A DNA stretch of 64,000 nucleotides from Takakia lepidozioides (lineage: Eukaryota; Plantae; Bryophyta), in NCBI GenBank assembly GCA_030704615.1, contig CM060734.1:57846001-57910000 (forward strand), read 5' to 3'. The notes below the pieces were generated by a model. The model was given only the letters and a program-made list of their open reading frames with translations, was not told where the DNA came from and searched no databases. Positions 1 to 64,000 of this stretch are shown in pieces. Each line of letters begins with the position of its first letter. Within the stretch, counting starts at the first letter, position 1. Both the position numbers and the translations under genes were made by a program.

Positions 1-130
1 TGAAAGCCCCAACAAATTGTTTATATCAAGGTAAGTCACACTACTGGAGTAAGCCCCTCCCAAAGGTAGTGTCTATTCCCTATGTTTCCATCCTACGGCA
101 AGCAAAGTCTTATGAGCACATTCTCATTCG

Positions 131-154
131 CTCTCTCTCTCTCACACACACATT
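131..154. repeat. (CT)n(CA)n microsatellite, probably intronic
   Basis: ctctctctctctcacacacacaca. Confidence 0.9.
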
Positions 155-311
155 CATGTGGCTTAAGACTCTGGAAAGTAAACTCTAATTTAGTCTAAGT
201 GTGTGTGCTCATATGGCCACAAGCCACTGGAAGAAAACTATAAACTACATAAGAGTAGGCGTTAATTTCCATAGAGCGAGAAACTTAAAAGAGGACAAAT
301 TGAGGAGGTAC

Positions 312-1386
312 CCAAGGCCTCATATTCCTCCTCCACCATGGAACGGGTCAAGCTGGCCTCGATAACTTGCACAGAAGTGGGAGGACAGAAGAGCCAACAA
401 AGTAGCAGCCACTCAAAGATAAGAAAGGGAACTGCGAGCGGCACGGCGAACAACATCCATTGCAAGTAGGAGACTGGGGGCGCTTCAGGAAATCTTTGAC
501 TGTAAATGCCCGGGAGCACCAGATTGGGTCCACAGCCTGTGAGTGTGCCTAAACCCCCAATTGCTGTCGCGTATGTGATACCAAGGATTACAGCTCGACA
601 AAAATCCTTCTTAACCTTCGCAGGATCAACCTCCTTCCCGGCCTTCTGCTGCTTGGCCAGAGCCTCAGGGTCAATTATGTCGTCACCGTCAGCATCTTCT
701 ATCACACTATATGAGTGGACGGCACGCACATGTTTCGTCCTGGAAAATTTTCTGGAAAAGGTTCGGGAACATTGATTGCATAAAATGGGAGCAATGTCGT
801 CGGCCTCGAAGTGCTTCAAGAATCCAGTAGCCATGGGGATCATCATCACAGCAGCAGCAGTGTTGGACATCCACATGCTCACAAACCCCGGGCCCACGCA
901 GAAGCCCAGTAACAATAGACGCGGGTCCATCTTCTCGCCGCCAACAAACAACAAAATCCTCAAAGCAATGCGCTTGTGGAAATTGAACCTCTCGATAGCC
1001 AGCGCAAGCATGAAACTGCCCAACATCAGCATGACAGTGTCGTTCACATACTTACTTGCTACTTCATCTGCTTCCATGATCATTAAGAAGGGAAACAAAA
1101 CCACTGGCAACAGAGCTGTGATGCATATGGGCACCGGCTCGAATATCCACCAGATGCCCAGCCACACAACTGCCCCCAACATTCTTGAGGCTAACGGCCC
1201 CTCTGCAATAGTGACAAAGCAGATGACCAACACCATCGCCAAGGGGCCTGCCAGCACGACCACCAAATCCTTCTCCTTCACTCCAACCCATCTCCACACA
1301 CTTGACAACACTGAGCGCCAATAGTCCCTGTTTCGATTTGAAGTCAGATGCGAAGGAGATGTTAGGAAAGGGGTGGAATCAGCCAT
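312..1386 (-). CDS. TDT: Tonoplast dicarboxylate transporter (SLC13/DASS family), first coding exon; gene continues leftwards, probably beyond the window
   Basis: ORF 262..1398 has SLC13 motifs (WWIFEPVPICITALLP, LALAIERFNFHKRIAL, SMWMSNTAAAVMM, IGGLGTLTGCGPN). ATG at 1386. Probable GT donor at 311-310 after EEEYEALG. Confidence 0.88.
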
Positions 1387-4300
1387 TGCTTTGTGCAACC
1401 TAGTGCCCTCTCTCCATCCAATTTGCTACAAGGCGCTGTTCTACAGCTCAGTTCTACAACTCATGATCCGCCTGCCCCTGTAGTCGCCGCTACCTGTTGT
1501 CACGGTCTTAAACAAAGATTATCTTTAGAAAGCAGTCTCAATTTCTTTTCTTTCTTAAGCCTCGCGTCTCTCTCGAAGGCGCGGGCCTTCCTCGTCTACC
1601 TTGTCTTTTCCGTGCCCAGGACACCGACTCTTACGGCCCCTTCTGTATGCCTTATGGCTTTTGCAAGGTTAGCTTTCCTTGTCCTTGTTAAGTCGATGAT
1701 CAGGGCAGGTTCTATTCTATCGTCACGCGTAAAAGTACTTCACAGTCAGAGGTTTCCGGTTTGGGCCCGCCACCTTTCCAGGGAGATATTACAGTGTGCA
1801 AGTCTGGCAGACAAGTTGACACCTGACGAGATGTAGCTTTCACAACACTTCTAAGCATGGTGCTATCCAAAACAGTTGATGTAGGTAACAACTAGGTACT
1901 CTTAACAACATCTCTTCAGACTCTTGAAGACTACGAGTGCAGTTTTACAATTGAAATTTGCCAGAGATCTCATGTCTCTAGTTTCTACCAGCATGGCAAA
2001 CCCATCCATGTTGCAGATCCTTTCAAAGCAGCAACAAGTTTCGTCAGCTTGGAATTGTAAATTCATTCTACTCCGAGAACTGAAACTACAAGATTCCTTA
2101 GCCGAGATTGTGCCCTTATTGGTGAGTAACTTCAACTTATCGAACTTAATTTATCAAATGTGAAACTTGAAGAGAGGAATGGAGCAGAAGTCAGCCGGGA
2201 TGTTGGGGGACCATTGTATTGTTCTGTACCATTACTTAGACAAAATTTAACCTCCAGCACTTCAGAATGCAGAATGGTCCATATGTACTCCATACACATC
2301 TCCGGTTGGGCCAAGACAGAGGTGTCTTCACAGAAGTAGACATACGATGAATCCCCCAGAACTGTGGAGGTTTCAACTGAGGTGGGCCACACTCTCATAC
2401 TCTACAAGACTACAATGGACCCTCAGAGGAACCACCTGTCGGATAGTAACAGCACATGGGCTGCTGCTTGTGGGCCCTTGGGCCCAAGGAGGAACCTTTG
2501 CATGATAAAAATACACAGACATCCCTACACATTCTGCAAAAAGCTCATAACTTTTAAGCAGCAGGCAAACATCACTGTTCGTTCCTGCAAGCCTCAATTT
2601 TGCCCATCGCTGGATTGGGAAGTGTGCATTGAACAGAAGGCTCACTGGGCATTAAACAAACTTGAATTCTGATAAGAGGATGTATTTGGATCATTGCTGT
2701 GCGCTGGCAGGTCCACAACCTTTTCCCCAACACTCCACTGACACAGAGCAGACTCACGGAACCATCTTTTCAACGATCTTTTCAACGATATCCCAACATC
2801 TGAGGACCTCTTGTGAAGCACTGAGGGTGACAGGGATTGTGGGGGCCAGTTCCATCTGTAGCATCCGAGGTACAATAGAAATGTCAGGCTAATGATATGG
2901 CCTGCCCCAGATAGCTTCTGCTATAATATCACACATCAGCCATGAGTTGGACGAGGGAAAATGAAATTTTTCCACATGTCAAAGGGAATTTAAATTGAGG
3001 TGCTTAAGGAAATTTATGGGTTGCCCAAAATATGACTTAGTGTTCCATATAAAGTTGAAGAGAAAAAACAGGCGGGGGGCGACGAGAAATCGCTTGTAGT
3101 CGCACTAATTGGTCATTTCCATGACATCCTTTCTTTGAACCCAGTTTTTAGTTGCTCTCTGTTAACAAACCAAAAAAACCTAATTCTTTGCCCGCCTTGA
3201 ATTTAGATACGTTGTTTGTGGTGGACCGTTTTGAATTTTCATGCGAAATGTCCGTAGAAAAAAATGTATGTGATAAGAAAAAAAAGGTGACTCTTCCTAA
3301 AGGAAACGTAAATTATAGTGTCTCTTCATCCAAAGGTTACTGCCTCCCATTGGAAAGTGTACATTTGGAACCCTAGATCACCTAAGGTTATTATGCGGCT
3401 TTGTGCTCTATTGCGGTAAGTGGTATGGCGTACTCATTGGCAATGGAAGCTACAAAAGGGCTGATGTGGATGGAATAGCATATGAATATATGACATGTTT
3501 CATAGCATCTACAGCTTCGGCCCAAGGCAGTGCCCCTTCAAATATCCTAGTGTAATAGCACAAACTGAAAAATGTCTAAACTATGTACCCCAACTGATTT
3601 GCCCAGTTTGGGAAGGTCAGGCAACCCCGGACACTGTGGGAAGAGCGAATAGAGTGGGGCCGCGGGAGGCTTGGAGAGAAACGAAGTGGCTCGATGGGAG
3701 GTAGACACATGCACTCTAAGGTGGTTGGAGTGGCCAATGGGATCGCAGGTAGGAGTGTATGCAACGACTTTTTTTTTATCGCTCTCTTTCTTTATCCAAA
3801 GTGACTCTCAGTCTCCGGGAATAACGACGCATTATACTCATAGACAGTTGACATTATTAACATTTCATTGCTTTTGAATAAACCAAAACAAAAACCAAAA
3901 AAAAAAACTTGGTACAAACAGAGTTCTTTTTTCTTCTCGTATTTCCAGTCATCTCTTTGACAGATTTTTCCTTATATTTCTGGGCAACTTCCTTGGGCCC
4001 AGATTGGAAAGAATAGCCACCTTCGCTGGATATATGACTAATGGAATCCTGCTGATGGTTGATATTGTAGGGTTGGTCCTACCCTAGCCCAATATCATTC
4101 ACATATACTCATGTGTATTCCCCACTGCTAATGTAAGATCTGTTGTGCTCACGTGTCTATGTTGTTGTTTCAGATATTGTAATTTTTATTTTCTTTATTT
4201 TTGTGGAAAGTGAACAGAGCCAGCTATGAAATTGAAACAAGGCAAAAATAACCTCAAAGGCCATAAGGAGTAGTATAAGGCAAGGTCACTTCAGGACCCA

Positions 4301-6827
4301 AAGTCACAAAAGAAATAAGAGCCGTAAACTACGGAGGTCAATAAGGTGATGGCGACCAAGAAAGTGATCAAGGTCATAGCAATGCCTTTCATTTTTCAAT
4401 AATTGGGACGTTATGGCGCACGTGCGAGCTGACTGGTGGGCCCCGCGCACGGACGCCCGGCTCCCCCCACCCGACACAACCCCCCCCCCCCGCGCTGCTA
4501 CGCGCGGTCGCCCAGCTACTGCCGCAGCCCCAGCAGCCCCGCCCGCGTTCCGCCGCGCCCCCAGTCTGCCCGTGAGTCCAGTTCCCCGCAGCCTGCCGGC
4601 CAGTCCGTTGTGCCAGTCCCCGCAAGTCCACCCAACAGTCCGATGTGCCCGTCTGCTGCCCCCCAGTCTGTCAGTCCGGGCCGGCCGAAGGATCTGGATC
4701 GTCCATTCTGATAAACCCATCCGCGCCATCCATGTTTAGGGCATGGAAAATCGCAACATCCTGCCACGAACTCGCCCACTCGTTCTTGTTGTCTCGTTCT
4801 TGCGGCTCTTTGTTGTCCCATGTTGCGGAGCCGACTTTGCACACATGCGGTTGTTCTTCTTGTTTAGGGCGATTTTAATGACGATGAAGGGTGTGCCTGA
4901 ACATGAGAGGGCTGGCGGGGCTCTACAGCTACCATCATGCATATGCTTCCACTATTTTCGCCTTCGTTTTGTACTGACGTGGTTATTTTTTAGGACGATA
5001 TGTGGAAAAATTACATGCATTTACGGTTTGTGGTATGTGACCGAGTCCGAGCTCCTTCGTATGGAGCAGGAAACCATTGGTAACACGATAGCGGAAATCG
5101 CGGAAGCATATGCACGTGGGGGTGTATATACATTGCAGAATTTATGCCTACCGATGAGACTGTTCAGGGGAGGACGTCTCTGCCACCACATGTCTGGGAA
5201 CTGCGGAGAGTGTGAACGGAATAGGATCCAGTCCGAAGGTCCTCAAACATCCAGATGCACCTCCTGAATCATCATATGTCAACCACTACCGTCTCCTTGA
5301 AAATTGGACAATGGGAAAGGAGATGTAGCCTGAGAGATGTGGATTCACGTTGCTTGTGGATGTTCGAGGTCCTTACGACTGCAAATGCACGTGGATCAAC
5401 AGGCTCTTCGACTGCGTCTTTCTCAGTATTTTCTCTAAGCAGTGTGTTGTGCCATGAGTATGGGCATATGTAAGTCTGCTGGACGGATGAAATGCAACCA
5501 CGGCATGATGACGTCGCCAAGCGTGGTTCTGATGGGATTCTCGTCTTATCCCCGAAGTCTCTTCTCTCGTCAGTCTGTTGAACCGTCGGTCAACTGGAAG
5601 TCCGTTTAACTACTACCTTTTAATTATCTGCATTGCTGTGAGTCTGCTGAGCCGTCGGACTACTGGTCTGTCCGTCTCTTCTGATATCAGTCAGCTAGAC
5701 TGTCACGAAGTCGGTCTGCTGTGGCGCAAGTCTGTTTGCGCTGGGTCTGTTGAGCCGTCATTATGATCACGTGTAAATCTGTTGGACCTATTAATGCAAC
5801 GACGGCGGGAAAGGGCGCCAGTGATCTCACGCCGCGTCCGAGCTCAGACATAAAGTGCGGTTTATGGTTCAGCCTCTACTCCCGTATCACCCGGCCGCCT
5901 TGTGGATACTTTGTCTTTTGGGATATTAGTCTTTTAGAAATCAGTTTGTTGTCACACAAATTACTCTGCGCCAGTATCTTCGTCAGTCTGTTGAACCTTC
6001 CGTCTGCTGGACTGTCCGTGCAGTGGCATATGAGTCTGTTGTTGCACAAGTTTGTTTGCAATGGGTCTGTTCGGCCGTTATGTCATTAGGTGTAAGTCTG
6101 TTGGACGCAATAAATGCAGCGACGGCGGTAGGGAGGCCCAGTCACGTCGCGCCACGTCAGCCGTCTCCGCACTCACCTTAGTCTCTTCGTCAGTCTGCTT
6201 TACCTCAGTCATCAGTCTGTCCTTGCGGTGGCATATGAGTCTGTTGTCGAGGGTACTGGGTCTGCTCGGCTGTCTTTGTCATCAGGAGTAAGTCTGTTAG
6301 ACTTAATGAATGCGGCGACGGCAGACTGACGATAGTCCCACTCATCCCGTCTCTTCTTCATTCTGTTGAACGTTTCGTCTGCTGGACTGTCCGTGCAGTG
6401 GCATACGAGTCTGTCCGTGTAATGGCATACCGACAGCACGTGTGAGGGGTTTGCAACTATTTAATGCGATGGCGGCCAAAAAGGGGCGCCAGTGAAATCT
6501 CGCTACGACACTCCGTGGCATGCGTCGGCATGCAGGGTTATACATGTTCTCCACATACCGCTAGACTTCTTTCGCACTGTTTCGTTTTAGGCCCGTCCAC
6601 CTCCCATTTGTGCGAGCCCGCTTTCATTTGTGCGTGTTAGCTTTTTGAGGTGTGGACAGTCGCGTGAGCACCGAATCGTCGCAACAACCGTCGCCTCCGC
6701 AACACGCCCGGTGAGCTTTCTTCTTTGTGCTTTGGTTTCTTTCCATTCTCTTTTTTGGTCTTCTCTGCTTTCTTATTCTTAGTCTATCTGTCGCTCATTG
6801 TCGCTGCATCTCTTGTCTGATTCTGCA

Positions 6828-7467
6828 GCCATAGAGGATGTTTGTGAAAAGGGTGGAGCGGACTAGTTGCATTTCGTGCACAAGTCCAGGCTAAAGGAGC
6901 GAAGGTACTGGTACTCACCTGAGGAGTATGATGCAAAAATAGTCGAAGCATTCTTAGACCTCTGTGCAATCAAGCCTGCAGACTCCAACTGGTAGAAGGA
7001 TAAGCTCCACCATCCCTTCTGTAGTGAAATTATCAAGGACAAAGTGCAGCTAAACTGCCATTGTGTTGACACGGGTTGCAAAAACAAGCGCCACATTCCA
7101 CCTGGCTTCAAGCCGTGGCCAGTTCAAAGTTCAATGAGGGTAGTGATTGCGGCCACCGCCAGACTCGTTTAGGCTACAGTGTTGATTCACCGGGTTGGGA
7201 GGAGGTTAGGGCATTTCAGTTCATCAGCCTGAAGTGCCCCAACAGCCATTCAGCTGGGAATATGGGTTGTACGTCATGTCCTTCATCCAAGGATATTATG
7301 AATGGCTACAAACTGGGCATAGTCGAACCTCTTCTAAAAGGGCAGAGAGAGGAGTACCTTTCACGAAAACTTGGTTTACGTTCAAGTTTGCACTTGGCCA
7401 ACGGATGCAGTGTCTTAAGTACATCTTGACTGGTTTGGCCACTGCTGAGAAAGCAGTATCCTCATAG
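6828..7467 (+). pseudogene. Ulp1-like protease gene remnant of MULE family A (N- and C-terminal parts joined by deletion)
   Basis: KLHHPFCSEIIKDKVQLNCHCVD resembles KFKCPYCGEVKVDKSRLNRHIVD near 19.75 kb. VPQQPFSWEYGLYVMSFIQGYYEW resembles VPQQRSCWECGYYALCFVQFYLEW near 14.7 kb, with catalytic Cys changed to Tyr. In-frame stops. Confidence 0.7.
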
Positions 7468-8164
7468 ATATCCGTTTGGGCCCGAGATTAGAGGTGCACC
7501 ATATGATGCATTTGTCATGTAAGCATGCTTTTGAGCATTTGCAATGAAATAAAAGATGACTTTGCATACACATCCCATTGGTCGATTATGAGTGCAGTGT
7601 GGAGTACTCGCTGTAGACTTGTGACCAATTCACTACATGTTGTTAAGTGGACTTACCCCTACACAGTGAGAGCACACACAATCATTTTGTTTAACATACC
7701 AAGGGAGTCCACTGGTCAGCAAACAACCGAGAGTCAGCCGCACTGCCAGAGTACGCGAAGAGGGTATGCCTAGGCTGGTGAGCAGACATTAGGAGAGGGC
7801 AATGTTGCCAGACTGACGAGAGTCCGACAAACTGAGGAGTTGGGACCAGTCCGGCAGGCTGGCAAATGCGATTGGGAACCATGAGTCTGCACTGGTGAGC
7901 AGACTGTCAAGAGTCACCAGAGTGGTAGAGTACAGACGGATGGCATTGGCCAGTAGTCTGCCAAGTCTGGTCAGCAGAGTAAGTGAGGGTCCACCGTACT
8001 CAGAATGACCAGTCTGATGGGCAGACCGCATGAGGCTCACTGGTCAGCCGGGTGCAGGCACGTTCAGAACCAGGAGACTGGTCTGCTCAGGAGATTGTGT
8101 ACTCGCACCCTGCATACTTTTGTTTTCCTGGTGATGGATTACTTTGAGTATTTACAAGCCTATG

Positions 8165-8372
8165 ACCACAATGGTTCGAAGGCTGGCACAACAGACTGTT
8201 CGAAGACTGAGCAGAAGCCTGGTACAACAGACTGGTTCAAACGCCAGAAGACTGGTTGAGCAGACTGGTTCAGACGGTAGAAGACTGGTTGAGCATACTG
8301 GTTCAGATGCCAGAAGACTGGTTCATCAGGCTAGTCCAGACGCCAGAAGACTGGTTCAATAGACTGGTTGGC
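8165..8372 (+). repeat. Tandem array of about 30-bp units built on AGACTGGTT
   Basis: cagaagactggttgagcagactggttcagacg... repeated about 6-7 times. Confidence 0.85.
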
Positions 8373-8562
8373 AAACATGCAAGAAGTCTTGTGCACATGC
8401 AATCGTACCGCCGAAGTTTTATTTCATCGGAAGAATGATACTGTAGCATTTCCTACATTTTTTACTCTACTCTACAACTGGTCTACGGTCTGTAACCCTC
8501 TGGATTGTGGAGTATATGTGTGTTGCAGGTGTTGGGGCACCAACCCTCTTCCCTGTTTTGCG

Positions 8563-8925
8563 TAAGACTCTGGGTCGCATTTTCCATGCCTCAACGAAAT
8601 CCCGTTTCCTTTTCAGCGACATATTGTTATTGTCATTTATAGGATAGACGCTCTTTGCTGCCGCAAGACAACACTTGTTTCTCCAGGTATTTGTCGTCAC
8701 CAACAATGCGAAGTATGTCTGCAAATTCTTCGTCCATGGAGGATGATACGAGGACAGGCTCCGCATCATAGGGGAAGTCATATGTCCCAAGGCCCTCTGT
8801 TGCATTTCCCAAACCCTCTTCGTCGCCGCCACAGCTTGCATGAACCCTAAACACATTATGCAATCCTCCATGAATGGTTCCCAGCGTCGTGTCACAAGCG
8901 CGCACTATGAGTCCATCCTGCAATG
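8563..8925 (-). pseudogene. C-terminal remnant of a SWIM-type MULE transposase (family A), truncated at 8925
   Basis: LQDGLIVRACDTTLGTIHGGL and NNNMSLKRKRDFVE match LKEGLIMKLCGTKLGTIHGGL and GNNMSLARKMDFVD in ORF 12661..13467. Confidence 0.8.
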
Positions 8926-9650
8926 TAACCCTCACTCCATGTAACCCTCTGTGACCCTATGTAACCCATGTAACCCTCTGCAAACCTCTGTAACCCATGT
9001 AACCCTTTGTGACCCTCTGTAACCCTCACCACCATGTAACCCTCTGTAGCACCGCAAAGTATCACCATCACCCCTATGTAACCCTCACTCCATGTAACAC
9101 TCTGTGACCCTCTTTAACCCATGTAACCCTCTGTAACACCGCAGAGTGTCACCCTCACCCCTATGTAACCCTCACTCTATGTAACCCTCTGTGACCCTCT
9201 GTAACCCATGTAACCCTCTGTAACCCTTCTACAGGTGTAACCCTCACCACCATGTAACCCTCTGTAACATTACAGAGTGTCACCCCCACCCCTATGTAAC
9301 CCTCGCTCCGTGTAACCCTCTGTGACCCTCTGTAACACCGCAAAGTGTCACCCTCACCCCTATGTAACCCTCACTCCATGTAACCCTCTATGACCCTCTG
9401 TAACCCTCACCACGTAACCCCCCTACTCCATGTAACCCTCATCCCATGTACCCCTCTCCATATAACTCCAGTTCATTGTGTAACCCTATCATCCCTATAA
9501 CCCTCTGCACGTCAGCCCTTATAACTCCGCCTCGTGTAACCCTCATTGTGTAACTCTCATTGTAACCCCACCATGTAACCCCCGATCATGTCACTCCTAG
9601 CTTGTGTCACCCCGGATCCTTTATCCCATCGCATGTCACCCCTGTTCGTG
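8925..9650. repeat. Left subterminal minisatellite of TGTAACCC/TGTGACCC units
   Basis: Dense gtaaccctctgtgaccctctgtaaccc repeats; reverse complement of the 21.2-22.7 kb array. Confidence 0.95.
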
Positions 9651-9874
9651 TAGCCCCTTGGTGCCCGGCAAAAATTGGCGGGCTCCGAGAGGTGTCAGAT
9701 ATTTTGAATTCAAACCTAGGTTACACAATTTGGTGACATCAAAACCCACGTATAACTCCATCATCGCGCGTCATTTTCACCAGGTGCACAGACGTCGTGC
9801 GGTCCCGAGGGCTCCGCTGCGTTGCCCGTGTGTGTTCTGCAATTTGTACTGTACTGGTGGTACTGTTGCCGCTA

Positions 9875-12800
9875 ATGGCGTGTGCTACCGCGAAGGTGCT
9901 GGACGAGGAACGCAAAGCAGCATTGGAATCAAATGGTTTGAAAGACGAGGCGGGAGAACTGTCATTTGTAGCATTTGGTATGTCATTTGAAATGCATCCT
10001 ACAGCTGCCCATAAACGGGCTTTTCAATCACACAAACCTCCATTGGATACGCCAGGTTTCCCAAGGAAAAGGGAAATAGATATCCATCGAAGTAGTTGTC
10101 GTTCCATGGTCTCGCATTCCTGATTTTCTGGAGGGAGAAAGGAGTAGAGTGGATGGGAAGACCCAATTTTATGTTCAAGATCAAAGGTACCGTGAGTTGC
10201 CAAATCTGACGACACCGCGTGCAAATAGTTATCGTCAGTAGCATAAGTAAGTCACTTACGAGGGTTGTATAACATTCCCAGTCCCACTTCCTTCTGCTGG
10301 CCTAGCAAAGTCGTATATGGCGATAACCCTCCTCGCTTTGTATGATTTCTTTGCAGGTACCACTGCTGCTACGGCCCGGTAGATAGGCGCACGGACCCGC
10401 CAAATGTGAAGAAGAAAGAAAAACCGATAGCAGCCTCCGATAATCAAAAACCAGTCAAGCGAATCAGACCTAAGGCAGCGGATTTCGGAGAGTCATACAA
10501 ACGTGGGTGTACGTGTAGCTTCAAAGTTGGCCAGTGTTTTCTAGATCCAGAGTTGACAATCATCACATACTTCCAGAAACAGCATGTGGATGCAAAAGGG
10601 AAGCCATGTCATGGTTCAGCTGACCCCTCTTCCCATTTCATGCGATTCGTGCATGCCCCTCGTCTCAACCAAGATATGAAACAGTGGATCGTCGATAGTC
10701 TTCGCAATGGCCTATCTCCAGCTATGATTATGACACAACACACTCAACAACTCCAGGAAGCTTGTGCGTCTCAGCCAGGCATGGAGTGGAGTCGCGATTG
10801 TTTCTTCTTCGAGTACGACGTGAGAAACATTGCCGACAAGCTTGCGATTGAGAGTTATAAAAAACATCTAGATGATGCACAAAATGTACGTATGTGGGTC
10901 GATAGCAATCCTGAAAGCGTCTTCTTCTACCATGAAGAGACAGCGCCAGTGGCGGGTGATTTGAAGTTCGTGATTGGAATACAAACGGAGTGGCAAAAAC
11001 AGAAAATGATCGACCTGGGACACAACCGTGTGGTATCCTGCGATGCAACATTTGGGACCAATGGAAAATAAGGTATTCGTGTCACGCTTTACCTTTCATT
11101 GCATTCTGAAATGTGAGTGTCATGCAACTGTTGCCAATATTACAACACTCACCTTATTCATTTTTGTACCATTGTGACATTGAAATTCCCAATGTATACC
11201 ATGATGGTGTTCGACGAATGGCTCAACGGCATACCTGTTGCTTATATTATATCAACGAGAAACAAAACGACTGACCTGAGCCCCTGGATGAAACGTCTTT
11301 GCGACCGACTTCCTCAGAGCAAACCAGATTGGATGCCAAATGCTTTTGTTGTCGACGATGCAGACGCATAAATCAATGCTATCAGGTACACGGCTAGAAG
11401 TTACAATGTTCTGAGTCAGACAGTAATTTAAGAAACCCCTCATGCATGCACTTTACACTACAAGTTGCATGCATGAGGGGTTTCATGGATCGGGCTACAC
11501 TGCTGCTAGTTACACTGAGAATCACAGTAAGAGTTACACTGCCAGTTACACGAGGGGTGCATTGCTGCTTGTAATACTTGGAGTTACACTATCAGTTACT
11601 CGAGGGGTTACATGGATTGGGTTGCAGTGCTGTCTGTTACACTGAGGGTTACACTATCAGTTAGACAGATGCTTACACTGCCTTGAGTTGGACGGAGGGT
11701 TACACTGCTGTGAGTTAGACCGAGGGTTACACTACCATGAGGTAGACATAGGGTTACACTGCGAGTTACACTGCGTGTCATGTGCAGTCTTGCATGGATT
11801 AGGTTACATTGCTATAGCCTGTGAGTTACACTGGGAGCATTGCAGAGGGTTATATGGGTTGGGTTGCTCTCAGAGTTACACGGTGTAACATGGATTGCGT
11901 TACAGCGCTGCGAGGGGTTATATGCATTGGGTTACACTGCTGTGAGTTTCACTGATAGTTACATGGCCAGATGCACGAGGGGTTACATGAGTCACACTAC
12001 TAAGAGTGACACTGCGAAGAGTTACACTGCTAAGAGTTCATCTGATAAGAGTTACATTGCCAAGAGTTACACTGCGAGGAGTAACACTTCGAAGAGTTAC
12101 ACAGCGAAGAGTTACACTGATAAGAGTTACACTGATGGATTGGGTGGCATTTGATGTGTGTGCATGCAGGGAATCGTTTGGGGACGTAACGATATTTCTA
12201 TGACTTTGGCATGTTCGCCGCGCTTGTCTGAAACATTCGTGGCGTAAGATGCCCGATCCATACACTCACAATGATGTTTTGAAATAGCTCGGCGACGTAA
12301 TGTATGGCATTAACGCCTGTGTGGGAGTCACCCCAGAAGAGTGGGCGTTGGAGCGACTGGAAGATTTGCATTATTCCTATCCGCTTGCGCGTGACTTCCT
12401 ACATTACATCAGAATGGAATGGGTCCCAAAACTGAGCATGTGGATCACGGGGGCTCGTAATATTCCCCATGCAAGGATGAGTTTAGGAGGAAACATGCTT
12501 ACACCATTATCAATGTCTCTCTTCTGGAGGGCTTCTGGACATTACATCTCATATCTCAAAGACCCTAAGGAAGTCTAGGATGCCTTGGCCAAGATGTATG
12601 ATGACAGATCTTCTGCTATGAAGATTTTATAATGCCGCAATTGAATCTTGGCACGAAAATTTGAAGGCTCGTTTACACTCGGAAAATCAAAGGCTTGATG
12701 GCAGGAGAATTGATTGGTTGATCATTGAACTCATGGGTCCTATTCTAACCCACTATTGGTATAGAGATAACTTGAAATTGAAAGGCTTCAAAAGGAATGT

Positions 12801-13467
12801 ACGACAGGAGGAATTTATCAGCAATGTTGTTTGGACTGCGAGGGAGATCCCTGACATCAATGTTCATTTGCCCACTGTTCCTGGTCATCCGGCGATTGTG
12901 GATAGTGTTCAAACGACCGGTCGAAGCTACACAATCTATGCGCTTGCAACCACCTGGGCTTGTTGCGATTGTCCATGGGCTTTGAAGGGTAACTTGTGCA
13001 AACATCAAATCCGCGTTCTTCAATTGATGAAGCCAAATCTGAAGGAAGGGCTTATTATGAAGCTTTGTGGCACAAAGCTCGGGACCATTCATGGAGGTCT
13101 TGACATGTTGATGAAATCAGAACTTCCAGATATTGATGCAGAGGAGGAAGTTGTGAATCTAGCAGAGCCTGCGGAGTGCTCAACATCATCCCAGTGTGGT
13201 CGGCAGGAGCCGTCGGATGTTTCATCAATTGAATCTGAGATGAAGTCCCTGTCGCTTCTTGGCAATGATAGTGAAACAATGCGCAAACATCTGCTTGCCG
13301 AGCTTCGTTGTGTTCGTGGGAGGCTATCCACTTTACAAGTCAGAATTGACAAAGGTCTGTTGCACCCTCTTCAGGCAGTTCCATTCATAAAAAATGATGA
13401 TGGAAACAACATGTCCCTTGCCAGGAAAATGGATTTTGTAGACCGGTTCCAAGTAAGTGACCATTGA
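9875..13467 (+). pseudogene. MULE DDE transposase with SWIM zinc finger, multi-exon, disrupted; At1g60560/At4g13970-like
   Basis: VVPWSRIPDFLEGE, YHCCYGP, RGCTCSF, GIQTEWQ, SCDATFGTN, FPMYTMMVFD, FVVDDADA, LWHVRRA, NAAIESWH and SWIM CDCPWALKGNLCKH. Stops near 11069, 11369, 12201 and 12284. Start approximate. Confidence 0.85.
12475..12630 (+). mobile_element. About 155-bp Ty1/Copia gag-like fragment inserted in the MULE transposase
   Basis: Separates IPHA from NAAIESWH. Translates as HAYTIINVSL...YISYLKDPKEV*DALAKMYDDRSSAMKIL, which resembles Copia gag (UBN2 region). Confidence 0.6.
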
Positions 13468-14470
13468 GTCCATTGGCAATGACACTTATTTTGTGATCAC
13501 CAGGTTTAATATGAAGTACATGTCTGTTCATGGGTTGTTATTCACTTTGCCATTCCATCCACATTCAACCTATGTAACCCACTCAATGGGACACCCATGG
13601 GCCGGGATGACACAACGCAGGGTTACACCGTCTGGGGTTTCATAACGTAACATAGCTCTACTTAGTGTAACTCGCATCTGTGGTACTCCACACAGTGTAA
13701 CACAGACGAGTGTAACCCTCTGCAGTGTAACTCATTGTGGTGTAACACTAAGTGTAACCGCAATATAACTATGAACAGTGTAACCCAAGTATGTAACCCC
13801 ATAGAATATTGTTGTTAGCACTTGGTGTAACTCTAAGAATTAGTCGATGATTACAATGTGACTACAGGGTCTGGGTTAGTCTGTCGGGGTTACATGACCC
13901 TTCAATACAGAGTGGGAAGACGCTGAAGTCGAGCACCTTTAGTCGCCAATACCAACCCCTGTATGTGTAACCCCTCTATGTGCAACCCCTCTATGTGTAA
14001 CCCACCCTGCATATGTAACCCATATATGTGTAACCCCTCTATGAAACTTCAGTGCGAAAAAAAAAAAAAAAAAAAAAAAAAAACAAGTGGTGCTCTGAAG
14101 TGGCTGAAGTGTGCATAGGGTGACTCGAGGTGGGGTGACATGCCACGAAACTATATTGTTTCAGCTACATGACCCTGATATAGCCAGGAAGGCCCAACCA
14201 TGTAACCCTGAGAGGCCCATTGCATGTAATCCATAAGTGTAACCCCACGTTGTGAGACCCGGCACGGTGTAACCCATCACTTACGTGTGAACCCACAGAG
14301 TGTAAGCCCATTGCCCCAGGGCCCCAAGGTGTACCCAAGTACTTATCTATGACTCCACTTCATGTAACCCAATAAGGTGTAACCCCATGTAAGCCCATTG
14401 CATGAAACCCAAACTGTGAAGTGTTACGAACAAACCACATAGAAGCAAAAAATGCATGAAGAGACGCTAT

Positions 14471-17400
14471 TTATTTCTTTGGCCATTTGACCAAGTCTTT
14501 GTCCATCTCGTCACACAGCCAACTAATCATATGAGTACGGGAAGCTATCATGGTTGATTCGTCGAACCAACTTGCAGTAAACGCCCGCCTATGACGGGTT
14601 CGATCTTCTGTGGTTTTCACATTGAACTTCCACTCCAAGTAAAATTGCACAAAACAAAGTGCATAATAGCCGCACTCCCAACAGCTCCGTTGCTGGGGAA
14701 CACTGGCCTCAAACCATCATCCTCTCCATGACGTAACTGAAGTCATTAGATCCAGGCATGCAATCAAAGAACGCTATGGCAAAATTTCGCAAAATTCCTT
14801 CAATGAGTTTGGGTCGGGCAATGGTTTTATGGGAGTCCAAATGTACTATCTGACCTCGGCGCTCTAAAACAGCAACACTCCAGTGATCACTGCAACACAA
14901 ACAAAGCCGTAACGTCATAATAGAAAAAAAAAACTCTCCAATGAAACCCTCAGTGGTGTAACCCGGCTGTGGTATAACCCAGTAGTGTAACCGTTTGTAC
15001 TATAACTCTAAACGGTGTAACTCAGCAGTGCAACTCCAAACTAGTGCAACTCAGAACAGAGGAGTGTAACCCAACATGATCAGTCAACACTCAAATTACT
15101 TACTCGAAGACAATAGGGATGACAACCACGTCCACAAGATCTCTATTCTTTGTGAGCACCATCCCTCGGGCATCCTGAGTGTACCATTCTTGCACCAACC
15201 CGAATAGCGTCTGCATATCGTTACCATTGGTACACATGACATGCCACTGGAAAGGAGCACAAATGACAAACTCAGGTGCGATAGCCTTAAACAATTTGGC
15301 CTCCAGAAGTTTGTTGTAACCCGAGAGCAATGCATCTGTGACAGTTGCTCTTATTTTATACATCGGCTCAAAATCTGTCTCTTCCAAGTAAAACTATAAC
15401 AGGGTAGAAGCCAAGAAGGCACCGCCATAATAAAACTTCACTTCGGGCTCCCCAGGAGGGTCCGACACCATTCTGAACTTTGTCAAGTACCGTTGTTTTA
15501 GTTTGCACAACAAACCGCACATTACGAACATTACGATGCATCATACAAGAGTTATGATCAATATTTGCAATCAGAGAGGATTAAAGTACAATGAGGTACC
15601 TCGAACGCTCCCGCAAGTGCTTGGCAAGGACCTCTTGCTGCTGGACAACGTCAACCTCGGAGACCCCTGCACTTTTGCCTTTCGATTTGGTTCGTTGTTT
15701 TTTGGGTGCGACAAGAACATGTACTTCTTTGTCAGCGCTAGGGGGTTCAGCCAACCGCTTTCTTTGAGCAGGCGGCTGTTTTGACCTCCTGGGATTCTCT
15801 GCAACCCCAGGGTTGACAATGCCGCCGGTAGGGCAAATTTCTGGGCCAGAGGTGCCTTATTTTGAGTCTACTGCAAGTGCTGAAAACTGCACTCCCTCGT
15901 CTAAGACGTGCTGGGGAGGTGACTAACCAAGGCCAGAATTGTCACAGCTCACCTCCTCGGTGCTGCCCCTGTCAGTGTCACCCTTTTGTTCAGACCCATT
16001 GTCAGAGTCACGCTTCTCAGTGTCACCCTTCTCTTCGGCTACCTTCTCAGTGTCACTCTTCTCAGTGTCACCCTTCTCTTTGGCCGCCTTATCAGTGTCA
16101 CCCTTCTCATCGGGATCCTTCCCAGTGTCACCTTGCTGAGTAACAATCTTATGTGTATCACCCTTGGCAATGTCACCCTTCTCTTCGACTACCTCCTCAA
16201 TGTCACGCTTCTCAGTGTCACCCTTCTCTTCAGCTACCTTCTCAATGTCACTCTTCTCAGTGTCACCCTTCTCTTTGGCCGCCTTATCAGTGTCACACTT
16301 CGCAGTGTCACCCTTCTCATCGGGTTCCTTCCCAGTGTCACCCTGCTGAGTAACAATCTTATGTGTGTCACCCTTGGCAGTGTCACTCTTCTCAATGTCA
16401 CGATGCTCCGCAACATCCTTCTCTTCGTGACTCTCCACAGTGAAACACTTCTCAGTGTGACCCTGCTTTGTGTCACCCTTCCAACTGACAACCTCCTCGG
16501 TGACACCCTTCCCCGTGTCACCCATGTCGAAGTCATTCTTCTTTGCATCAACCTCCTCAATGTCATCCTTGATTGTGTCGCCTTTCTCCGCACTGTCACC
16601 CTCCAAGACCATGTTGACTAGCGAAAGAGCGTCATCCGTCGCGACTAGTGGCCATGGCAAAGGACTGTCACCCTCCACGACTAGTGGCAGAGGAGTGTCA
16701 TCCATGGCAGTGTTACACTCACGAACATCTGCCATGTGGGTTGGTTGTGGGGTGTCACCCCTACCAGTGTAACCCATGTCAATGTCACTCTCAACGGAAG
16801 TTGCAGTGTTCACGGGCAATGGTGTGTCACCCACGGCAATGTCCCTCACGGCAGTGTCAGCCACACCGGTATCCACAGTGTCACCCTGAGGTGCAGTGTA
16901 ACCCTCCTTCCCTGTTGCTCCTCTTTGCGCAGTGTCACCCTCAGGTGCAGTGTAACCCTCGGTTTCAGGGCCTCCTCCCCTTGCAGTGTCACCCTCAATA
17001 CTGACCACCTCCTCCAATGTGACATGTTGTTGCGCGAAATGACTTGGATCTTCGGTCTGCATCATTCGAACAGTGTCATTCTAAGAGAGGTTGACCACAT
17101 GATCCTCACAAATATTTACATTGTTGCATGGAGGGTTCAACCCAGCATCTCCAGATTCAAAGTCATACACAGACTCTAGGTCAAGCGGGTCCCCGGTTCT
17201 TCGATTGAGACCTCCAAAAGAAATGAGTGGGGCTGCGGACAAAGAGGTTTGCACTTGGGTGTTCCACCTTGATGTATCAGTATCAGAATTCACGGGCAAA
17301 TCCCGCGTCAAGTTTGCTAGGTTCACCCGTAAGTGCAGCTGGGTTGAGTACAATTCACCAACCTGCGACAAAGATACAACGACAAATTGACTTGGAATGA

Positions 17401-19943
17401 TGTCCTCGTCATGTACATTGTCGCTTTGCGGGGCGGAAATTGAATGAAGACGAGAATCAACCATCTCCTCATCATGTAACACAGAGGGCCCATCACTAGT
17501 CTGCACGCCCCCTGTATCGCATTGTGGAGGGGCCCCATACACAACTTCGTGAAGCTCACGTTGAGCCTCAAAAAGGTTTTTGAACGCATTGGCGACTTGA
17601 TTGGTCATGAGCTTGGACTCATCTGCATCGGGGAAAAGACAAACGTTTTTAGTCGTGGAACGAGGTTTTTGAAAGTGCAAGGGTTACACTATGTAAAGGT
17701 TACACTGACTAGGACAAGACAGTGGTTCGGATTACACGATGTGGGTTACACCACCCTGTTAGAGACAGTAATTTGCAATGGGTTACACTACCTGGGTTAC
17801 ACTAGTGAGATTACACAACGAGAGGGTAACAAATCTAGGGTAACACAACGAGGGTAACATTAGGGGTACACTGATTACAGGGTTACACACAGCGAGGGTT
17901 ACACTGAGTACAGGGTTCCACATAGCGAGGGTTACACTAATTACAAAATTACACACAAAGGGGTTACACGACGAGAGGGGTGACAGTGAATGGAGTAACA
18001 CTTACAGAGATACCAAGGCACTATAGACCCAAGGTCTCTCATATACTGGATGCCCAAACGCGCATTGAAGTCCATTTCTGTTGGTGATTCGCTGAAGAGG
18101 CCACAACACCAAAGCTGGATAAACGCTTCTTTCTGATGGATCGCAAAGTGATGGGCGGTGCGACGACGGCTTGTCTTGCAAAACTGTATAGCTCTGTTGA
18201 TCTTAACTGACCTGTCACCCCACTCTTCTATACTCAAACTCAATCTTAAGTCCTCGAGCTCAGAATCCAAGGTCGCAATTCCGTCACCAAGTTGTGCAAA
18301 GTACATCAGACTAAAGCCGTAATACTCATCGACCAGGTCCTTCGCCTTTGAGGCCGTAAGAGCACTTTCCAGAAGGTCAGTCGTGAACCCCAACCTGGGA
18401 TGCGTTTGGGAAACTGACCTGCCATGATTTCTTACATCATTGTGGGCCAGAATTCTCAAAGGAGTGGTGGCGGTCCAATGTGCGGTTTGGTGAGATTCTC
18501 CATTTGACTGATCAATCCTTCCGCAAAACCGCGAGTGAATTCCAACGGATCTGGAACAACCAAACCTTCGATTCCATCTACAATAATAGTGATGACAAGA
18601 GGATTTGAAGTTTTGGCATCGTCAAGGTCGGTATTGCCAACAGCTAGTTCGTCCATCGTGTCATCATCATGTGAGGCTTGGCTCTCTCGATGGACTCGTG
18701 TAAGTCTCCCACCTTTTTTCTTTTTCTGCTTTGGCATGTCAGGATGCCCAATGCTCTCCAAATACTCCTTCACCCGATTCAATTCCTCTATCATTAACGG
18801 ACCATGATCCGGCTGGGCTGTAAACGCCTTGTGGGCAACAACAACATTGTCCATATCATCGCTTCTAAGATGATGTCGAGCTCCCTGAGTAATACAGCAT
18901 GAGGGGTTACACCAGAGAAAACGGTTACAACACGATGGGTTACACATGAAAAAGGGTTACAAGGAAGGTGGGCTACACGGGGTTACACAGAGGTGGATTA
19001 CACACCATAGGGATTTTTAAAAGGGGTCCTCTGTAGGTGGGTTACACTCTAGGTTACATGCCACGGAGGGGTAACACAAAGGGTTACACGGATAGACAAC
19101 AACCCGGAATTTGAAAAACAGAGAAATGGCAGGGAATCCAACTTGATTGTTCGTCGATAGAACCCAACTTGATTTTGCAGCTGTCGCATGGACTGCGCCC
19201 TCGTCTCACGCAACAAATTCTTGGGATGCCGGCCAAAACCCCTTCTCATTGACATTCGGAAATGGGAACTGAGGAATAAGGCCATGCGGTAGCAGAAGGA
19301 TTGAGCCAGGAGCTCGCTTTTGCAAGATGAACCTTGAGCTCCGGTTTCCCCGGTTACCAATGTTGATTTTCTTTGCAATAGGGACAGGTAGAGGCGGGCT
19401 TAATCGCCGCTTGTCTCTCTCGTTAGGAATCTGCCGAACAAAAGGACCAGGGACAGAAACAGCAGGAGCACCAGAAGATGGAACCCTTGTAGCAGAAGTA
19501 GTTCGAAGAAGGTACAACAACAGGCACTTCAATAGGATCTGCAATCTCACCCAAAGCCACCCTATTTTGCAGAATCCATGCATGATATGCATCAACAGAA
19601 GAAGTTGGAACAGAATTCACCACATTTTCAACAGCCATGGCATGCTTGAGCTCCGCATTAGGAAACGGTTTTGTTTCTTTCGGTTTGGCCATACATGCGG
19701 CCGTTCCATCGACAATATGCCGATTCAATCTGCTCTTATCTACCTTTACTTCCCCACACAGTAAGGACATTTGAACTTAGGCCGGCCCTTTGCTCCCTCC
19801 ACCTTGGCCTCTCTACACCTGGTGTGGCAGTACGCGATCACTGTAGCATGCTCGTGCTCAGTGGACCAGACTCGTTCGCCATCCCTCTTCAAGTGATCAA
19901 ATGGAACAGTAGTCTCTCTAGGGAACAGATAACAATCAGCCAT
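14471..19943 (-). pseudogene. Multi-exon Ulp1-like (C48) cysteine protease gene of MULE family B, with N-terminal CxxC..H domain and acidic Gly-Asp-Thr repeat region
   Basis: Catalytic motifs VVVIPIV, HWSVAVL...VHLDS and VPQQRSCWECGYY; stop at 14471-14473. Upstream coding blocks at about 15100-15490, 15600-17680, 17990-18890 and 19200-19943, separated by motif-rich introns. Frameshifts and stops present. Joining all blocks into one gene is inferred. Confidence 0.75.
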
Positions 19944-20699
19944 GGCAAAAGGGCTGACAGAAGAGAAGAGAAGAGCAAGAGCAAGACAAGACAAGACAAG
20001 ACCAAGAGAATTCCGAAGAATGCACAGTAGGAAGCACGCACAACAAGGAGTGCATGAAGAATAGGAAAGGGCTGCGAGAAGGGAAAAACTGAACAATGAT
20101 CAAAGAACGAAGAACGAAGCTAGCTAGATGTCACCCGTAAGGCACGTCGGTTAAGCGAAAGACGATGGTTCATTAAAATCCGGCGGCTTGCAATCAATTA
20201 CATCCGCACTCACTAACACGTGTATGAGTTGCAATCCCGGGTGTCACCCGGAATAGCGGGGTGTAACCCGTAACCCTACACTTGTGAGCGCGACAAACCG
20301 GCCGTTACTTGCATGCGAGACACGTCGAGTGTAACCCTCCGTCATGTACCCACATATGATGTAACCCTTCGTCACAACCTCATGTACCCCTAATCTATGT
20401 GACTCCCGAACACAACATCCATGTAACCCTGTCATATCAAACCATTAGTATGCAACCTCCAGGTAAACATGATCAATGTAACGCCCCACCCATGTAGCCC
20501 TAGCCTATGTGGCTCCGCGAGCGCAACATCCACGTAACCCATCAAACATGAAAACCCCATCTAAACCTCCATTACTAAACCATCTACCAAGCCACCATGT
20601 ATTGCGAAAGAAAACACCGTGTAACCCCCTGTGTGTAACCATAGCACACGTGACGCAGTCATATAAACCATCAGACATGTAACCGGTTGACAGTGCTTG

Positions 20700-21130
20700 C
20701 AGAACACGTCGGATTCGATAGCGATGAGTGGGCTGCCCCGGCTGGTGTGAACAAAAGATACACGAGAGGAGAGTGAATAGGCACCCCGTCAAATGAGCAG
20801 CTGCTTGCATGGCTAGACCGAAAGAAACAAAACTGAGAAAGAAAAAAGATAGAGACAACCGTATCAATCGTAGAGAAAACCGTAGTAATAGATTTGCCGG
20901 ATCGCTGCGCGGAAAGCGTTGTCTTGCATGTTGCTGGGAGGACGATACTGAACTGAATGAACTACAAATCTTTCGCATTGATGTGTGAAGCCGCTTGGGC
21001 GCCACGGGAATTGACGAAAGCTGATGCCCCAAAGCAAAAAAACGAGCGAGCTAGGAATCTGAAAAACGGATGGAGAGAGCAAATTAGGGTTTCAGCCTCC
21101 ATTTCAACCTCCATTCGGCCGTCGGATAGT
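20700..21130 (+). pseudogene. Degenerate third gene of MULE family B, paralogous to the N-terminus of the Ulp1 gene and divergently oriented
   Basis: + strand GCPGWCEQKIHERRVNRHPVK*AAACMARPKETK versus - strand KCPYCGEVKVDKSRLNRHIVDGTAACMAKPKETK (about 19670-19780). Confidence 0.6.
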
Positions 21131-21157
21131 TTACACGTGTATGATGTACACGAGGCG

Positions 21158-22720
21158 GAGTTACAGAGGGTTACATGGAGTGAGGGTTACATAGGGGTGA
21201 GGGTGACACTCTGCGGTGCTACAGAGGGTTACATGGTGGTGAGGATTACAGAGGGTCACAGAGGGTTACATGGAGTGAGGGTTACATAGGGGTGAGCTTG
21301 ACACTTTGCGGTGCTACAGAAGGTTACATGGTGGTGAGGGTTACAGAGGGGTACATGGAGCGAGGGTTACATAGGGGTGAGGGTGACACTCTGCGGTGTT
21401 ACAGAGGGTCAAAGAGTGTTACATGGAGCAAGGGTTACATAGGGGTGAGGGTGACACTCTGCGGTGCTACAGAGGGTTACATGGTGGTGAAGGTTACACC
21501 TGGTGAGGGTTACAGAGGGTTACATGGGTTACAAAGGGTCACAAAGTTACATTGGGGTGAGGGTGACCCTCTGCAGTGCTACAGAGGGTTACATGGTGGT
21601 GAGGGTTACACCTGGTGAGGGTTACATAGGGATACATGGTGGTGAGGGTTATACCTGGTAAGAGTTATAGAGGGTCACAGGGTTACATGGTGGTGAGGGT
21701 TACACCTGGTGAGGGTTACATAGGGATACATGGTGGTGAGGGTCATACCTGGTAAGAGTTACAGAGGGTCACAGAGGGTTACATGGTGGTGAGGGTTACA
21801 GAGGGTCACAGAGGGTTACATGGAGTGAGGGTTACATAGGGGTGAGGGTGACACTCTGCTGTGCTACAGAGGGTTACATGGTGGTGAGGATTACAGAGGG
21901 TCACAGAGGGTTGCAGAGGGTTACATGGGTTACAGAGGGTCATAGAGGGTTACAAAGAGTGAGGGTTACATTGGGGTGAGGGTGACACTCTGCGGTGCTA
22001 TAAAGGGTTACATGGTGGTGAGGGTTACACCTGGTGAGGGTTACAGAGGGTCACAGAGGGTTACATGGAGTGAGGGTTACACTCTACGGTGCTACAGAGG
22101 GTTACATGGTGGTGAGGGTCACACCTGGTTACAGAGGGTCACAAAGGGTTACATGGAGTGAGGGTTACATAGGGGTGAGGGTGACACTTTGCGGTGCTAC
22201 AAACGGTTACATGGTGGTGAGGGTTACACCTGGTGAGGGTTACAGAGGGTTACATGGTTGTGAGGGTTACACCTGGTGAAGGTTACAGAGGGTCACAGAG
22301 GGTCACATGGAGTGAGGGTTACATTGGGATGATGGTGATACTCTACAATGCTATAGAGGGTTACATGGTGGTGAGGGTTACAGAGGGTCACAGAGGGTTA
22401 TATGGAGTGAGGGTGACACTCTGGGTGCTACAGAGGGTTACATGGTGGTGAGGGTTACAGAGGGTTACATGGAGTGAGGGTTACATAGGGGTACGGGTGA
22501 CACTCTGCGGTGCTACAGAGGGTTACATGGTGGTGATGGTTACACCTGGTGAGGGTTACAGAGGGTCACAGAGGGTCACAGAGGGTTACATGGGTTACAG
22601 AGGGTTGCAGAGGGTTACATGGTGGTGAGGGTTACACTCGTCGGAGTTGCAAAGGGTTACATGGGGATGAGGGTTATACCGGGGGCGGGGGTTACAGGGG
22701 CTGACGTGCAGGGGGTTACA
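21158..22720. repeat. Right subterminal minisatellite of GGGTTACA/GGGTCACA/GGGTGACA units (about 1.55 kb)
   Basis: agagggttacatggagtgagggttacataggggtgagggtgacactctgcggtgctac repeated with variation. Confidence 0.97.
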
Positions 22721-23079
22721 GGGAACTGGTGGAAGCGGCGGACTGGTGTCGCAGAACGACGATGGCGACAACGCGCCGTGGGCGACGACGCCGATGGGAT
22801 GAGAGCGGGGGTGGGGAGGGATTGACCGAGCCCAACCGGCTGCCTTTCGATGGCTGCCGGAGGCGGAGAACCGGCGGTATGGGGTTTCAGGGCTGGACCG
22901 TCCTGACGCGCTCGCATTAAGTTCTTACATTATTCCTATTATCTTCCTATAACTATAACATGACATCTAATTATACCATAACTTGCAAACACATATTGCA
23001 TAACATTAAATGATACAAATGTATGAGAAAACAGTCGACAATATGTGGGGAAGATAGAATAGTTGTGGCACTGCATAGT

Positions 23080-23567
23080 GAGGTTGGGTAGTATGCTCAC
23101 ATGAGCACAAGCGTATATTCCGAATATTCCTAAAATGCCTTCGGAATATTCGACAGCGCAACGAAAATTGAGAAACTAAAACATTTGCGAAACTATTTTT
23201 AACTGCTCACATAGGCCCTCACAGCAACACTTAAGAAACCCTATAGGCGTTGGATTTCCTCGCGCTATGCTCACCCGATACTAGGCCCTTTCCATGATAA
23301 ACTTGAGAAAAAGGCGCTGAGCCCATGGTTAATTTATCGAGACGAAACTCTCACTCCTGAAACTACTACTTCATTTTAATTTCTCAATGCGAAATTGAAA
23401 GATAGATGGATAGTTTATCATTTTGATGCAACTATACCCTATAAATGCACCGTGCCTCAAAACATGTAACTCCTATGATCGCGGTTTAAAAACATACAAC
23501 CCCCCTGACCGTGGGTTGTGCTCACACCATGCTCTCGCGCTCACGCATGCTCACAAGATACCACCCC
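23080..23567. mobile_element. Putative non-autonomous MULE-like insertion with 9-bp TSD
   Basis: ctgcatagt at 23071-23079 and 23568-23576. G-rich start and C-rich end form a weak TIR. GCTCAC motif recurs internally. Confidence 0.45.
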
Positions 23568-24345
23568 CTGCATAGTTTGTAACAATGACGATACTTTTTA
23601 TAGGGCCCACCCCCGAAAGGGGACAGTAGCCGGAAGGTGAAGTGGCTCTTAGTTACGTCGGCTACGGCTTCTCTCTCTCTCTAACAAATGACGATACTTG
23701 CATACTTGCATACGAGTGGTGAAGAAAAGTTACATGATAATCAAATCCCAATTTAAGAACTTATTGGACGCGTGCGATCCGATGGTACTTTTGGGCAGCT
23801 TGGGCTCCTATGGCGGCCCCTGTCAAATCCTCCCCATACCCCTTTTACCTTGGTTTCACTATTATTAAATTCTAGCTACGACGACCGAAGGTCAGAAGCT
23901 AGTTTAGCCTAGAGCAGATATAGGGTGCCACAGTGCCACGTCATCATCACCACGTCATCATTGCCCTATCATCGTAGTCACGTTTCATCGTCAATTTGTT
24001 TGGGATCTGCCAGGATTGCCCGCTCGAAAAACCCCAAAGCGCCAAGTTTGTTCGGAGCGTGCCCGGACTGCCCGGTTCTTGAAGTTCTTGAAGTTCTTCA
24101 ACACTCTCGCTGCTCAATGCAAACCGCGGCTTCGGTAGGCTCCGCAGATCACTTTACTTGATCATTTTACTTGCTTAGGCTTGTGAACGCCGTTGCTAAT
24201 CATCATCCCACATTGCATCAATTTCGCAGGCCGAGGCTTCTCATCGCTTCTACCCAATTCCAGTTGTCTGCTTATCGGTGCGAACTCCGCTGATCTTATC
24301 TTTGCAAATTCAGCATCAACTGTTCGCATCATTTTGCTTGCCTAG

Positions 24346-24600
24346 GCTTATGCACAGCAGGGGCGTGGGATGGAGGCTTTGGAGACCTATGAGCAAATGA
24401 TGAGGGAAGGGGTGAAGCCCGAATAACGTGCGTGTGCAAGCCTGGCAGCCCTGGAAAAGGGCATTATACCAGATGTGTTTCTGAACAATACCCTTGTGGA
24501 CATGTATGCCAAATGTGGGAGCATTGAGGATGCAGAGAGAGTGTTCAACAATATGGCTACACGAGATTTGGTGTCATGGAACGCCGTGCTTGCACACTGC
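24346..24600 (+). pseudogene. PLS-class PPR gene fragment
   Basis: GYAQQGRGMEALETYEQMMREGVKP...LVDMYAKCGSIEDAERVFNNMATRDLVSWNA, with internal deletions. Confidence 0.8.
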
Positions 24601-24999
24601 ACCCCTCCATGAAGAAACCTGTCATAGTATTGATGCTCTTGGAGTCGCTAGCAGGAGTTCTTCGAAGATCCTTCACAATGGTGGGACAACCGTGATGGCA
24701 AGGTCCGGCTCCATCATTTATGATATGAAGAGGTTTGTCTGTCCTGCAAAAGTGGATGTTCCTGACAGTATCATACGTTGTTCTTCGTAAGCAGGCCATG
24801 AAAATGCATTGCCCAAGTGTTTTTTCCAGTGTTTGACAAGGTACTAGGGCTGGACAGCTTGGTCTCAGCAGATTGTTCAAAACTAAGTTGCATCATGGTG
24901 GTTTTCACAGACCAATCCAAGATCACCAGAGTAACGACATAAGCAGCACACGCATGAGGTCCTTTGGATTGAGAGTTGGTTGAATCCTCCTTGGTTGAA

Positions 25000-25960
25000 A
25001 GAAAAGCTAGCTGCTTTCATGAGACAAGATCAAGGACAACTGGTGAGGGCGCTTTCTTCTTCAACCATTGTCTTGTTTTGTCCTCTTATCAGAATCTATG
25101 GTGGTTTGGATTTTTTGCACATGTTACTGCCAATGAGTGTGCATCTGCTTTCTAGCTTCCAGACCTTCCATCTCGATGCACTTAAGCAAGAGACAGACAT
25201 ACGTTCTGAAATGCCTCCTTGGTTTAAAGTCTGTAGAGCCTCTGTCAGACTGCCTGCCGCACAAAGCATCTTCACATGCCCAGAAGTGCCAGAAGAGGGA
25301 TTGTGGACTCCCTCTCTTGATCCTCTTTCAGAAGCCGTGGTCATGGTTGAGGTGCCTGATTTTAGCAAAGGTGCCGCTGCAGCTGCTGCCTTTAGGTGAC
25401 CATCTACCCATGCAGGTTTCATGTAGCTATTGATTCACAGGGAATCAAGTTCTAGGAAACATCCAACTCAACTTGTCCCACCATTAACTGGGGTCAGGAA
25501 AGTATTCATTCCACAACTTCTCCTCGTCTCTGTTACCTGTTTATGGATACTTTCCTGTTGTCACATTGGCAATATCATGTCAGTCACTCCAAACTATCAA
25601 AGGTTCACTCAACCAGCTAACTTGCAGAATTCAACACGAAATTTAGGGCCAATTCTGATAATAGGGAAGAACAGGATGAAATGTGTTGAAGAAGGTGCCT
25701 TCATTATCTGACGCTGTGAAAATCCATGGTTCAAAATTTTCAGAGCCTCTTTCAGGTTTCGTGCCTCACATAGTGTCCTCACAAGTTCAGAAGCACCAGA
25801 AGAAATATTGAGAACTTCCTCCCAGGGTCCTCTTTTGGAAGTGGAGGTCATTGTGGAGGTGCCTGATTTTATCAATTGTGCTGCCACTGCCCCTTCAAGA
25901 TGACCATCTACCCTTGCAAGTTTTTTGTAGCTGTCAATCCTCAGCGGCTCATATGCACTC
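25000..25960 (-). pseudogene. Two diverged tandem copies of a PPR-protein-like N-terminal segment
   Basis: VDGHLKAA..KSGTSTMT..VKMLCAAGSLTEALQTLN versus VDGHLEGA..KSGTSTMT..VRTLCEARNLKEALKILN. Confidence 0.5.
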
Positions 25961-26139
25961 TGGTGCTTGAAATCAGGACCTCTCGGATGGATCTGCACCC
26001 ACACTTCATCCCTGCCTCTTTCAGCTAACCCTGCCTAGGCAATAGTATGGCCCTGCTGCTAAGAGCTGACAATGATAACCTAAAATTTATCTAGCAAACA
26101 CCCTGACCATACTTACCACACACTAGTTCTGGTGCTGCA

Positions 26140-26945
26140 TTGCTGACAATTTGTGAGAAAGTTTTTTCAATGCGCCTCAAAGTGGATTCCCGCCAAATGT
26201 TTTTCTACTCAACACCCTTGTCAACATGTATGTTAAGTGCAGGAGCATCATGGATGCTCACCAAGTGTTCAACAGAATGGCTCAACCATCTTTGATCACG
26301 TGGTTCACGATGCTTGCAGGGTATGTACAGCAAGGGCGTGGTATGGAGGCCTTGGAGACCTATGATCAAATGATGGGGGAAGGGGTGAAGCCCGACCACA
26401 TCACGTTTCTGTGCATTTGCAATGCGTGTGCAAGCCTGGCAGCTCTGGAAAAGGATGAAGGGTGCATGGCGATCAAATCTGGAATTGTACCCGATGTCAT
26501 GCTGAACACTGCCCTGGTGGAAATGTATGTCAAATGTGCGTGCATCGAGGATCCAAAGGGAGTGTCAACAGTATGGCTGAACGAGATGTGGTGTCGTGGA
26601 GTGCGTTGATTGCAGGATATGCACAGCAAGGGTGCTGGATGGAGGCTTTGGAGACCTATGAGCAAATGATGTGCGAAGGGGTGAAACCCAACCACATCAC
26701 GTTTGTTTCTGTTTGCAATGCGGGTGCAAGCCTGGGAGCTCTGGAAAAGGGGAGAGAGGTCCATGGTGACATCGTCAAAGCTGGAACACTGCCCTGGTGG
26801 ACATGGATGCAAAATGTGGGTGCGTTAAGGATGCGAAGGGGTGAAGCCCAACCACATCACATCTGTTTTTGTTAGCAAGCCTGGGAGCTCTGGAAAAGGG
26901 GAAAGAGGTCCATGATGACATCGTCAAAGCTGGAATTGTAAGTGT
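26140..26945 (+). pseudogene. PLS-class PPR gene fragment with frameshifts and deletions
   Basis: MYVKCRSIMDAHQVFNRM..., GVKPDHITF..CNACASLAALE, ERDVVSWSALIAGYAQQG. Confidence 0.85.
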
Positions 26946-27029
26946 TGCTGGAAGGAGGAGTACTACCAGGTTTGAATGGGTTCTCAGTTATCCATGCCTT
27001 GCATAAGCCCAGACAACCCCCCCACCTGC

Positions 27030-27290
27030 AACGGAGGAGTTCGAAGACAATGTTTCCGTCGAAGGTGCATGGGAGAAACTTTGCCCGTTCAATCGTGAAA
27101 GCATCCCATGGAATCTTAGATATGTCGTTCTTGGAACCTGGCATCCCCAACATGGACTTTAACTTCGGAAGAACACTGCTGATCTCCTGCAGCTCGGTTT
27201 CTTGGACAACTGCAGATGAAGGTGGAGGTTGTATTTCTGCGGTGTCTTGCAATTTAGGGGTTGATATACAGACAGACCTTATCATGAAAT
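27030..27290 (-). pseudogene. Unassigned coding fragment abutting the PPR remnant, possibly transposon-derived
   Basis: SKNDISKIPWDAFTIERAKFLPCTFDGNIVFEL looks protein-like; family not established. Confidence 0.3.
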
Positions 27291-27825
27291 GAGCACTTCT
27301 ACATCAATCTTCCAGAAGAAGTTAGGCTGGCCCCTCTTCATGGTATTGTCGTTCCATGGGTACAGTTTGCATGGGTTGATGGGTTTGAGTGCACCCACTC
27401 ATCTCCCTCTCCTGAGATTTGATGCCTCGACCCATCGTCTCAAAGAGGGCCTAGGGTTTTAGAGTTGGTGAACGTTGAATTTATTGCATGGTTATGTTTA
27501 CAATCAAAAGGAGAGCCAGCAGTTTGTCAAGTTTTGCTCTGATGGATTTGTACTAGATCATAGAAGTGCTGACCTTGGAGGCCTGCAATTTTCATTGGAA
27601 GTGGAAATATGTATCTTCCACATCTTTGTGGGAGCAGCAGTGGTAATTCTCGAGCAACGGTCCTCCCACTTTATAAATGGAAAAAGCTGTTGTGTTTAAT
27701 GCTGTGCATGAGTACTGGGGGAATCTTTTCCCTTATGTTTGGAGTCTGATCTTTTGTAGCAAGATATGTATGTTCTGGTCTGGAATGGCATCAGGCTTCG
27801 AAACTGTTTATAAACCTGAATTTCC

Positions 27826-28059
27826 CCATTCAGCTCCGTGAATTAATTTTGATGAGCAATTTTTATGCAACTTCTCATAGTGACAAGGCCGATGGGCCTC
27901 GAGATAAAACACTCCCTCCCCTTGTGCCTGTTGGTTGTTCTCTCTCTCCCAAGGAGGGAGGGGAGGGGAGGGAGTGTTTTATTTCGGGGCCCATGGGCCT
28001 TGTCAACATGAGAAGTTGCATAAGAATTGCTCATCAAAATTTCACAGAACTGAATGGGC
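27826..28059. mobile_element. Foldback/MITE-like hairpin with arms of about 95 bp
   Basis: cccattcagctccgtgaa...ttttgatgagcaatttttatgcaacttctcat...aaaacactccctcccc is mirrored by ggggagggagtgtttt...atgagaagttgcataagaattgctcatcaaaatttcacagaactgaatggg. Confidence 0.8.
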
Positions 28060-28955
28060 AGATCCTTGAACTTTCATAGAACACTCGAATCGCGGGGGGC
28101 AGAGCAACATAATCCAACAATGAGGTACCTCTGCATAGTGTCACTAGGTATATCCACAAAGAGAGTTTTTGAGTAGAGCTTTATGATTCCTTCTCAGGGC
28201 CCCACTTTTTTCCTTGTTTGGTGCTTTTCTCCTGTCCCTTAAACTCTTTGAGCTTTCCTTGGGCCATATATAGTTTCTCTTCTTTGCCACCTCAAATAGG
28301 TTCAATGCTCTACCAACAACTTGTGAATTTCAATCAACAGATCCAAATATTTGAGAAATGTTGAGGAATATATCTTCTGAAGAAGCTCTGCTTGTTTCAA
28401 CTGAGTCTGTTTGTCTGTAATGAGCCTGTCTGATCAGGTTAGTACACTGGCAAGAGGTTTTGTGTTCCAACATATACTGGGAAGAGGTTCTTGGAGGTGC
28501 TGGGTCAAACAGCAAGGTCAGCTGTTTGAGAGATGCAATGCAGGAGTAATCAATTAACAATTTGGAGAAATTCTTTAGATATCATTCATCAATGTCAACT
28601 GCTGTTGTGAGCAACAATCAAGCTACCTTCCAATTCAAAGTGAGAAGATTAGGAGAGAGGTGGTGGAGGTAGGCTCAGAAGTTTGAGAGGGTTGACATAC
28701 CAAAGCAGCAGATATTACAGGAGACAGATCTTCAGAATGCAGTTAGTTGTCAAGCTTAGAATTCTGCCATAGCTCACCAAAATAGATGTGTTGTAATAAT
28801 TCTTTAGCAATGCAGTCCCTGAGATAAGTCAAGCCTAGTAAGATCATGGGCTGAACTTAAAGTGCCGACACCTATAATGTGCATTTCACCAGTCAAATAT
28901 GAATATTAGTCTCAAAGTAAGATGTGAAAACCAGCCCAGAAATATCAGAGAGATT

Positions 28956-30797
28956 GTACTCATAAGACGTTGTTTGCCGTAGCCTTGTTTGTGGCCATTG
29001 ACCCCGCGCCCAGTTTGAGCGGGAACAAAAGGGACAGAACCTACCTTTGTCAGGCGCTGACGTTGGTAGTAAGACTTACCTTCATATAGAGAATTAATCC
29101 GGGTTTTCCAGATATCCACTAGAAATCCCTTCACACAAGCATCAATCTGCTGTGTGTGATTTGCCCAAAAACTAGGCCTCAGGAGGGCCTGGGCTTTTGG
29201 CTCAGCCTCGAGACTTTCAAAGTTGGTAAACAGGGGTACAGGCACAATTCCCTTGATAGATTTGAAGAGAGCGTCTCTTTGGTGAGAGAATCCCGGACAG
29301 TGTATCAGAAAATGAATACTGTCTTCAGATTGCCCACACAACGGGCAATTGCACTCTCCCTTTCCTCTCTGCTTCTGTTTGCTGTTCAAAGGTAGGCTTC
29401 CTGCCCCGAGTTTAAATTTCAGTCTAGTGCCGAGAGTGGGTAGACCCTTGAGGTCATCCAAGATGTCCTCCCCCATGTCACTGACTGGAAACAAGTTCAG
29501 GGAAGTTTTCTGCCTAACTTCATTTTCATCAGACAATCTCATGGCAACAGACATGGCTTTGGACACTACAGCCTCTAAGTCAGATTTATCCAGCAGGGTC
29601 AAGACTTGCGGCTCCAGGTCCAGGTCCTCGAGAATCTCTTCTACTCTCTTCTGCCAGGACTTAGCCTGTTTGACAGGGCGGTCCTGTTTCCAAGATATAG
29701 AGTTGATTAACTTAGGATATCTGGTGTTGGGCATATGTTGCAGCTGACCCCACCATCTGACCTTGTTTTGGAGCATGCTGACATACACTCCTTAAGCACC
29801 CCCACTTGAATGGATTCTAGAGACTTAGCCTGGTTGGAGTTATCAACCCATATTGCAGATCCGTACTCCAAGGCAGGTCTAATAACGCGACAAAGCATGG
29901 TTTTCTTAACCTCAGAGTTGACCCCTCTGCAGTGGAAAAATTTAGTGAGCCCCAGAGCTTTGCCCTTGCCAGTTTGAACACCTTTCCGGATATGTGCATC
30001 CCAATTACAATTGGAGGAAAACTCAACGCCCAGGTAAGTGTAGGAAGGGAGGACCGGGATCTCTTGGCTACCCCACTGCCACTTAAGATCACTTCCTCCC
30101 TCTCCTCTGTCGTTGAATGCTACCACTGCACATTTGCTGACATTAGCCTCTAACCCCCAAAGATCAAAGTATCTCTTCGCGCAATCAATCAACTCCTGGA
30201 GATTGGTTGGAGTCTCCCCTATGCCTGCGAAGTCATCCGCAAACATAAGGGCTGGTATGGTGATATCACCCACCCTTAACCCAAATCCCTCACTTTCCAC
30301 ATCCTCGAGGAGTTGATTGATGAAAACATTGAAGAGCAGAGGGGAGAGAGTACATCCTTGAGCTACACCTTGGTCTATGTCAAAGAAGTTGGACTTCTGT
30401 CCGTTAACAGTGACACAGCTTTTGGTGTGAGCATACAAGTTGTGGACAACTCTCCACATCTTTCCCTTGATCCCACAAGACCACAGGCGGAACCATAGGC
30501 CATCTCTCCACACTGTGTCATAAGCCTTTTTGACATCCAGGAAAAAAACATAAGTGGGTTTCCCTTCTTTTTTCCTTCCCTGGATAATCTGGCTTAGAGT
30601 GAAGATATGATCCACACAGCCCCTGTTTCGCCGAAAGCCAGCTTGGCCTTCGTGGAAACAACCTCTAGACTCCAGATCAACCTCGAGACGAGTACTTGTA
30701 ACTCTGCAGAATGTCTTGCCAACAGCATTGAGGAGCGTGATGCCACGGTAGTTCCCCGGTTCTTCTCTGTCACCCTTCTTGTATATATTGACAATGA
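28956..30797 (-). mobile_element. 5'-truncated non-LTR retrotransposon: RT plus C-terminal CCHC knuckle, RTEX-like
   Basis: YKKGDREEPGNYRGITLL, FLDVKKAYDTVWRDGLW, QGVAQGCTLSPLLF, LMFADD, YTYLG and CPLCGQSEDSIHFLIHC. Frame breaks near 30620 and 29790. Confidence 0.9.
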
Positions 30798-31339
30798 CCC
30801 CCTGTCGCCAGCGAAAAGGGGATCATTTCAGTCTTCCAGATATCAGAGAGAGAGAGAGAGAGGGATAGGAACAGCCAAAAAGAAGGAAAGAGAAAAGATT
30901 ATGACTGGTTGCGGGAAGGTTTGCCAAGAGCACGTCGAATCTTTTGACCCCCGCTCACCAAATCATTTACCTGCCTCCACCACAATGAGATACACTAGTC
31001 AGAAAGAAGACAACAATGTTGAGAATTTATGGCCTCCAGCAGTGACATTCTAGTAGGATGCATGTCAAGGACATCAGCACTACAACTCTAGCCCTGTTCC
31101 TGGTACCCTGCAAGTTGAACAGCAGTCACAACGTTGGACAAATAGGAAAGGATAGAACAGGAGAAAGAGAGAAGAGTGTTTATGAACTTGTTCTCATCCC
31201 ACAGCCTTGTGGCCACAATCCCTGCACCCTGTTTGGACTGAGCAGAAAAAAGTGGGGTGAGGGGAACAGCAGAGGGGGCTTTCCAGTAGTGAGAGTTTTC
31301 AAAATAACTTCACCCCTTCCTCTTTTGGAGGACGTAACC

Positions 31340-31516
31340 ACACACAGCAGATTGATGCTTGTGTGAAGGGATTTCTAGAGGATATCTGGAAAACTCGGAT
31401 TAATTGTCTGTTCCAAGGTAAGTCATACTACCCCGGCGTCAGCCGCTGACAAAGGTAGTTTCTGTCCCTTTGTGTTCCGCTCAAAGGTCAATGGCAAACA
31501 ACGTCTTCTGAGTACA
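31340..31516 (+). mobile_element. Short 3'-end copy of the same LINE family, in inverted orientation
   Basis: cacacagcagattgatgcttgtgtgaagggatttctag...gcaaacaacgtcttctgagtac matches the reverse complement of about 28956-29158. Confidence 0.9.
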
Positions 31517-31649
31517 TTCTTTTGGAGGACATAATACAATCTCTTGCTTCCTCACTCTCTCTCCAGAGGAGAGTGACATGTCTACATACACTCACAAACA
31601 CACTACTGCAAGTTCAGGCTCAGTTTTTGGTCAATCAGAACCCTACAAC

Positions 31650-32330
31650 CTGCTCCAGGAGGCTTGTTAGCCCGCAGAGAATGTGCCCTAAGTAATGTCA
31701 CAACATTCACAGCCATCAATTTAGTATCTCTCCCATCTCATACTCAAGAGGAACTGACTATTGAAGGAGCTATAACACCTTTAAGAGACATGCAGCCCTT
31801 GTCTCTATTTAAAACCCCTCACATCCAACAGATTGATTACTACAGATTCAAGATTTGCCAAAAAAGCTGGCACCTTACAGGCACTAACCTCTCGAATTCC
31901 GCTAGCATGAAGTGCACCACCAACAGCACATGCCCCAGCCCCTAGAAGCAAGGATGCAATTGAGAATGCCCTGAGGGGCATGGATGGGCGCCCCCAGCAG
32001 CTGGCCAACCGAACAACATGCCCATGTACTCTGGGTCAGTTTGACCTTCTTTTGCTCAGGGACTTGATTACTCATTGGTCAAAGGTACTGGGTCCTCCTA
32101 TCCAACCTGCAGAGAAACCAACAACACCAATCATTTTAAACTTGAGGGATACTTTTTTAGTGGCCAGAGTCTCCTATAAATCTGTTTGCTTGCCACATTT
32201 TTTGAGTAGAATTATATAAGACTCTTTCAGGACATAACTGCACTCCAGCCCATCAATCTCTGGCCTAAAGAGCACAGAAGTGGGAGACAATACCACAACA
32301 ACAACATACATTGATTCTTCCCCTCAATTG
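31650..32330 (-). mobile_element. Highly degenerate L1-like LINE remnant near the endonuclease start
   Basis: The reverse complement near 31800-31840 resembles ICWNVRGLN; otherwise decayed. Confidence 0.3.
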
Positions 32331-33413
32331 TCACTGCAACCATGCCATATCGTAGGTATTATGGGGCTGTACTGGGTACTTTGGGGCATATCTGTAGTAT
32401 ACTACTAACTATGGATAACTTAACCTGAGAATTGATTTAGCTGCAGACCCAAGTGCCATTTGCCTGAGGGAATTCAGAGAAACCATTGTACCCAGAATGT
32501 TAGGCCTAACTGTTTCAAAAGGCTGTAGAGAGGGAGAGAGATGTTCTAAGTCCACATTCCAGGCCCGCAAATGGTGCGAGTCATACTCTTACCACCGGCA
32601 GCTCCTATCGGAAGCAAAAAACTGTGTGCCCCTACAGGAAAATTGGTTCATCCCCATGTTGTGCCGCAAGTACTTCCCAATGCTTGTGATACAATGCCAG
32701 AGTCAAAAGTATACATTAAAACCAGAAAGGCTAACTGTCCGGATCAGGATATCTGTAGGTTACAATAGACATCCGCGGCGATACTGGAAATGTAAGGTTG
32801 TTCCAGTGTGCACCCCACATAACGATCACAAACTAGCTACTTTCTTCACACTTTACACAGAACCTCTTGGAAAATTACAACAAACAACTCCCAATTCACG
32901 ATGATTGTGCTGCCTAAGCGTAATATAATACCAACATAAATTCCCTCCAAGGTTTAGGGTTCCGAGAGAGAGAGAGATCCACCCATAACGTTGGGAAGAG
33001 GACGTTATGGATTCTAATGCACACTTGTGAAGGTCTGAGTGAGGATCCCTACCTCCCGACGGCCTCGACCTCCACAAGCTTCCGCACCAGCGCACATCAT
33101 CCCTGCTCCACAACAAGGGCAGCACCCAACTCTCTCATCGATCAACGAAGAGAACGCGGTGGCCTGAACCATGTTTCCTTCAAACACTTGTTGAATATTA
33201 CTTTACATATTATATTTTTGCTGGAGTATATTGAGGAGTATAATACTACAGATTCTCAGTATATTCGTGTTAGTGGAGTCCTTGGCTGCTGCAGTTTTAG
33301 GGTTAATAAGAGACCTCATCCTCTTGCTCTTCCTTCTTTAGCAGTCAGGCACCCCAGAAACCTGAAAATTTTTGGTACACCAAGGCACAAGAATTGAAGG
33401 AAAAATAGAATTA

Positions 33414-33622
33414 GGGCCACCTTACACTAGGGCCGAAGCCCAAGAAATCCTAGGCCCAATTTCTACCACTCTTGGGCTCGGCTTGAGCCAACTTCAACGG
33501 TCATGATCAAACAGTCATGATCGCACAAAAATAGTCTATCTTAATACCAAACTTCTTGGGCCCAAGAGCCGAGAGTTGGGTCTCACTTGGTCTTGGGCTT
33601 CGGCCCTAGTGTAAAGCGGCCC
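33414..33622. mobile_element. Tourist-like PIF/Harbinger MITE (209 bp)
   Basis: TIRs gggccaccttacactagggccgaagcccaaga and tcttgggcttcggccctagtgtaaagcggccc; TTA duplication on both sides. Confidence 0.9.
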
Positions 33623-35576
33623 TTAGATCAGGAAGGCCAAGGAACTAAGAAGCCCTGTGTAGATCCTCTCTCCCTTTGGTATGTTTGGAAAGTTAATTCT
33701 ATGAGCAAGGGATGTCAATGGTCGTTTCACAAGGTGGACAGTCCAGTGTTGAGTCTGAAGGAGCAAGTGACAGTATCCACAACATTGTAAGAGAAGCCCA
33801 TCTGAGATCCTCACTCTTTCTACGAGCTGAGACTACCCAACAAATCTGTTGAAACTCAAACCCGGGCTTAGAAGTTAAAACAGTCTTTCCTCCTCCTCTA
33901 TGGTGTCTCTGCATTCACCATGAAGCAAGATTCGTTTGGTCATAAGTCATCAAATCTATGCGGGCGAAGATTAGTGAAGCACTTGAATAGCGGGAGGTCA
34001 ACTGGAAGCACGTCAGCGCGGGAGACACGCCATGAACCTTAGTATCCATCGCTAGTGCTTCTCTCTAAACTTGGGCAAGGTTCATTGTCATCTGGCTATG
34101 ATTCCTCTATGATTAGTGAAACAGATTCGTGAGCACCGTCTGTAGTTAATCTGTACGTGAAACTTGGCTTCATGATTTCCTTTGGATTTCGTGTTGATTC
34201 GGGCTGCAAAACGGCCACCTTGCATTTGTCTGCCACCCTTGGTGTGACCGTCACACATATTCGTCCTCTTGGATGTCTCTCTTGTTATCATTCTCGGGTT
34301 CATCCCGCACTTACTTGCGCTTGCTTGCTGGCCCCTAAGGGTTTTTAAATTTTTCCTCCTACATAGGAATATGGAACTAAGTCAGTGAGCTACCACAAAG
34401 TCCATGATATAATGTAATTCATGAATACCTAAAAGGAGTAACTTAGACAAAGTATGTGCCTGGAAAGGTAAGTTACATGAGGCATGAAAGAGGTGAAGGC
34501 CATGAGGCACTCAAGCTTCTCAGTTAACGACCTTGGGCGTTTAAAATCTGGGGTGCAGTGTTCGACTGCCAGATGAAGTAACAGGAGCGGTAACCGCGCC
34601 CCTCCCTCCCTTGACACAATACCAGGCCACCCGGGCTGTTCTCAGCAAGCACCCACCATGCAAGGAGACTACAGCAGTGCGCATGCTTGAGTGTTTTTGC
34701 TATGTGCATGTTGGGTTTCTTCACAATTGTCTATTCAGCTAGTAGGTGGTAGCAGCTTAATTTCAATCCCTGATTTTCTCCTATTTGGTTTCCATAGCTC
34801 AGCTCAGCACCAAGAGTTAACCAAGTGCAGCTTGAAGGAACGTCTCGGCCTGTCTTCTTATGCTCTGAGAATTGACATGCATGAAGGCTATTATCTTCAT
34901 CCTATCCACCTTGCTTTTGCATGTCATATGCAGGTCTAGCAATTGGATCCAAGGTGGTGATATGTCAAACCTTGATGCAATGTGTTCGCTAATCGAGCAA
35001 GCAAGAAACTTTTACATCATTAACTCAAGCGCGATCACCATCAGTCTATCGAGAAAATTTTCAAGTTTCTCAACCTGGAATTGTGTCACCTCTACTGATC
35101 TGACTTTATCCAAGGGATCGTAGTACAAGGGTATTTCTACTCCATCATGAAGGGATCCGGAAGCAGTGTTATAAACTTGAAGTTTTTGAAAGAGAAGTGG
35201 TTACCACTTCCATGTGTGCTTCCTGTGCCGGGTGGCAACACTTCCAATGTGTTACCAAGTGGACTTGTTCACGAAGGTCTCCTCGTGAAGGCCGAGAAAC
35301 CTCGCGCAACTGAGACCCTCGATTTGCCAATTCACGGCGGATAGCCGCCTCAACGGATCAATATACGGACTTCAGGTTGCACATGTGTACTCTCATGGGC
35401 GTTCCTTTGCCTCTGGACGCAAACTATCACCTAAGTTACAGTTTCTCGCATTGTTAGCCTCCGATATGGATTCTTAGCAGATATGGAGGAATCATATCTC
35501 TAGCCCTTCCACAAAACGCACTCTTCCAGCTCTCTCTCTCTCCCGGCAGATGTATGTACAGGAGATATGAACTAGA

Positions 35577-36209
35577 TTATAATTCTAATTTTCTTTGAGC
35601 CCTTCGCATTACTGTCTCGTTATGCTTTGGCTTTTTTACAAGAGTGCATTCGATTGCGATATATTTTTGAATTTTTGTAGCACATGTTTGATCTTTGATC
35701 AGTGGTTCTTGTTTTTCCTGGAATTTGTATTTTCCCCTTCGTTTAGCATTTGTTTCGTCTAGATCTATTTCCGTGGTTTGTGCTGGGTTTTCGGATCTGT
35801 ATTTTTCCCGTCGTTTAGTATTTGTTTCGTTTGGATCGGGAGGCGGATGGGATTCTATTCCCGTGGTTTGTGGTGGATGTTCACATCTGTATTTGTCCCT
35901 TCGTTTAGCATTTGTTTCATCCGGATCGGGAGGCGGATGGGATTCTATTCCTTTGGTTTGTGGTGGATGTTCACATCTGTATTTGTCCCTTCGTTTAGCA
36001 TTTGTTTCGTCCGGATCGGGAGGCGGATGGGATTCTATTCCTGTGGTTTGTGGTGCATGTTCACATCTGTATTTTTCTCTTCGCTTAGCATTTGTTTCTT
36101 TTGGATGGGGAGTCGGTTGTTTGTATCTTTTCCGTCGTTCATCATTTAGTTTCTCTTTATTTAAAGCATACTTTCTCCGTCTCTTATCATTAGCAGTTTC
36201 TTTTGCCAT
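35577..36209 (-). CDS. Basic 210-aa ORF with 30-aa (90-bp) tandem repeats; possibly the N-terminal fragment of a Helitron-like protein
   Basis: DETNAKRRDKYRCEHPPQTxGIESHPPPDP about 3 times plus partial copies. No Rep or helicase domain seen. Confidence 0.4.
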   Translation of the reverse strand: MAKETANDKRRRKYALNKEKLNDERRKRYKQPTPHPKETNAKRREKYRCEHAPQTTGIESHPPPDPDETNAKRRDKYRCEHPPQTKGIESHPPPDPDETNAKRRDKYRCEHPPQTTGIESHPPPDPNETNTKRREKYRSENPAQTTEIDLDETNAKRRGKYKFQEKQEPLIKDQTCATKIQKYIAIECTLVKKPKHNETVMRRAQRKLEL

Positions 36210-36399
36210 GTTAAGTTGAAGTTATAGACATCTAGAGATATGTTTACAAATAAATAATTGTATTCGCATAGGACATTGGTCTTTTGATAAAATAGATAAT
36301 TGTTGTATATCTAGATGTTTTTTTCATTAAAATAATTATCTTTTATGGAAATTTGTCTTAAATTGATAGAAATCATTTGTCTGGAAAGATGAAAAAGAA

Positions 36400-38848
36400 A
36401 TAGATAAAGAAAATAAAGGTTTCAAACCCGTCCTACTCTCCCTCTTCGGAGAGAGTTTGAGTCCTTAGATAAAAGATGTTTCAAAACCATCATTCTCCCC
36501 CATTGGATGGGTTCGAATCCCCTGGCGATGCTGAAAAATATGGTTGGTGCAAGGTTGATTGTTATATTTTTTGAGCCTGTGAGGATAAAAATTCAGGGGG
36601 AGAAGAGAGCTTAAGTCTCCAGGAGAAAAGAGGAAAAATGAAAAGAAAAAGATAAGAAAATTTTCAAACCCGTCCCGCTCTCTCTCTTCGGAGAGAGTTC
36701 GAGCCCGGCCCCCAGATAAAAATTGTTTCAAAACCGCCATTCTCCCCGACCGGACTGGGTTCGAATCCCTTAGTGATGCTGCAAGATATGGGAGGGAGGA
36801 AAACTAAAGAGGAAAAGATAATAAAGGTTTCAAACCCGTCCACCTCTCCCTCTTCGGAGAGAGTTCGCGTGCCCAGATAAAAATTGTTTCAAATCCGCCA
36901 TTCTCCCCCACCGAACTGGGCTCGAATCCCCTAGTGATGCTGCAAGATATGAGAGAGATGGAAACTAAAAAGGAAAAGATAATAAATTTTTCAAACCCGT
37001 CCCGCTCTCCTTCTTCGGAGAGAGTTCGAGCCCCCAGATAAAAATTGTTTCAAAACCGCCATTCTCCCCCACCAGACTGGGCTCGAATCCCCTAGTAATG
37101 CTGCAAGATTTGGGAGAGATGGAAAATAAAGAGGAAAAGATAATAAAGGTTTCAAACCCGTCCCCCTCTCCCTCTTCGGAGAGAGTTCGAGTGCCCAGAT
37201 AAAAATTGTTTCAAATCCGCCATTCTCCCCCACCGGACTGGGCTCGAATCCCCTAGTGATGCTGCAAGATATGGTCGGTGCAAGGTGGATTGTTCTACAT
37301 TCTCCCCCACCGGACTGGGCTCGAATCCCCTAGTGATGCTGCAAGGTATGGTCGGTGCAAGGTGGATTGTTCTATTAATCTAACAAGCCTTGGAAGGACC
37401 TTGAGCCTGCGTTGGTATATCGGTGGGCAAAGATTGGATACTTGCTGCATCTCAGAGGACCGCATTTTGACTTTTTCTAAAGATGACTTCGGATCGGACC
37501 CGACCAGACAAACAATACTTCTACTTATAGAAGGGAGTTTGGGTTTCCGGGAGGAGAGAGGAAAACTAAAAAAGAAAAGATAATAAATTTTTCAAACCCG
37601 TCCCGCTCTCCCTCTTCGGAGAGAGTTCGAGCCCCCAGATAAAAATTGTTTCAAAACCGCCATTCTCCCCCACCGGACTGGGCTCGAATCCCCTAGTGAT
37701 GCTGCAAGATATGGGAGGAGTAAAAATAAAGAGGAAAAGATAATAAAGGTTTCAAACCCGTCCGTCTCTTTCTCTTCAGAGAGAGTTCGAGTGCCCAGAT
37801 AAAAATTGTTTCAAATCCGCCATTCTCCCTCACCGGACTGGGCTCGAATCCCCTACTGATGCTGCAAGATATGGTCGGTGCAAGGTGGATTGATCTACAT
37901 TCTTCCCCACTGGACTGGGCTCGAATCCCCTAGTGTTGCTGCAAGGCATGGTCGGTGCAAGGTGGATTGTTCTATTAATCTAACAAGCCTTGGAAGGACC
38001 TTGAGCCTGCGTTGGTATATCCCGAAGTCCTCTTTAGAAAAAGTCAAAATGCGGTCCTCTGAGATCAGCAAGTATCCAATCTTTGCCCATCGGACCCGAC
38101 CAAACAAATAATACTTCTACTTATAGAAGGGTGTTTGGGTTTCCGGGAGGAGAGAGGAAAACTAAAAAAGAAAAGATAATAAATTTTTCAAACCCGTCCC
38201 GCTCTCCCTCTTCAGAGAGAGTTCGAGCCCCCAGATAAAAATTGTTTCAAAACCGCCGTTCTCCCCCACCGGACTGGGCTCGAATCCCCTAGTGATGCTG
38301 CAAGATATGGGAGGAGTAAAAATAAAGAGGAAAAGATAATAAAGGTTTCAAACCCGTCCGCCTCTTTCTCTTCATAGAGAGTTCGAGTGCCCAAATAAAA
38401 ATTGTTTCAAATCCGCCATTCTCCCCCACCGGACTGGGCTCGAATCCCCTACTGATGCTGCAAGATATGGTCGGTGCAAGGTGGATTGTTCTACATTCTT
38501 CCCCACCGGACTGGGCTCGAATCCCCTAGTGATGCTGCAAGGTATGGTCGGTGCAAGGTGGATTATTAACCTAACAAGCCTTGGAAGGACCTTGAGCTTG
38601 CGTTGGTATATCGGTGGGCAAAGATTGGATACTTTTTGCACCTCAGAGGACCGCACTTTGGCTTTTTCTAAAGAGGACTTCGGATCGGACCCGACCAGAC
38701 AAACACTACTTCTACTTATAGAAGGGAGTTTGGGTTTCCGGGAGGAGAGAGGAAAACTAAAAAAGAAAAGATAATAAATTTTTCAAACCCGTCCCGCTCT
38801 CCCTCTTCGGAGAGAGTTCGAGCCCCCATATAAAAATTGTTTCAAAAA
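36400..38848. repeat. Higher-order tandem repeat: about 160-165-bp monomers grouped in about 600-bp units, rich in Pol III B-box-like motifs
   Basis: ttcaaacccgtcc recurs near 36421, 36663, 36829, 36990, 37151, 37591, 37751, 38187, 38347 and 38782. taacaagccttggaaggacc occurs at 37381, 37981 and 38572. Confidence 0.95.
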
Positions 38849-38849
38849 G

Positions 38850-40490
38850 CTCTTCATTATTCTGCCAGTTGTTTGTTTTAGGTTGAAGTCTTTTAACTTG
38901 TGTGGCGTATATGAAAATAGCTTAGCCAGGTGATCTCTGATTTTGTATACAAGTTCATCAGGTTAGTTGTTGATGGCAAGGGAACAATCTAGCTTGCGAT
39001 AAGCCTGTCCTTTAAGGGCATCGTGCCATACATTCCAGGTTTGACCATACGGGGCTCCTTTGAGGTTCGTCACAATCACCGTGGGAGGAAGACCTGCAGC
39101 TATTCTCTCTTCCTTCACCTTGGCAGCTTCAATTTTGGCTGAGCTATTAGCTCTCCTTAAAGCATTGATTCTATCATTCTTTGAAACGGCACCTTCCCCT
39201 CCTTCAGAGACCTCCGTGCGCACAGGAGAATTCACAGCAGGATCCTGCCAAGTAGGGACTGGTGGCCATGGCTGTTGGCCAGAAGGCCGAGGACCATACT
39301 GGCCATACTGTCCATAAGCAGGAGGATATTCCGGTGGCCTGCCACCCCCATAGCTATTAGGGGGTGGCAAATATGGTGGAGGAGGATACTGGCCATACTG
39401 CCCATATGGAGGAGCACCATATTGACCTTGACCATACTGAGTGCCAGACTGTGGGTACTGAGGCATACCATAATAAGGTGGGGGTATTGGTGGCACAAAA
39501 CCCAAAACGATGGGAGAGTTAGGGCCACCTCCTGCATTCTTGTGGGCGCCATCTCCATTGCTAGCAGCAGGGATCGTGGATCCAGTGCGCTTGTGCTTGC
39601 CCTGAAAAGAAATTCCCCCAGTACAATGTGGGTGATTATACATACATATAGGCAGCAAGCAGCAAATCCTTGAATTCAAGATAGCAAACTGGAAGCACAT
39701 ATGATTTGTAAATATAAGATTACCCAAAACTCAGTATGATCTTGGGCAGTAAATCTCCCAAATTTGATTGGCCCCAATGATGCCCTCCCATTACATTTTT
39801 GAACCCTCTTAGGTATGGGGTGTTCCTGAAATCCATAGCAAGAATTCAAAGGGACAAACCTGATGGGTCCATGAGAAGCCCTCCAAGTTTTACTGATATT
39901 CTGGGTGCATAAGTAACCCAAGTATCTCTATAAGTAGCCATTGTAGCTTAGTACCAGGACGTTGGTTTCATGGGGCAAAGAATTTGAACACACCTGAAGT
40001 CTACATTGGGCTGACATCATGCCTTTGGCACTTCAACTTGTCTAGTGGAAATCATTTGTGATTGTGCCTTGGCTGACCCCTGCATTGTCCAACTTCCCTG
40101 TCTTGACAGACATACCCTATCTCGTCATGATCTTACCATACCCTATCTCTTCGTGATTTTACCAAAAACTTACATAATTTGAATCATGGTCATTGTGAAG
40201 AACTATAACTCACAGACGGAGAAGGTGTTCGTAGTGTAGATGATGGGCGTTTTTGTCTTGCGACATGAGTCTGGGCATGTTCTCTTCGGCTCGCCGTGGC
40301 ATCCGCCGACGACGCACTCGCCTCGCACTGGCGTGGGAGGAGTGGATCGTCCTCATCGTCCTCAGAAGAGCCCTCATGCAGAATCGTAGTCTTCATCGTC
40401 TTCAGTCTGGCACTTTGCCTTGCAGGACCTTGATCCCTAGCTTTTTCCTTCGGAGTGCGTGGCTTGCGAGGGCGTTTCGCTCCCGCAAGC
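38850..40490 (-). pseudogene. Probable CACTA accessory gene (Pro/Gly/Tyr-rich), divergent from the transposase and truncated by the repeat array
   Basis: ORFs 40190..40582 and 38963..39727 (PYGQYGQYPPPP, WNVWHDALKGQAYRKLD). Assignment rests on position next to the Tnp2 gene. Confidence 0.5.
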
Positions 40491-41032
40491 CTGCACAAAC
40501 ACCTCCATGACCTCCCTCTCAAACAATCACAAACAAATGCAAGTATACATGCCCTAATACTCTTAAGCCTACGCTGAACCACAGCCGCACCCTACCAGAA
40601 CGTAATGGCTGCCCACGAATGACGGCGGACATCTCCCGCCTAATGACACACCCTCTTCAAACCTAATCGTCACTCACTACATGTTGTTTGCCTCTTTGTT
40701 TGTACAAGTCACAGCTACTCGCCTCCATTTGTGCTATGAAGCTTATGAGAGCTTAGGAAGGTCAGAGGATAAGGCGAATCGCAAGTTTAGTGGGTGGGTA
40801 ACCAAAGTCAGCAACTAAACTCACCCATCTATCGACTGCTTGAACGTTGCTTCCACCTCCTTTATGGAAGCAATCCGGCGCTCTCGAAACTTCTCGTACT
40901 CAGTAAGAGGGACTGTCACTTCGAAGACCTTCCGCTTCACCATGGACACTCAGAAACGATACTTATAATATACTATAGATATATAAATAGCACATTGGCA
41001 GCTGGTGCAAAACAAGAGACAATGCACTGTGC

Positions 41033-44000
41033 ATAGCATGCAAAGAGGGAAGGGGTGACGTTCAAAGCATGTACAGTGCAGGTGGCGACCGGATGCGTAG
41101 GCGTAGAATAGATGACCGTCTATGGCGAATGGAAGAAGCTTATGCCACAAGGAATGGGCATACAAAAATGCTATGCAACTGCGATGAGTGTCATGGAGGA
41201 AACTACTGTTGTTGGAAACAGTGAGGAATCATTATATGATACACGGAAGGGATCCTCTTCTCCGACGCTGTTCTTCCGGTACGATCGCCACTTTCCCTTC
41301 AACACTTTAGTTTGAATTTTGAATGCAACGATCCTCTTCTCCACATGTCGACATTTTGTTGGGTGATTGTAGTCAAGAAGTCATAAGATACAGACGTGAC
41401 TATGACTACGTCACTTCCGTTATCACTTTAATTAATGCACATGTCGTGTTTTCATTGGTCATGTGTAGTCATGTAGTCATATATGACTAAGTAAGTGACT
41501 GCAACTATGACTTCAATGGTTACAAATGTCGTGTTTTGATTAGGTGTATATTCATAAGATACATACGTAAATATGACTGCATCACTGCAACGTCACCGTG
41601 CCTCCCATGTCATAATATGAACAAGTGTCACATCGTTGTTGGTCCATTCACAAGATGACTATTGGGGTGCAGGGATGTGAATATTCAGATGATGAAGACG
41701 AAGGCCCTGCGGCACAGCGGGAGCCCAATGTCACAGAGAACGCAGATGAGGGTGGTGGATTGGAGGTAGAAATCCAGCGTGCATTGTAGGAAGCGTTTCT
41801 ATTTGCAGATGCAAACAGAGAGGACCCCATTCATGGTGGAACCGATCACACATTTGCTGATCATGACGATGACCTCGACGATTCTGGAGACAATGAATTT
41901 GATGAGAATGCTCACCTGCACGTTGATCCCGAGTATCATAAACTCTTCCGGCAGTCGCAATGTCCACTTTTTGAAGGGTGCTCGATCAGCCGGCTGCAAG
42001 CAACTTTGACATTGTTGAACGCATGCACTACCCACAAGTGCACCAATGCATTTGTGGATGAGCTTCTGGGATTGTTGCATAAGAGTTTTTCGCCTAAAAA
42101 GAATTCATTGCCGAAAACTCACTATGAAGCAAAAACCATGATTGCCAAGATGGGATTGCAATACACGATGATTCATGCCTGTGAGCGTGGTTGTGTACTC
42201 TTCCGTGGGGAGTATGAGAATATAGACATTTGCCCAGTGTGCCGCAGTTCCCGTTACATTCCAGGTCGTGGAAGTGTGCCCAAGAAAGTATTGCGACACT
42301 TCCCTGTCATTCAAGGTTGAAACGTATGTACCGATGTAAATCGATCGCTAACATCATGACATGGCACGACAGACATAAGAGCCAGGATGGGTTGGTTCGA
42401 CATCCAGCTGATAGCAAAGCATGGAGACACATTGACACCACATTTGCGGATTTTGCTGCAGAGCCACGATCTCTGCGATTTGGATTGGCCTTAGACGGTG
42501 TAGATCCCTACGGAGCTCAATCCACCAGTTGGAGCACATGGCCCGTTCTCTTGGTCAATTACAATCTGCCTCCGTGGTTAATGACCAAAAAGTTCTTTGT
42601 CATGTTAGCGCTACTGATTCCTGGTAAGGAGTCTGTTACCTCGGACAACGTAGATGTTTACCTGATGCCCCTAGTGGAAGAGCTATTGGAACTATGGAGA
42701 GGGATTGCAGCTCATGATGTTTCCCGTCCTCGTGGTCAACGCGAATTCACACTGAGGGCAGTGTTGATGTGGTCAATCCATGACTACCCTGCATATGGCT
42801 TGCTCTCAGGTCAAGTGACGAAAGGTTATGCTAGTTGTCCAGCTTGTGGACCCGGGGTGACTTCACAGCAGTTACACACATGTGGGAAAACTATTTTCCT
42901 AGGCCACCGAAGATTTCTGGCCCGCAATCATCCATATAGAAGGTCAAGAATGTTCAATGGCGCTACTGAGCATGGAACTCCTCCAAAAACGCAGACTGAA
43001 ACACAAATCAAGGAGCTTGCAACAACTCGCACTGCATGGGTGGAAAACGGAGGGACGCCAGATAGCAGGACAGACCCAGCAAAAACTCATGGAGTTAAAC
43101 GATTGTCAATTTTATATGTCTTACCTTATTGGGAGGTAATTCCTTCATGGCCTGTAAATTGGCTGTGTACATTTTTGTGTTTTCTGTTTAAATTGTGATG
43201 AGTAAATGCTCAATTGCTTATGTCTTCATTTTGTAGGGTCTCCTCATCCGCCACTCGTTTGACGCAATGCACTGCGAGAAGAACTTGGCTGAAAATATTA
43301 TTAAAACCATTTTTGGTGAGAAAGACACATTGAAAGTTCGCCATGATTTGGAGCTACTTGGGATGCGCCCGGAATTGTGGCTACAACGTGATCCTGACAG
43401 AGCAGATACGTTAATTATGCCTCCTGCCCCTTATGTCCTCACTGAGGCTGAGTTACAAGTCTTTCTGGAGATTGTGCAGAACTTGAAAGTGCCAACAGGC
43501 TACGCATCAGCTTTCAAAAAGCATGTGGTGAAGAGAAATTGTCTGGCATGAAATCACATGACTATCATGTGCTCATGCAGCAAATTATACCGCTTGCTAT
43601 CCGTGGGCTCATGGCAAGTGGTCCTCGCAGGGCCATTTTATGAGTATGTCGTGTATTTAAGAAGTTGTGTGCAAAAGTAGTGAATCCTGTAGAGTATGAG
43701 GAATTGAGAACTGAAGCAGTTCTCACTCTGTGTCTTATAGAGAAGGAGTTCCCACCATCATTTTTTGATGTGATGACACATCTGGTTGTTCACCTAGTGG
43801 ATGAGTTGTAATTATGCGGGCCCGTAGCATCTCGTTGGATGTACCCCATGGAGCGGGCAATGAAAGATATAAAGGGCTACGTAAGAAACATGGCAAGGCC
43901 CGAGGGGAGCATGGCAGAAGGATACCAATTTGAAGAAGCATTGGGTTTTTGCACAGAGTATATGGCAGGATTTGATGGAAGTGTACGAAGGGTGTGGGAT

Positions 44001-45216
44001 GCAGATGAGGCAGAATCTGTGGAATGTGAAGTTGTGGAAGGAAGTTCTAAAGCCCGAAAATTGAATGACCTGCGTGATATTGTACATGAGTACATCATTC
44101 AGAACCATCCTCGTCTATCAGTCATGTTGGGGTAAGAAATCTACTTCATTGACATTCAAATTTCCAAGTTTTAGTCATTTCTCATTAGTTGGCATATGGT
44201 GTCTTTTCATATCTCCCACGCCACCTCTGTCAATCTCCTGGCTGACCCTCGGATTGTGACAGGATATATAAAGCAGAGTCCACATGGATAGAAGCCAGAC
44301 GACGCTTGTTTCGTGAGGAGCAAGGGCTGGAAGACATGAGCAATCCCACGACAATTCAGTACCTTCCTGATTTGCATCCATGTCCTCCATTTGCTGTTTG
44401 GCTCCCTCAAGGTGTACGGGATCATCTCTCAATTCAATCAGATGGGCCTGATCCTACAACACGTGAGGAATTACTGGATCTTTCAAGGCCTCCATCATTT
44501 ACTGCCCTGTCATTCAAGAGTATGACAGCGTATGGTAACCATTACAGGGTTACATCCCCCGACATGAACACAACAAGTATGGTGTCTTTTGATTGTGGAG
44601 TCTCATCTGTTTTCCAGCACCAGCCCATTACCAACAATTCAGGCAATGACATGGAGGAACCTACAAGATATGTGGGTCTTATAAGGGAGATTTTGCAAAT
44701 TGACTATGGCCAAACACAGCCTATAGTGTTTTTGTGTTCGTAGGTACGAGCGTGTCGCGTGGGTCGTCAACCTATGTCAATGAAGCAGGATGATGTTGGC
44801 TTCACACTTGTCAATTTTAACCGTATGCTTCCACCTTCTGAGCAACCTTTTGTGTTTCCTGGCCAGGTTGATCAAGTGTTTTTTTCTGATTGTGTGAAGG
44901 AGCCGAGGTGGAAAGTCGTCCTGGAGAAGAGCCCCCGAGCACGTAGAGTGGTCTGCGACATATCAATTGATAATGATGATGTGGCGGAAGTGGAAGGATG
45001 TTAGCCCCACAAAGACTAGAGGAGACTGTGGTTATTGATGGCCCAACATGCAGCCGAGCGGTACCGGTTACTCCAGAGCAGGTGGCCTCCTTGTACCTCC
45101 GAGCACCCCGTATACGTGGTGATGATGTTCAGCCAACCCTTGGAAAAGATCAAGTCTGTGATGAAGACAATGATACATGCAGTGACCCAGACATAGATGA
45201 GGATGATGAAGATTAG
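41033..45216 (+). pseudogene. CACTA/En-Spm Tnp2 transposase (Transposase_21, DUF4218- and DUF4216-like regions), multi-exon, disrupted
   Basis: IHACERGCVLF...CPVC, HPADSKAW, FGLALDGVDP, WSTWPV, NLPPW, DYPAYGLLSG, DAMHCEKN, MKSHDYH, WMYPMER, RPEGSMAEGY, QPFVFPGQVDQVFF. Termini not found. Confidence 0.92.
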
Positions 45217-45991
45217 ATATGCTAGATTTGTGCACTCCAGTTATAGACCATGCATGATAGTTTAAGGTGGTAACACTCCCTTCGCATTCCCATTAAGATA
45301 TCATGCTTGGATAGTGGATTTTATGATCAATTATGGAGTGCTTTCCTTTCAGCACCCTTTATTCATTTGTTGTTGCAATTGGCTTTGGACCAACCCGTGC
45401 TGGTACCATTGCCATGGGTTCTGCCTGCAATGTTTTCTTGCTGTGGATTCGGCACATGCCACGAAAAGCCATCCAGAGCATCCTCTGGAAATGCTCCAAT
45501 GTTGTTTCAAACATCTCCACATTGCAATGGATACAACACTGACATTAGATGAGTGAAAGTGAGACTAGACCTCCAGCCAGCCGGCTTTCCCACATCAAAT
45601 TGAAGGGGATCTGTAGATGATAGATACTGGCTGTTGCCTTCTCAATGTCTTTTCCAATCACCTCTGCAATGAACTGGGGTACATGCTGTCGATGGTGAGG
45701 CTGGGGTGATGACCAGCCAGACCATCATTGTTTCTCCTGTGATGAGGTTGGAGGTGATGACCAGCCAACCATAGGAGTGCTTGCGGTGGATGCAAGTACA
45801 GGTGTAGGCTATGTTAGGAATTTAGTATTCCAAACCATAAGCCGCAACAGGTTCTCTACCCGGTTACCTTGTGGAGAGGGGGTTAGGAACATGTTCATGA
45901 CCGGTTGAGTGTCAACACGGAGGTGCCACTAATTGCTGGGGACAGTGCCGGTTCGAGCACTAGCGATACTAGTGGGTACACGAGATGAGGT

Positions 45992-47343
45992 GTGCGGTTT
46001 AGGCCACCTTCACCTCCTGTGTCTTCTACGGAAGGTTCTGATTCGGATTGTGAATCAGGAGGACTCATACTGGCGGTGCAAGTTGTTTCTTTGCCATTGT
46101 TGTGGGACACAATGGAGGAGATGTATGGAGCTACCAAGGGGCCACGAAGGTACTCTGGGGCGGTGGGCACCATCGAGTTGGATGATTTTATCCAAGAGTT
46201 TGATAGTTGGTGTGATTTGCAGCAAATGCGCAATCCACAACTATTACGCCTTTCATGGCATGGAAGGGGCTGTTTCAGCACCTTGAGGGGCCGCCTATGG
46301 ATGATTACCATGAGTTCAGGCGGGGGCATGAGGTTGAGATCGAGGAGTGGAGGATGTACTGGTCACCCAACTATGTCTCCATCACTAGGGGCGCTAGAGC
46401 CACGAGGGCAGTGGCTACACCTGCCGCTGCACCGGCAGCTTCAGCAAGTAGTGGTGGGACTGGTGGTACAGTAGCTACGACGTCCACCCAAGCCACTACC
46501 GCACCAGCACTAGCACCCGTGCCTGCCTTCAACCCTGTTGTGGAGTTCTTCGAAGAGTTGAGAGGGAACTACCAAGGGGTGAGGACAAAGAAGTTGCGGA
46601 GCTTGCAAGAGTTCCAACGGAAGCCGACTGAGAGCTTGAGGGAGGCTTTCACTCGCATGAGGCGCTTGATAAATGTAACCCAAGGGGTTACGGAAGCTCA
46701 GGCAGTCCAATTCTGGTATAGGATATTGGACAAGGAGCTGAGGAGAAGGGTGCGGGATGCAACTCTCCTACAAGCGGCCCAACCCACCTTAGCAAATGTG
46801 TTTTTGCTGGCAGAGCGGATAGAGCTCAACATGGTGGAGGAACGAGTGGTCATGGTGGGATTTGCTAAGGAGACACCACGGGGTAGTGGTGCTCCTAGCC
46901 AACCACTACCTCAACGTGCTCAAGGCAACAAGGGGGCTCAGGTGAAGCTTAGGGAAGGGCAGAGATGACCTCAGATGCAGGGGTCTCTCCCTTCATTTGC
47001 TGGCCAACAACGGGCGGATGTGGTGTGTTGGACATGTGGAGGACCCCATGTCAAGAAGGATTGCCCAGAGGGAGGCAAAGGGCCGGCACATGCACAGCCT
47101 GCACAGTTGCAGTGTAGGCATTGTGGCAAGCATGGGCATGGAGAGGCCCAGTGTTATGGTTTGCATCCTGAGTTGCGCCCAGGCCAGTTCCAAGGGAACA
47201 ATGGTGGCGGGGGCGAGGTGGAGCAGCCCAGAGAGGACGAGGTGGCCAACCACGAGGTGCAAGCCAAGGGCAAGCTCAACATGGCCAAGGATGCGGAGGT
47301 CAGGGTGTTGACCAAGGCATGGCCAACCGGCTTTAGCAGCTAG
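45992..47343 (+). pseudogene. gag with two zinc knuckles
   Basis: ELDDFIQEFDSWC, FQRKPTESLREAFTRMRRL, CWTCGGPHVKKDC and CRHCGKHGHGEAQC; frameshifted. Confidence 0.85.
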
Positions 47344-47360
47344 AGCAGAGGCTCGCTGCC

Positions 47361-48600
47361 ATGGCTACAGCTCAGGTGGTACCGGCTCTAAGGCCGGATG
47401 GTCCACCTCCTGCTCCTGAGGGAGGAGATATGGGAGGCATGGGATTCATGTGTGGAGCAGCACTACCACTAGTGCGGGTGGAGTCTGCTGCAGCCGTGAC
47501 TCGAGGAGCAGCACGAGTTCCTGAGCCACGAGGTGCAGAGGTGGAGTTGGATCCACAGTGTGGGGAGGCAAGCCGTCAGGCTAGGCTTCCTCAGTCAATC
47601 ACATTGGCGGAGACAGTGTCGACGCCATCCATGGCACCTAGTTCTCGCCCGACTGTTACCGAGGCGGAGGTTACTATGCCATTGGGGAGAGCTACACGGG
47701 TAGCACCACTACCTAGTGTTGCCAAGGCTACGGCAGCTAGTGTGCTACTAGGAGCGGCCACATCTGTGTGCCAGGCTCCATTGTTCTCGGCTACCATGAT
47801 TGCGACGTCGGGGGTAAGACCAGCTGAGGTGTTCAGGCTGGCAGCTACACTCTGTGAGAGTGGGGAGGTTATTTCATCTTCTGCGGAGATAGTGGGAGGT
47901 GTAGTGCCGGAGGGATCCTTGGATTTGAGGGTCAAGACTGCCACGGCGGCGCCATGGCAAGCTTCAGCTGCCAGGTTGATGGAGCTGCCAGCTAGGCCAG
48001 CCATTGAGCGCGCCATGGTGACACCTGGAGTTGTCATGTTAGACAACCAGGATGACATTTTCTGTTTGAGTGGACCGGCAGGCAAGAGGTACCGGCCACT
48101 GCGGGTCTTGTTGGACTCGGGAGCTCAGCCACTGATGCTGGGCAGAGCTGCTATTGCAGGCTTGGGCCTCACGGAGGCGGATATGGAGCCTTGTCCTTTC
48201 CAGATACAGACGTCTCTGGGAGGATCGGAGCAAGCTCGGGGCATGACACGGCGTGAGTTGGCTATCAGACTACGGCCGGATCACCCTACAGATGGCTCAG
48301 TGATGCGAGCCAAGGCCATTGTGACAGACGCGGTCTCATACGATGTCCTGGTTGGTGGGGCAGTATTGTACCCCATGGGCTTCACCCTAGATTTTTGGGA
48401 GGAGTCAGCTTCCTATAGGCCTGCATGGCAGTCAGGGGAGGGCCGGCGTGTGCAGCTCCCTGTGACGTTCATAGGAGGAGTTGCGGTTGCCCAGCGAGGC
48501 AAGATGCCGACACTAGCAGCATTCACATCGGCAGTGAGTTGGCCTAGAGAGTTGCTTGAGGGCAATGCTCATTCAGAGGATGTACCACCTCCGGAGAGCA
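47361..48600 (+). pseudogene. pol N-terminal region with retroviral-type aspartic protease
   Basis: VLLDSGAQ near 48105 and YDVLVGG. Confidence 0.85.
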
Positions 48601-48826
48601 GGATGACATGTATGGTATGGCGGAGTTGCCTACCATGGTTGCTCAGACTCCATTGTGGGGCACGAGCAAGGATTTGCAGCGGGATGCTGATCGACGGGTG
48701 CAACAAGCCTGGGTGGAGGCTTTTGTACCGTCAAGAGAGGAGGAGAGTGCGGGGATTGCACCAGGACCACCTCAATTGTCTCCATTGGACACCACACCTA
48801 TTGTGTGGCAGTATCCGGATGAAGGC

Positions 48827-49790
48827 ATTTGTCTTCTGGACTTGTTTGGCGGGATCAGCACCGGATTGGCTGCTGTGTTACAGGCAGGTGTACGAGTTCG
48901 GCGTTACCTGTATGTGGAGAGGGATGAGACTGCACGACGCGTTTCACTTCGCCATGTTGCTCAGTTGGTGCAGCGGTACCCTGAGTTGTTGTCGGTGTCT
49001 GCAATTCGTGGATATCAGCAGGCCTTGCCAGCAGACATTTCGTTGCTGGGGGCGCAGGATTTGGAGCGGGTTGGCTCCATTGATCTGGTAGTGGCAGGTT
49101 GGCCCTGCCAAGGGCATTCATCAACCGGGCATGGCAATGGATTGCGAGACTCGAGGTCGGGTCTGTTTTGGGAGATGGTGCGGGTTTTGCGCCACTTGCA
49201 GCTTCATCAAGCTGTATCTCCACATACATCTTGGAGAATGTGCCACTGATGGGCGATTCTCGGGCCAGGGTGATGGCCAGTGTGCATCAAGTCCGGTCGT
49301 GGCTTGGGTCAGCAGTGTTGCTAGATGCAGCTACAGTGGGGTCACGGGCTCATCGTCCACGGCTATGGTGGACTAACTTGATGCCACCCGCACTGCTCAA
49401 GCGTGCATTTGATGGGGTGCAGCGGCCAGCATATCTCACAGTGGATAACATTCTGGACACAGGGAGGCAGTCTCAGCGTGTGAGACACGATGACCGTTCG
49501 CCTTTGGCAGTGGTCAACAAGGTGGGTCAACCACGAGCAGCATTACCTACACTGCTCAGCTTCCCAGGATCGCATGCTTTCCGGGATAGTGGACCTGGCC
49601 TCCTGTGGGATGCTCAGTTGCAGCAGTTAGTGGAGCCTAATGCTGACGAGAGTGAGCGGGCAATGGGTTTTACCACTGGTACCACGACGGTGTCGTCTCT
49701 TTCTGAGGCATCACGTCGTCAAGTGTTGGGGCAAGCAATGGATCTCAATTGCTTGACCTGGATTATCAGCTTGGCTCTGGCTGAGCAACG
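48827..49790 (+). pseudogene. DNMT3-like C5 cytosine methyltransferase domain inside pol
   Basis: Motif I LLDLFGGISTGL, II YVERD, III ADI, IV DLVVAGWPCQGHS (PCQ 49103-49111), VI ILENV (ENV 49234-49242), VIII AHRPRLWWTN, IX ESERAMGF, X RRQVLGQA. One frameshift near 49222. Confidence 0.92.
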
Positions 49791-50231
49791 CAGAGTGCGG
49801 AGTACACTTCCCTCAATGGTCTCTCTGCCTACCGAGACGGTACAGGCAGTGAGTGGGGGCGAGCATGTGAGGACCACGGGGTGCATGCATCCATGGCACA
49901 CGTGGGAGGTGCTCGAGGTTCAGAGGGAGTTGGCAGCCAAGGCGGCTGTGATGGATGAGGTTGGGGATTCTTCTCGGGTGAGGAGGTCCTCAAGGATGAG
50001 ATGATGGGGCAGGATGAGGCCTTGTCATTGACTGAGCAGGCAGGGAGTACTGCTCAAGAGGTTGCAACATAGCAACCACTGAACGCGTCCTCTACCTCTA
50101 AGCCCACTGGACTTAAGGTTGCAGTTACGGAGGACAATTGGGAGCCTGACATTGGACCCATTGTCACCGGAGGAGAGAGACGACGTATACGGCGGTTCCT
50201 GAGGGCTTACAAGAATTGCTTTGCCTTCAGT

Positions 50232-51570
50232 TTGAAGGACTTGGGAGCACTGAAGGGTCAAGAGATCCGTATTGAGTTGGCCACTGACACGCCAATCTTT
50301 CGGAGACCCTATAGATACAGTGACATGGAGAGGTCTTTGATTCAGATGAGGACTCAAGATCTCTGGGAGGCAGGTTTGGTGGAGCTCTCTGGTGGAGAGT
50401 ATGCTTCAGCCACAGTGATGCCAGCCAAGAAGGATGTCTATGGCAATTGGACGGAGAGACGTATGTGCGGTGATTACCGGCCTGTAAATCGTCAGACCAA
50501 GTCCGATAAGTATGCCATGCCAACACCAGAGGAGATCTTTGATGCCATCGGGCATGCTAAGGCCTTTAGCACTTTGGATTTACGATCCGGATATCACCAG
50601 TTGCCAATCAAGGAGGCGGACAAGCAGAAGACGGCATTCTGGGGATCAATGAGCACGGCAAGGATTGCCTATATCAGTGGCGGTTCTTACCATTTGGGCT
50701 TAAGAATGCTCCTGCAGAGTTTCAGAGAGTCATGGATAGGATTCTAGCAGGGGTGGACTTTGCTCGGTGCTACATAGATGACATCATCATCTTTAGTGTT
50801 ACGATGGAGGAGCATGAGAGACACCTTCAGGTGGTATTGGAGCGCTTGAGAGCGCACGGATTGAAGTTGCATCCGGGGAAGTGCAAGTTTTTCCACAACC
50901 AGATTGAGTATCTGGGTCACATGATATATCCTGGAGGATTGGGGGTACAGCAGACTAAGGTAGAGGCCATTGCACAAATTCCACGCCCCACGGATGTGAG
51001 CCGAGTTCGAGCTTTCATGGGGTTGACAAACTATTATAGACGGTTTGTCAAGGGATTTAGTACCATTGCAAAGGCTCTAACCAAGCTGACCAAGGTGGAC
51101 CAGGAGTGGCAGTGGGAAGATGAGCAGGAACGAGCTTTTCAAGAGCTCAAGGCGAGGTTGACCTCGGCGCCTATCCTGAGACGACCTATCAGGGGGCGTC
51201 CCTTTCAGCTGCATACGGATTGGAGCATGCTGGGGCTTGGAGCGGTGCTCACACAGGTGGATGATGAGGGAAGAGAGTTCGTAGTGGCTTATGTTAGCCG
51301 CTCGAACAACGCTGCAAAGGCTAAGTACAGCTCATATGAGGGAGAGTGCTTAGCTGCAGTGTGGGCCGTGGCACACTTCAGGTGCTATCTATACGGCAAT
51401 CTTTTCACCCTTGTCACGGATCACCAGCCACTCAAGTGGTTGATGGAGTCAGACAAGCTTACGGGGAAGCTTGCACGGTGGGCACTCATACTCCAGGAGT
51501 ATGACTTTCAGGTTGTGCATCGACCAGGTTTGGTCAATCGGGATGCGGATGGATTGAGTCGCAATCCATG
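50232..51570 (+). pseudogene. Reverse transcriptase and RNase H
   Basis: RMCGDYRPVN, LDLRSGYHQ, LPFGLKNAP, YIDD, YLGH; RNase H LHTDWS, YEGECLA, TDHQPL, NRDADGLSR. Confidence 0.95.
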
Positions 51571-51939
51571 CATGAGCCAACAGGATGACACTGGAGCTCG
51601 GTGGCATGGTGAGACGGACGAGGAGATGGTGCCGGGATGGCACGCATCTGCATTTTTGTGTATCTTGGCATCGGAAGGTCAAGTTGGACCTACAACAGGG
51701 ATGACTATAGACGGAGTGTCTGAGGACCCTGAGGCTAGTGATGAGCCAGGTGGTGCCAGAGATATACATGAGGATTCGGCTGTGTTGGACTACCTCCACA
51801 CGGGAGACACGGCAGCCACTGTGACTGCCAGGGAGAGGGATCGGATCCTGCAACGAGCCAAGAGGTTCAAGTGGGAGGGGATACACCTACTTCGAGTGTG
51901 GGAGGATGGTCGGGTGAGGATTGTGCCTCACCCCACACA

Positions 51940-53192
51940 GCGTGCACGGTTAGTGCGGCATGCCCATGAGGAGTTGGGGCATTTTGGAGTGCGACGCACT
52001 CACAGTTTACTGCAGGGGCAGTATTGTGGCGTGGTATGCATACAGAGGTGCAACAGTTTGTGGCTAGGTGCATGGTGTGTGACAGGGTGCGTGCTTCATT
52101 CAACGCCCCTACACCACAGTTGCATCCTTTACCAATCATGGGATTGGGCTACAGGTGGAGTCTTGACTTTGCAGGACCGTTGCCACTGACTATGCGCCAC
52201 CACAGATATGTGTTGGTGATGGTGGAGCATTTCTCCAAGTGGATTGAGTTGGTTCCATTGCCTGACAAGGCTAGTGAGGGGGCTGCGTATGCATTCTTGG
52301 ATCGTGTGCTTAGCCGATTTGGTGCTCCAGCTGAGGTACTCACGGACCAAGGGAGAGAGTTCTTGGGGGAGTTTCAGGCTTTGTGTGATAAAGCCTTGAT
52401 AGACCACCGCACCACTTCTCGGGATCATCCTGAGGCCGATGGCTTAGCAGAGAGAGTTGTTCAGACGGTGAAGAGGGGTTTGCGCAAGTATGGCTTGCAG
52501 AAGGGACACCTAGGAGATTGGGATCTTCAGGTTCCTTGGTTAGCCATGGGCTACAGGTTCAGCAAACAAGCATCACTTGCCTCCTTCTCACCATATTTCC
52601 TTCTCTTTGGCCGAGAGCCGGATTTGCCTGCAGCCATTCGTAGGGACACTGCTCAAGTCCTTAACCTTGACGATCCGGACGTGTGGGTATGTGCATGTGA
52701 TCAGCGTGCAGAGTTGTTCAAGAAAGTCATGCCCATGGCTTTTGAGAACCTTGCCATTGCACAGCACCGTGATACGTTGAGGTATGCCACTATACGTGGT
52801 GGAGGATATCGTCCTGGGGTTCGGAGGTTTATGTTTATTTGCAGCAGACTGCTCCTACGACTCTGGATGTTACTGCATGGCGTGTTATTTTGAGGGTTCG
52901 AGAGGTGTTGCCCTCAGGGGTCCTGATCTTAGAGGGTCGGGATGGCATGACTTGGAAGGACCATGTGCGTAATTGTGCGCCATGTCACCTTCCCAATGTC
53001 GATGGCAGAGTTGACCCAAACTTGGCAGTGGTACCTGCAGGTTTGAGGTGCATGCTCTGTGGGTCTGCCAAAAGGGCAGCCACCATGCTGGTGTGTGATC
53101 GATGCTCAAGGGGTTGGCATATGGGATGCTTGACACCACCTCTTGAGAAGGTTCCTGACGGAGATTGGTTGTGTCCACACTGCTTTGGATAG
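51940..53192 (+). pseudogene. Integrase (HHCC + DDE) with C-terminal PHD finger
   Basis: HEELGHFG...CMVC, SLDFAGP, TDQGREF, DGLAER. C4HC3 finger CMLC...LVCDRC...WHMGCLTPPLEKVPDGDWLCPHC at about 53049-53183. Confidence 0.93.
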
Positions 53193-53440
53193 TGACAGTG
53201 GACATGACTGGAGGCAGCTAACAAGACATGGGAGGCCAAACTCATAGGAGTCAATACATGAGATCCCAAGCTCAAGTTCACAGGTTGCAAGACGGCGACT
53301 AACGATGGGGCAACTCTTGCACCCGGCCTCTTGATCTATCGAGTTTGAGTGTAGTAGGGATAGTGGTGGAGGACTTAGTGAGGCTATGGTCACTATCACA
53401 TCTTGTGGCTACCTGGACTTAGAGGGACCTAAGCACCAGC

Positions 53441-53450
53441 TAGGGGGGCG
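53441..53450 (+). other. Polypurine tract
   Basis: taggggggcg ends 2 nt before the TG-starting repeat. Confidence 0.7.
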
Positions 53451-53452
53451 AT

Positions 53453-54125
53453 TGTGTGGACTAGCGACTGCCATAGTGGGCAGCATAGTGGCAGCCTAGT
53501 GACTGACTAGTTGTAGCCTAGTGGTTGGACTAGTGGTTGGACTAGTGGTGGACTAGTGGTATACTAGTGTGTGGTGTGCACATGTGTTGTGTGGTTTTGG
53601 ACAGCGATGTAGTTGTGTAGCGATATGTATGCGCACGACAGCTGTCAAGTTATTTTACCACTAGTGTGAAACTAACTAGGAAATAGCTAGCTTTTACATA
53701 TTGACATTTGGGATTGGCCCAAGTGTCAATCCAGGGGTCAAGGCAGATTTAGGCCCTGAAGTGGTTATCTTCATGGCAAGCGTGGAAGGCTCATCTTTCT
53801 CGAGTTGAGCCTCACCGCGCCTAGCTATGGCGCCGTAGTGTGGATTCCCCATGGCGTGGGGTGCACTTGGCTTGACTTGTATTTGAGTGATGAGGTTATA
53901 TATGCATGAGTTTATGCTTCAGATTTGTGAGCTCATGCTTGTATTCTTCTTCGTTATCATTGTGTGGACTAGTGACTGCCATAGTGGGCAGCATAGTGGC
54001 AGCCTAGTGACTGACTAGTTGTAGCCTAGTGGTTGGACTAGTGGTATACTAGTGTGTGGTGTGCACATGTGTTGTGTGGTTTTGGACAGCGATGTAGTTG
54101 TGTAGCGATATGTATGCGCACGACA
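53453..54125 (+). repeat. 3' LTR region: two direct TG...CA copies (53453-53640 and 53961-54125) around a 320-bp spacer with a TATA-like box
   Basis: tgtgtggactag(c/t)gactgccatagtggg...gcgcacgaca occurs twice; the copies differ mainly in the number of ACTAGTGG units. ttatatat near 53896. Confidence 0.85.
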
Positions 54126-54399
54126 ACTACTCTTCTCTGCATATGAGCTTCACCGTCGGCTGCACTCGAGTGACGACTCTTCTCAAATCTCAGTCGTGCA
54201 CGGTCTTCTCCTCAAACCCACTCCTCAACTTTATCTGCTTCCCTACAGATTGAGTGCTTAATGTTGCATTTTTGTCAACAATGATGCAGATCCAGGGGCA
54301 GTGAATACTGACATTTTGCGGGAAGTACCTGTTTGGCTTGCGAAGCTGAGCAATGTGCTTCTCATGAGGTGTGACACCCAACATTATTACATTCATTTC

Positions 54400-54870
54400 T
54401 GTTCTCAATGCTTGTCCAGCCTAGGAGCCCTGGAAAAAGGTACAGAGAGGTCCATGCTGACATCATTCTGGAGACTGCTCTATGTATGCCAAGTATGGGA
54501 GCTTGAACAATGCCAGACAAGTTTTTGACAAAACATCTCAACGAAATGTGGTCTCATGGAGTGCGATGATGGAGGCTTTTGAGATGTATGAGCAGATGAT
54601 ACGGGAAGGCATAACGTCCAGCAAGGTCACGTTCATTTCCACATGTGCCATGATAACAGCCCTGGAAGAGGGCAATGAGGTCCATGCTGACATCATCAAA
54701 GATGGAGTTGCCTCATATATCTCTTTAGAAAATGCACTTTTTAACATGTATGCCAAATGCGGCAGCTTAAAGGATGCACGGGAAGTGTTTGACAACATGG
54801 CTGCGCAAGATGTGGTCTCAGGAGCGCGACGTTGATCGCATGATATGCTCAGCATGGGTTTGGTGTGGAG
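54400..54870 (+). pseudogene. PLS-class PPR gene fragment
   Basis: MYAKYGSLNNARQVFDKTSQRNVVSWSAM and NALFNMYAKCGSLKDAREVFDNM, with deletions. Confidence 0.85.
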
Positions 54871-56009
54871 GCCAATCTTTTATTCAAGAGCCAGGGATAG
54901 GGGGAGGAGTGAAGAAAAATATATATCAGCAAGATGTATTAAGCCCCAAGTCTGAAGTCCACTTCACAGGGCACCACAACAAAGATCCTGGGTAACTTTC
55001 AAACCCCCACATGCTGCCACATCACCAGCTGTTACTCTCCCACCAAGGTCGTCAATTGCTTGCATGTACTCTCTTGTACATATGGAAGGAGGGCCCTTGT
55101 GAAGGCCTTGACCTAATTGCATACCTATCAATTCACTACATCAGAGCCTGGCCAATGACAGAGACACTCTACTTGAAAAACTGCTATAATCTTGCTTGCT
55201 GCATGATTGAACCCTCATACTTCACAAAGCACTTTGCGACCTGTAACTGAAGAGCTATGCTGCTGATTGGATAGATGTTGCGAGTAGGGGCCCGACCAGT
55301 GATCTACACAAGGAAGGGAAATGCTGGTGGAAGGCATCGTTGCAAGGCAGAGCTGCCGGGAGACTAAATGCTAATCTTGAACCACAGGTGACTGCATAAT
55401 GACCTTGTCTGCAGCAAATTAGCATTGGAAACCCATGCCTGTTGACAAGGTCCAAGCCAAAGATGGTAGTGATGATGATAATCGGGGCAACCAAGGTGGC
55501 TATGGGAACCAGCGATATGTAAACTCGGGGTTTAGTTTCTATACTAGTCCTTTTGATTTGCTATGGTATTTATCTATGCCAACTTCACTAGACCCTCTGT
55601 TCAAAATGATGTAAATACAAGCAAATGTTCAATAGACACCATATGACCATGCACGTGAGGTGTGCATATCAAGCAAGTGAAACTTTTTAGCTACTGTGAT
55701 TAGTTCCCCAAAGGATTATCAGCAGTTGATGCCAGATCACTTGTCCATACTTTGGGAACCTTGGGGCTTTAGATGTTGTCACTATCATCAATACTAATGT
55801 GCAGCTTTCTCTTTGATTCTCTCTATTTTGTCCTAGTATATGGTCACAATGGAAAACAATGAAATATGGGATGTATGTATGTAACACTATGGGGATGACC
55901 CACCCCCTTTTGTGAAAAATTGAACGTAGTAGTTCTCAAAATCCGTCCCTAGTAGTGCGAAGCAACGCCAAGCCCTAGTACTTAAGAATCCAAGTGGGTT
56001 CATGCTGTG

Positions 56010-56075
56010 GTGGGTAGCATGATGGTAAGGTGATAGCATTGTAGGTGGTGAGGTTTTGGGTTCGATTCGTGTCTT
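56010..56075 (+). mobile_element. Degenerate tRNA-derived SINE-like head
   Basis: A-box-like tagcatgatgg and B-box gggttcgattc at tRNA-like spacing. Confidence 0.35.
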
Positions 56076-56684
56076 GTAGTGTAACCCGACTAATAGTATT
56101 CCAATCGGTGTAACCCTCTATCAACCATGGTTTCTTGAGATCTAACCACCTTAAAGCAAGTTAACAGATGTCAGTGACGGCTTCCCTTCCGTCGAAAGGG
56201 AAGATGTTCGGTGACTCTTTCTCACACCCACTTTGTGCCAAGTATTTGTTGAAGTGGAGTTCCCATTCTTTTCTTCTCTGGGCAAGAGGAAAGGAAACTC
56301 CATATTTGTCCCATATGTGCTCTGATGTCATGGATACAAAACATTGTAATGGTAATCAAAGGACTCTTGGGGCTCATATATTGATGGTGAAAAATCTAAC
56401 ACTGTATTTTTTATTTTTTTTTCTCTTCTTCTAATAGAATTTGTAGGATGCCTTTCATAGCAGGCTGGCACACTTGGAAGGAACCATTTGATTCATCAAG
56501 TTTGTATTATCACCAATCGGAATTCTTGTGTGCACCTTTGTTCCTACTATTGACCAACCACTACTATGTGGACGTGAAATCAAATGGTGAAGGCTGAGCG
56601 TCGTTCAGTTTACTATGCTAAGCTCATTGTTTTACAGCAGTGGACAAGAGATGTGTGACGGCTAATTAGAAGGTGACGTATAGT

Positions 56685-56945
56685 GGAAGATAATAGAAAT
56701 AATGTAAGAACTTAATGCACACGTGCAACCTCTGACAGGATGGTACGCCGGTTTCCGGCATGTCAAATCTTCCCCACCCTCTCTTGAGAGTGACATGGAA
56801 CTGAAGGAGTGTAAACTCCAGTCGGGGTTACATTGGGTTACACGACGAGGCGTGTAACTCTACTTGGGGTTACATTGGGTTATGTAACTCCACTCGGGGT
56901 TACACAGGATGGAGTGTAACTCCACTCAGTGTAACTCACACTTGG
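56685..56945 (+). mobile_element. Solo terminal fragment of MULE family B
   Basis: ggaagataatagaaataatgtaagaacttaatgc matches the reverse complement of 22914-22947 with one mismatch; followed by GGGTTACA/TGTAACTC motifs. Confidence 0.75.
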
Positions 56946-57007
56946 TCTCGAGATTTGACTAAGTTCTAAAGTTTGCTAAGTATAAAATGGATTAAGCAGA
57001 GTTACAA

Positions 57008-57248
57008 TCTTGAAGAGCTGCTATCGTGTGTGTTGAGGATGGGAAACACAATGCATGTGTGGTGGATCCTTGGGTGCTGTAGTCACACGATCTCTTGGTG
57101 TAACATATAGCTTGAGGCTGTCATTGCTTAAAACTGTGATTTTGAGCTTGGTCCAAATTCTCCTCTGTCTGCTACATCTTCACTGTCCTTGCCTTTCACC
57201 TCTTGAACTTTTCTATACTAACTTCCAAACATGCAGTGACGATCAGTG
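57008..57248 (+). repeat. About 240-bp direct repeat, copy 1 (copy 2 at 62092-62331)
   Basis: tcttgaagagctgctatc...catgcagtgacgatcagtg at both sites, highly similar. Confidence 0.92.
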
Positions 57249-58697
57249 AATCAACCTACAAGAGATCTACCTCAAGAAATTGACCAGTTTCAATCGCTCA
57301 GGGTATTAGGATCAAGAGCAAGCCATTTCTGGTTCCTGTACATTATACCTCGCCATCATGCATCTTTTTCCTAAATACAAAGGTACCAAAGAGATTTCTG
57401 TTGTGATTTGTAGTGGGAGAATTGAGATACGCTCTAAAATCCAAATTTTGTCACGGTATGTTTTTTCACTTATAGACAAGCGCGTCTTCCAACCTGTCTT
57501 ACCAGCCTTTCTTTGTCTTACCAGCCTTGGAACAAGTTGCGTAGTTGAACTGGTTGCATAGCATTTGGTACTTCCTGATCATACAAGAACCTGCATCAGC
57601 AGTCTGTATGGTGTAAGAAGCACCTGCCCAAAGAGTTTACTCGATTTGAGGACCCAACCTAGGGCAGGTCTGAAAATTGTGGAAATTATTGCATGGAGTC
57701 ACAAGGTCAGTGTGCAGTGGAACACAATCAGAAAGTAAATTTAAGTAGGGGATTGTGGGGAAGAACACCAAGCAGTATTACGTGCCCAGGGGTTTGTATG
57801 GAAGAACAAGCGGTCCAAGGCTGCTTCTGGAGCATCCCTTGCCCTTCCAGGTTACTGTGACTGAAGACTTCATACAACTAGAGGGCAGCTGTTAGCACAA
57901 ACTTTTATCTGTTTCGGATTATGCGCTGGGGTATCATGCAAATGCAACTGTTGCGTGATTACAAATCTTCCTGAAGCAAATCTATACATATTCCCTCCAC
58001 TTTTCTCTTGATAAATTTTGGAACATCTTTATTTTCCGAAAACATAAAACACTTCCAAGATAGAAGAGAGCATTCATAATGCAAGTTCCAGCTACATTAC
58101 TATGCAGCTAAGGATCTCAACCGGATCCAATCAGAGAATTACTTCAAAATTGCCATTCCTGCCACAGCTTCACTTACATGCTAACAAACAACTATATTTC
58201 ACATCCTTGGTTTTGATAAGGGCCCTACAATCTCTCTGCAATAGACCATTCCACCTTGGTCATTGAACTTGTTAATGGAAAACCAAACAGATAAACCAGT
58301 GAAAGACTGCTTTCTGCGAAATATGGCAAATTGGATACACAATTTAACTTGAAGCTAAAACCAATTCTACTCAATAACCACAGATTACTGTATAGGATGG
58401 ACACTCAGGTTATGTTCCTCTGCCAAAAAAAAAGTCACAAGTCCAGCAGGAGAGTACAGTCTTGAAAGGCTGCATCACAAATACCCTAACCCTCAATGTT
58501 ATTCAAACTTACTACCAGGTAATAAGTTTGCCCTGCCACCGTCTGTCAAGCACCCAAGTCTGCTTCTGGCTAGCCAGTAACATTTCAATGGAGCAAACAT
58601 AATGTTTAGTCAAACAAACAGAAGGAAGAAAAGTGGAGCAAACAGAAGCAGACAGTCCCAAAGACCAGCATCTGTCAGCTGAGTAACCCATTCCATG

Positions 58698-61270
<2,573 letters not shown>

Positions 61271-61531
61271 GGGGAATCCATGTAAAGCACGTGTCCGGAC
61301 ACGATTGCGCGAGCTGCGCCCCTAACCTGTTTGAGCCGTCGATCTTTCGATCTGCGCGCAAGAATGGACGACGTGAACGAAGCAGCCGCTTTTTCTTTTC
61401 TCTTCATAACTTAAACAAGAGGCAAAGCGGCCGCTTTAGGTTTGGTAGCCCCAATATATTTACCTTTTTCTATTTGTTTTTAAAGGCTGCCCTGTTATTT
61501 AAGGAAAATAAAAAACTGGAATTATGCACAT

Positions 61532-61760
61532 CGGCTGGTAGCTCAGCTGGTAGGTGTACAGTGTGTCGTCCTGGTGGTTCGGGGTTCAAACTCGCCACCC
61601 TGCGACCCCTTCTGTGGGATTGTTCGTGACGGGATTGCTGGCTTTGATCGTCTCCATGGCTCATAAATGAAAGGGGGTTAATTTTTCCCCCTCCTCAAGG
61701 GCCTGAATTGTGGGCTGTCGCTCCCAGGTTTCCTTTTAAAAAAAAAAGAAAAAGAAAAAA
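61532..61760 (+). mobile_element. tRNA-derived SINE
   Basis: A box tagctcagctgg (61539), B box ggttcaaactc (61583) and an A-rich tail at 61738-61760; no clean cloverleaf. Confidence 0.6.
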
Positions 61761-62091
61761 GCCAGCTGTTGAAGGAAGTAGTTGTCGTCCACTGAACGTG
61801 AACCCTAACTTATCTCTTGCGGTACTGGCTCTGAGGCCACAGTTCCAGACAGAGCCAAGCTTAAACAGTCCCGGGCCCTCTATCGTTCTCTTACAAGACC
61901 ACAGACAAGATTTAACAAACTGGTTAACCATGTTTGTGTCCTGGATCAGGTGCTTGGAACCCAGCGATAGCGGAGTGTAGAGGTGGCATGGCTTGCTCAA
62001 GACGGTTTACCTTTGGACGGAAGGGAAGGCTAGGTGGTAGATTTATGAAGACACTGGTGTAGCTTTTTCAGGAAACCATGGTTGATAGGTC

Positions 62092-62331
62092 TCTTGAAGA
62101 GCTGCTATCTTGTGTGTTGAGGATGGGAAACACAATGCATGTGTGGTGGATCCTTGGGTGCTGGAGTCACACGATCTCTTGGTGTAACATATAGCTTGAG
62201 GCTGTCATTGGTTAAAACCTTCACTTGAGCTTGTTCCAAATTTTCCTGTGTCTGCTACATCTTGACTGTCCTTGCCTTTCATCTCTTGAACTTTTCTATA
62301 CTAACTTCCAAACATGCAGTGACGATCAGTG
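62092..62331 (+). repeat. About 240-bp direct repeat, copy 2, downstream of the KAS stop
   Basis: Matches 57008-57248. Confidence 0.92.
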
Positions 62332-62584
62332 CAGGCTCAACCTGCACATCGTTCAGTATGACTTCTCAATTCCTCTGGCTGTTTAATCTTGCAAGTTATA
62401 AACACTAGTGGCTTTGCAAGGTCACTATTGCAGATTCGCGCATGTCAGATACCCTCATTTATACATTTTTGATGAAGTGGTACAAACGAATACTCTCGAG
62501 TAATCTAAACCAGGAGATTTTCGAGGTCACATGTCAAGAAACGTCGCATAATAGTTATGACCAATTCTAGCTGCATGAGTATAG

Positions 62585-63845
62585 TCAAGGTGGACAAGTA
62601 AAGACGAGAGATGCATTTGTACCCCCAAAGCCAAACGAATTCGTGAGGACAGCTCTGATTGGCATTCTTCTTGGACTTGTGAGAGGAGAAAAGTGGTCGT
62701 GGAAAATGGGATCAGGCCGGTCCACATTCAATGTCGGGGGAGCTATATCCTGCGCCCCACTCATGTGTCAGCTTCAGCGAGTCAAACAACCAATTCACAT
62801 CCACTGCTATGGAGATGATGCTATGTAAAGGCTGGTGGACCCTTGGCAGCAACTGGACTTCCACAAAGTCCAAATGAAAACCAGCCAAGAACCTACATGA
62901 TGAATTGCTAAGATGGAGAAAATCGCCTCCACAGCACCTGCTGCTCCCAACAAGTGGCCTGTCGCTCCCTGCCCACACGACCCCGATACTCACAAAAATT
63001 CTTTTCAGCCACAATCAGCAAATTAGCAGTGACCTGTCACAAAAAGAAGTGAATTTCAGCAACATCGGAGGCCTACACACCTTAGTAGAAGAGAAGGCCA
63101 GCTGCCCAGAATTGGCATGCTCCTTGAAGACTGCCTGTATGGCTCTGGCCTCCACGGAATCGCCTGCATGGAACATATTGGGACTCAGACAGTCAAAAAA
63201 GCATGCCCCCGCCATGTCATCTCAGGCAACAAAATGATGGACCTACTCTGCGTGAGCCTAGGCGGCACAGGAGATTTATAATTCAAGGTGTTAGATCTAG
63301 AGTACCCAAGGGTGTTGATGTAGCATGTGCATTGATGTAGTCCACGTCTTCAGGCTGCAGCCCCGCCTACATCAAATAGCCAACTGTGTGTTTCAAGACA
63401 TGCAACATTTCCACCTCGTTATTCTAGACGTCATTTAGTCAAACTAAAGTAGAAGTAAATTCTTCTGAGGATCTGTGTGAATCATAGTATTGTGCTCTTA
63501 CTTGGAACCCCCCTTTAGAAGTGTAGAGTGGTGTTGGTACCTTCAACCGCTCTGGTAAGCATGATAACCATGCTGTTTGATACCAGCCACTGTAACAGTA
63601 AAATTTACAAGTTCTCAATTTAGTTGAGGGGACTGTCCATGCCAGCAATTTTCTCCATGCAGCTAGAAATTCTGCAGTGTGAACAGAGTTTAATCTTATC
63701 AGGACAGTATCCTCTAGCAACTCTGCCAATCACTAGGTGTGGATGGAGAGAGGTAGTGGGAGAACCTGCCGCAGAGCACGAGTCATTGCAAGAATAGCAC
63801 CCCTTCCATCAGTGGATGGTTGAGTGATGTGGTGTGCATCCCCTG
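62585..63845 (-). CDS. mtKAS: Mitochondrial 3-oxoacyl-ACP synthase, last five exons; gene begins beyond the window
   Basis: GDAHHITQPSTDGRGAILAMTRALRQ / AGLQPEDVDYINAHATSTPLG / DSVEARAIQAVFKEH...FSSTK / GATGHLLGAAGAVEAIFSILAIHH / PTLNVDRPDP...TNSFGFGGTNASL; TGA at 62585-62587. Confidence 0.92.
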
Positions 63846-64000
63846 GATCCATACAATGACACCCATCAGATTGCTCACTCCAGAACACATCAATGCAGCA
63901 AACACCAGATTGACTGCCAGTCCCATAATACACGGAAAAGAAAGTAGACAGACAACAAAAACCATAGGGCCTAAACCTGACAGGCCATAACCACGGATCT

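Follow-up and report, generated by a model that had tools for sequence, protein, structure and literature searches.

Which protein reads a short motif that a transposable element has multiplied through its own body? The question is raised by a decayed Mutator-like element (MULE; positions 8923–22947, left end lost), called here the main element, in the 64-kb stretch of Takakia lepidozioides DNA that we analysed and refer to as the window. Exact copies of one 8-bp motif, GGGTTACA or, from the other strand, TGTAACCC, number 138 in the window, and 129 of them lie within 8923–22947, in agreement with an earlier note on this DNA, which had described the motif as filling arms, introns and spacers and had suggested a possible VANC-like system behind it. 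VANC proteins of Arabidopsis bind motifs that have multiplied in introns, in intergenic DNA and at the termini, according to the accessible part of PMC5735166. Body-wide, family-specific amplification has so far been tied to VANC, which the available text of PMC13547354 describes as dicot-specific and derived from MAIN. That this signature recurs in a MULE with two genes and no VANC points to convergent self-recognition systems, and the two-gene layout narrows the candidate binder to two proteins. Our literature search returned no such system outside flowering plants and no transposon with GGGTTACA; Sasaki 2022 (EMBO J) and Tanaka 2026 (VANC21 structure) could bear on this point.

Structure and ends of the element

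The right end is defined by a 34-bp terminus (22914–22947, minus strand) that opens with GG when read inward and is multicopy: 50 contigs of run X1 depart from the window sequence directly after 22947 and go on into flanks that are unlike one another (agreement 0.39), contigs of runs X6 and X7 likewise exit there, and 33 of the 34 letters are found again at 56685. At the latter position the terminus copy is followed by a small GGGTTACA cluster, and together they form a short remnant (56685–56960, plus strand), for which a second end was sought and not found. The motifs in the remnant cluster are of mixed orientation. Searches with the terminus gave no match at the left side of the main element and none among metagenome contigs. 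The flanks outside both termini (22948–22975 and 56660–56684) are alike, with TAATTAGA about 20 bp out and TATAGT beside the end, which possibly reflects a target preference (n = 2).

The right arm (21150–22720, plus strand) carries 55 exact motifs, all GGGTTACA on the plus strand, and the left arm (8923–9660, minus strand) carries 27, all TGTAACCC on the plus strand; the two arms match each other in inverted orientation over 209 nt at 91%. The earlier note had spoken of both arms. The right one stands, with its terminus at 22947, but the left one is truncated, and at the junction 8922/8923 it abuts the broken transposase end of a second MULE, here called U. A contig of X5 carries the U transposase on past 8922; on reading by eye, its 30 loose letters prolong the frame, and the residues they encode agree with the equivalent part of the main transposase. 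A search for a target-site duplication of 8–10 bp found the 8–9-bp flank again only inside the element, whose left end is lost. The summed contig depth in X1 was 63,000–301,000 over the arms and 3,900–12,600 over the interior; we did not rely on these sums, which do not measure copy number and include arm contigs that can be placed at more than one site.

The element has a DDE transposase with a SWIM finger, a defined terminus and dispersed copies, as MULEs do. Behind the terminus, short tandem repeats form arms in inverted orientation, the left terminus itself being lost. It is a foldback-type, ULP-carrying MULE, and the earlier identification of a MULE with a transposase and an Ulp1-like gene holds on the D-D-E/SWIM sequence, the multicopy terminus and a C48 match. 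The copy in the window is dead, with stops, frameshifts, an insertion and no left end.

The transposase gene and its relatives

The transposase pseudogene (9980–13464, plus strand; start inferred from homology) retains the D-D-E positions and a SWIM finger and contains in-frame stops. Its catalytic D (SCDAT), D (VVDDA) and E (IESWH) align with those of homologues, and the SWIM finger was matched by Pfam just below the cut-off (E 0.0013). One intron (11386–12169, plus strand) holds a motif block with 7 exact motifs and 25 with at most one mismatch, on the plus strand. An insertion of about 155 bp (12474–12630, plus strand) breaks the gene just before the catalytic E, at a point spanned by homologue residues 512 to 517; it has no Pfam match, and we take it to resemble a copia gag fragment. 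The transposase is without contig cover in runs X6 and X7, both guessed to be RNA, which says nothing on its expression; a look-up of RNA runs covering 9700–19600 likewise returned none.

The nearest retrievable relatives are the plant SWIM-type proteins P0001 (Aristolochia fimbriata) and P0002 (tblastn E 3e-40 for P0001/P0002) and 80 related loci (L001–L080), which are 27–35% identical to the main transposase over exon 2 and alignable along most of its length. All three catalytic positions are common to 34 of the 80 loci. The first position is D in 49 of the loci and H in 31. Unlike the main element, none of the 80 has a motif array (0–3 GGGTTACA each) or a match to the second gene of the element. 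These loci are probably domesticated host genes, with the main element representing their mobile lineage.

A convergent gene with an Ulp1-like end

The second gene, gene B (14468–19943, minus strand), is a pseudogene convergent with the transposase, and its five exons make up a single frame of about 1500 aa. It encodes, in order, a zinc-finger-like N-terminus, a helical middle, an acidic G-D-T repeat and an Ulp1/C48 protease end. The four introns on the minus strand (19142–18885, 18005–17623, 15599–15503 and 15103–14890) leave five exons that join in frame. The first splice is documented by a contig of X6, which links 18782 to 19267 through 226 letters corresponding to exon parts of 102 and 124. 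Since this contig differs from the window at 8 of 60 and 5 of 46 letters, it comes from a diverged relative of gene B, and it confirms the splicing of intron 1 rather than expression of the main family. Both X6 and X7 carry this same relative over 18723–19927 with identical loose ends, spliced in X6; it would be either a domesticated copy or a member of a family that is expressed.

By its sequence, the gene B C-terminus is a predicted Ulp1/C48 protease, encoded opposite to the transposase. The piece 14471–14716 was assigned by the ESM Atlas to Peptidase_C48 clusters (0.96), with PF02902 in 22 of 30 matches, and the gene B sequence shows an H-W, D-S, P-Q-Q, C pattern that we take to be that of Ulp1/C48 proteases; Pfam gave no C48 match on the split gene B pieces. 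At the other end of the protein, a C-x2-C...H...C region (19640–19943, minus strand) is the candidate DNA-binding part. It has no Pfam match, and it is homologous to the gene B N-terminus of U (score 74, against a maximum of 49 in 1000 shuffles). An inverted, decayed copy of the zinc-finger coding sequence lies at 20734–20832 (plus strand; 58% identity over 33 aa, with an in-frame stop); it is longer in other copies of the element, as seen from a loose end behind 20833. A second apparent finger, CPYC, near 19390 was rejected, being off-frame given the indels seen in other copies.

The earlier note had also spoken of CxxC-domain proteins. These resolve into the N-terminus of the Ulp1 gene, into which the zinc-finger exon splices, and the decayed inverted copy; the main element has no separate intact third gene, and the stop-containing relic at 20734–20832 is the nearest thing to one. 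Nor was the suggested VANC-type gene recovered: there are two genes only, and DUF1985, DUF287, MAIN and PMD had no Pfam match (E<=10 or E<=0.1 by piece) on the pieces scanned, which are short and broken and limit sensitivity. Protein homologue searches with gene B pieces found no relatives, and PDB sequence searches gave no match. Single-sequence models of gene B pieces reached pLDDT 40 and 52, which is unusable, and two Foldseek searches yielded nothing of use, with no match for the pLDDT 40 model. One candidate homologue, P0003, was discarded as a repetitive chance match.

Distribution and conservation of the motif

Between the arms (9661–21149) there are 47 exact sites, against a mean of 0.4 and a maximum of 4 in 300 Markov-1 simulations. 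Counted on the plus and minus strands, exact sites are 0/27 in the left arm, 7/0 in the transposase intron, 2/13 in the convergent intergenic region (13465–14467), 0/2, 8/0 and 6/0 in gene B introns 4, 2 and 1, 0/5 in the gene B 5' region, where a motif block occupies 20230–20690, and 55/0 in the right arm. Every block listed in the earlier note is present, and these counts bear out its observation that strand switches occur block by block, each block being almost single-stranded. The 41 kb downstream of the main element hold 8 exact sites, 6 of them in the cluster behind the second terminus copy. No motif cluster lies away from the terminus of the main family within the 64-kb window.

The location of the motif in introns and in non-coding DNA generally was also claimed earlier, and both statements hold in part. 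Four of the seven introns carry the motif and the three shortest (97–170 bp) are without it. The motif is amplified in non-coding blocks and the exons are nearly motif-free, but exon 3 of gene B is an exception: its coding strand has the variant GGTGACA 20 times. This variant gave rise to a coding repeat (Gly-Asp-Thr; 15926–17080, minus strand), and in the corresponding ORF all 31 GT[TG]ACA matches share one frame and encode Gly-Asp/Tyr-Thr.

No match between an internal block and an arm, or between two internal blocks, exceeds 29 nt, which indicates that the internal blocks are not captured arm pieces and were expanded separately. In all six internal blocks the motif core is conserved at 0.81–0.95, compared with 0.40–0.61 for the best flank letter (leave-one-out). 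Nearest-neighbour spacing between internal motifs falls at 14–18 bp in 42 of 103 cases (null mean 17, maximum 32 in 3000 runs), a contrast whose p-value is overstated, since units within a block are of tandem origin and not independent. The arrays thereby show the profile of clustered putative binding sites. They begin about 227 bp inside the right terminus, and apart from one in the transposase gene, the internal non-coding blocks, six in all, lie in or beside gene B.

A related element with a different motif

Element U (5470–8922) is a related MULE in the opposite orientation, internally deleted and cut at 8922. It resembles the main element in its transposase C-terminus (score 81; maximum 47 in 1000 shuffles) and in its Ulp1-like end (score 105; maximum 45 in 1000 shuffles), and its non-coding blocks (5470–6560 and 7690–8420) carry a motif of their own, CAGACTG. 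The two blocks contain 22 CAGACT, against a null mean of 2 and a maximum of 7 (500 runs). The whole of U has a single GGGTTACA, and the 14-kb main element has five CAGACT. As U has the same two-gene layout with another motif, related families appear to carry different motifs, and the family specificity claimed for the motif was borne out inside the window by this mutual exclusion, in a comparison that extends to one partial element. As far as the two sequences allow such a reading, the reciprocal exclusion is a VANDAL signature. The left end of U was sought and not located. Many X1 contigs cover U at 7500–8922. A likeness of 4398–4670 to the right end of the main element was rejected as a terminus of U, as 30 of 300 local shuffles reached its score.

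Comparison with known systems

The published systems below are cited from the accessible portions of the respective papers. VANDAL21 and VANDAL6, with their VANC proteins, also have a short motif tandemly amplified in introns, intergenic and terminal regions, in one orientation per block, with different motifs in related families and an accessory protein with tandem peptide repeats (PMC5735166). In contrast to these, the main element has no intact third gene and no DUF1985/DUF287/PMD match, bears a motif variant inside a coding exon, and has a transposase closest to a different protein set. VANDALs have absent or short TIRs (PMC6446971), whereas the main element has long inverted motif arms. 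Binding and demethylation are known for VANC and putative for the main element. Judged by the absence of a third gene and of VANC domains on the pieces scanned, the element is not a member of VANDAL/VANC, yet its organisation is VANDAL-like.

Muta1 and other type-2 foldback MULEs similarly place inverted arrays of short repeats behind a terminal sequence at both ends (PMC5499845). The main element differs from them in arms of up to 1.6 kb that start about 227 bp inside the terminus, in internal non-coding DNA that is also filled by the motif, and in a second large gene. The AtMu1 transposase and TnpA of Spm provide a further parallel, as there clustered family-specific motifs are read by an element protein, with effects confined to termini (bioRxiv 10.64898/2026.08.24.746577), whereas the motif of the main element runs through its body. 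A reverse-oriented Ulp1/C48 gene convergent with the transposase is shared with KAONASHI and other ULP-carrying MULEs, for which motif saturation goes unmentioned in the accessible text of PMC2528002. Gene B departs from theirs in its acidic repeat, which derives from the motif, and in its zinc-finger-like N-terminus; no homologue of it was retrieved.

Candidate readers of the motif

We tentatively favour the reading in which the arrays are clustered putative binding sites for a protein encoded by the element, most likely its own transposase. The transposase is preferred as binder because the densest arrays are the inverted arms, because the remnant keeps arrays and because there is no third gene; the inverted arm arrays (0/27 and 55/0) behind a real terminus, together with a remnant that has both, point the same way. 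Binding by the transposase would explain the arms, so that no extra gene would be needed. The Muta1 transposase binds its subterminal repeats, with more repeats giving more binding and excision, and needs these repeats for cleavage (PMC5499845, in part). On its own, the AtMu1c transposase binds cognate copies and termini, leaves them hypomethylated and activates them, and TnpA hypomethylates and activates through clustered family-specific motifs, according to the available text of bioRxiv 10.64898/2026.08.24.746577.

Under such a mechanism, the arm arrays would load transposase near the ends, like the subterminal repeats of foldback MULEs, and the internal arrays, which expanded on their own, would spread binding through the body to either side of both genes. 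Body-wide binding might let the element stay transcribed or under-methylated. From one family to the next, motif and binder would change in step, with the result that each family would address only its own copies, and the adjoining families with different motifs offer ready material for swaps. Several observations argue against a transposase binder. The AtMu1 transposase and TnpA act only at termini (bioRxiv 10.64898/2026.08.24.746577, in part), and the body-wide arrays known from VANDAL are bound by an accessory protein (PMC5735166, in part). The Muta1 arrays lie directly behind the terminus, in contrast to the 227-bp offset seen here. The bias of internal blocks towards gene B, the restriction of the sister comparison to one partial element and the overstated spacing p-value also weigh against it.

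The main rival, which we consider doubtful, is the gene B protein or its now decayed duplicate, acting as an independently evolved VANC analogue that may bring a deSUMOylase to the chromatin of the element. It owes this place to the crowding of internal arrays in and around gene B and to the fact that every body-wide array known so far comes with an accessory binder. The zinc-finger region is retained in U and duplicated head-to-head across the 5' motif block, and a diverged gene B relative is apparently spliced in X6. Searches of gene B for DNA binding gave no domain match or homologue (no Pfam match, blank protein searches, unusable models), and a single small zinc finger offers little to account for recognition of 8 bp. 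Body-wide non-coding arrays fit the VANDAL pattern and the tandem peptide repeats of gene B recall VANC proteins, but in VANDAL21 VANC without VANA and VANB is enough for demethylation (PMC5735166, accessible part). A narrower version, which we rate as unlikely, has the zinc-finger N-terminus reading the family motif and delivering the deSUMOylase to the chromatin of the element, with motif and finger co-diverging between families, as a sequence-specific anti-silencing system that arose independently in a MULE lineage unrelated to VANDAL; if it were true, the long-unexplained ULP genes of transposons would gain a function.

Neutral slippage appears distinctly unlikely. Under it, a unit of about 15 bp in the ancestor would have multiplied through tandem duplications and template switches wherever this did no harm, and only the arms, or nothing, would be functional. 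Every block is tandem-derived, a common 15-bp unit would produce the spacing peak, and the variant in a low-complexity coding exon and the three short introns without motif would fit. The core, however, is far better kept than the adjoining flanks in every block, blocks are unrelated outside the core, the other exons are nearly motif-free, and U has the same placement with another motif. Moreover, gene B intron 1 rises from 6 to 8 exact motifs when it is given the letters of other copies (at least 17 differences). Least probable is the recruitment of a DNA-binding protein of the host, such as a transcription factor or one that recognises telomere repeats, to enhancers or insulators amplified by the element. 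In its favour, motif clusters occur in introns, promoters and 3' regions, GGGTTA within the motif is presumably a telomere-type hexamer, and the exact 8-mer is found in the literature mainly from fission-yeast telomeres. Against it, the non-coding blocks of U use another motif, the strict inversion of the two arms fits end recognition, and clusters in the window stay with the terminus of the main family.

Other features in the window

Downstream of the main element, a palindromic sequence of 234 bp (27825–28058; 80% self-complementary) is probably a MITE. Inverted repeats of about 150 bp (88%) surround a minus-strand reverse-transcriptase-like sequence, judged by eye, at 29014–31485; tandem arrays with periods of 90, 77 and 160 bp occupy 35700–38850, and broken CACTA-like transposase frames, recognised from translations, lie at 42000–45100. 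A Gypsy-type retrotransposon (46000–54130), surrounded by land-plant-like genes, has a pol region in which Pfam recognises a C5 DNA-methyltransferase domain (E 9.8e-10) along with a PHD finger (E 1.9e-11). Methyltransferase-carrying Gypsy-type elements have been reported from the charophyte Klebsormidium, according to the accessible part of PMC5890265.

Follow-up and report, generated by a model that had tools for sequence, protein, structure and literature searches.

What does a PHD finger do at the end of a retrotransposon integrase when the same element encodes a DNA methyltransferase? In chromoviruses, a chromodomain sits after the C-terminal domain of the integrase. In the window, the whole 64,000-nucleotide stretch of the Takakia lepidozioides genome analyzed here, a PHD finger is encoded at this place, downstream of a DNMT3-like methyltransferase (DNMT). 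The initial annotation saw in this arrangement a histone reader combined with a methylation writer, an ADD+DNMT3-like pairing that might direct the element to H3K4-unmethylated chromatin. We examined the element, its relatives and the residues of the finger with this proposal in mind.

The finger belongs to a decayed and 5'-truncated Ty3/Gypsy element of the Gypsy-DNMT3 kind, which occupies 45,682-54,125 on the + strand as judged by its domain order, a pile-up of contigs and its 3' end. The domains, all on the same strand, run in the order Gag-protease-DNMT3-like-RT-RNaseH-integrase-PHD. Gag (46,061-47,150, limits approximate) is in pieces, with a Retrotrans_gag match below the cut-off (E=9e-4) and zinc knuckles read from the translation. 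The aspartic protease (48,090-48,410) was recognized with our own profile common to the relatives, which match Asp_protease_2; the window copy itself gave no Pfam protease match. The DNMT3-like C5 cytosine methyltransferase (48,803-49,770; PF00145, E=9.8e-10) has its frame broken near 49,220 and is followed by the reverse transcriptase (RT), broken near 50,640, with RNase H (50,202-51,505; RVT_1, E=1.9e-24; RT_RNaseH, E=3.4e-35). The zinc-binding domain and catalytic core of the integrase (51,930-52,830; Integrase_H2C2; rve, E=3.5e-14) are broken near 52,025 and 52,830, and the C-terminal beta domain and linker (52,833-53,048; strands at model residues 21-44) lead into the C4HC3 PHD finger at 53,049-53,183. 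RT, RNase H and DDE integrase thus stand in the Gypsy order, and Ty3 Gag-Pol is the best PDB match of one relative (P0033). No Pfam chromo match was obtained for a chromodomain at the integrase C-terminus of the window element.

The window copy is dead, as it consists of nine pieces in changing frames, and the break near 52,830 places the C-terminal domain and the PHD finger out of frame with the integrase core. The earlier statement that the integrase ends in a PHD finger therefore describes the family, in which 14 of 45 relatives carry integrase core and PHD in one chain, but not this copy. Contigs from four runs (at most three samples) pile up over about 45.7-54.1 kb with loose ends at 45,682, and their depth over 45.9-54.0 kb is far above that of the left flank, a depth that gives no copy number. 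Relative to the window, these contigs show small indels that coincide with the frame breaks or lie close to them. No RNA run was listed as carrying the element, a result without bearing on its expression. Given the pile-up and the position of these indels, the breaks look private to the window copy of a multi-copy family.

To the left, the element borders on a CACTA-type element (Transposase_21, DUF4218; 41,790-44,740); PPR pieces and an EF1-alpha-family gene lie 0.3-6 kb to its right. One insertion in such mixed surroundings cannot show targeting, and the fit to a transposon nest, which had been offered as support for it, is weak. Elsewhere, the window contains a sodium:sulfate symporter-like ORF (265-1,425, - strand) and a second reverse transcriptase; the EF1-alpha-family gene contains introns. 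Besides the element, ORF or gene regions, including those of the PPR pieces and the CACTA-type transposase, lie at 24,370-26,900, 29,710-30,822 (-), 41,790-44,740, 54,300-54,900 and 58,700-60,340 (-). Related short tandem repeats form large arrays, oriented both ways, which together with a 160/600-base satellite fill 8,900-9,430, 11,500-22,700 and 35,670-38,980. CpG depletion was considered as a sign of self-methylation and gives no indication of it, with values of 0.36-0.60 in the window element and of 0.48 in related loci vs 0.23 in their flanks (n=17).

A canonical paired LTR was sought in the window element and not found. The 3' end (53,451-54,125, +) consists of split direct repeats, B1 (53,451-53,640), A2 (53,643-53,958) and B2 (53,959-54,125), with 87% identity between B1 and B2 over 193 columns. 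A purine tract at 53,442-53,448 (+) precedes them in a region conserved in related loci, and its position suggests that it is the PPT. The 5' A1 copy is absent, and about 1 kb of the 5' end is missing when judged against the related locus L031. The full A1-ORF-B1-A2-B2 layout with TG...CA termini is present in L031 (1,889-11,098) and L042 (1,679-10,805); both of these loci, the two that hold both ends, show 4-bp target duplications. The DIRS-like split direct repeats characteristic of Gypsy-DNMT3 are thus complete in these two loci and partial in the window. In 18 of 69 loci, two ends are joined internally (CA, two bases, TG), which together with the split repeats suggests integration from permuted or circular cDNA. 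Three loci (L002, L013 and L016) carry internal deletions that keep protease, DNMT and PHD and remove RT and RNase H, with the same layout in L013 and L016.

The finger itself is complete in the translation; after it come two residues and then the stop codon at 53,190-53,192. It matches PF00628 over model positions 1-47 of 47 with 44.7 bits (cut-off 24; E=1.3e-11). An AlphaFold2 model built from a 68-row alignment had a mean pLDDT of 77.5, with blocks of 87-93 in the finger, and placed a small beta domain before it. Foldseek matched the finger model to solved PHDs at 0.6-1.3 Å across 46-51 columns, including DPF2 (0.6 Å, 46 columns), ATXR5 (1.1 Å), UHRF1, BAZ2A/B and BHC80. With the C4HC3 ligands in place, a score above the cut-off and the PHD fold, the finger belongs to PF00628 and is canonical, as had been claimed. 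A chance match of a Cys-rich stretch was rejected on the basis of the full-length Pfam match and the Foldseek results. In sequence, the best 60 of 86 PDB matches comprise CHD4, PHF12, KDM5 PHD1, ATXR5, DPF, BHC80, BAZ, ORC1B, UHRF, AIRE and similar fingers, and none of these 60 is an ING, BPTF or ADD finger. The window gave no match to the ADD family at E<=0.01, and the model shows a lone finger without the GATA-like finger and helix. The finger is under constraint, with a median pN/pS of 0.34 against 63 of the best 80 loci; the integrase C-terminal domain has a lower median of 0.22, both values being uncorrected and drawn from loci that are dead copies. The integrase C-terminal domain closes with a Cys, encoded at 52,983-52,985, that does not vary among the 68 aligned PHD-bearing rows and whose equivalent is mostly missing from the clade of relatives that has no PHD.

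How widely the finger and the DNMT occur together was examined among relatives, in which domains were located with our own profiles. A search with the C-terminal piece found 45 proteins among 377 candidates, the nearest named ones coming from Marchantia, Calypogeia and Sphagnum. An RT-RNaseH search gave 1,233 matches among 7,989 scored, and the best 120 of the 1,233 were used; the resulting tree, built by a quick method, has 111 rows. Excluding 14 distant rows and 40 that start after the DNMT site or end before the PHD site, 57 relatives could be scored: 44 have both domains, 8 have the DNMT only and 5 have the PHD only. One of the PHD-bearing proteins (P0057) was counted by eye and has no Pfam match. 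All PHD-less rows fall into a single clade (SH-aLRT 100; Closterium and other rows) in which the chains end in basic tails and the DNMT retains its catalytic Cys and ENV motifs. The DNMT-less rows require two changes on the tree; P0124 is the sole PHD-only protein that spans protease to RT, and a DNMT further upstream is possible in the other four. Co-occurrence, proposed initially as a check on the pairing, is therefore the common state, but DNMT and PHD have each been lost singly, so that the independent distribution named in the initial annotation as a refutation is partly realized. The independent pairs available for a test of DNMT/PHD co-evolution number two, which is too few.

The DNA loci agree with the protein records. 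Among the best 80 of 533 confirmed loci, a DNMT lies upstream in 25 of 29 informative ones; in the remaining four the protease is missing too, and we did not take them for true losses. No open frame from integrase core to PHD was present in any of the 69 metagenome loci with a core within 1.1 kb. Since these loci are dead copies, it is the protein records that document the integrase-PHD fusion. The DNMT lies before RT in the window copy and in streptophyte-named rows, and between RNase H and integrase in Haematococcus, Pleodorina, Monoraphidium and many other rows; its position requires one change on the RT tree, and the DNMT tree splits alike into 15 vs 40 rows. Within the lineage, the PHD constantly follows the integrase C-terminal domain, whatever the position of the DNMT, and the one row with a chromodomain (P0073) groups apart from the lineage on the RT tree. 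These distributions, with both domains in most relatives and loci and losses of either, indicate that the pairing is old and usual, not obligate, and that the finger travels with the integrase. We gave the lineage no REXdb clade because the REXdb survey (PMC6317226) mentions neither a PHD nor a methyltransferase.

Several relatives have further modules. Six algal-type proteins (P0112, P0122, P0111, P0113, P0044 and P0159) have a Tudor-like module after the PHD (PF21743, E=3.8e-5 in P0122, below the cut-off), and algal-type tails often have an extra domain of about 200 residues after the PHD, methyltransferase-like by eye. In two more distant Gypsy proteins (P0117 and P0154), a Dam adenine methyltransferase is combined with a PHD that lies between RNase H and integrase. 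Five Marchantia gene models (P0003, P0004, P0013, P0020 and P0026), annotated as separate PHD proteins with about 220 residues, are integrase tails of the Gypsy-DNMT3 family.

The methyltransferase appears to be a DNMT3-like, unrearranged enzyme inside Pol. All 25 PDB matches of its C-half are DNMT3A/B/C, although weak (E 0.007-0.97), as are the top 19 of 37 matches of its N-half, likewise weak. It is 70-73% identical to a Marchantia relative and 42-56% to the Klebsormidium relative. Because many relatives start just before RT, we also considered a two-ORF layout in which a fixed stop separates DNMT from RT; it was rejected as a rule of the lineage, since P0039, P0052, P0057, P0063, P0065 and others read through from DNMT into RT in one chain. 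In motif IV of the relatives, Glu or Ser often precedes the catalytic Cys, vs the usual Pro. With a DNMT3-like enzyme and a PHD finger together in most relatives and informative loci, the combination of domains in one element that had been described as reader plus writer is real.

The site two residues before the His, which we take to be that of the Trp in the K4me3 cage, is occupied by Gly in the window finger. Intact fingers were counted in 36 of 46 rows of the window clade, which lies on the land-plant side of the lineage, in 28 of 28 other DNMT-before-RT rows and in 38 of 39 algal-type rows, and the cage Trp is present in 0/36, 0/28 and 0/38 of them, that is, in 0 of 102 family fingers. 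Its absence, first noticed in the window, is thus a property of the family. A Trp directly before the His, found in 36/36 fingers of the window clade, alternates with Tyr or Phe among relatives, and KDM5 and CHD4 fingers have their Tyr at the aligned position; the Met three residues before Cys3 is 88-93% conserved in family fingers. An invariant cage Trp is a feature of H3K4me3 readers of the ING/BPTF type (PMC3241642). It is very unlikely, in our estimate, that the finger is an H3K4me2/3 reader that uses the conserved Met and the Trp beside the His and steers insertion to active chromatin. The conservation of these two residues and the nearby PPR and EF1-alpha-family sequences fit such a reader; the empty cage position, the exchange of the Trp for Tyr or Phe and the lack of any such reader among the best 60 of 86 PDB matches contradict it.

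Reading of unmodified H3 had been argued from the missing Trp alone, so we looked for its positive determinants. In KDM5A PHD1, L309, P331, G333 and W335 hold Ala1 of H3, D312, which is essential, and D315 hold Arg2, and D292A or E305A causes a loss of about 6-fold (bioRxiv 10.1101/715474). The equivalents of L309, V330, P331, G333 and W335 (Ala1/Thr3 pockets) and of D312 are kept in 33-34 of 36 window-clade fingers. The Ala1 pocket is present in 33/36 fingers of the window clade, 24/28 of the other DNMT-before-RT rows and 34/38 of the algal type, and the first Arg2 acid in 34/36, 26/28 and 38/38, respectively. The second Arg2 acid is found in 0/36, 2/28 and 9/38. An acidic wall before the first strand, common to BAZ2A, UHRF1, MOZ and DPF3 (PMC5415848), is present in 0/36 (Ala-Ala in the window), 10/28 and 31/38, and an acid before Cys1, a feature of H3K4me0 readers of the BHC80/AIRE type, in 3/36, 18/28 and 26/38, with none in the window. 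These residues suggest weak, Ala1/Arg2-driven binding of H3 by the window-clade finger, with doubtful selectivity for K4 because the clade lacks the acids that define K4me0 readers of the BAZ/UHRF1 type. The resemblance to UHRF1 and BAZ readers therefore holds for overall similarity but not for the defining acidic residues, and the lack of the K4me0-reading acids in the window clade speaks against the proposed targeting of H3K4-unmethylated chromatin. Side-chain acids are not always required, since ATXR5 holds K4 by backbone carbonyls only and Arg2 by two Asp (PMC5499861). The algal-type finger looks like a better K4me0 reader.

On balance, we lean towards the view that the PHD finger at the tip of the integrase serves as a tether to H3 tails and that the DNMT works separately, on the cDNA of the element itself. 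In active relatives, the finger would likely dock the integration complex on nucleosomes via the free H3 N-terminus (Ala1-Arg2) and, by binding histones, could take part in target choice. The protease would free integrase-PHD from the DNMT, and the latter would likely methylate the element's own cDNA, which is the hypothesis of PMC5890265 for retrotransposon DNMTs. For the window clade, we predict weak binding that depends only loosely on the methylation state of K4. The tether agrees with a PHD that is fixed on the integrase while the DNMT shifts, and with the loss of either domain alone; the absence of the acidic wall and the second Arg2 Asp from the window clade, together with pre-Cys1 acids in so few of its fingers, weighs against it. 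The same residues raise the possibility that the window-clade finger is no longer a histone reader and acts within the integrase as a structural or protein-interaction module, or else binds DNA or another host factor. All three acidic determinants are missing from 33/36 window-clade fingers vs 5/38 algal-type ones, the median net charge of the finger is +1 vs -4, its pN/pS exceeds that of the neighboring domain and some PHDs bind non-histone partners (PMC3241642). We nevertheless judge this possibility to be rather unlikely, as the Ala1 pocket and the first Arg2 Asp, both facing the H3 groove, have been kept.

A prediction for one algal-type relative points in another direction, in which the PHD would cap the DNA cleft of the DNMT until unmethylated H3 displaces it, so that methylation would be written at K4-unmethylated chromatin. 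The animal ADD, composed of a GATA-like finger, a PHD and a helix, works in this manner, its loop 526-533 covering H789, R790, R792 and R831 until H3K4me0 displaces it (PMC6316889). The predicted complex of the DNMT (1110-1445) and PHD (1912-1985) of P0112 (Haematococcus) scored 0.69, compared with 0.22 for the best of three controls, with agreement between runs in at least 67% of contacts and a partner pLDDT of at least 73; the pass mark is reached by 51/78 solved vs 2/108 mismatched microbial pairs and, in eukaryotes, by 39/65 vs 2/126. Its interface joins the H3 groove of the PHD to DNMT residues H1302/L1304 and 1364-1381, and H1302 aligns with the HRAR motif of DNMT3A. The use of the H3 groove in this model suggests that the two domains may not be independent. 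Since the complex passed the mark, the chances of an ADD-like switch are raised, and the presence of both domains in 44/57 relatives and the adjacency of DNMT and integrase in the algal-type clade favor it as well. However, PDB 4U7P is a solved complex of similar kind, and the prediction may have passed by recall of it; the three controls included no unrelated PHD, and the one relative was folded without an alignment and lies outside the window clade. Across 45 paired sequences, no covariation was seen at the 25 closest contacts (1,559 of 5,000 random sets were as high, a comparison of low power), and the columns of the DNMT interface are conserved almost to the same degree where a PHD is absent (0.73 vs 0.85; other columns 0.77 vs 0.81). 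ADD-type acids are missing from the window clade, DNMT and PHD have been lost independently, and in the window copy the two are separated by 3,279 bases or about 1,090 residues. We thus regard such a switch as unlikely, and of the ADD+DNMT3-like pairing suggested at the outset there remain the joint presence of a PHD and a DNMT3-like enzyme and the predicted seat of the PHD on the DNMT cleft, but neither an ADD nor proximity. It seems similarly improbable that the animal ADD-DNMT3 switch arose anew from unconnected domains in a green-lineage family and there links the choice of target to methylation of the new copy.

The element bears on two questions, site choice by plant retrotransposons that have no chromodomain and the purpose of retrotransposon DNMTs, the latter left unsettled by PMC5890265. 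The lineage supplies natural variants in the form of fingers with or without K4me0 acids, a DNMT before RT or beside the integrase, and clades that lack either domain. In the literature searched, which took in little of the subscription literature, we found no paper on a PHD and a DNMT3 in one Gypsy element or on tests of such a finger, and Fig. 4c of PMC5890265 may show the finger; the pairing is apparently undescribed in detail. The kind of element and the PHD add-on are each already known, and only the predicted contact of finger and methyltransferase would exceed the ordinary.

The closest known element is KnitGypsy-Dnmt3 (de Mendoza et al. 2018, PMC5890265), which likewise has an unrearranged DNMT3-like domain in Gypsy Pol and DIRS-like split repeats; the name Gypsy-DNMT3 for such streptophyte elements comes from bioRxiv 10.64898/2026.05.21.726589. 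In Klebsormidium nitens, a protein (P0101) shares the protease-DNMT-RT-RNaseH-integrase order with the window element and ends before the PHD site, and its sister row (P0097) has the PHD. Compared with KnitGypsy-Dnmt3, the present lineage extends to liverworts, Sphagnum and chlorophytes and includes a second placement of the DNMT. PHD-bearing retrotransposons are described as widespread (PMC6673714), and their fusions have been surveyed (bioRxiv 10.1101/2021.11.30.470311). The initial annotation took PHD-bearing Gypsy elements to be established in some non-seed plants; in the accessible parts of the published descriptions, we found one in Chlamydomonas and none in non-seed land plants. This element, Gypsy-7a_cRei (bioRxiv 10.1101/2022.06.16.496473), likewise has the PHD as an accessory of a Gypsy polyprotein with a proposed influence on insertion, and it inserts between genes 2.6x over expectation from a cause not established there; the accessible text names no DNMT, and its legend places the PHD before the integrase. 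EpiLTRs of Cymbomonas and Euglena also unite a histone reader and a cytosine methyltransferase in one LTR element, but with a chromodomain in the role of reader; their DNMT, sister to DNMT4, is stated to have been gained separately, and a Dam domain is present as well (bioRxiv 10.64898/2026.05.21.726589). In chromoviruses, the reader is an integrase add-on as well, but again a chromodomain.

Among PHD fingers, KDM5 PHD1, ATXR5, BAZ2A/B, UHRF1 and DPF PHD2 are the nearest in sequence or fold and have the Ala1 pocket and first Arg2 Asp in common with the element; unlike these readers of unmodified H3, the window clade lacks the acidic wall and the second Arg2 Asp and largely lacks the pre-Cys1 acids. 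A host DNMT3 guided by an ADD, the model invoked initially, is not the arrangement of the host, since plant DNMT3 is described as a methyltransferase with DUF3444 (PMC6453930) and ADD_DNMT3 is said to have been added in bilaterians and cnidarians (bioRxiv 10.1101/2021.11.30.470311). The animal DNMT3A ADD module resembles the element in joining DNMT3-type catalysis to a cage-less PHD-type reader, and the contact predicted in P0112 would cover the same cleft (PMC6316889). In the animal enzyme, however, the ADD adjoins the catalytic domain and D529/D531 bind K4 (PMC6316889), whereas the window finger is single, of the C4HC3 type, and lies about 1,090 residues from the DNMT, and these acids are absent from its clade. 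If the predicted contact is false, a familiar type of accessory domain sits on a familiar type of element; if it is true, it would represent a convergent, ADD-like control in plants whose own DNMT3 is described without an ADD.
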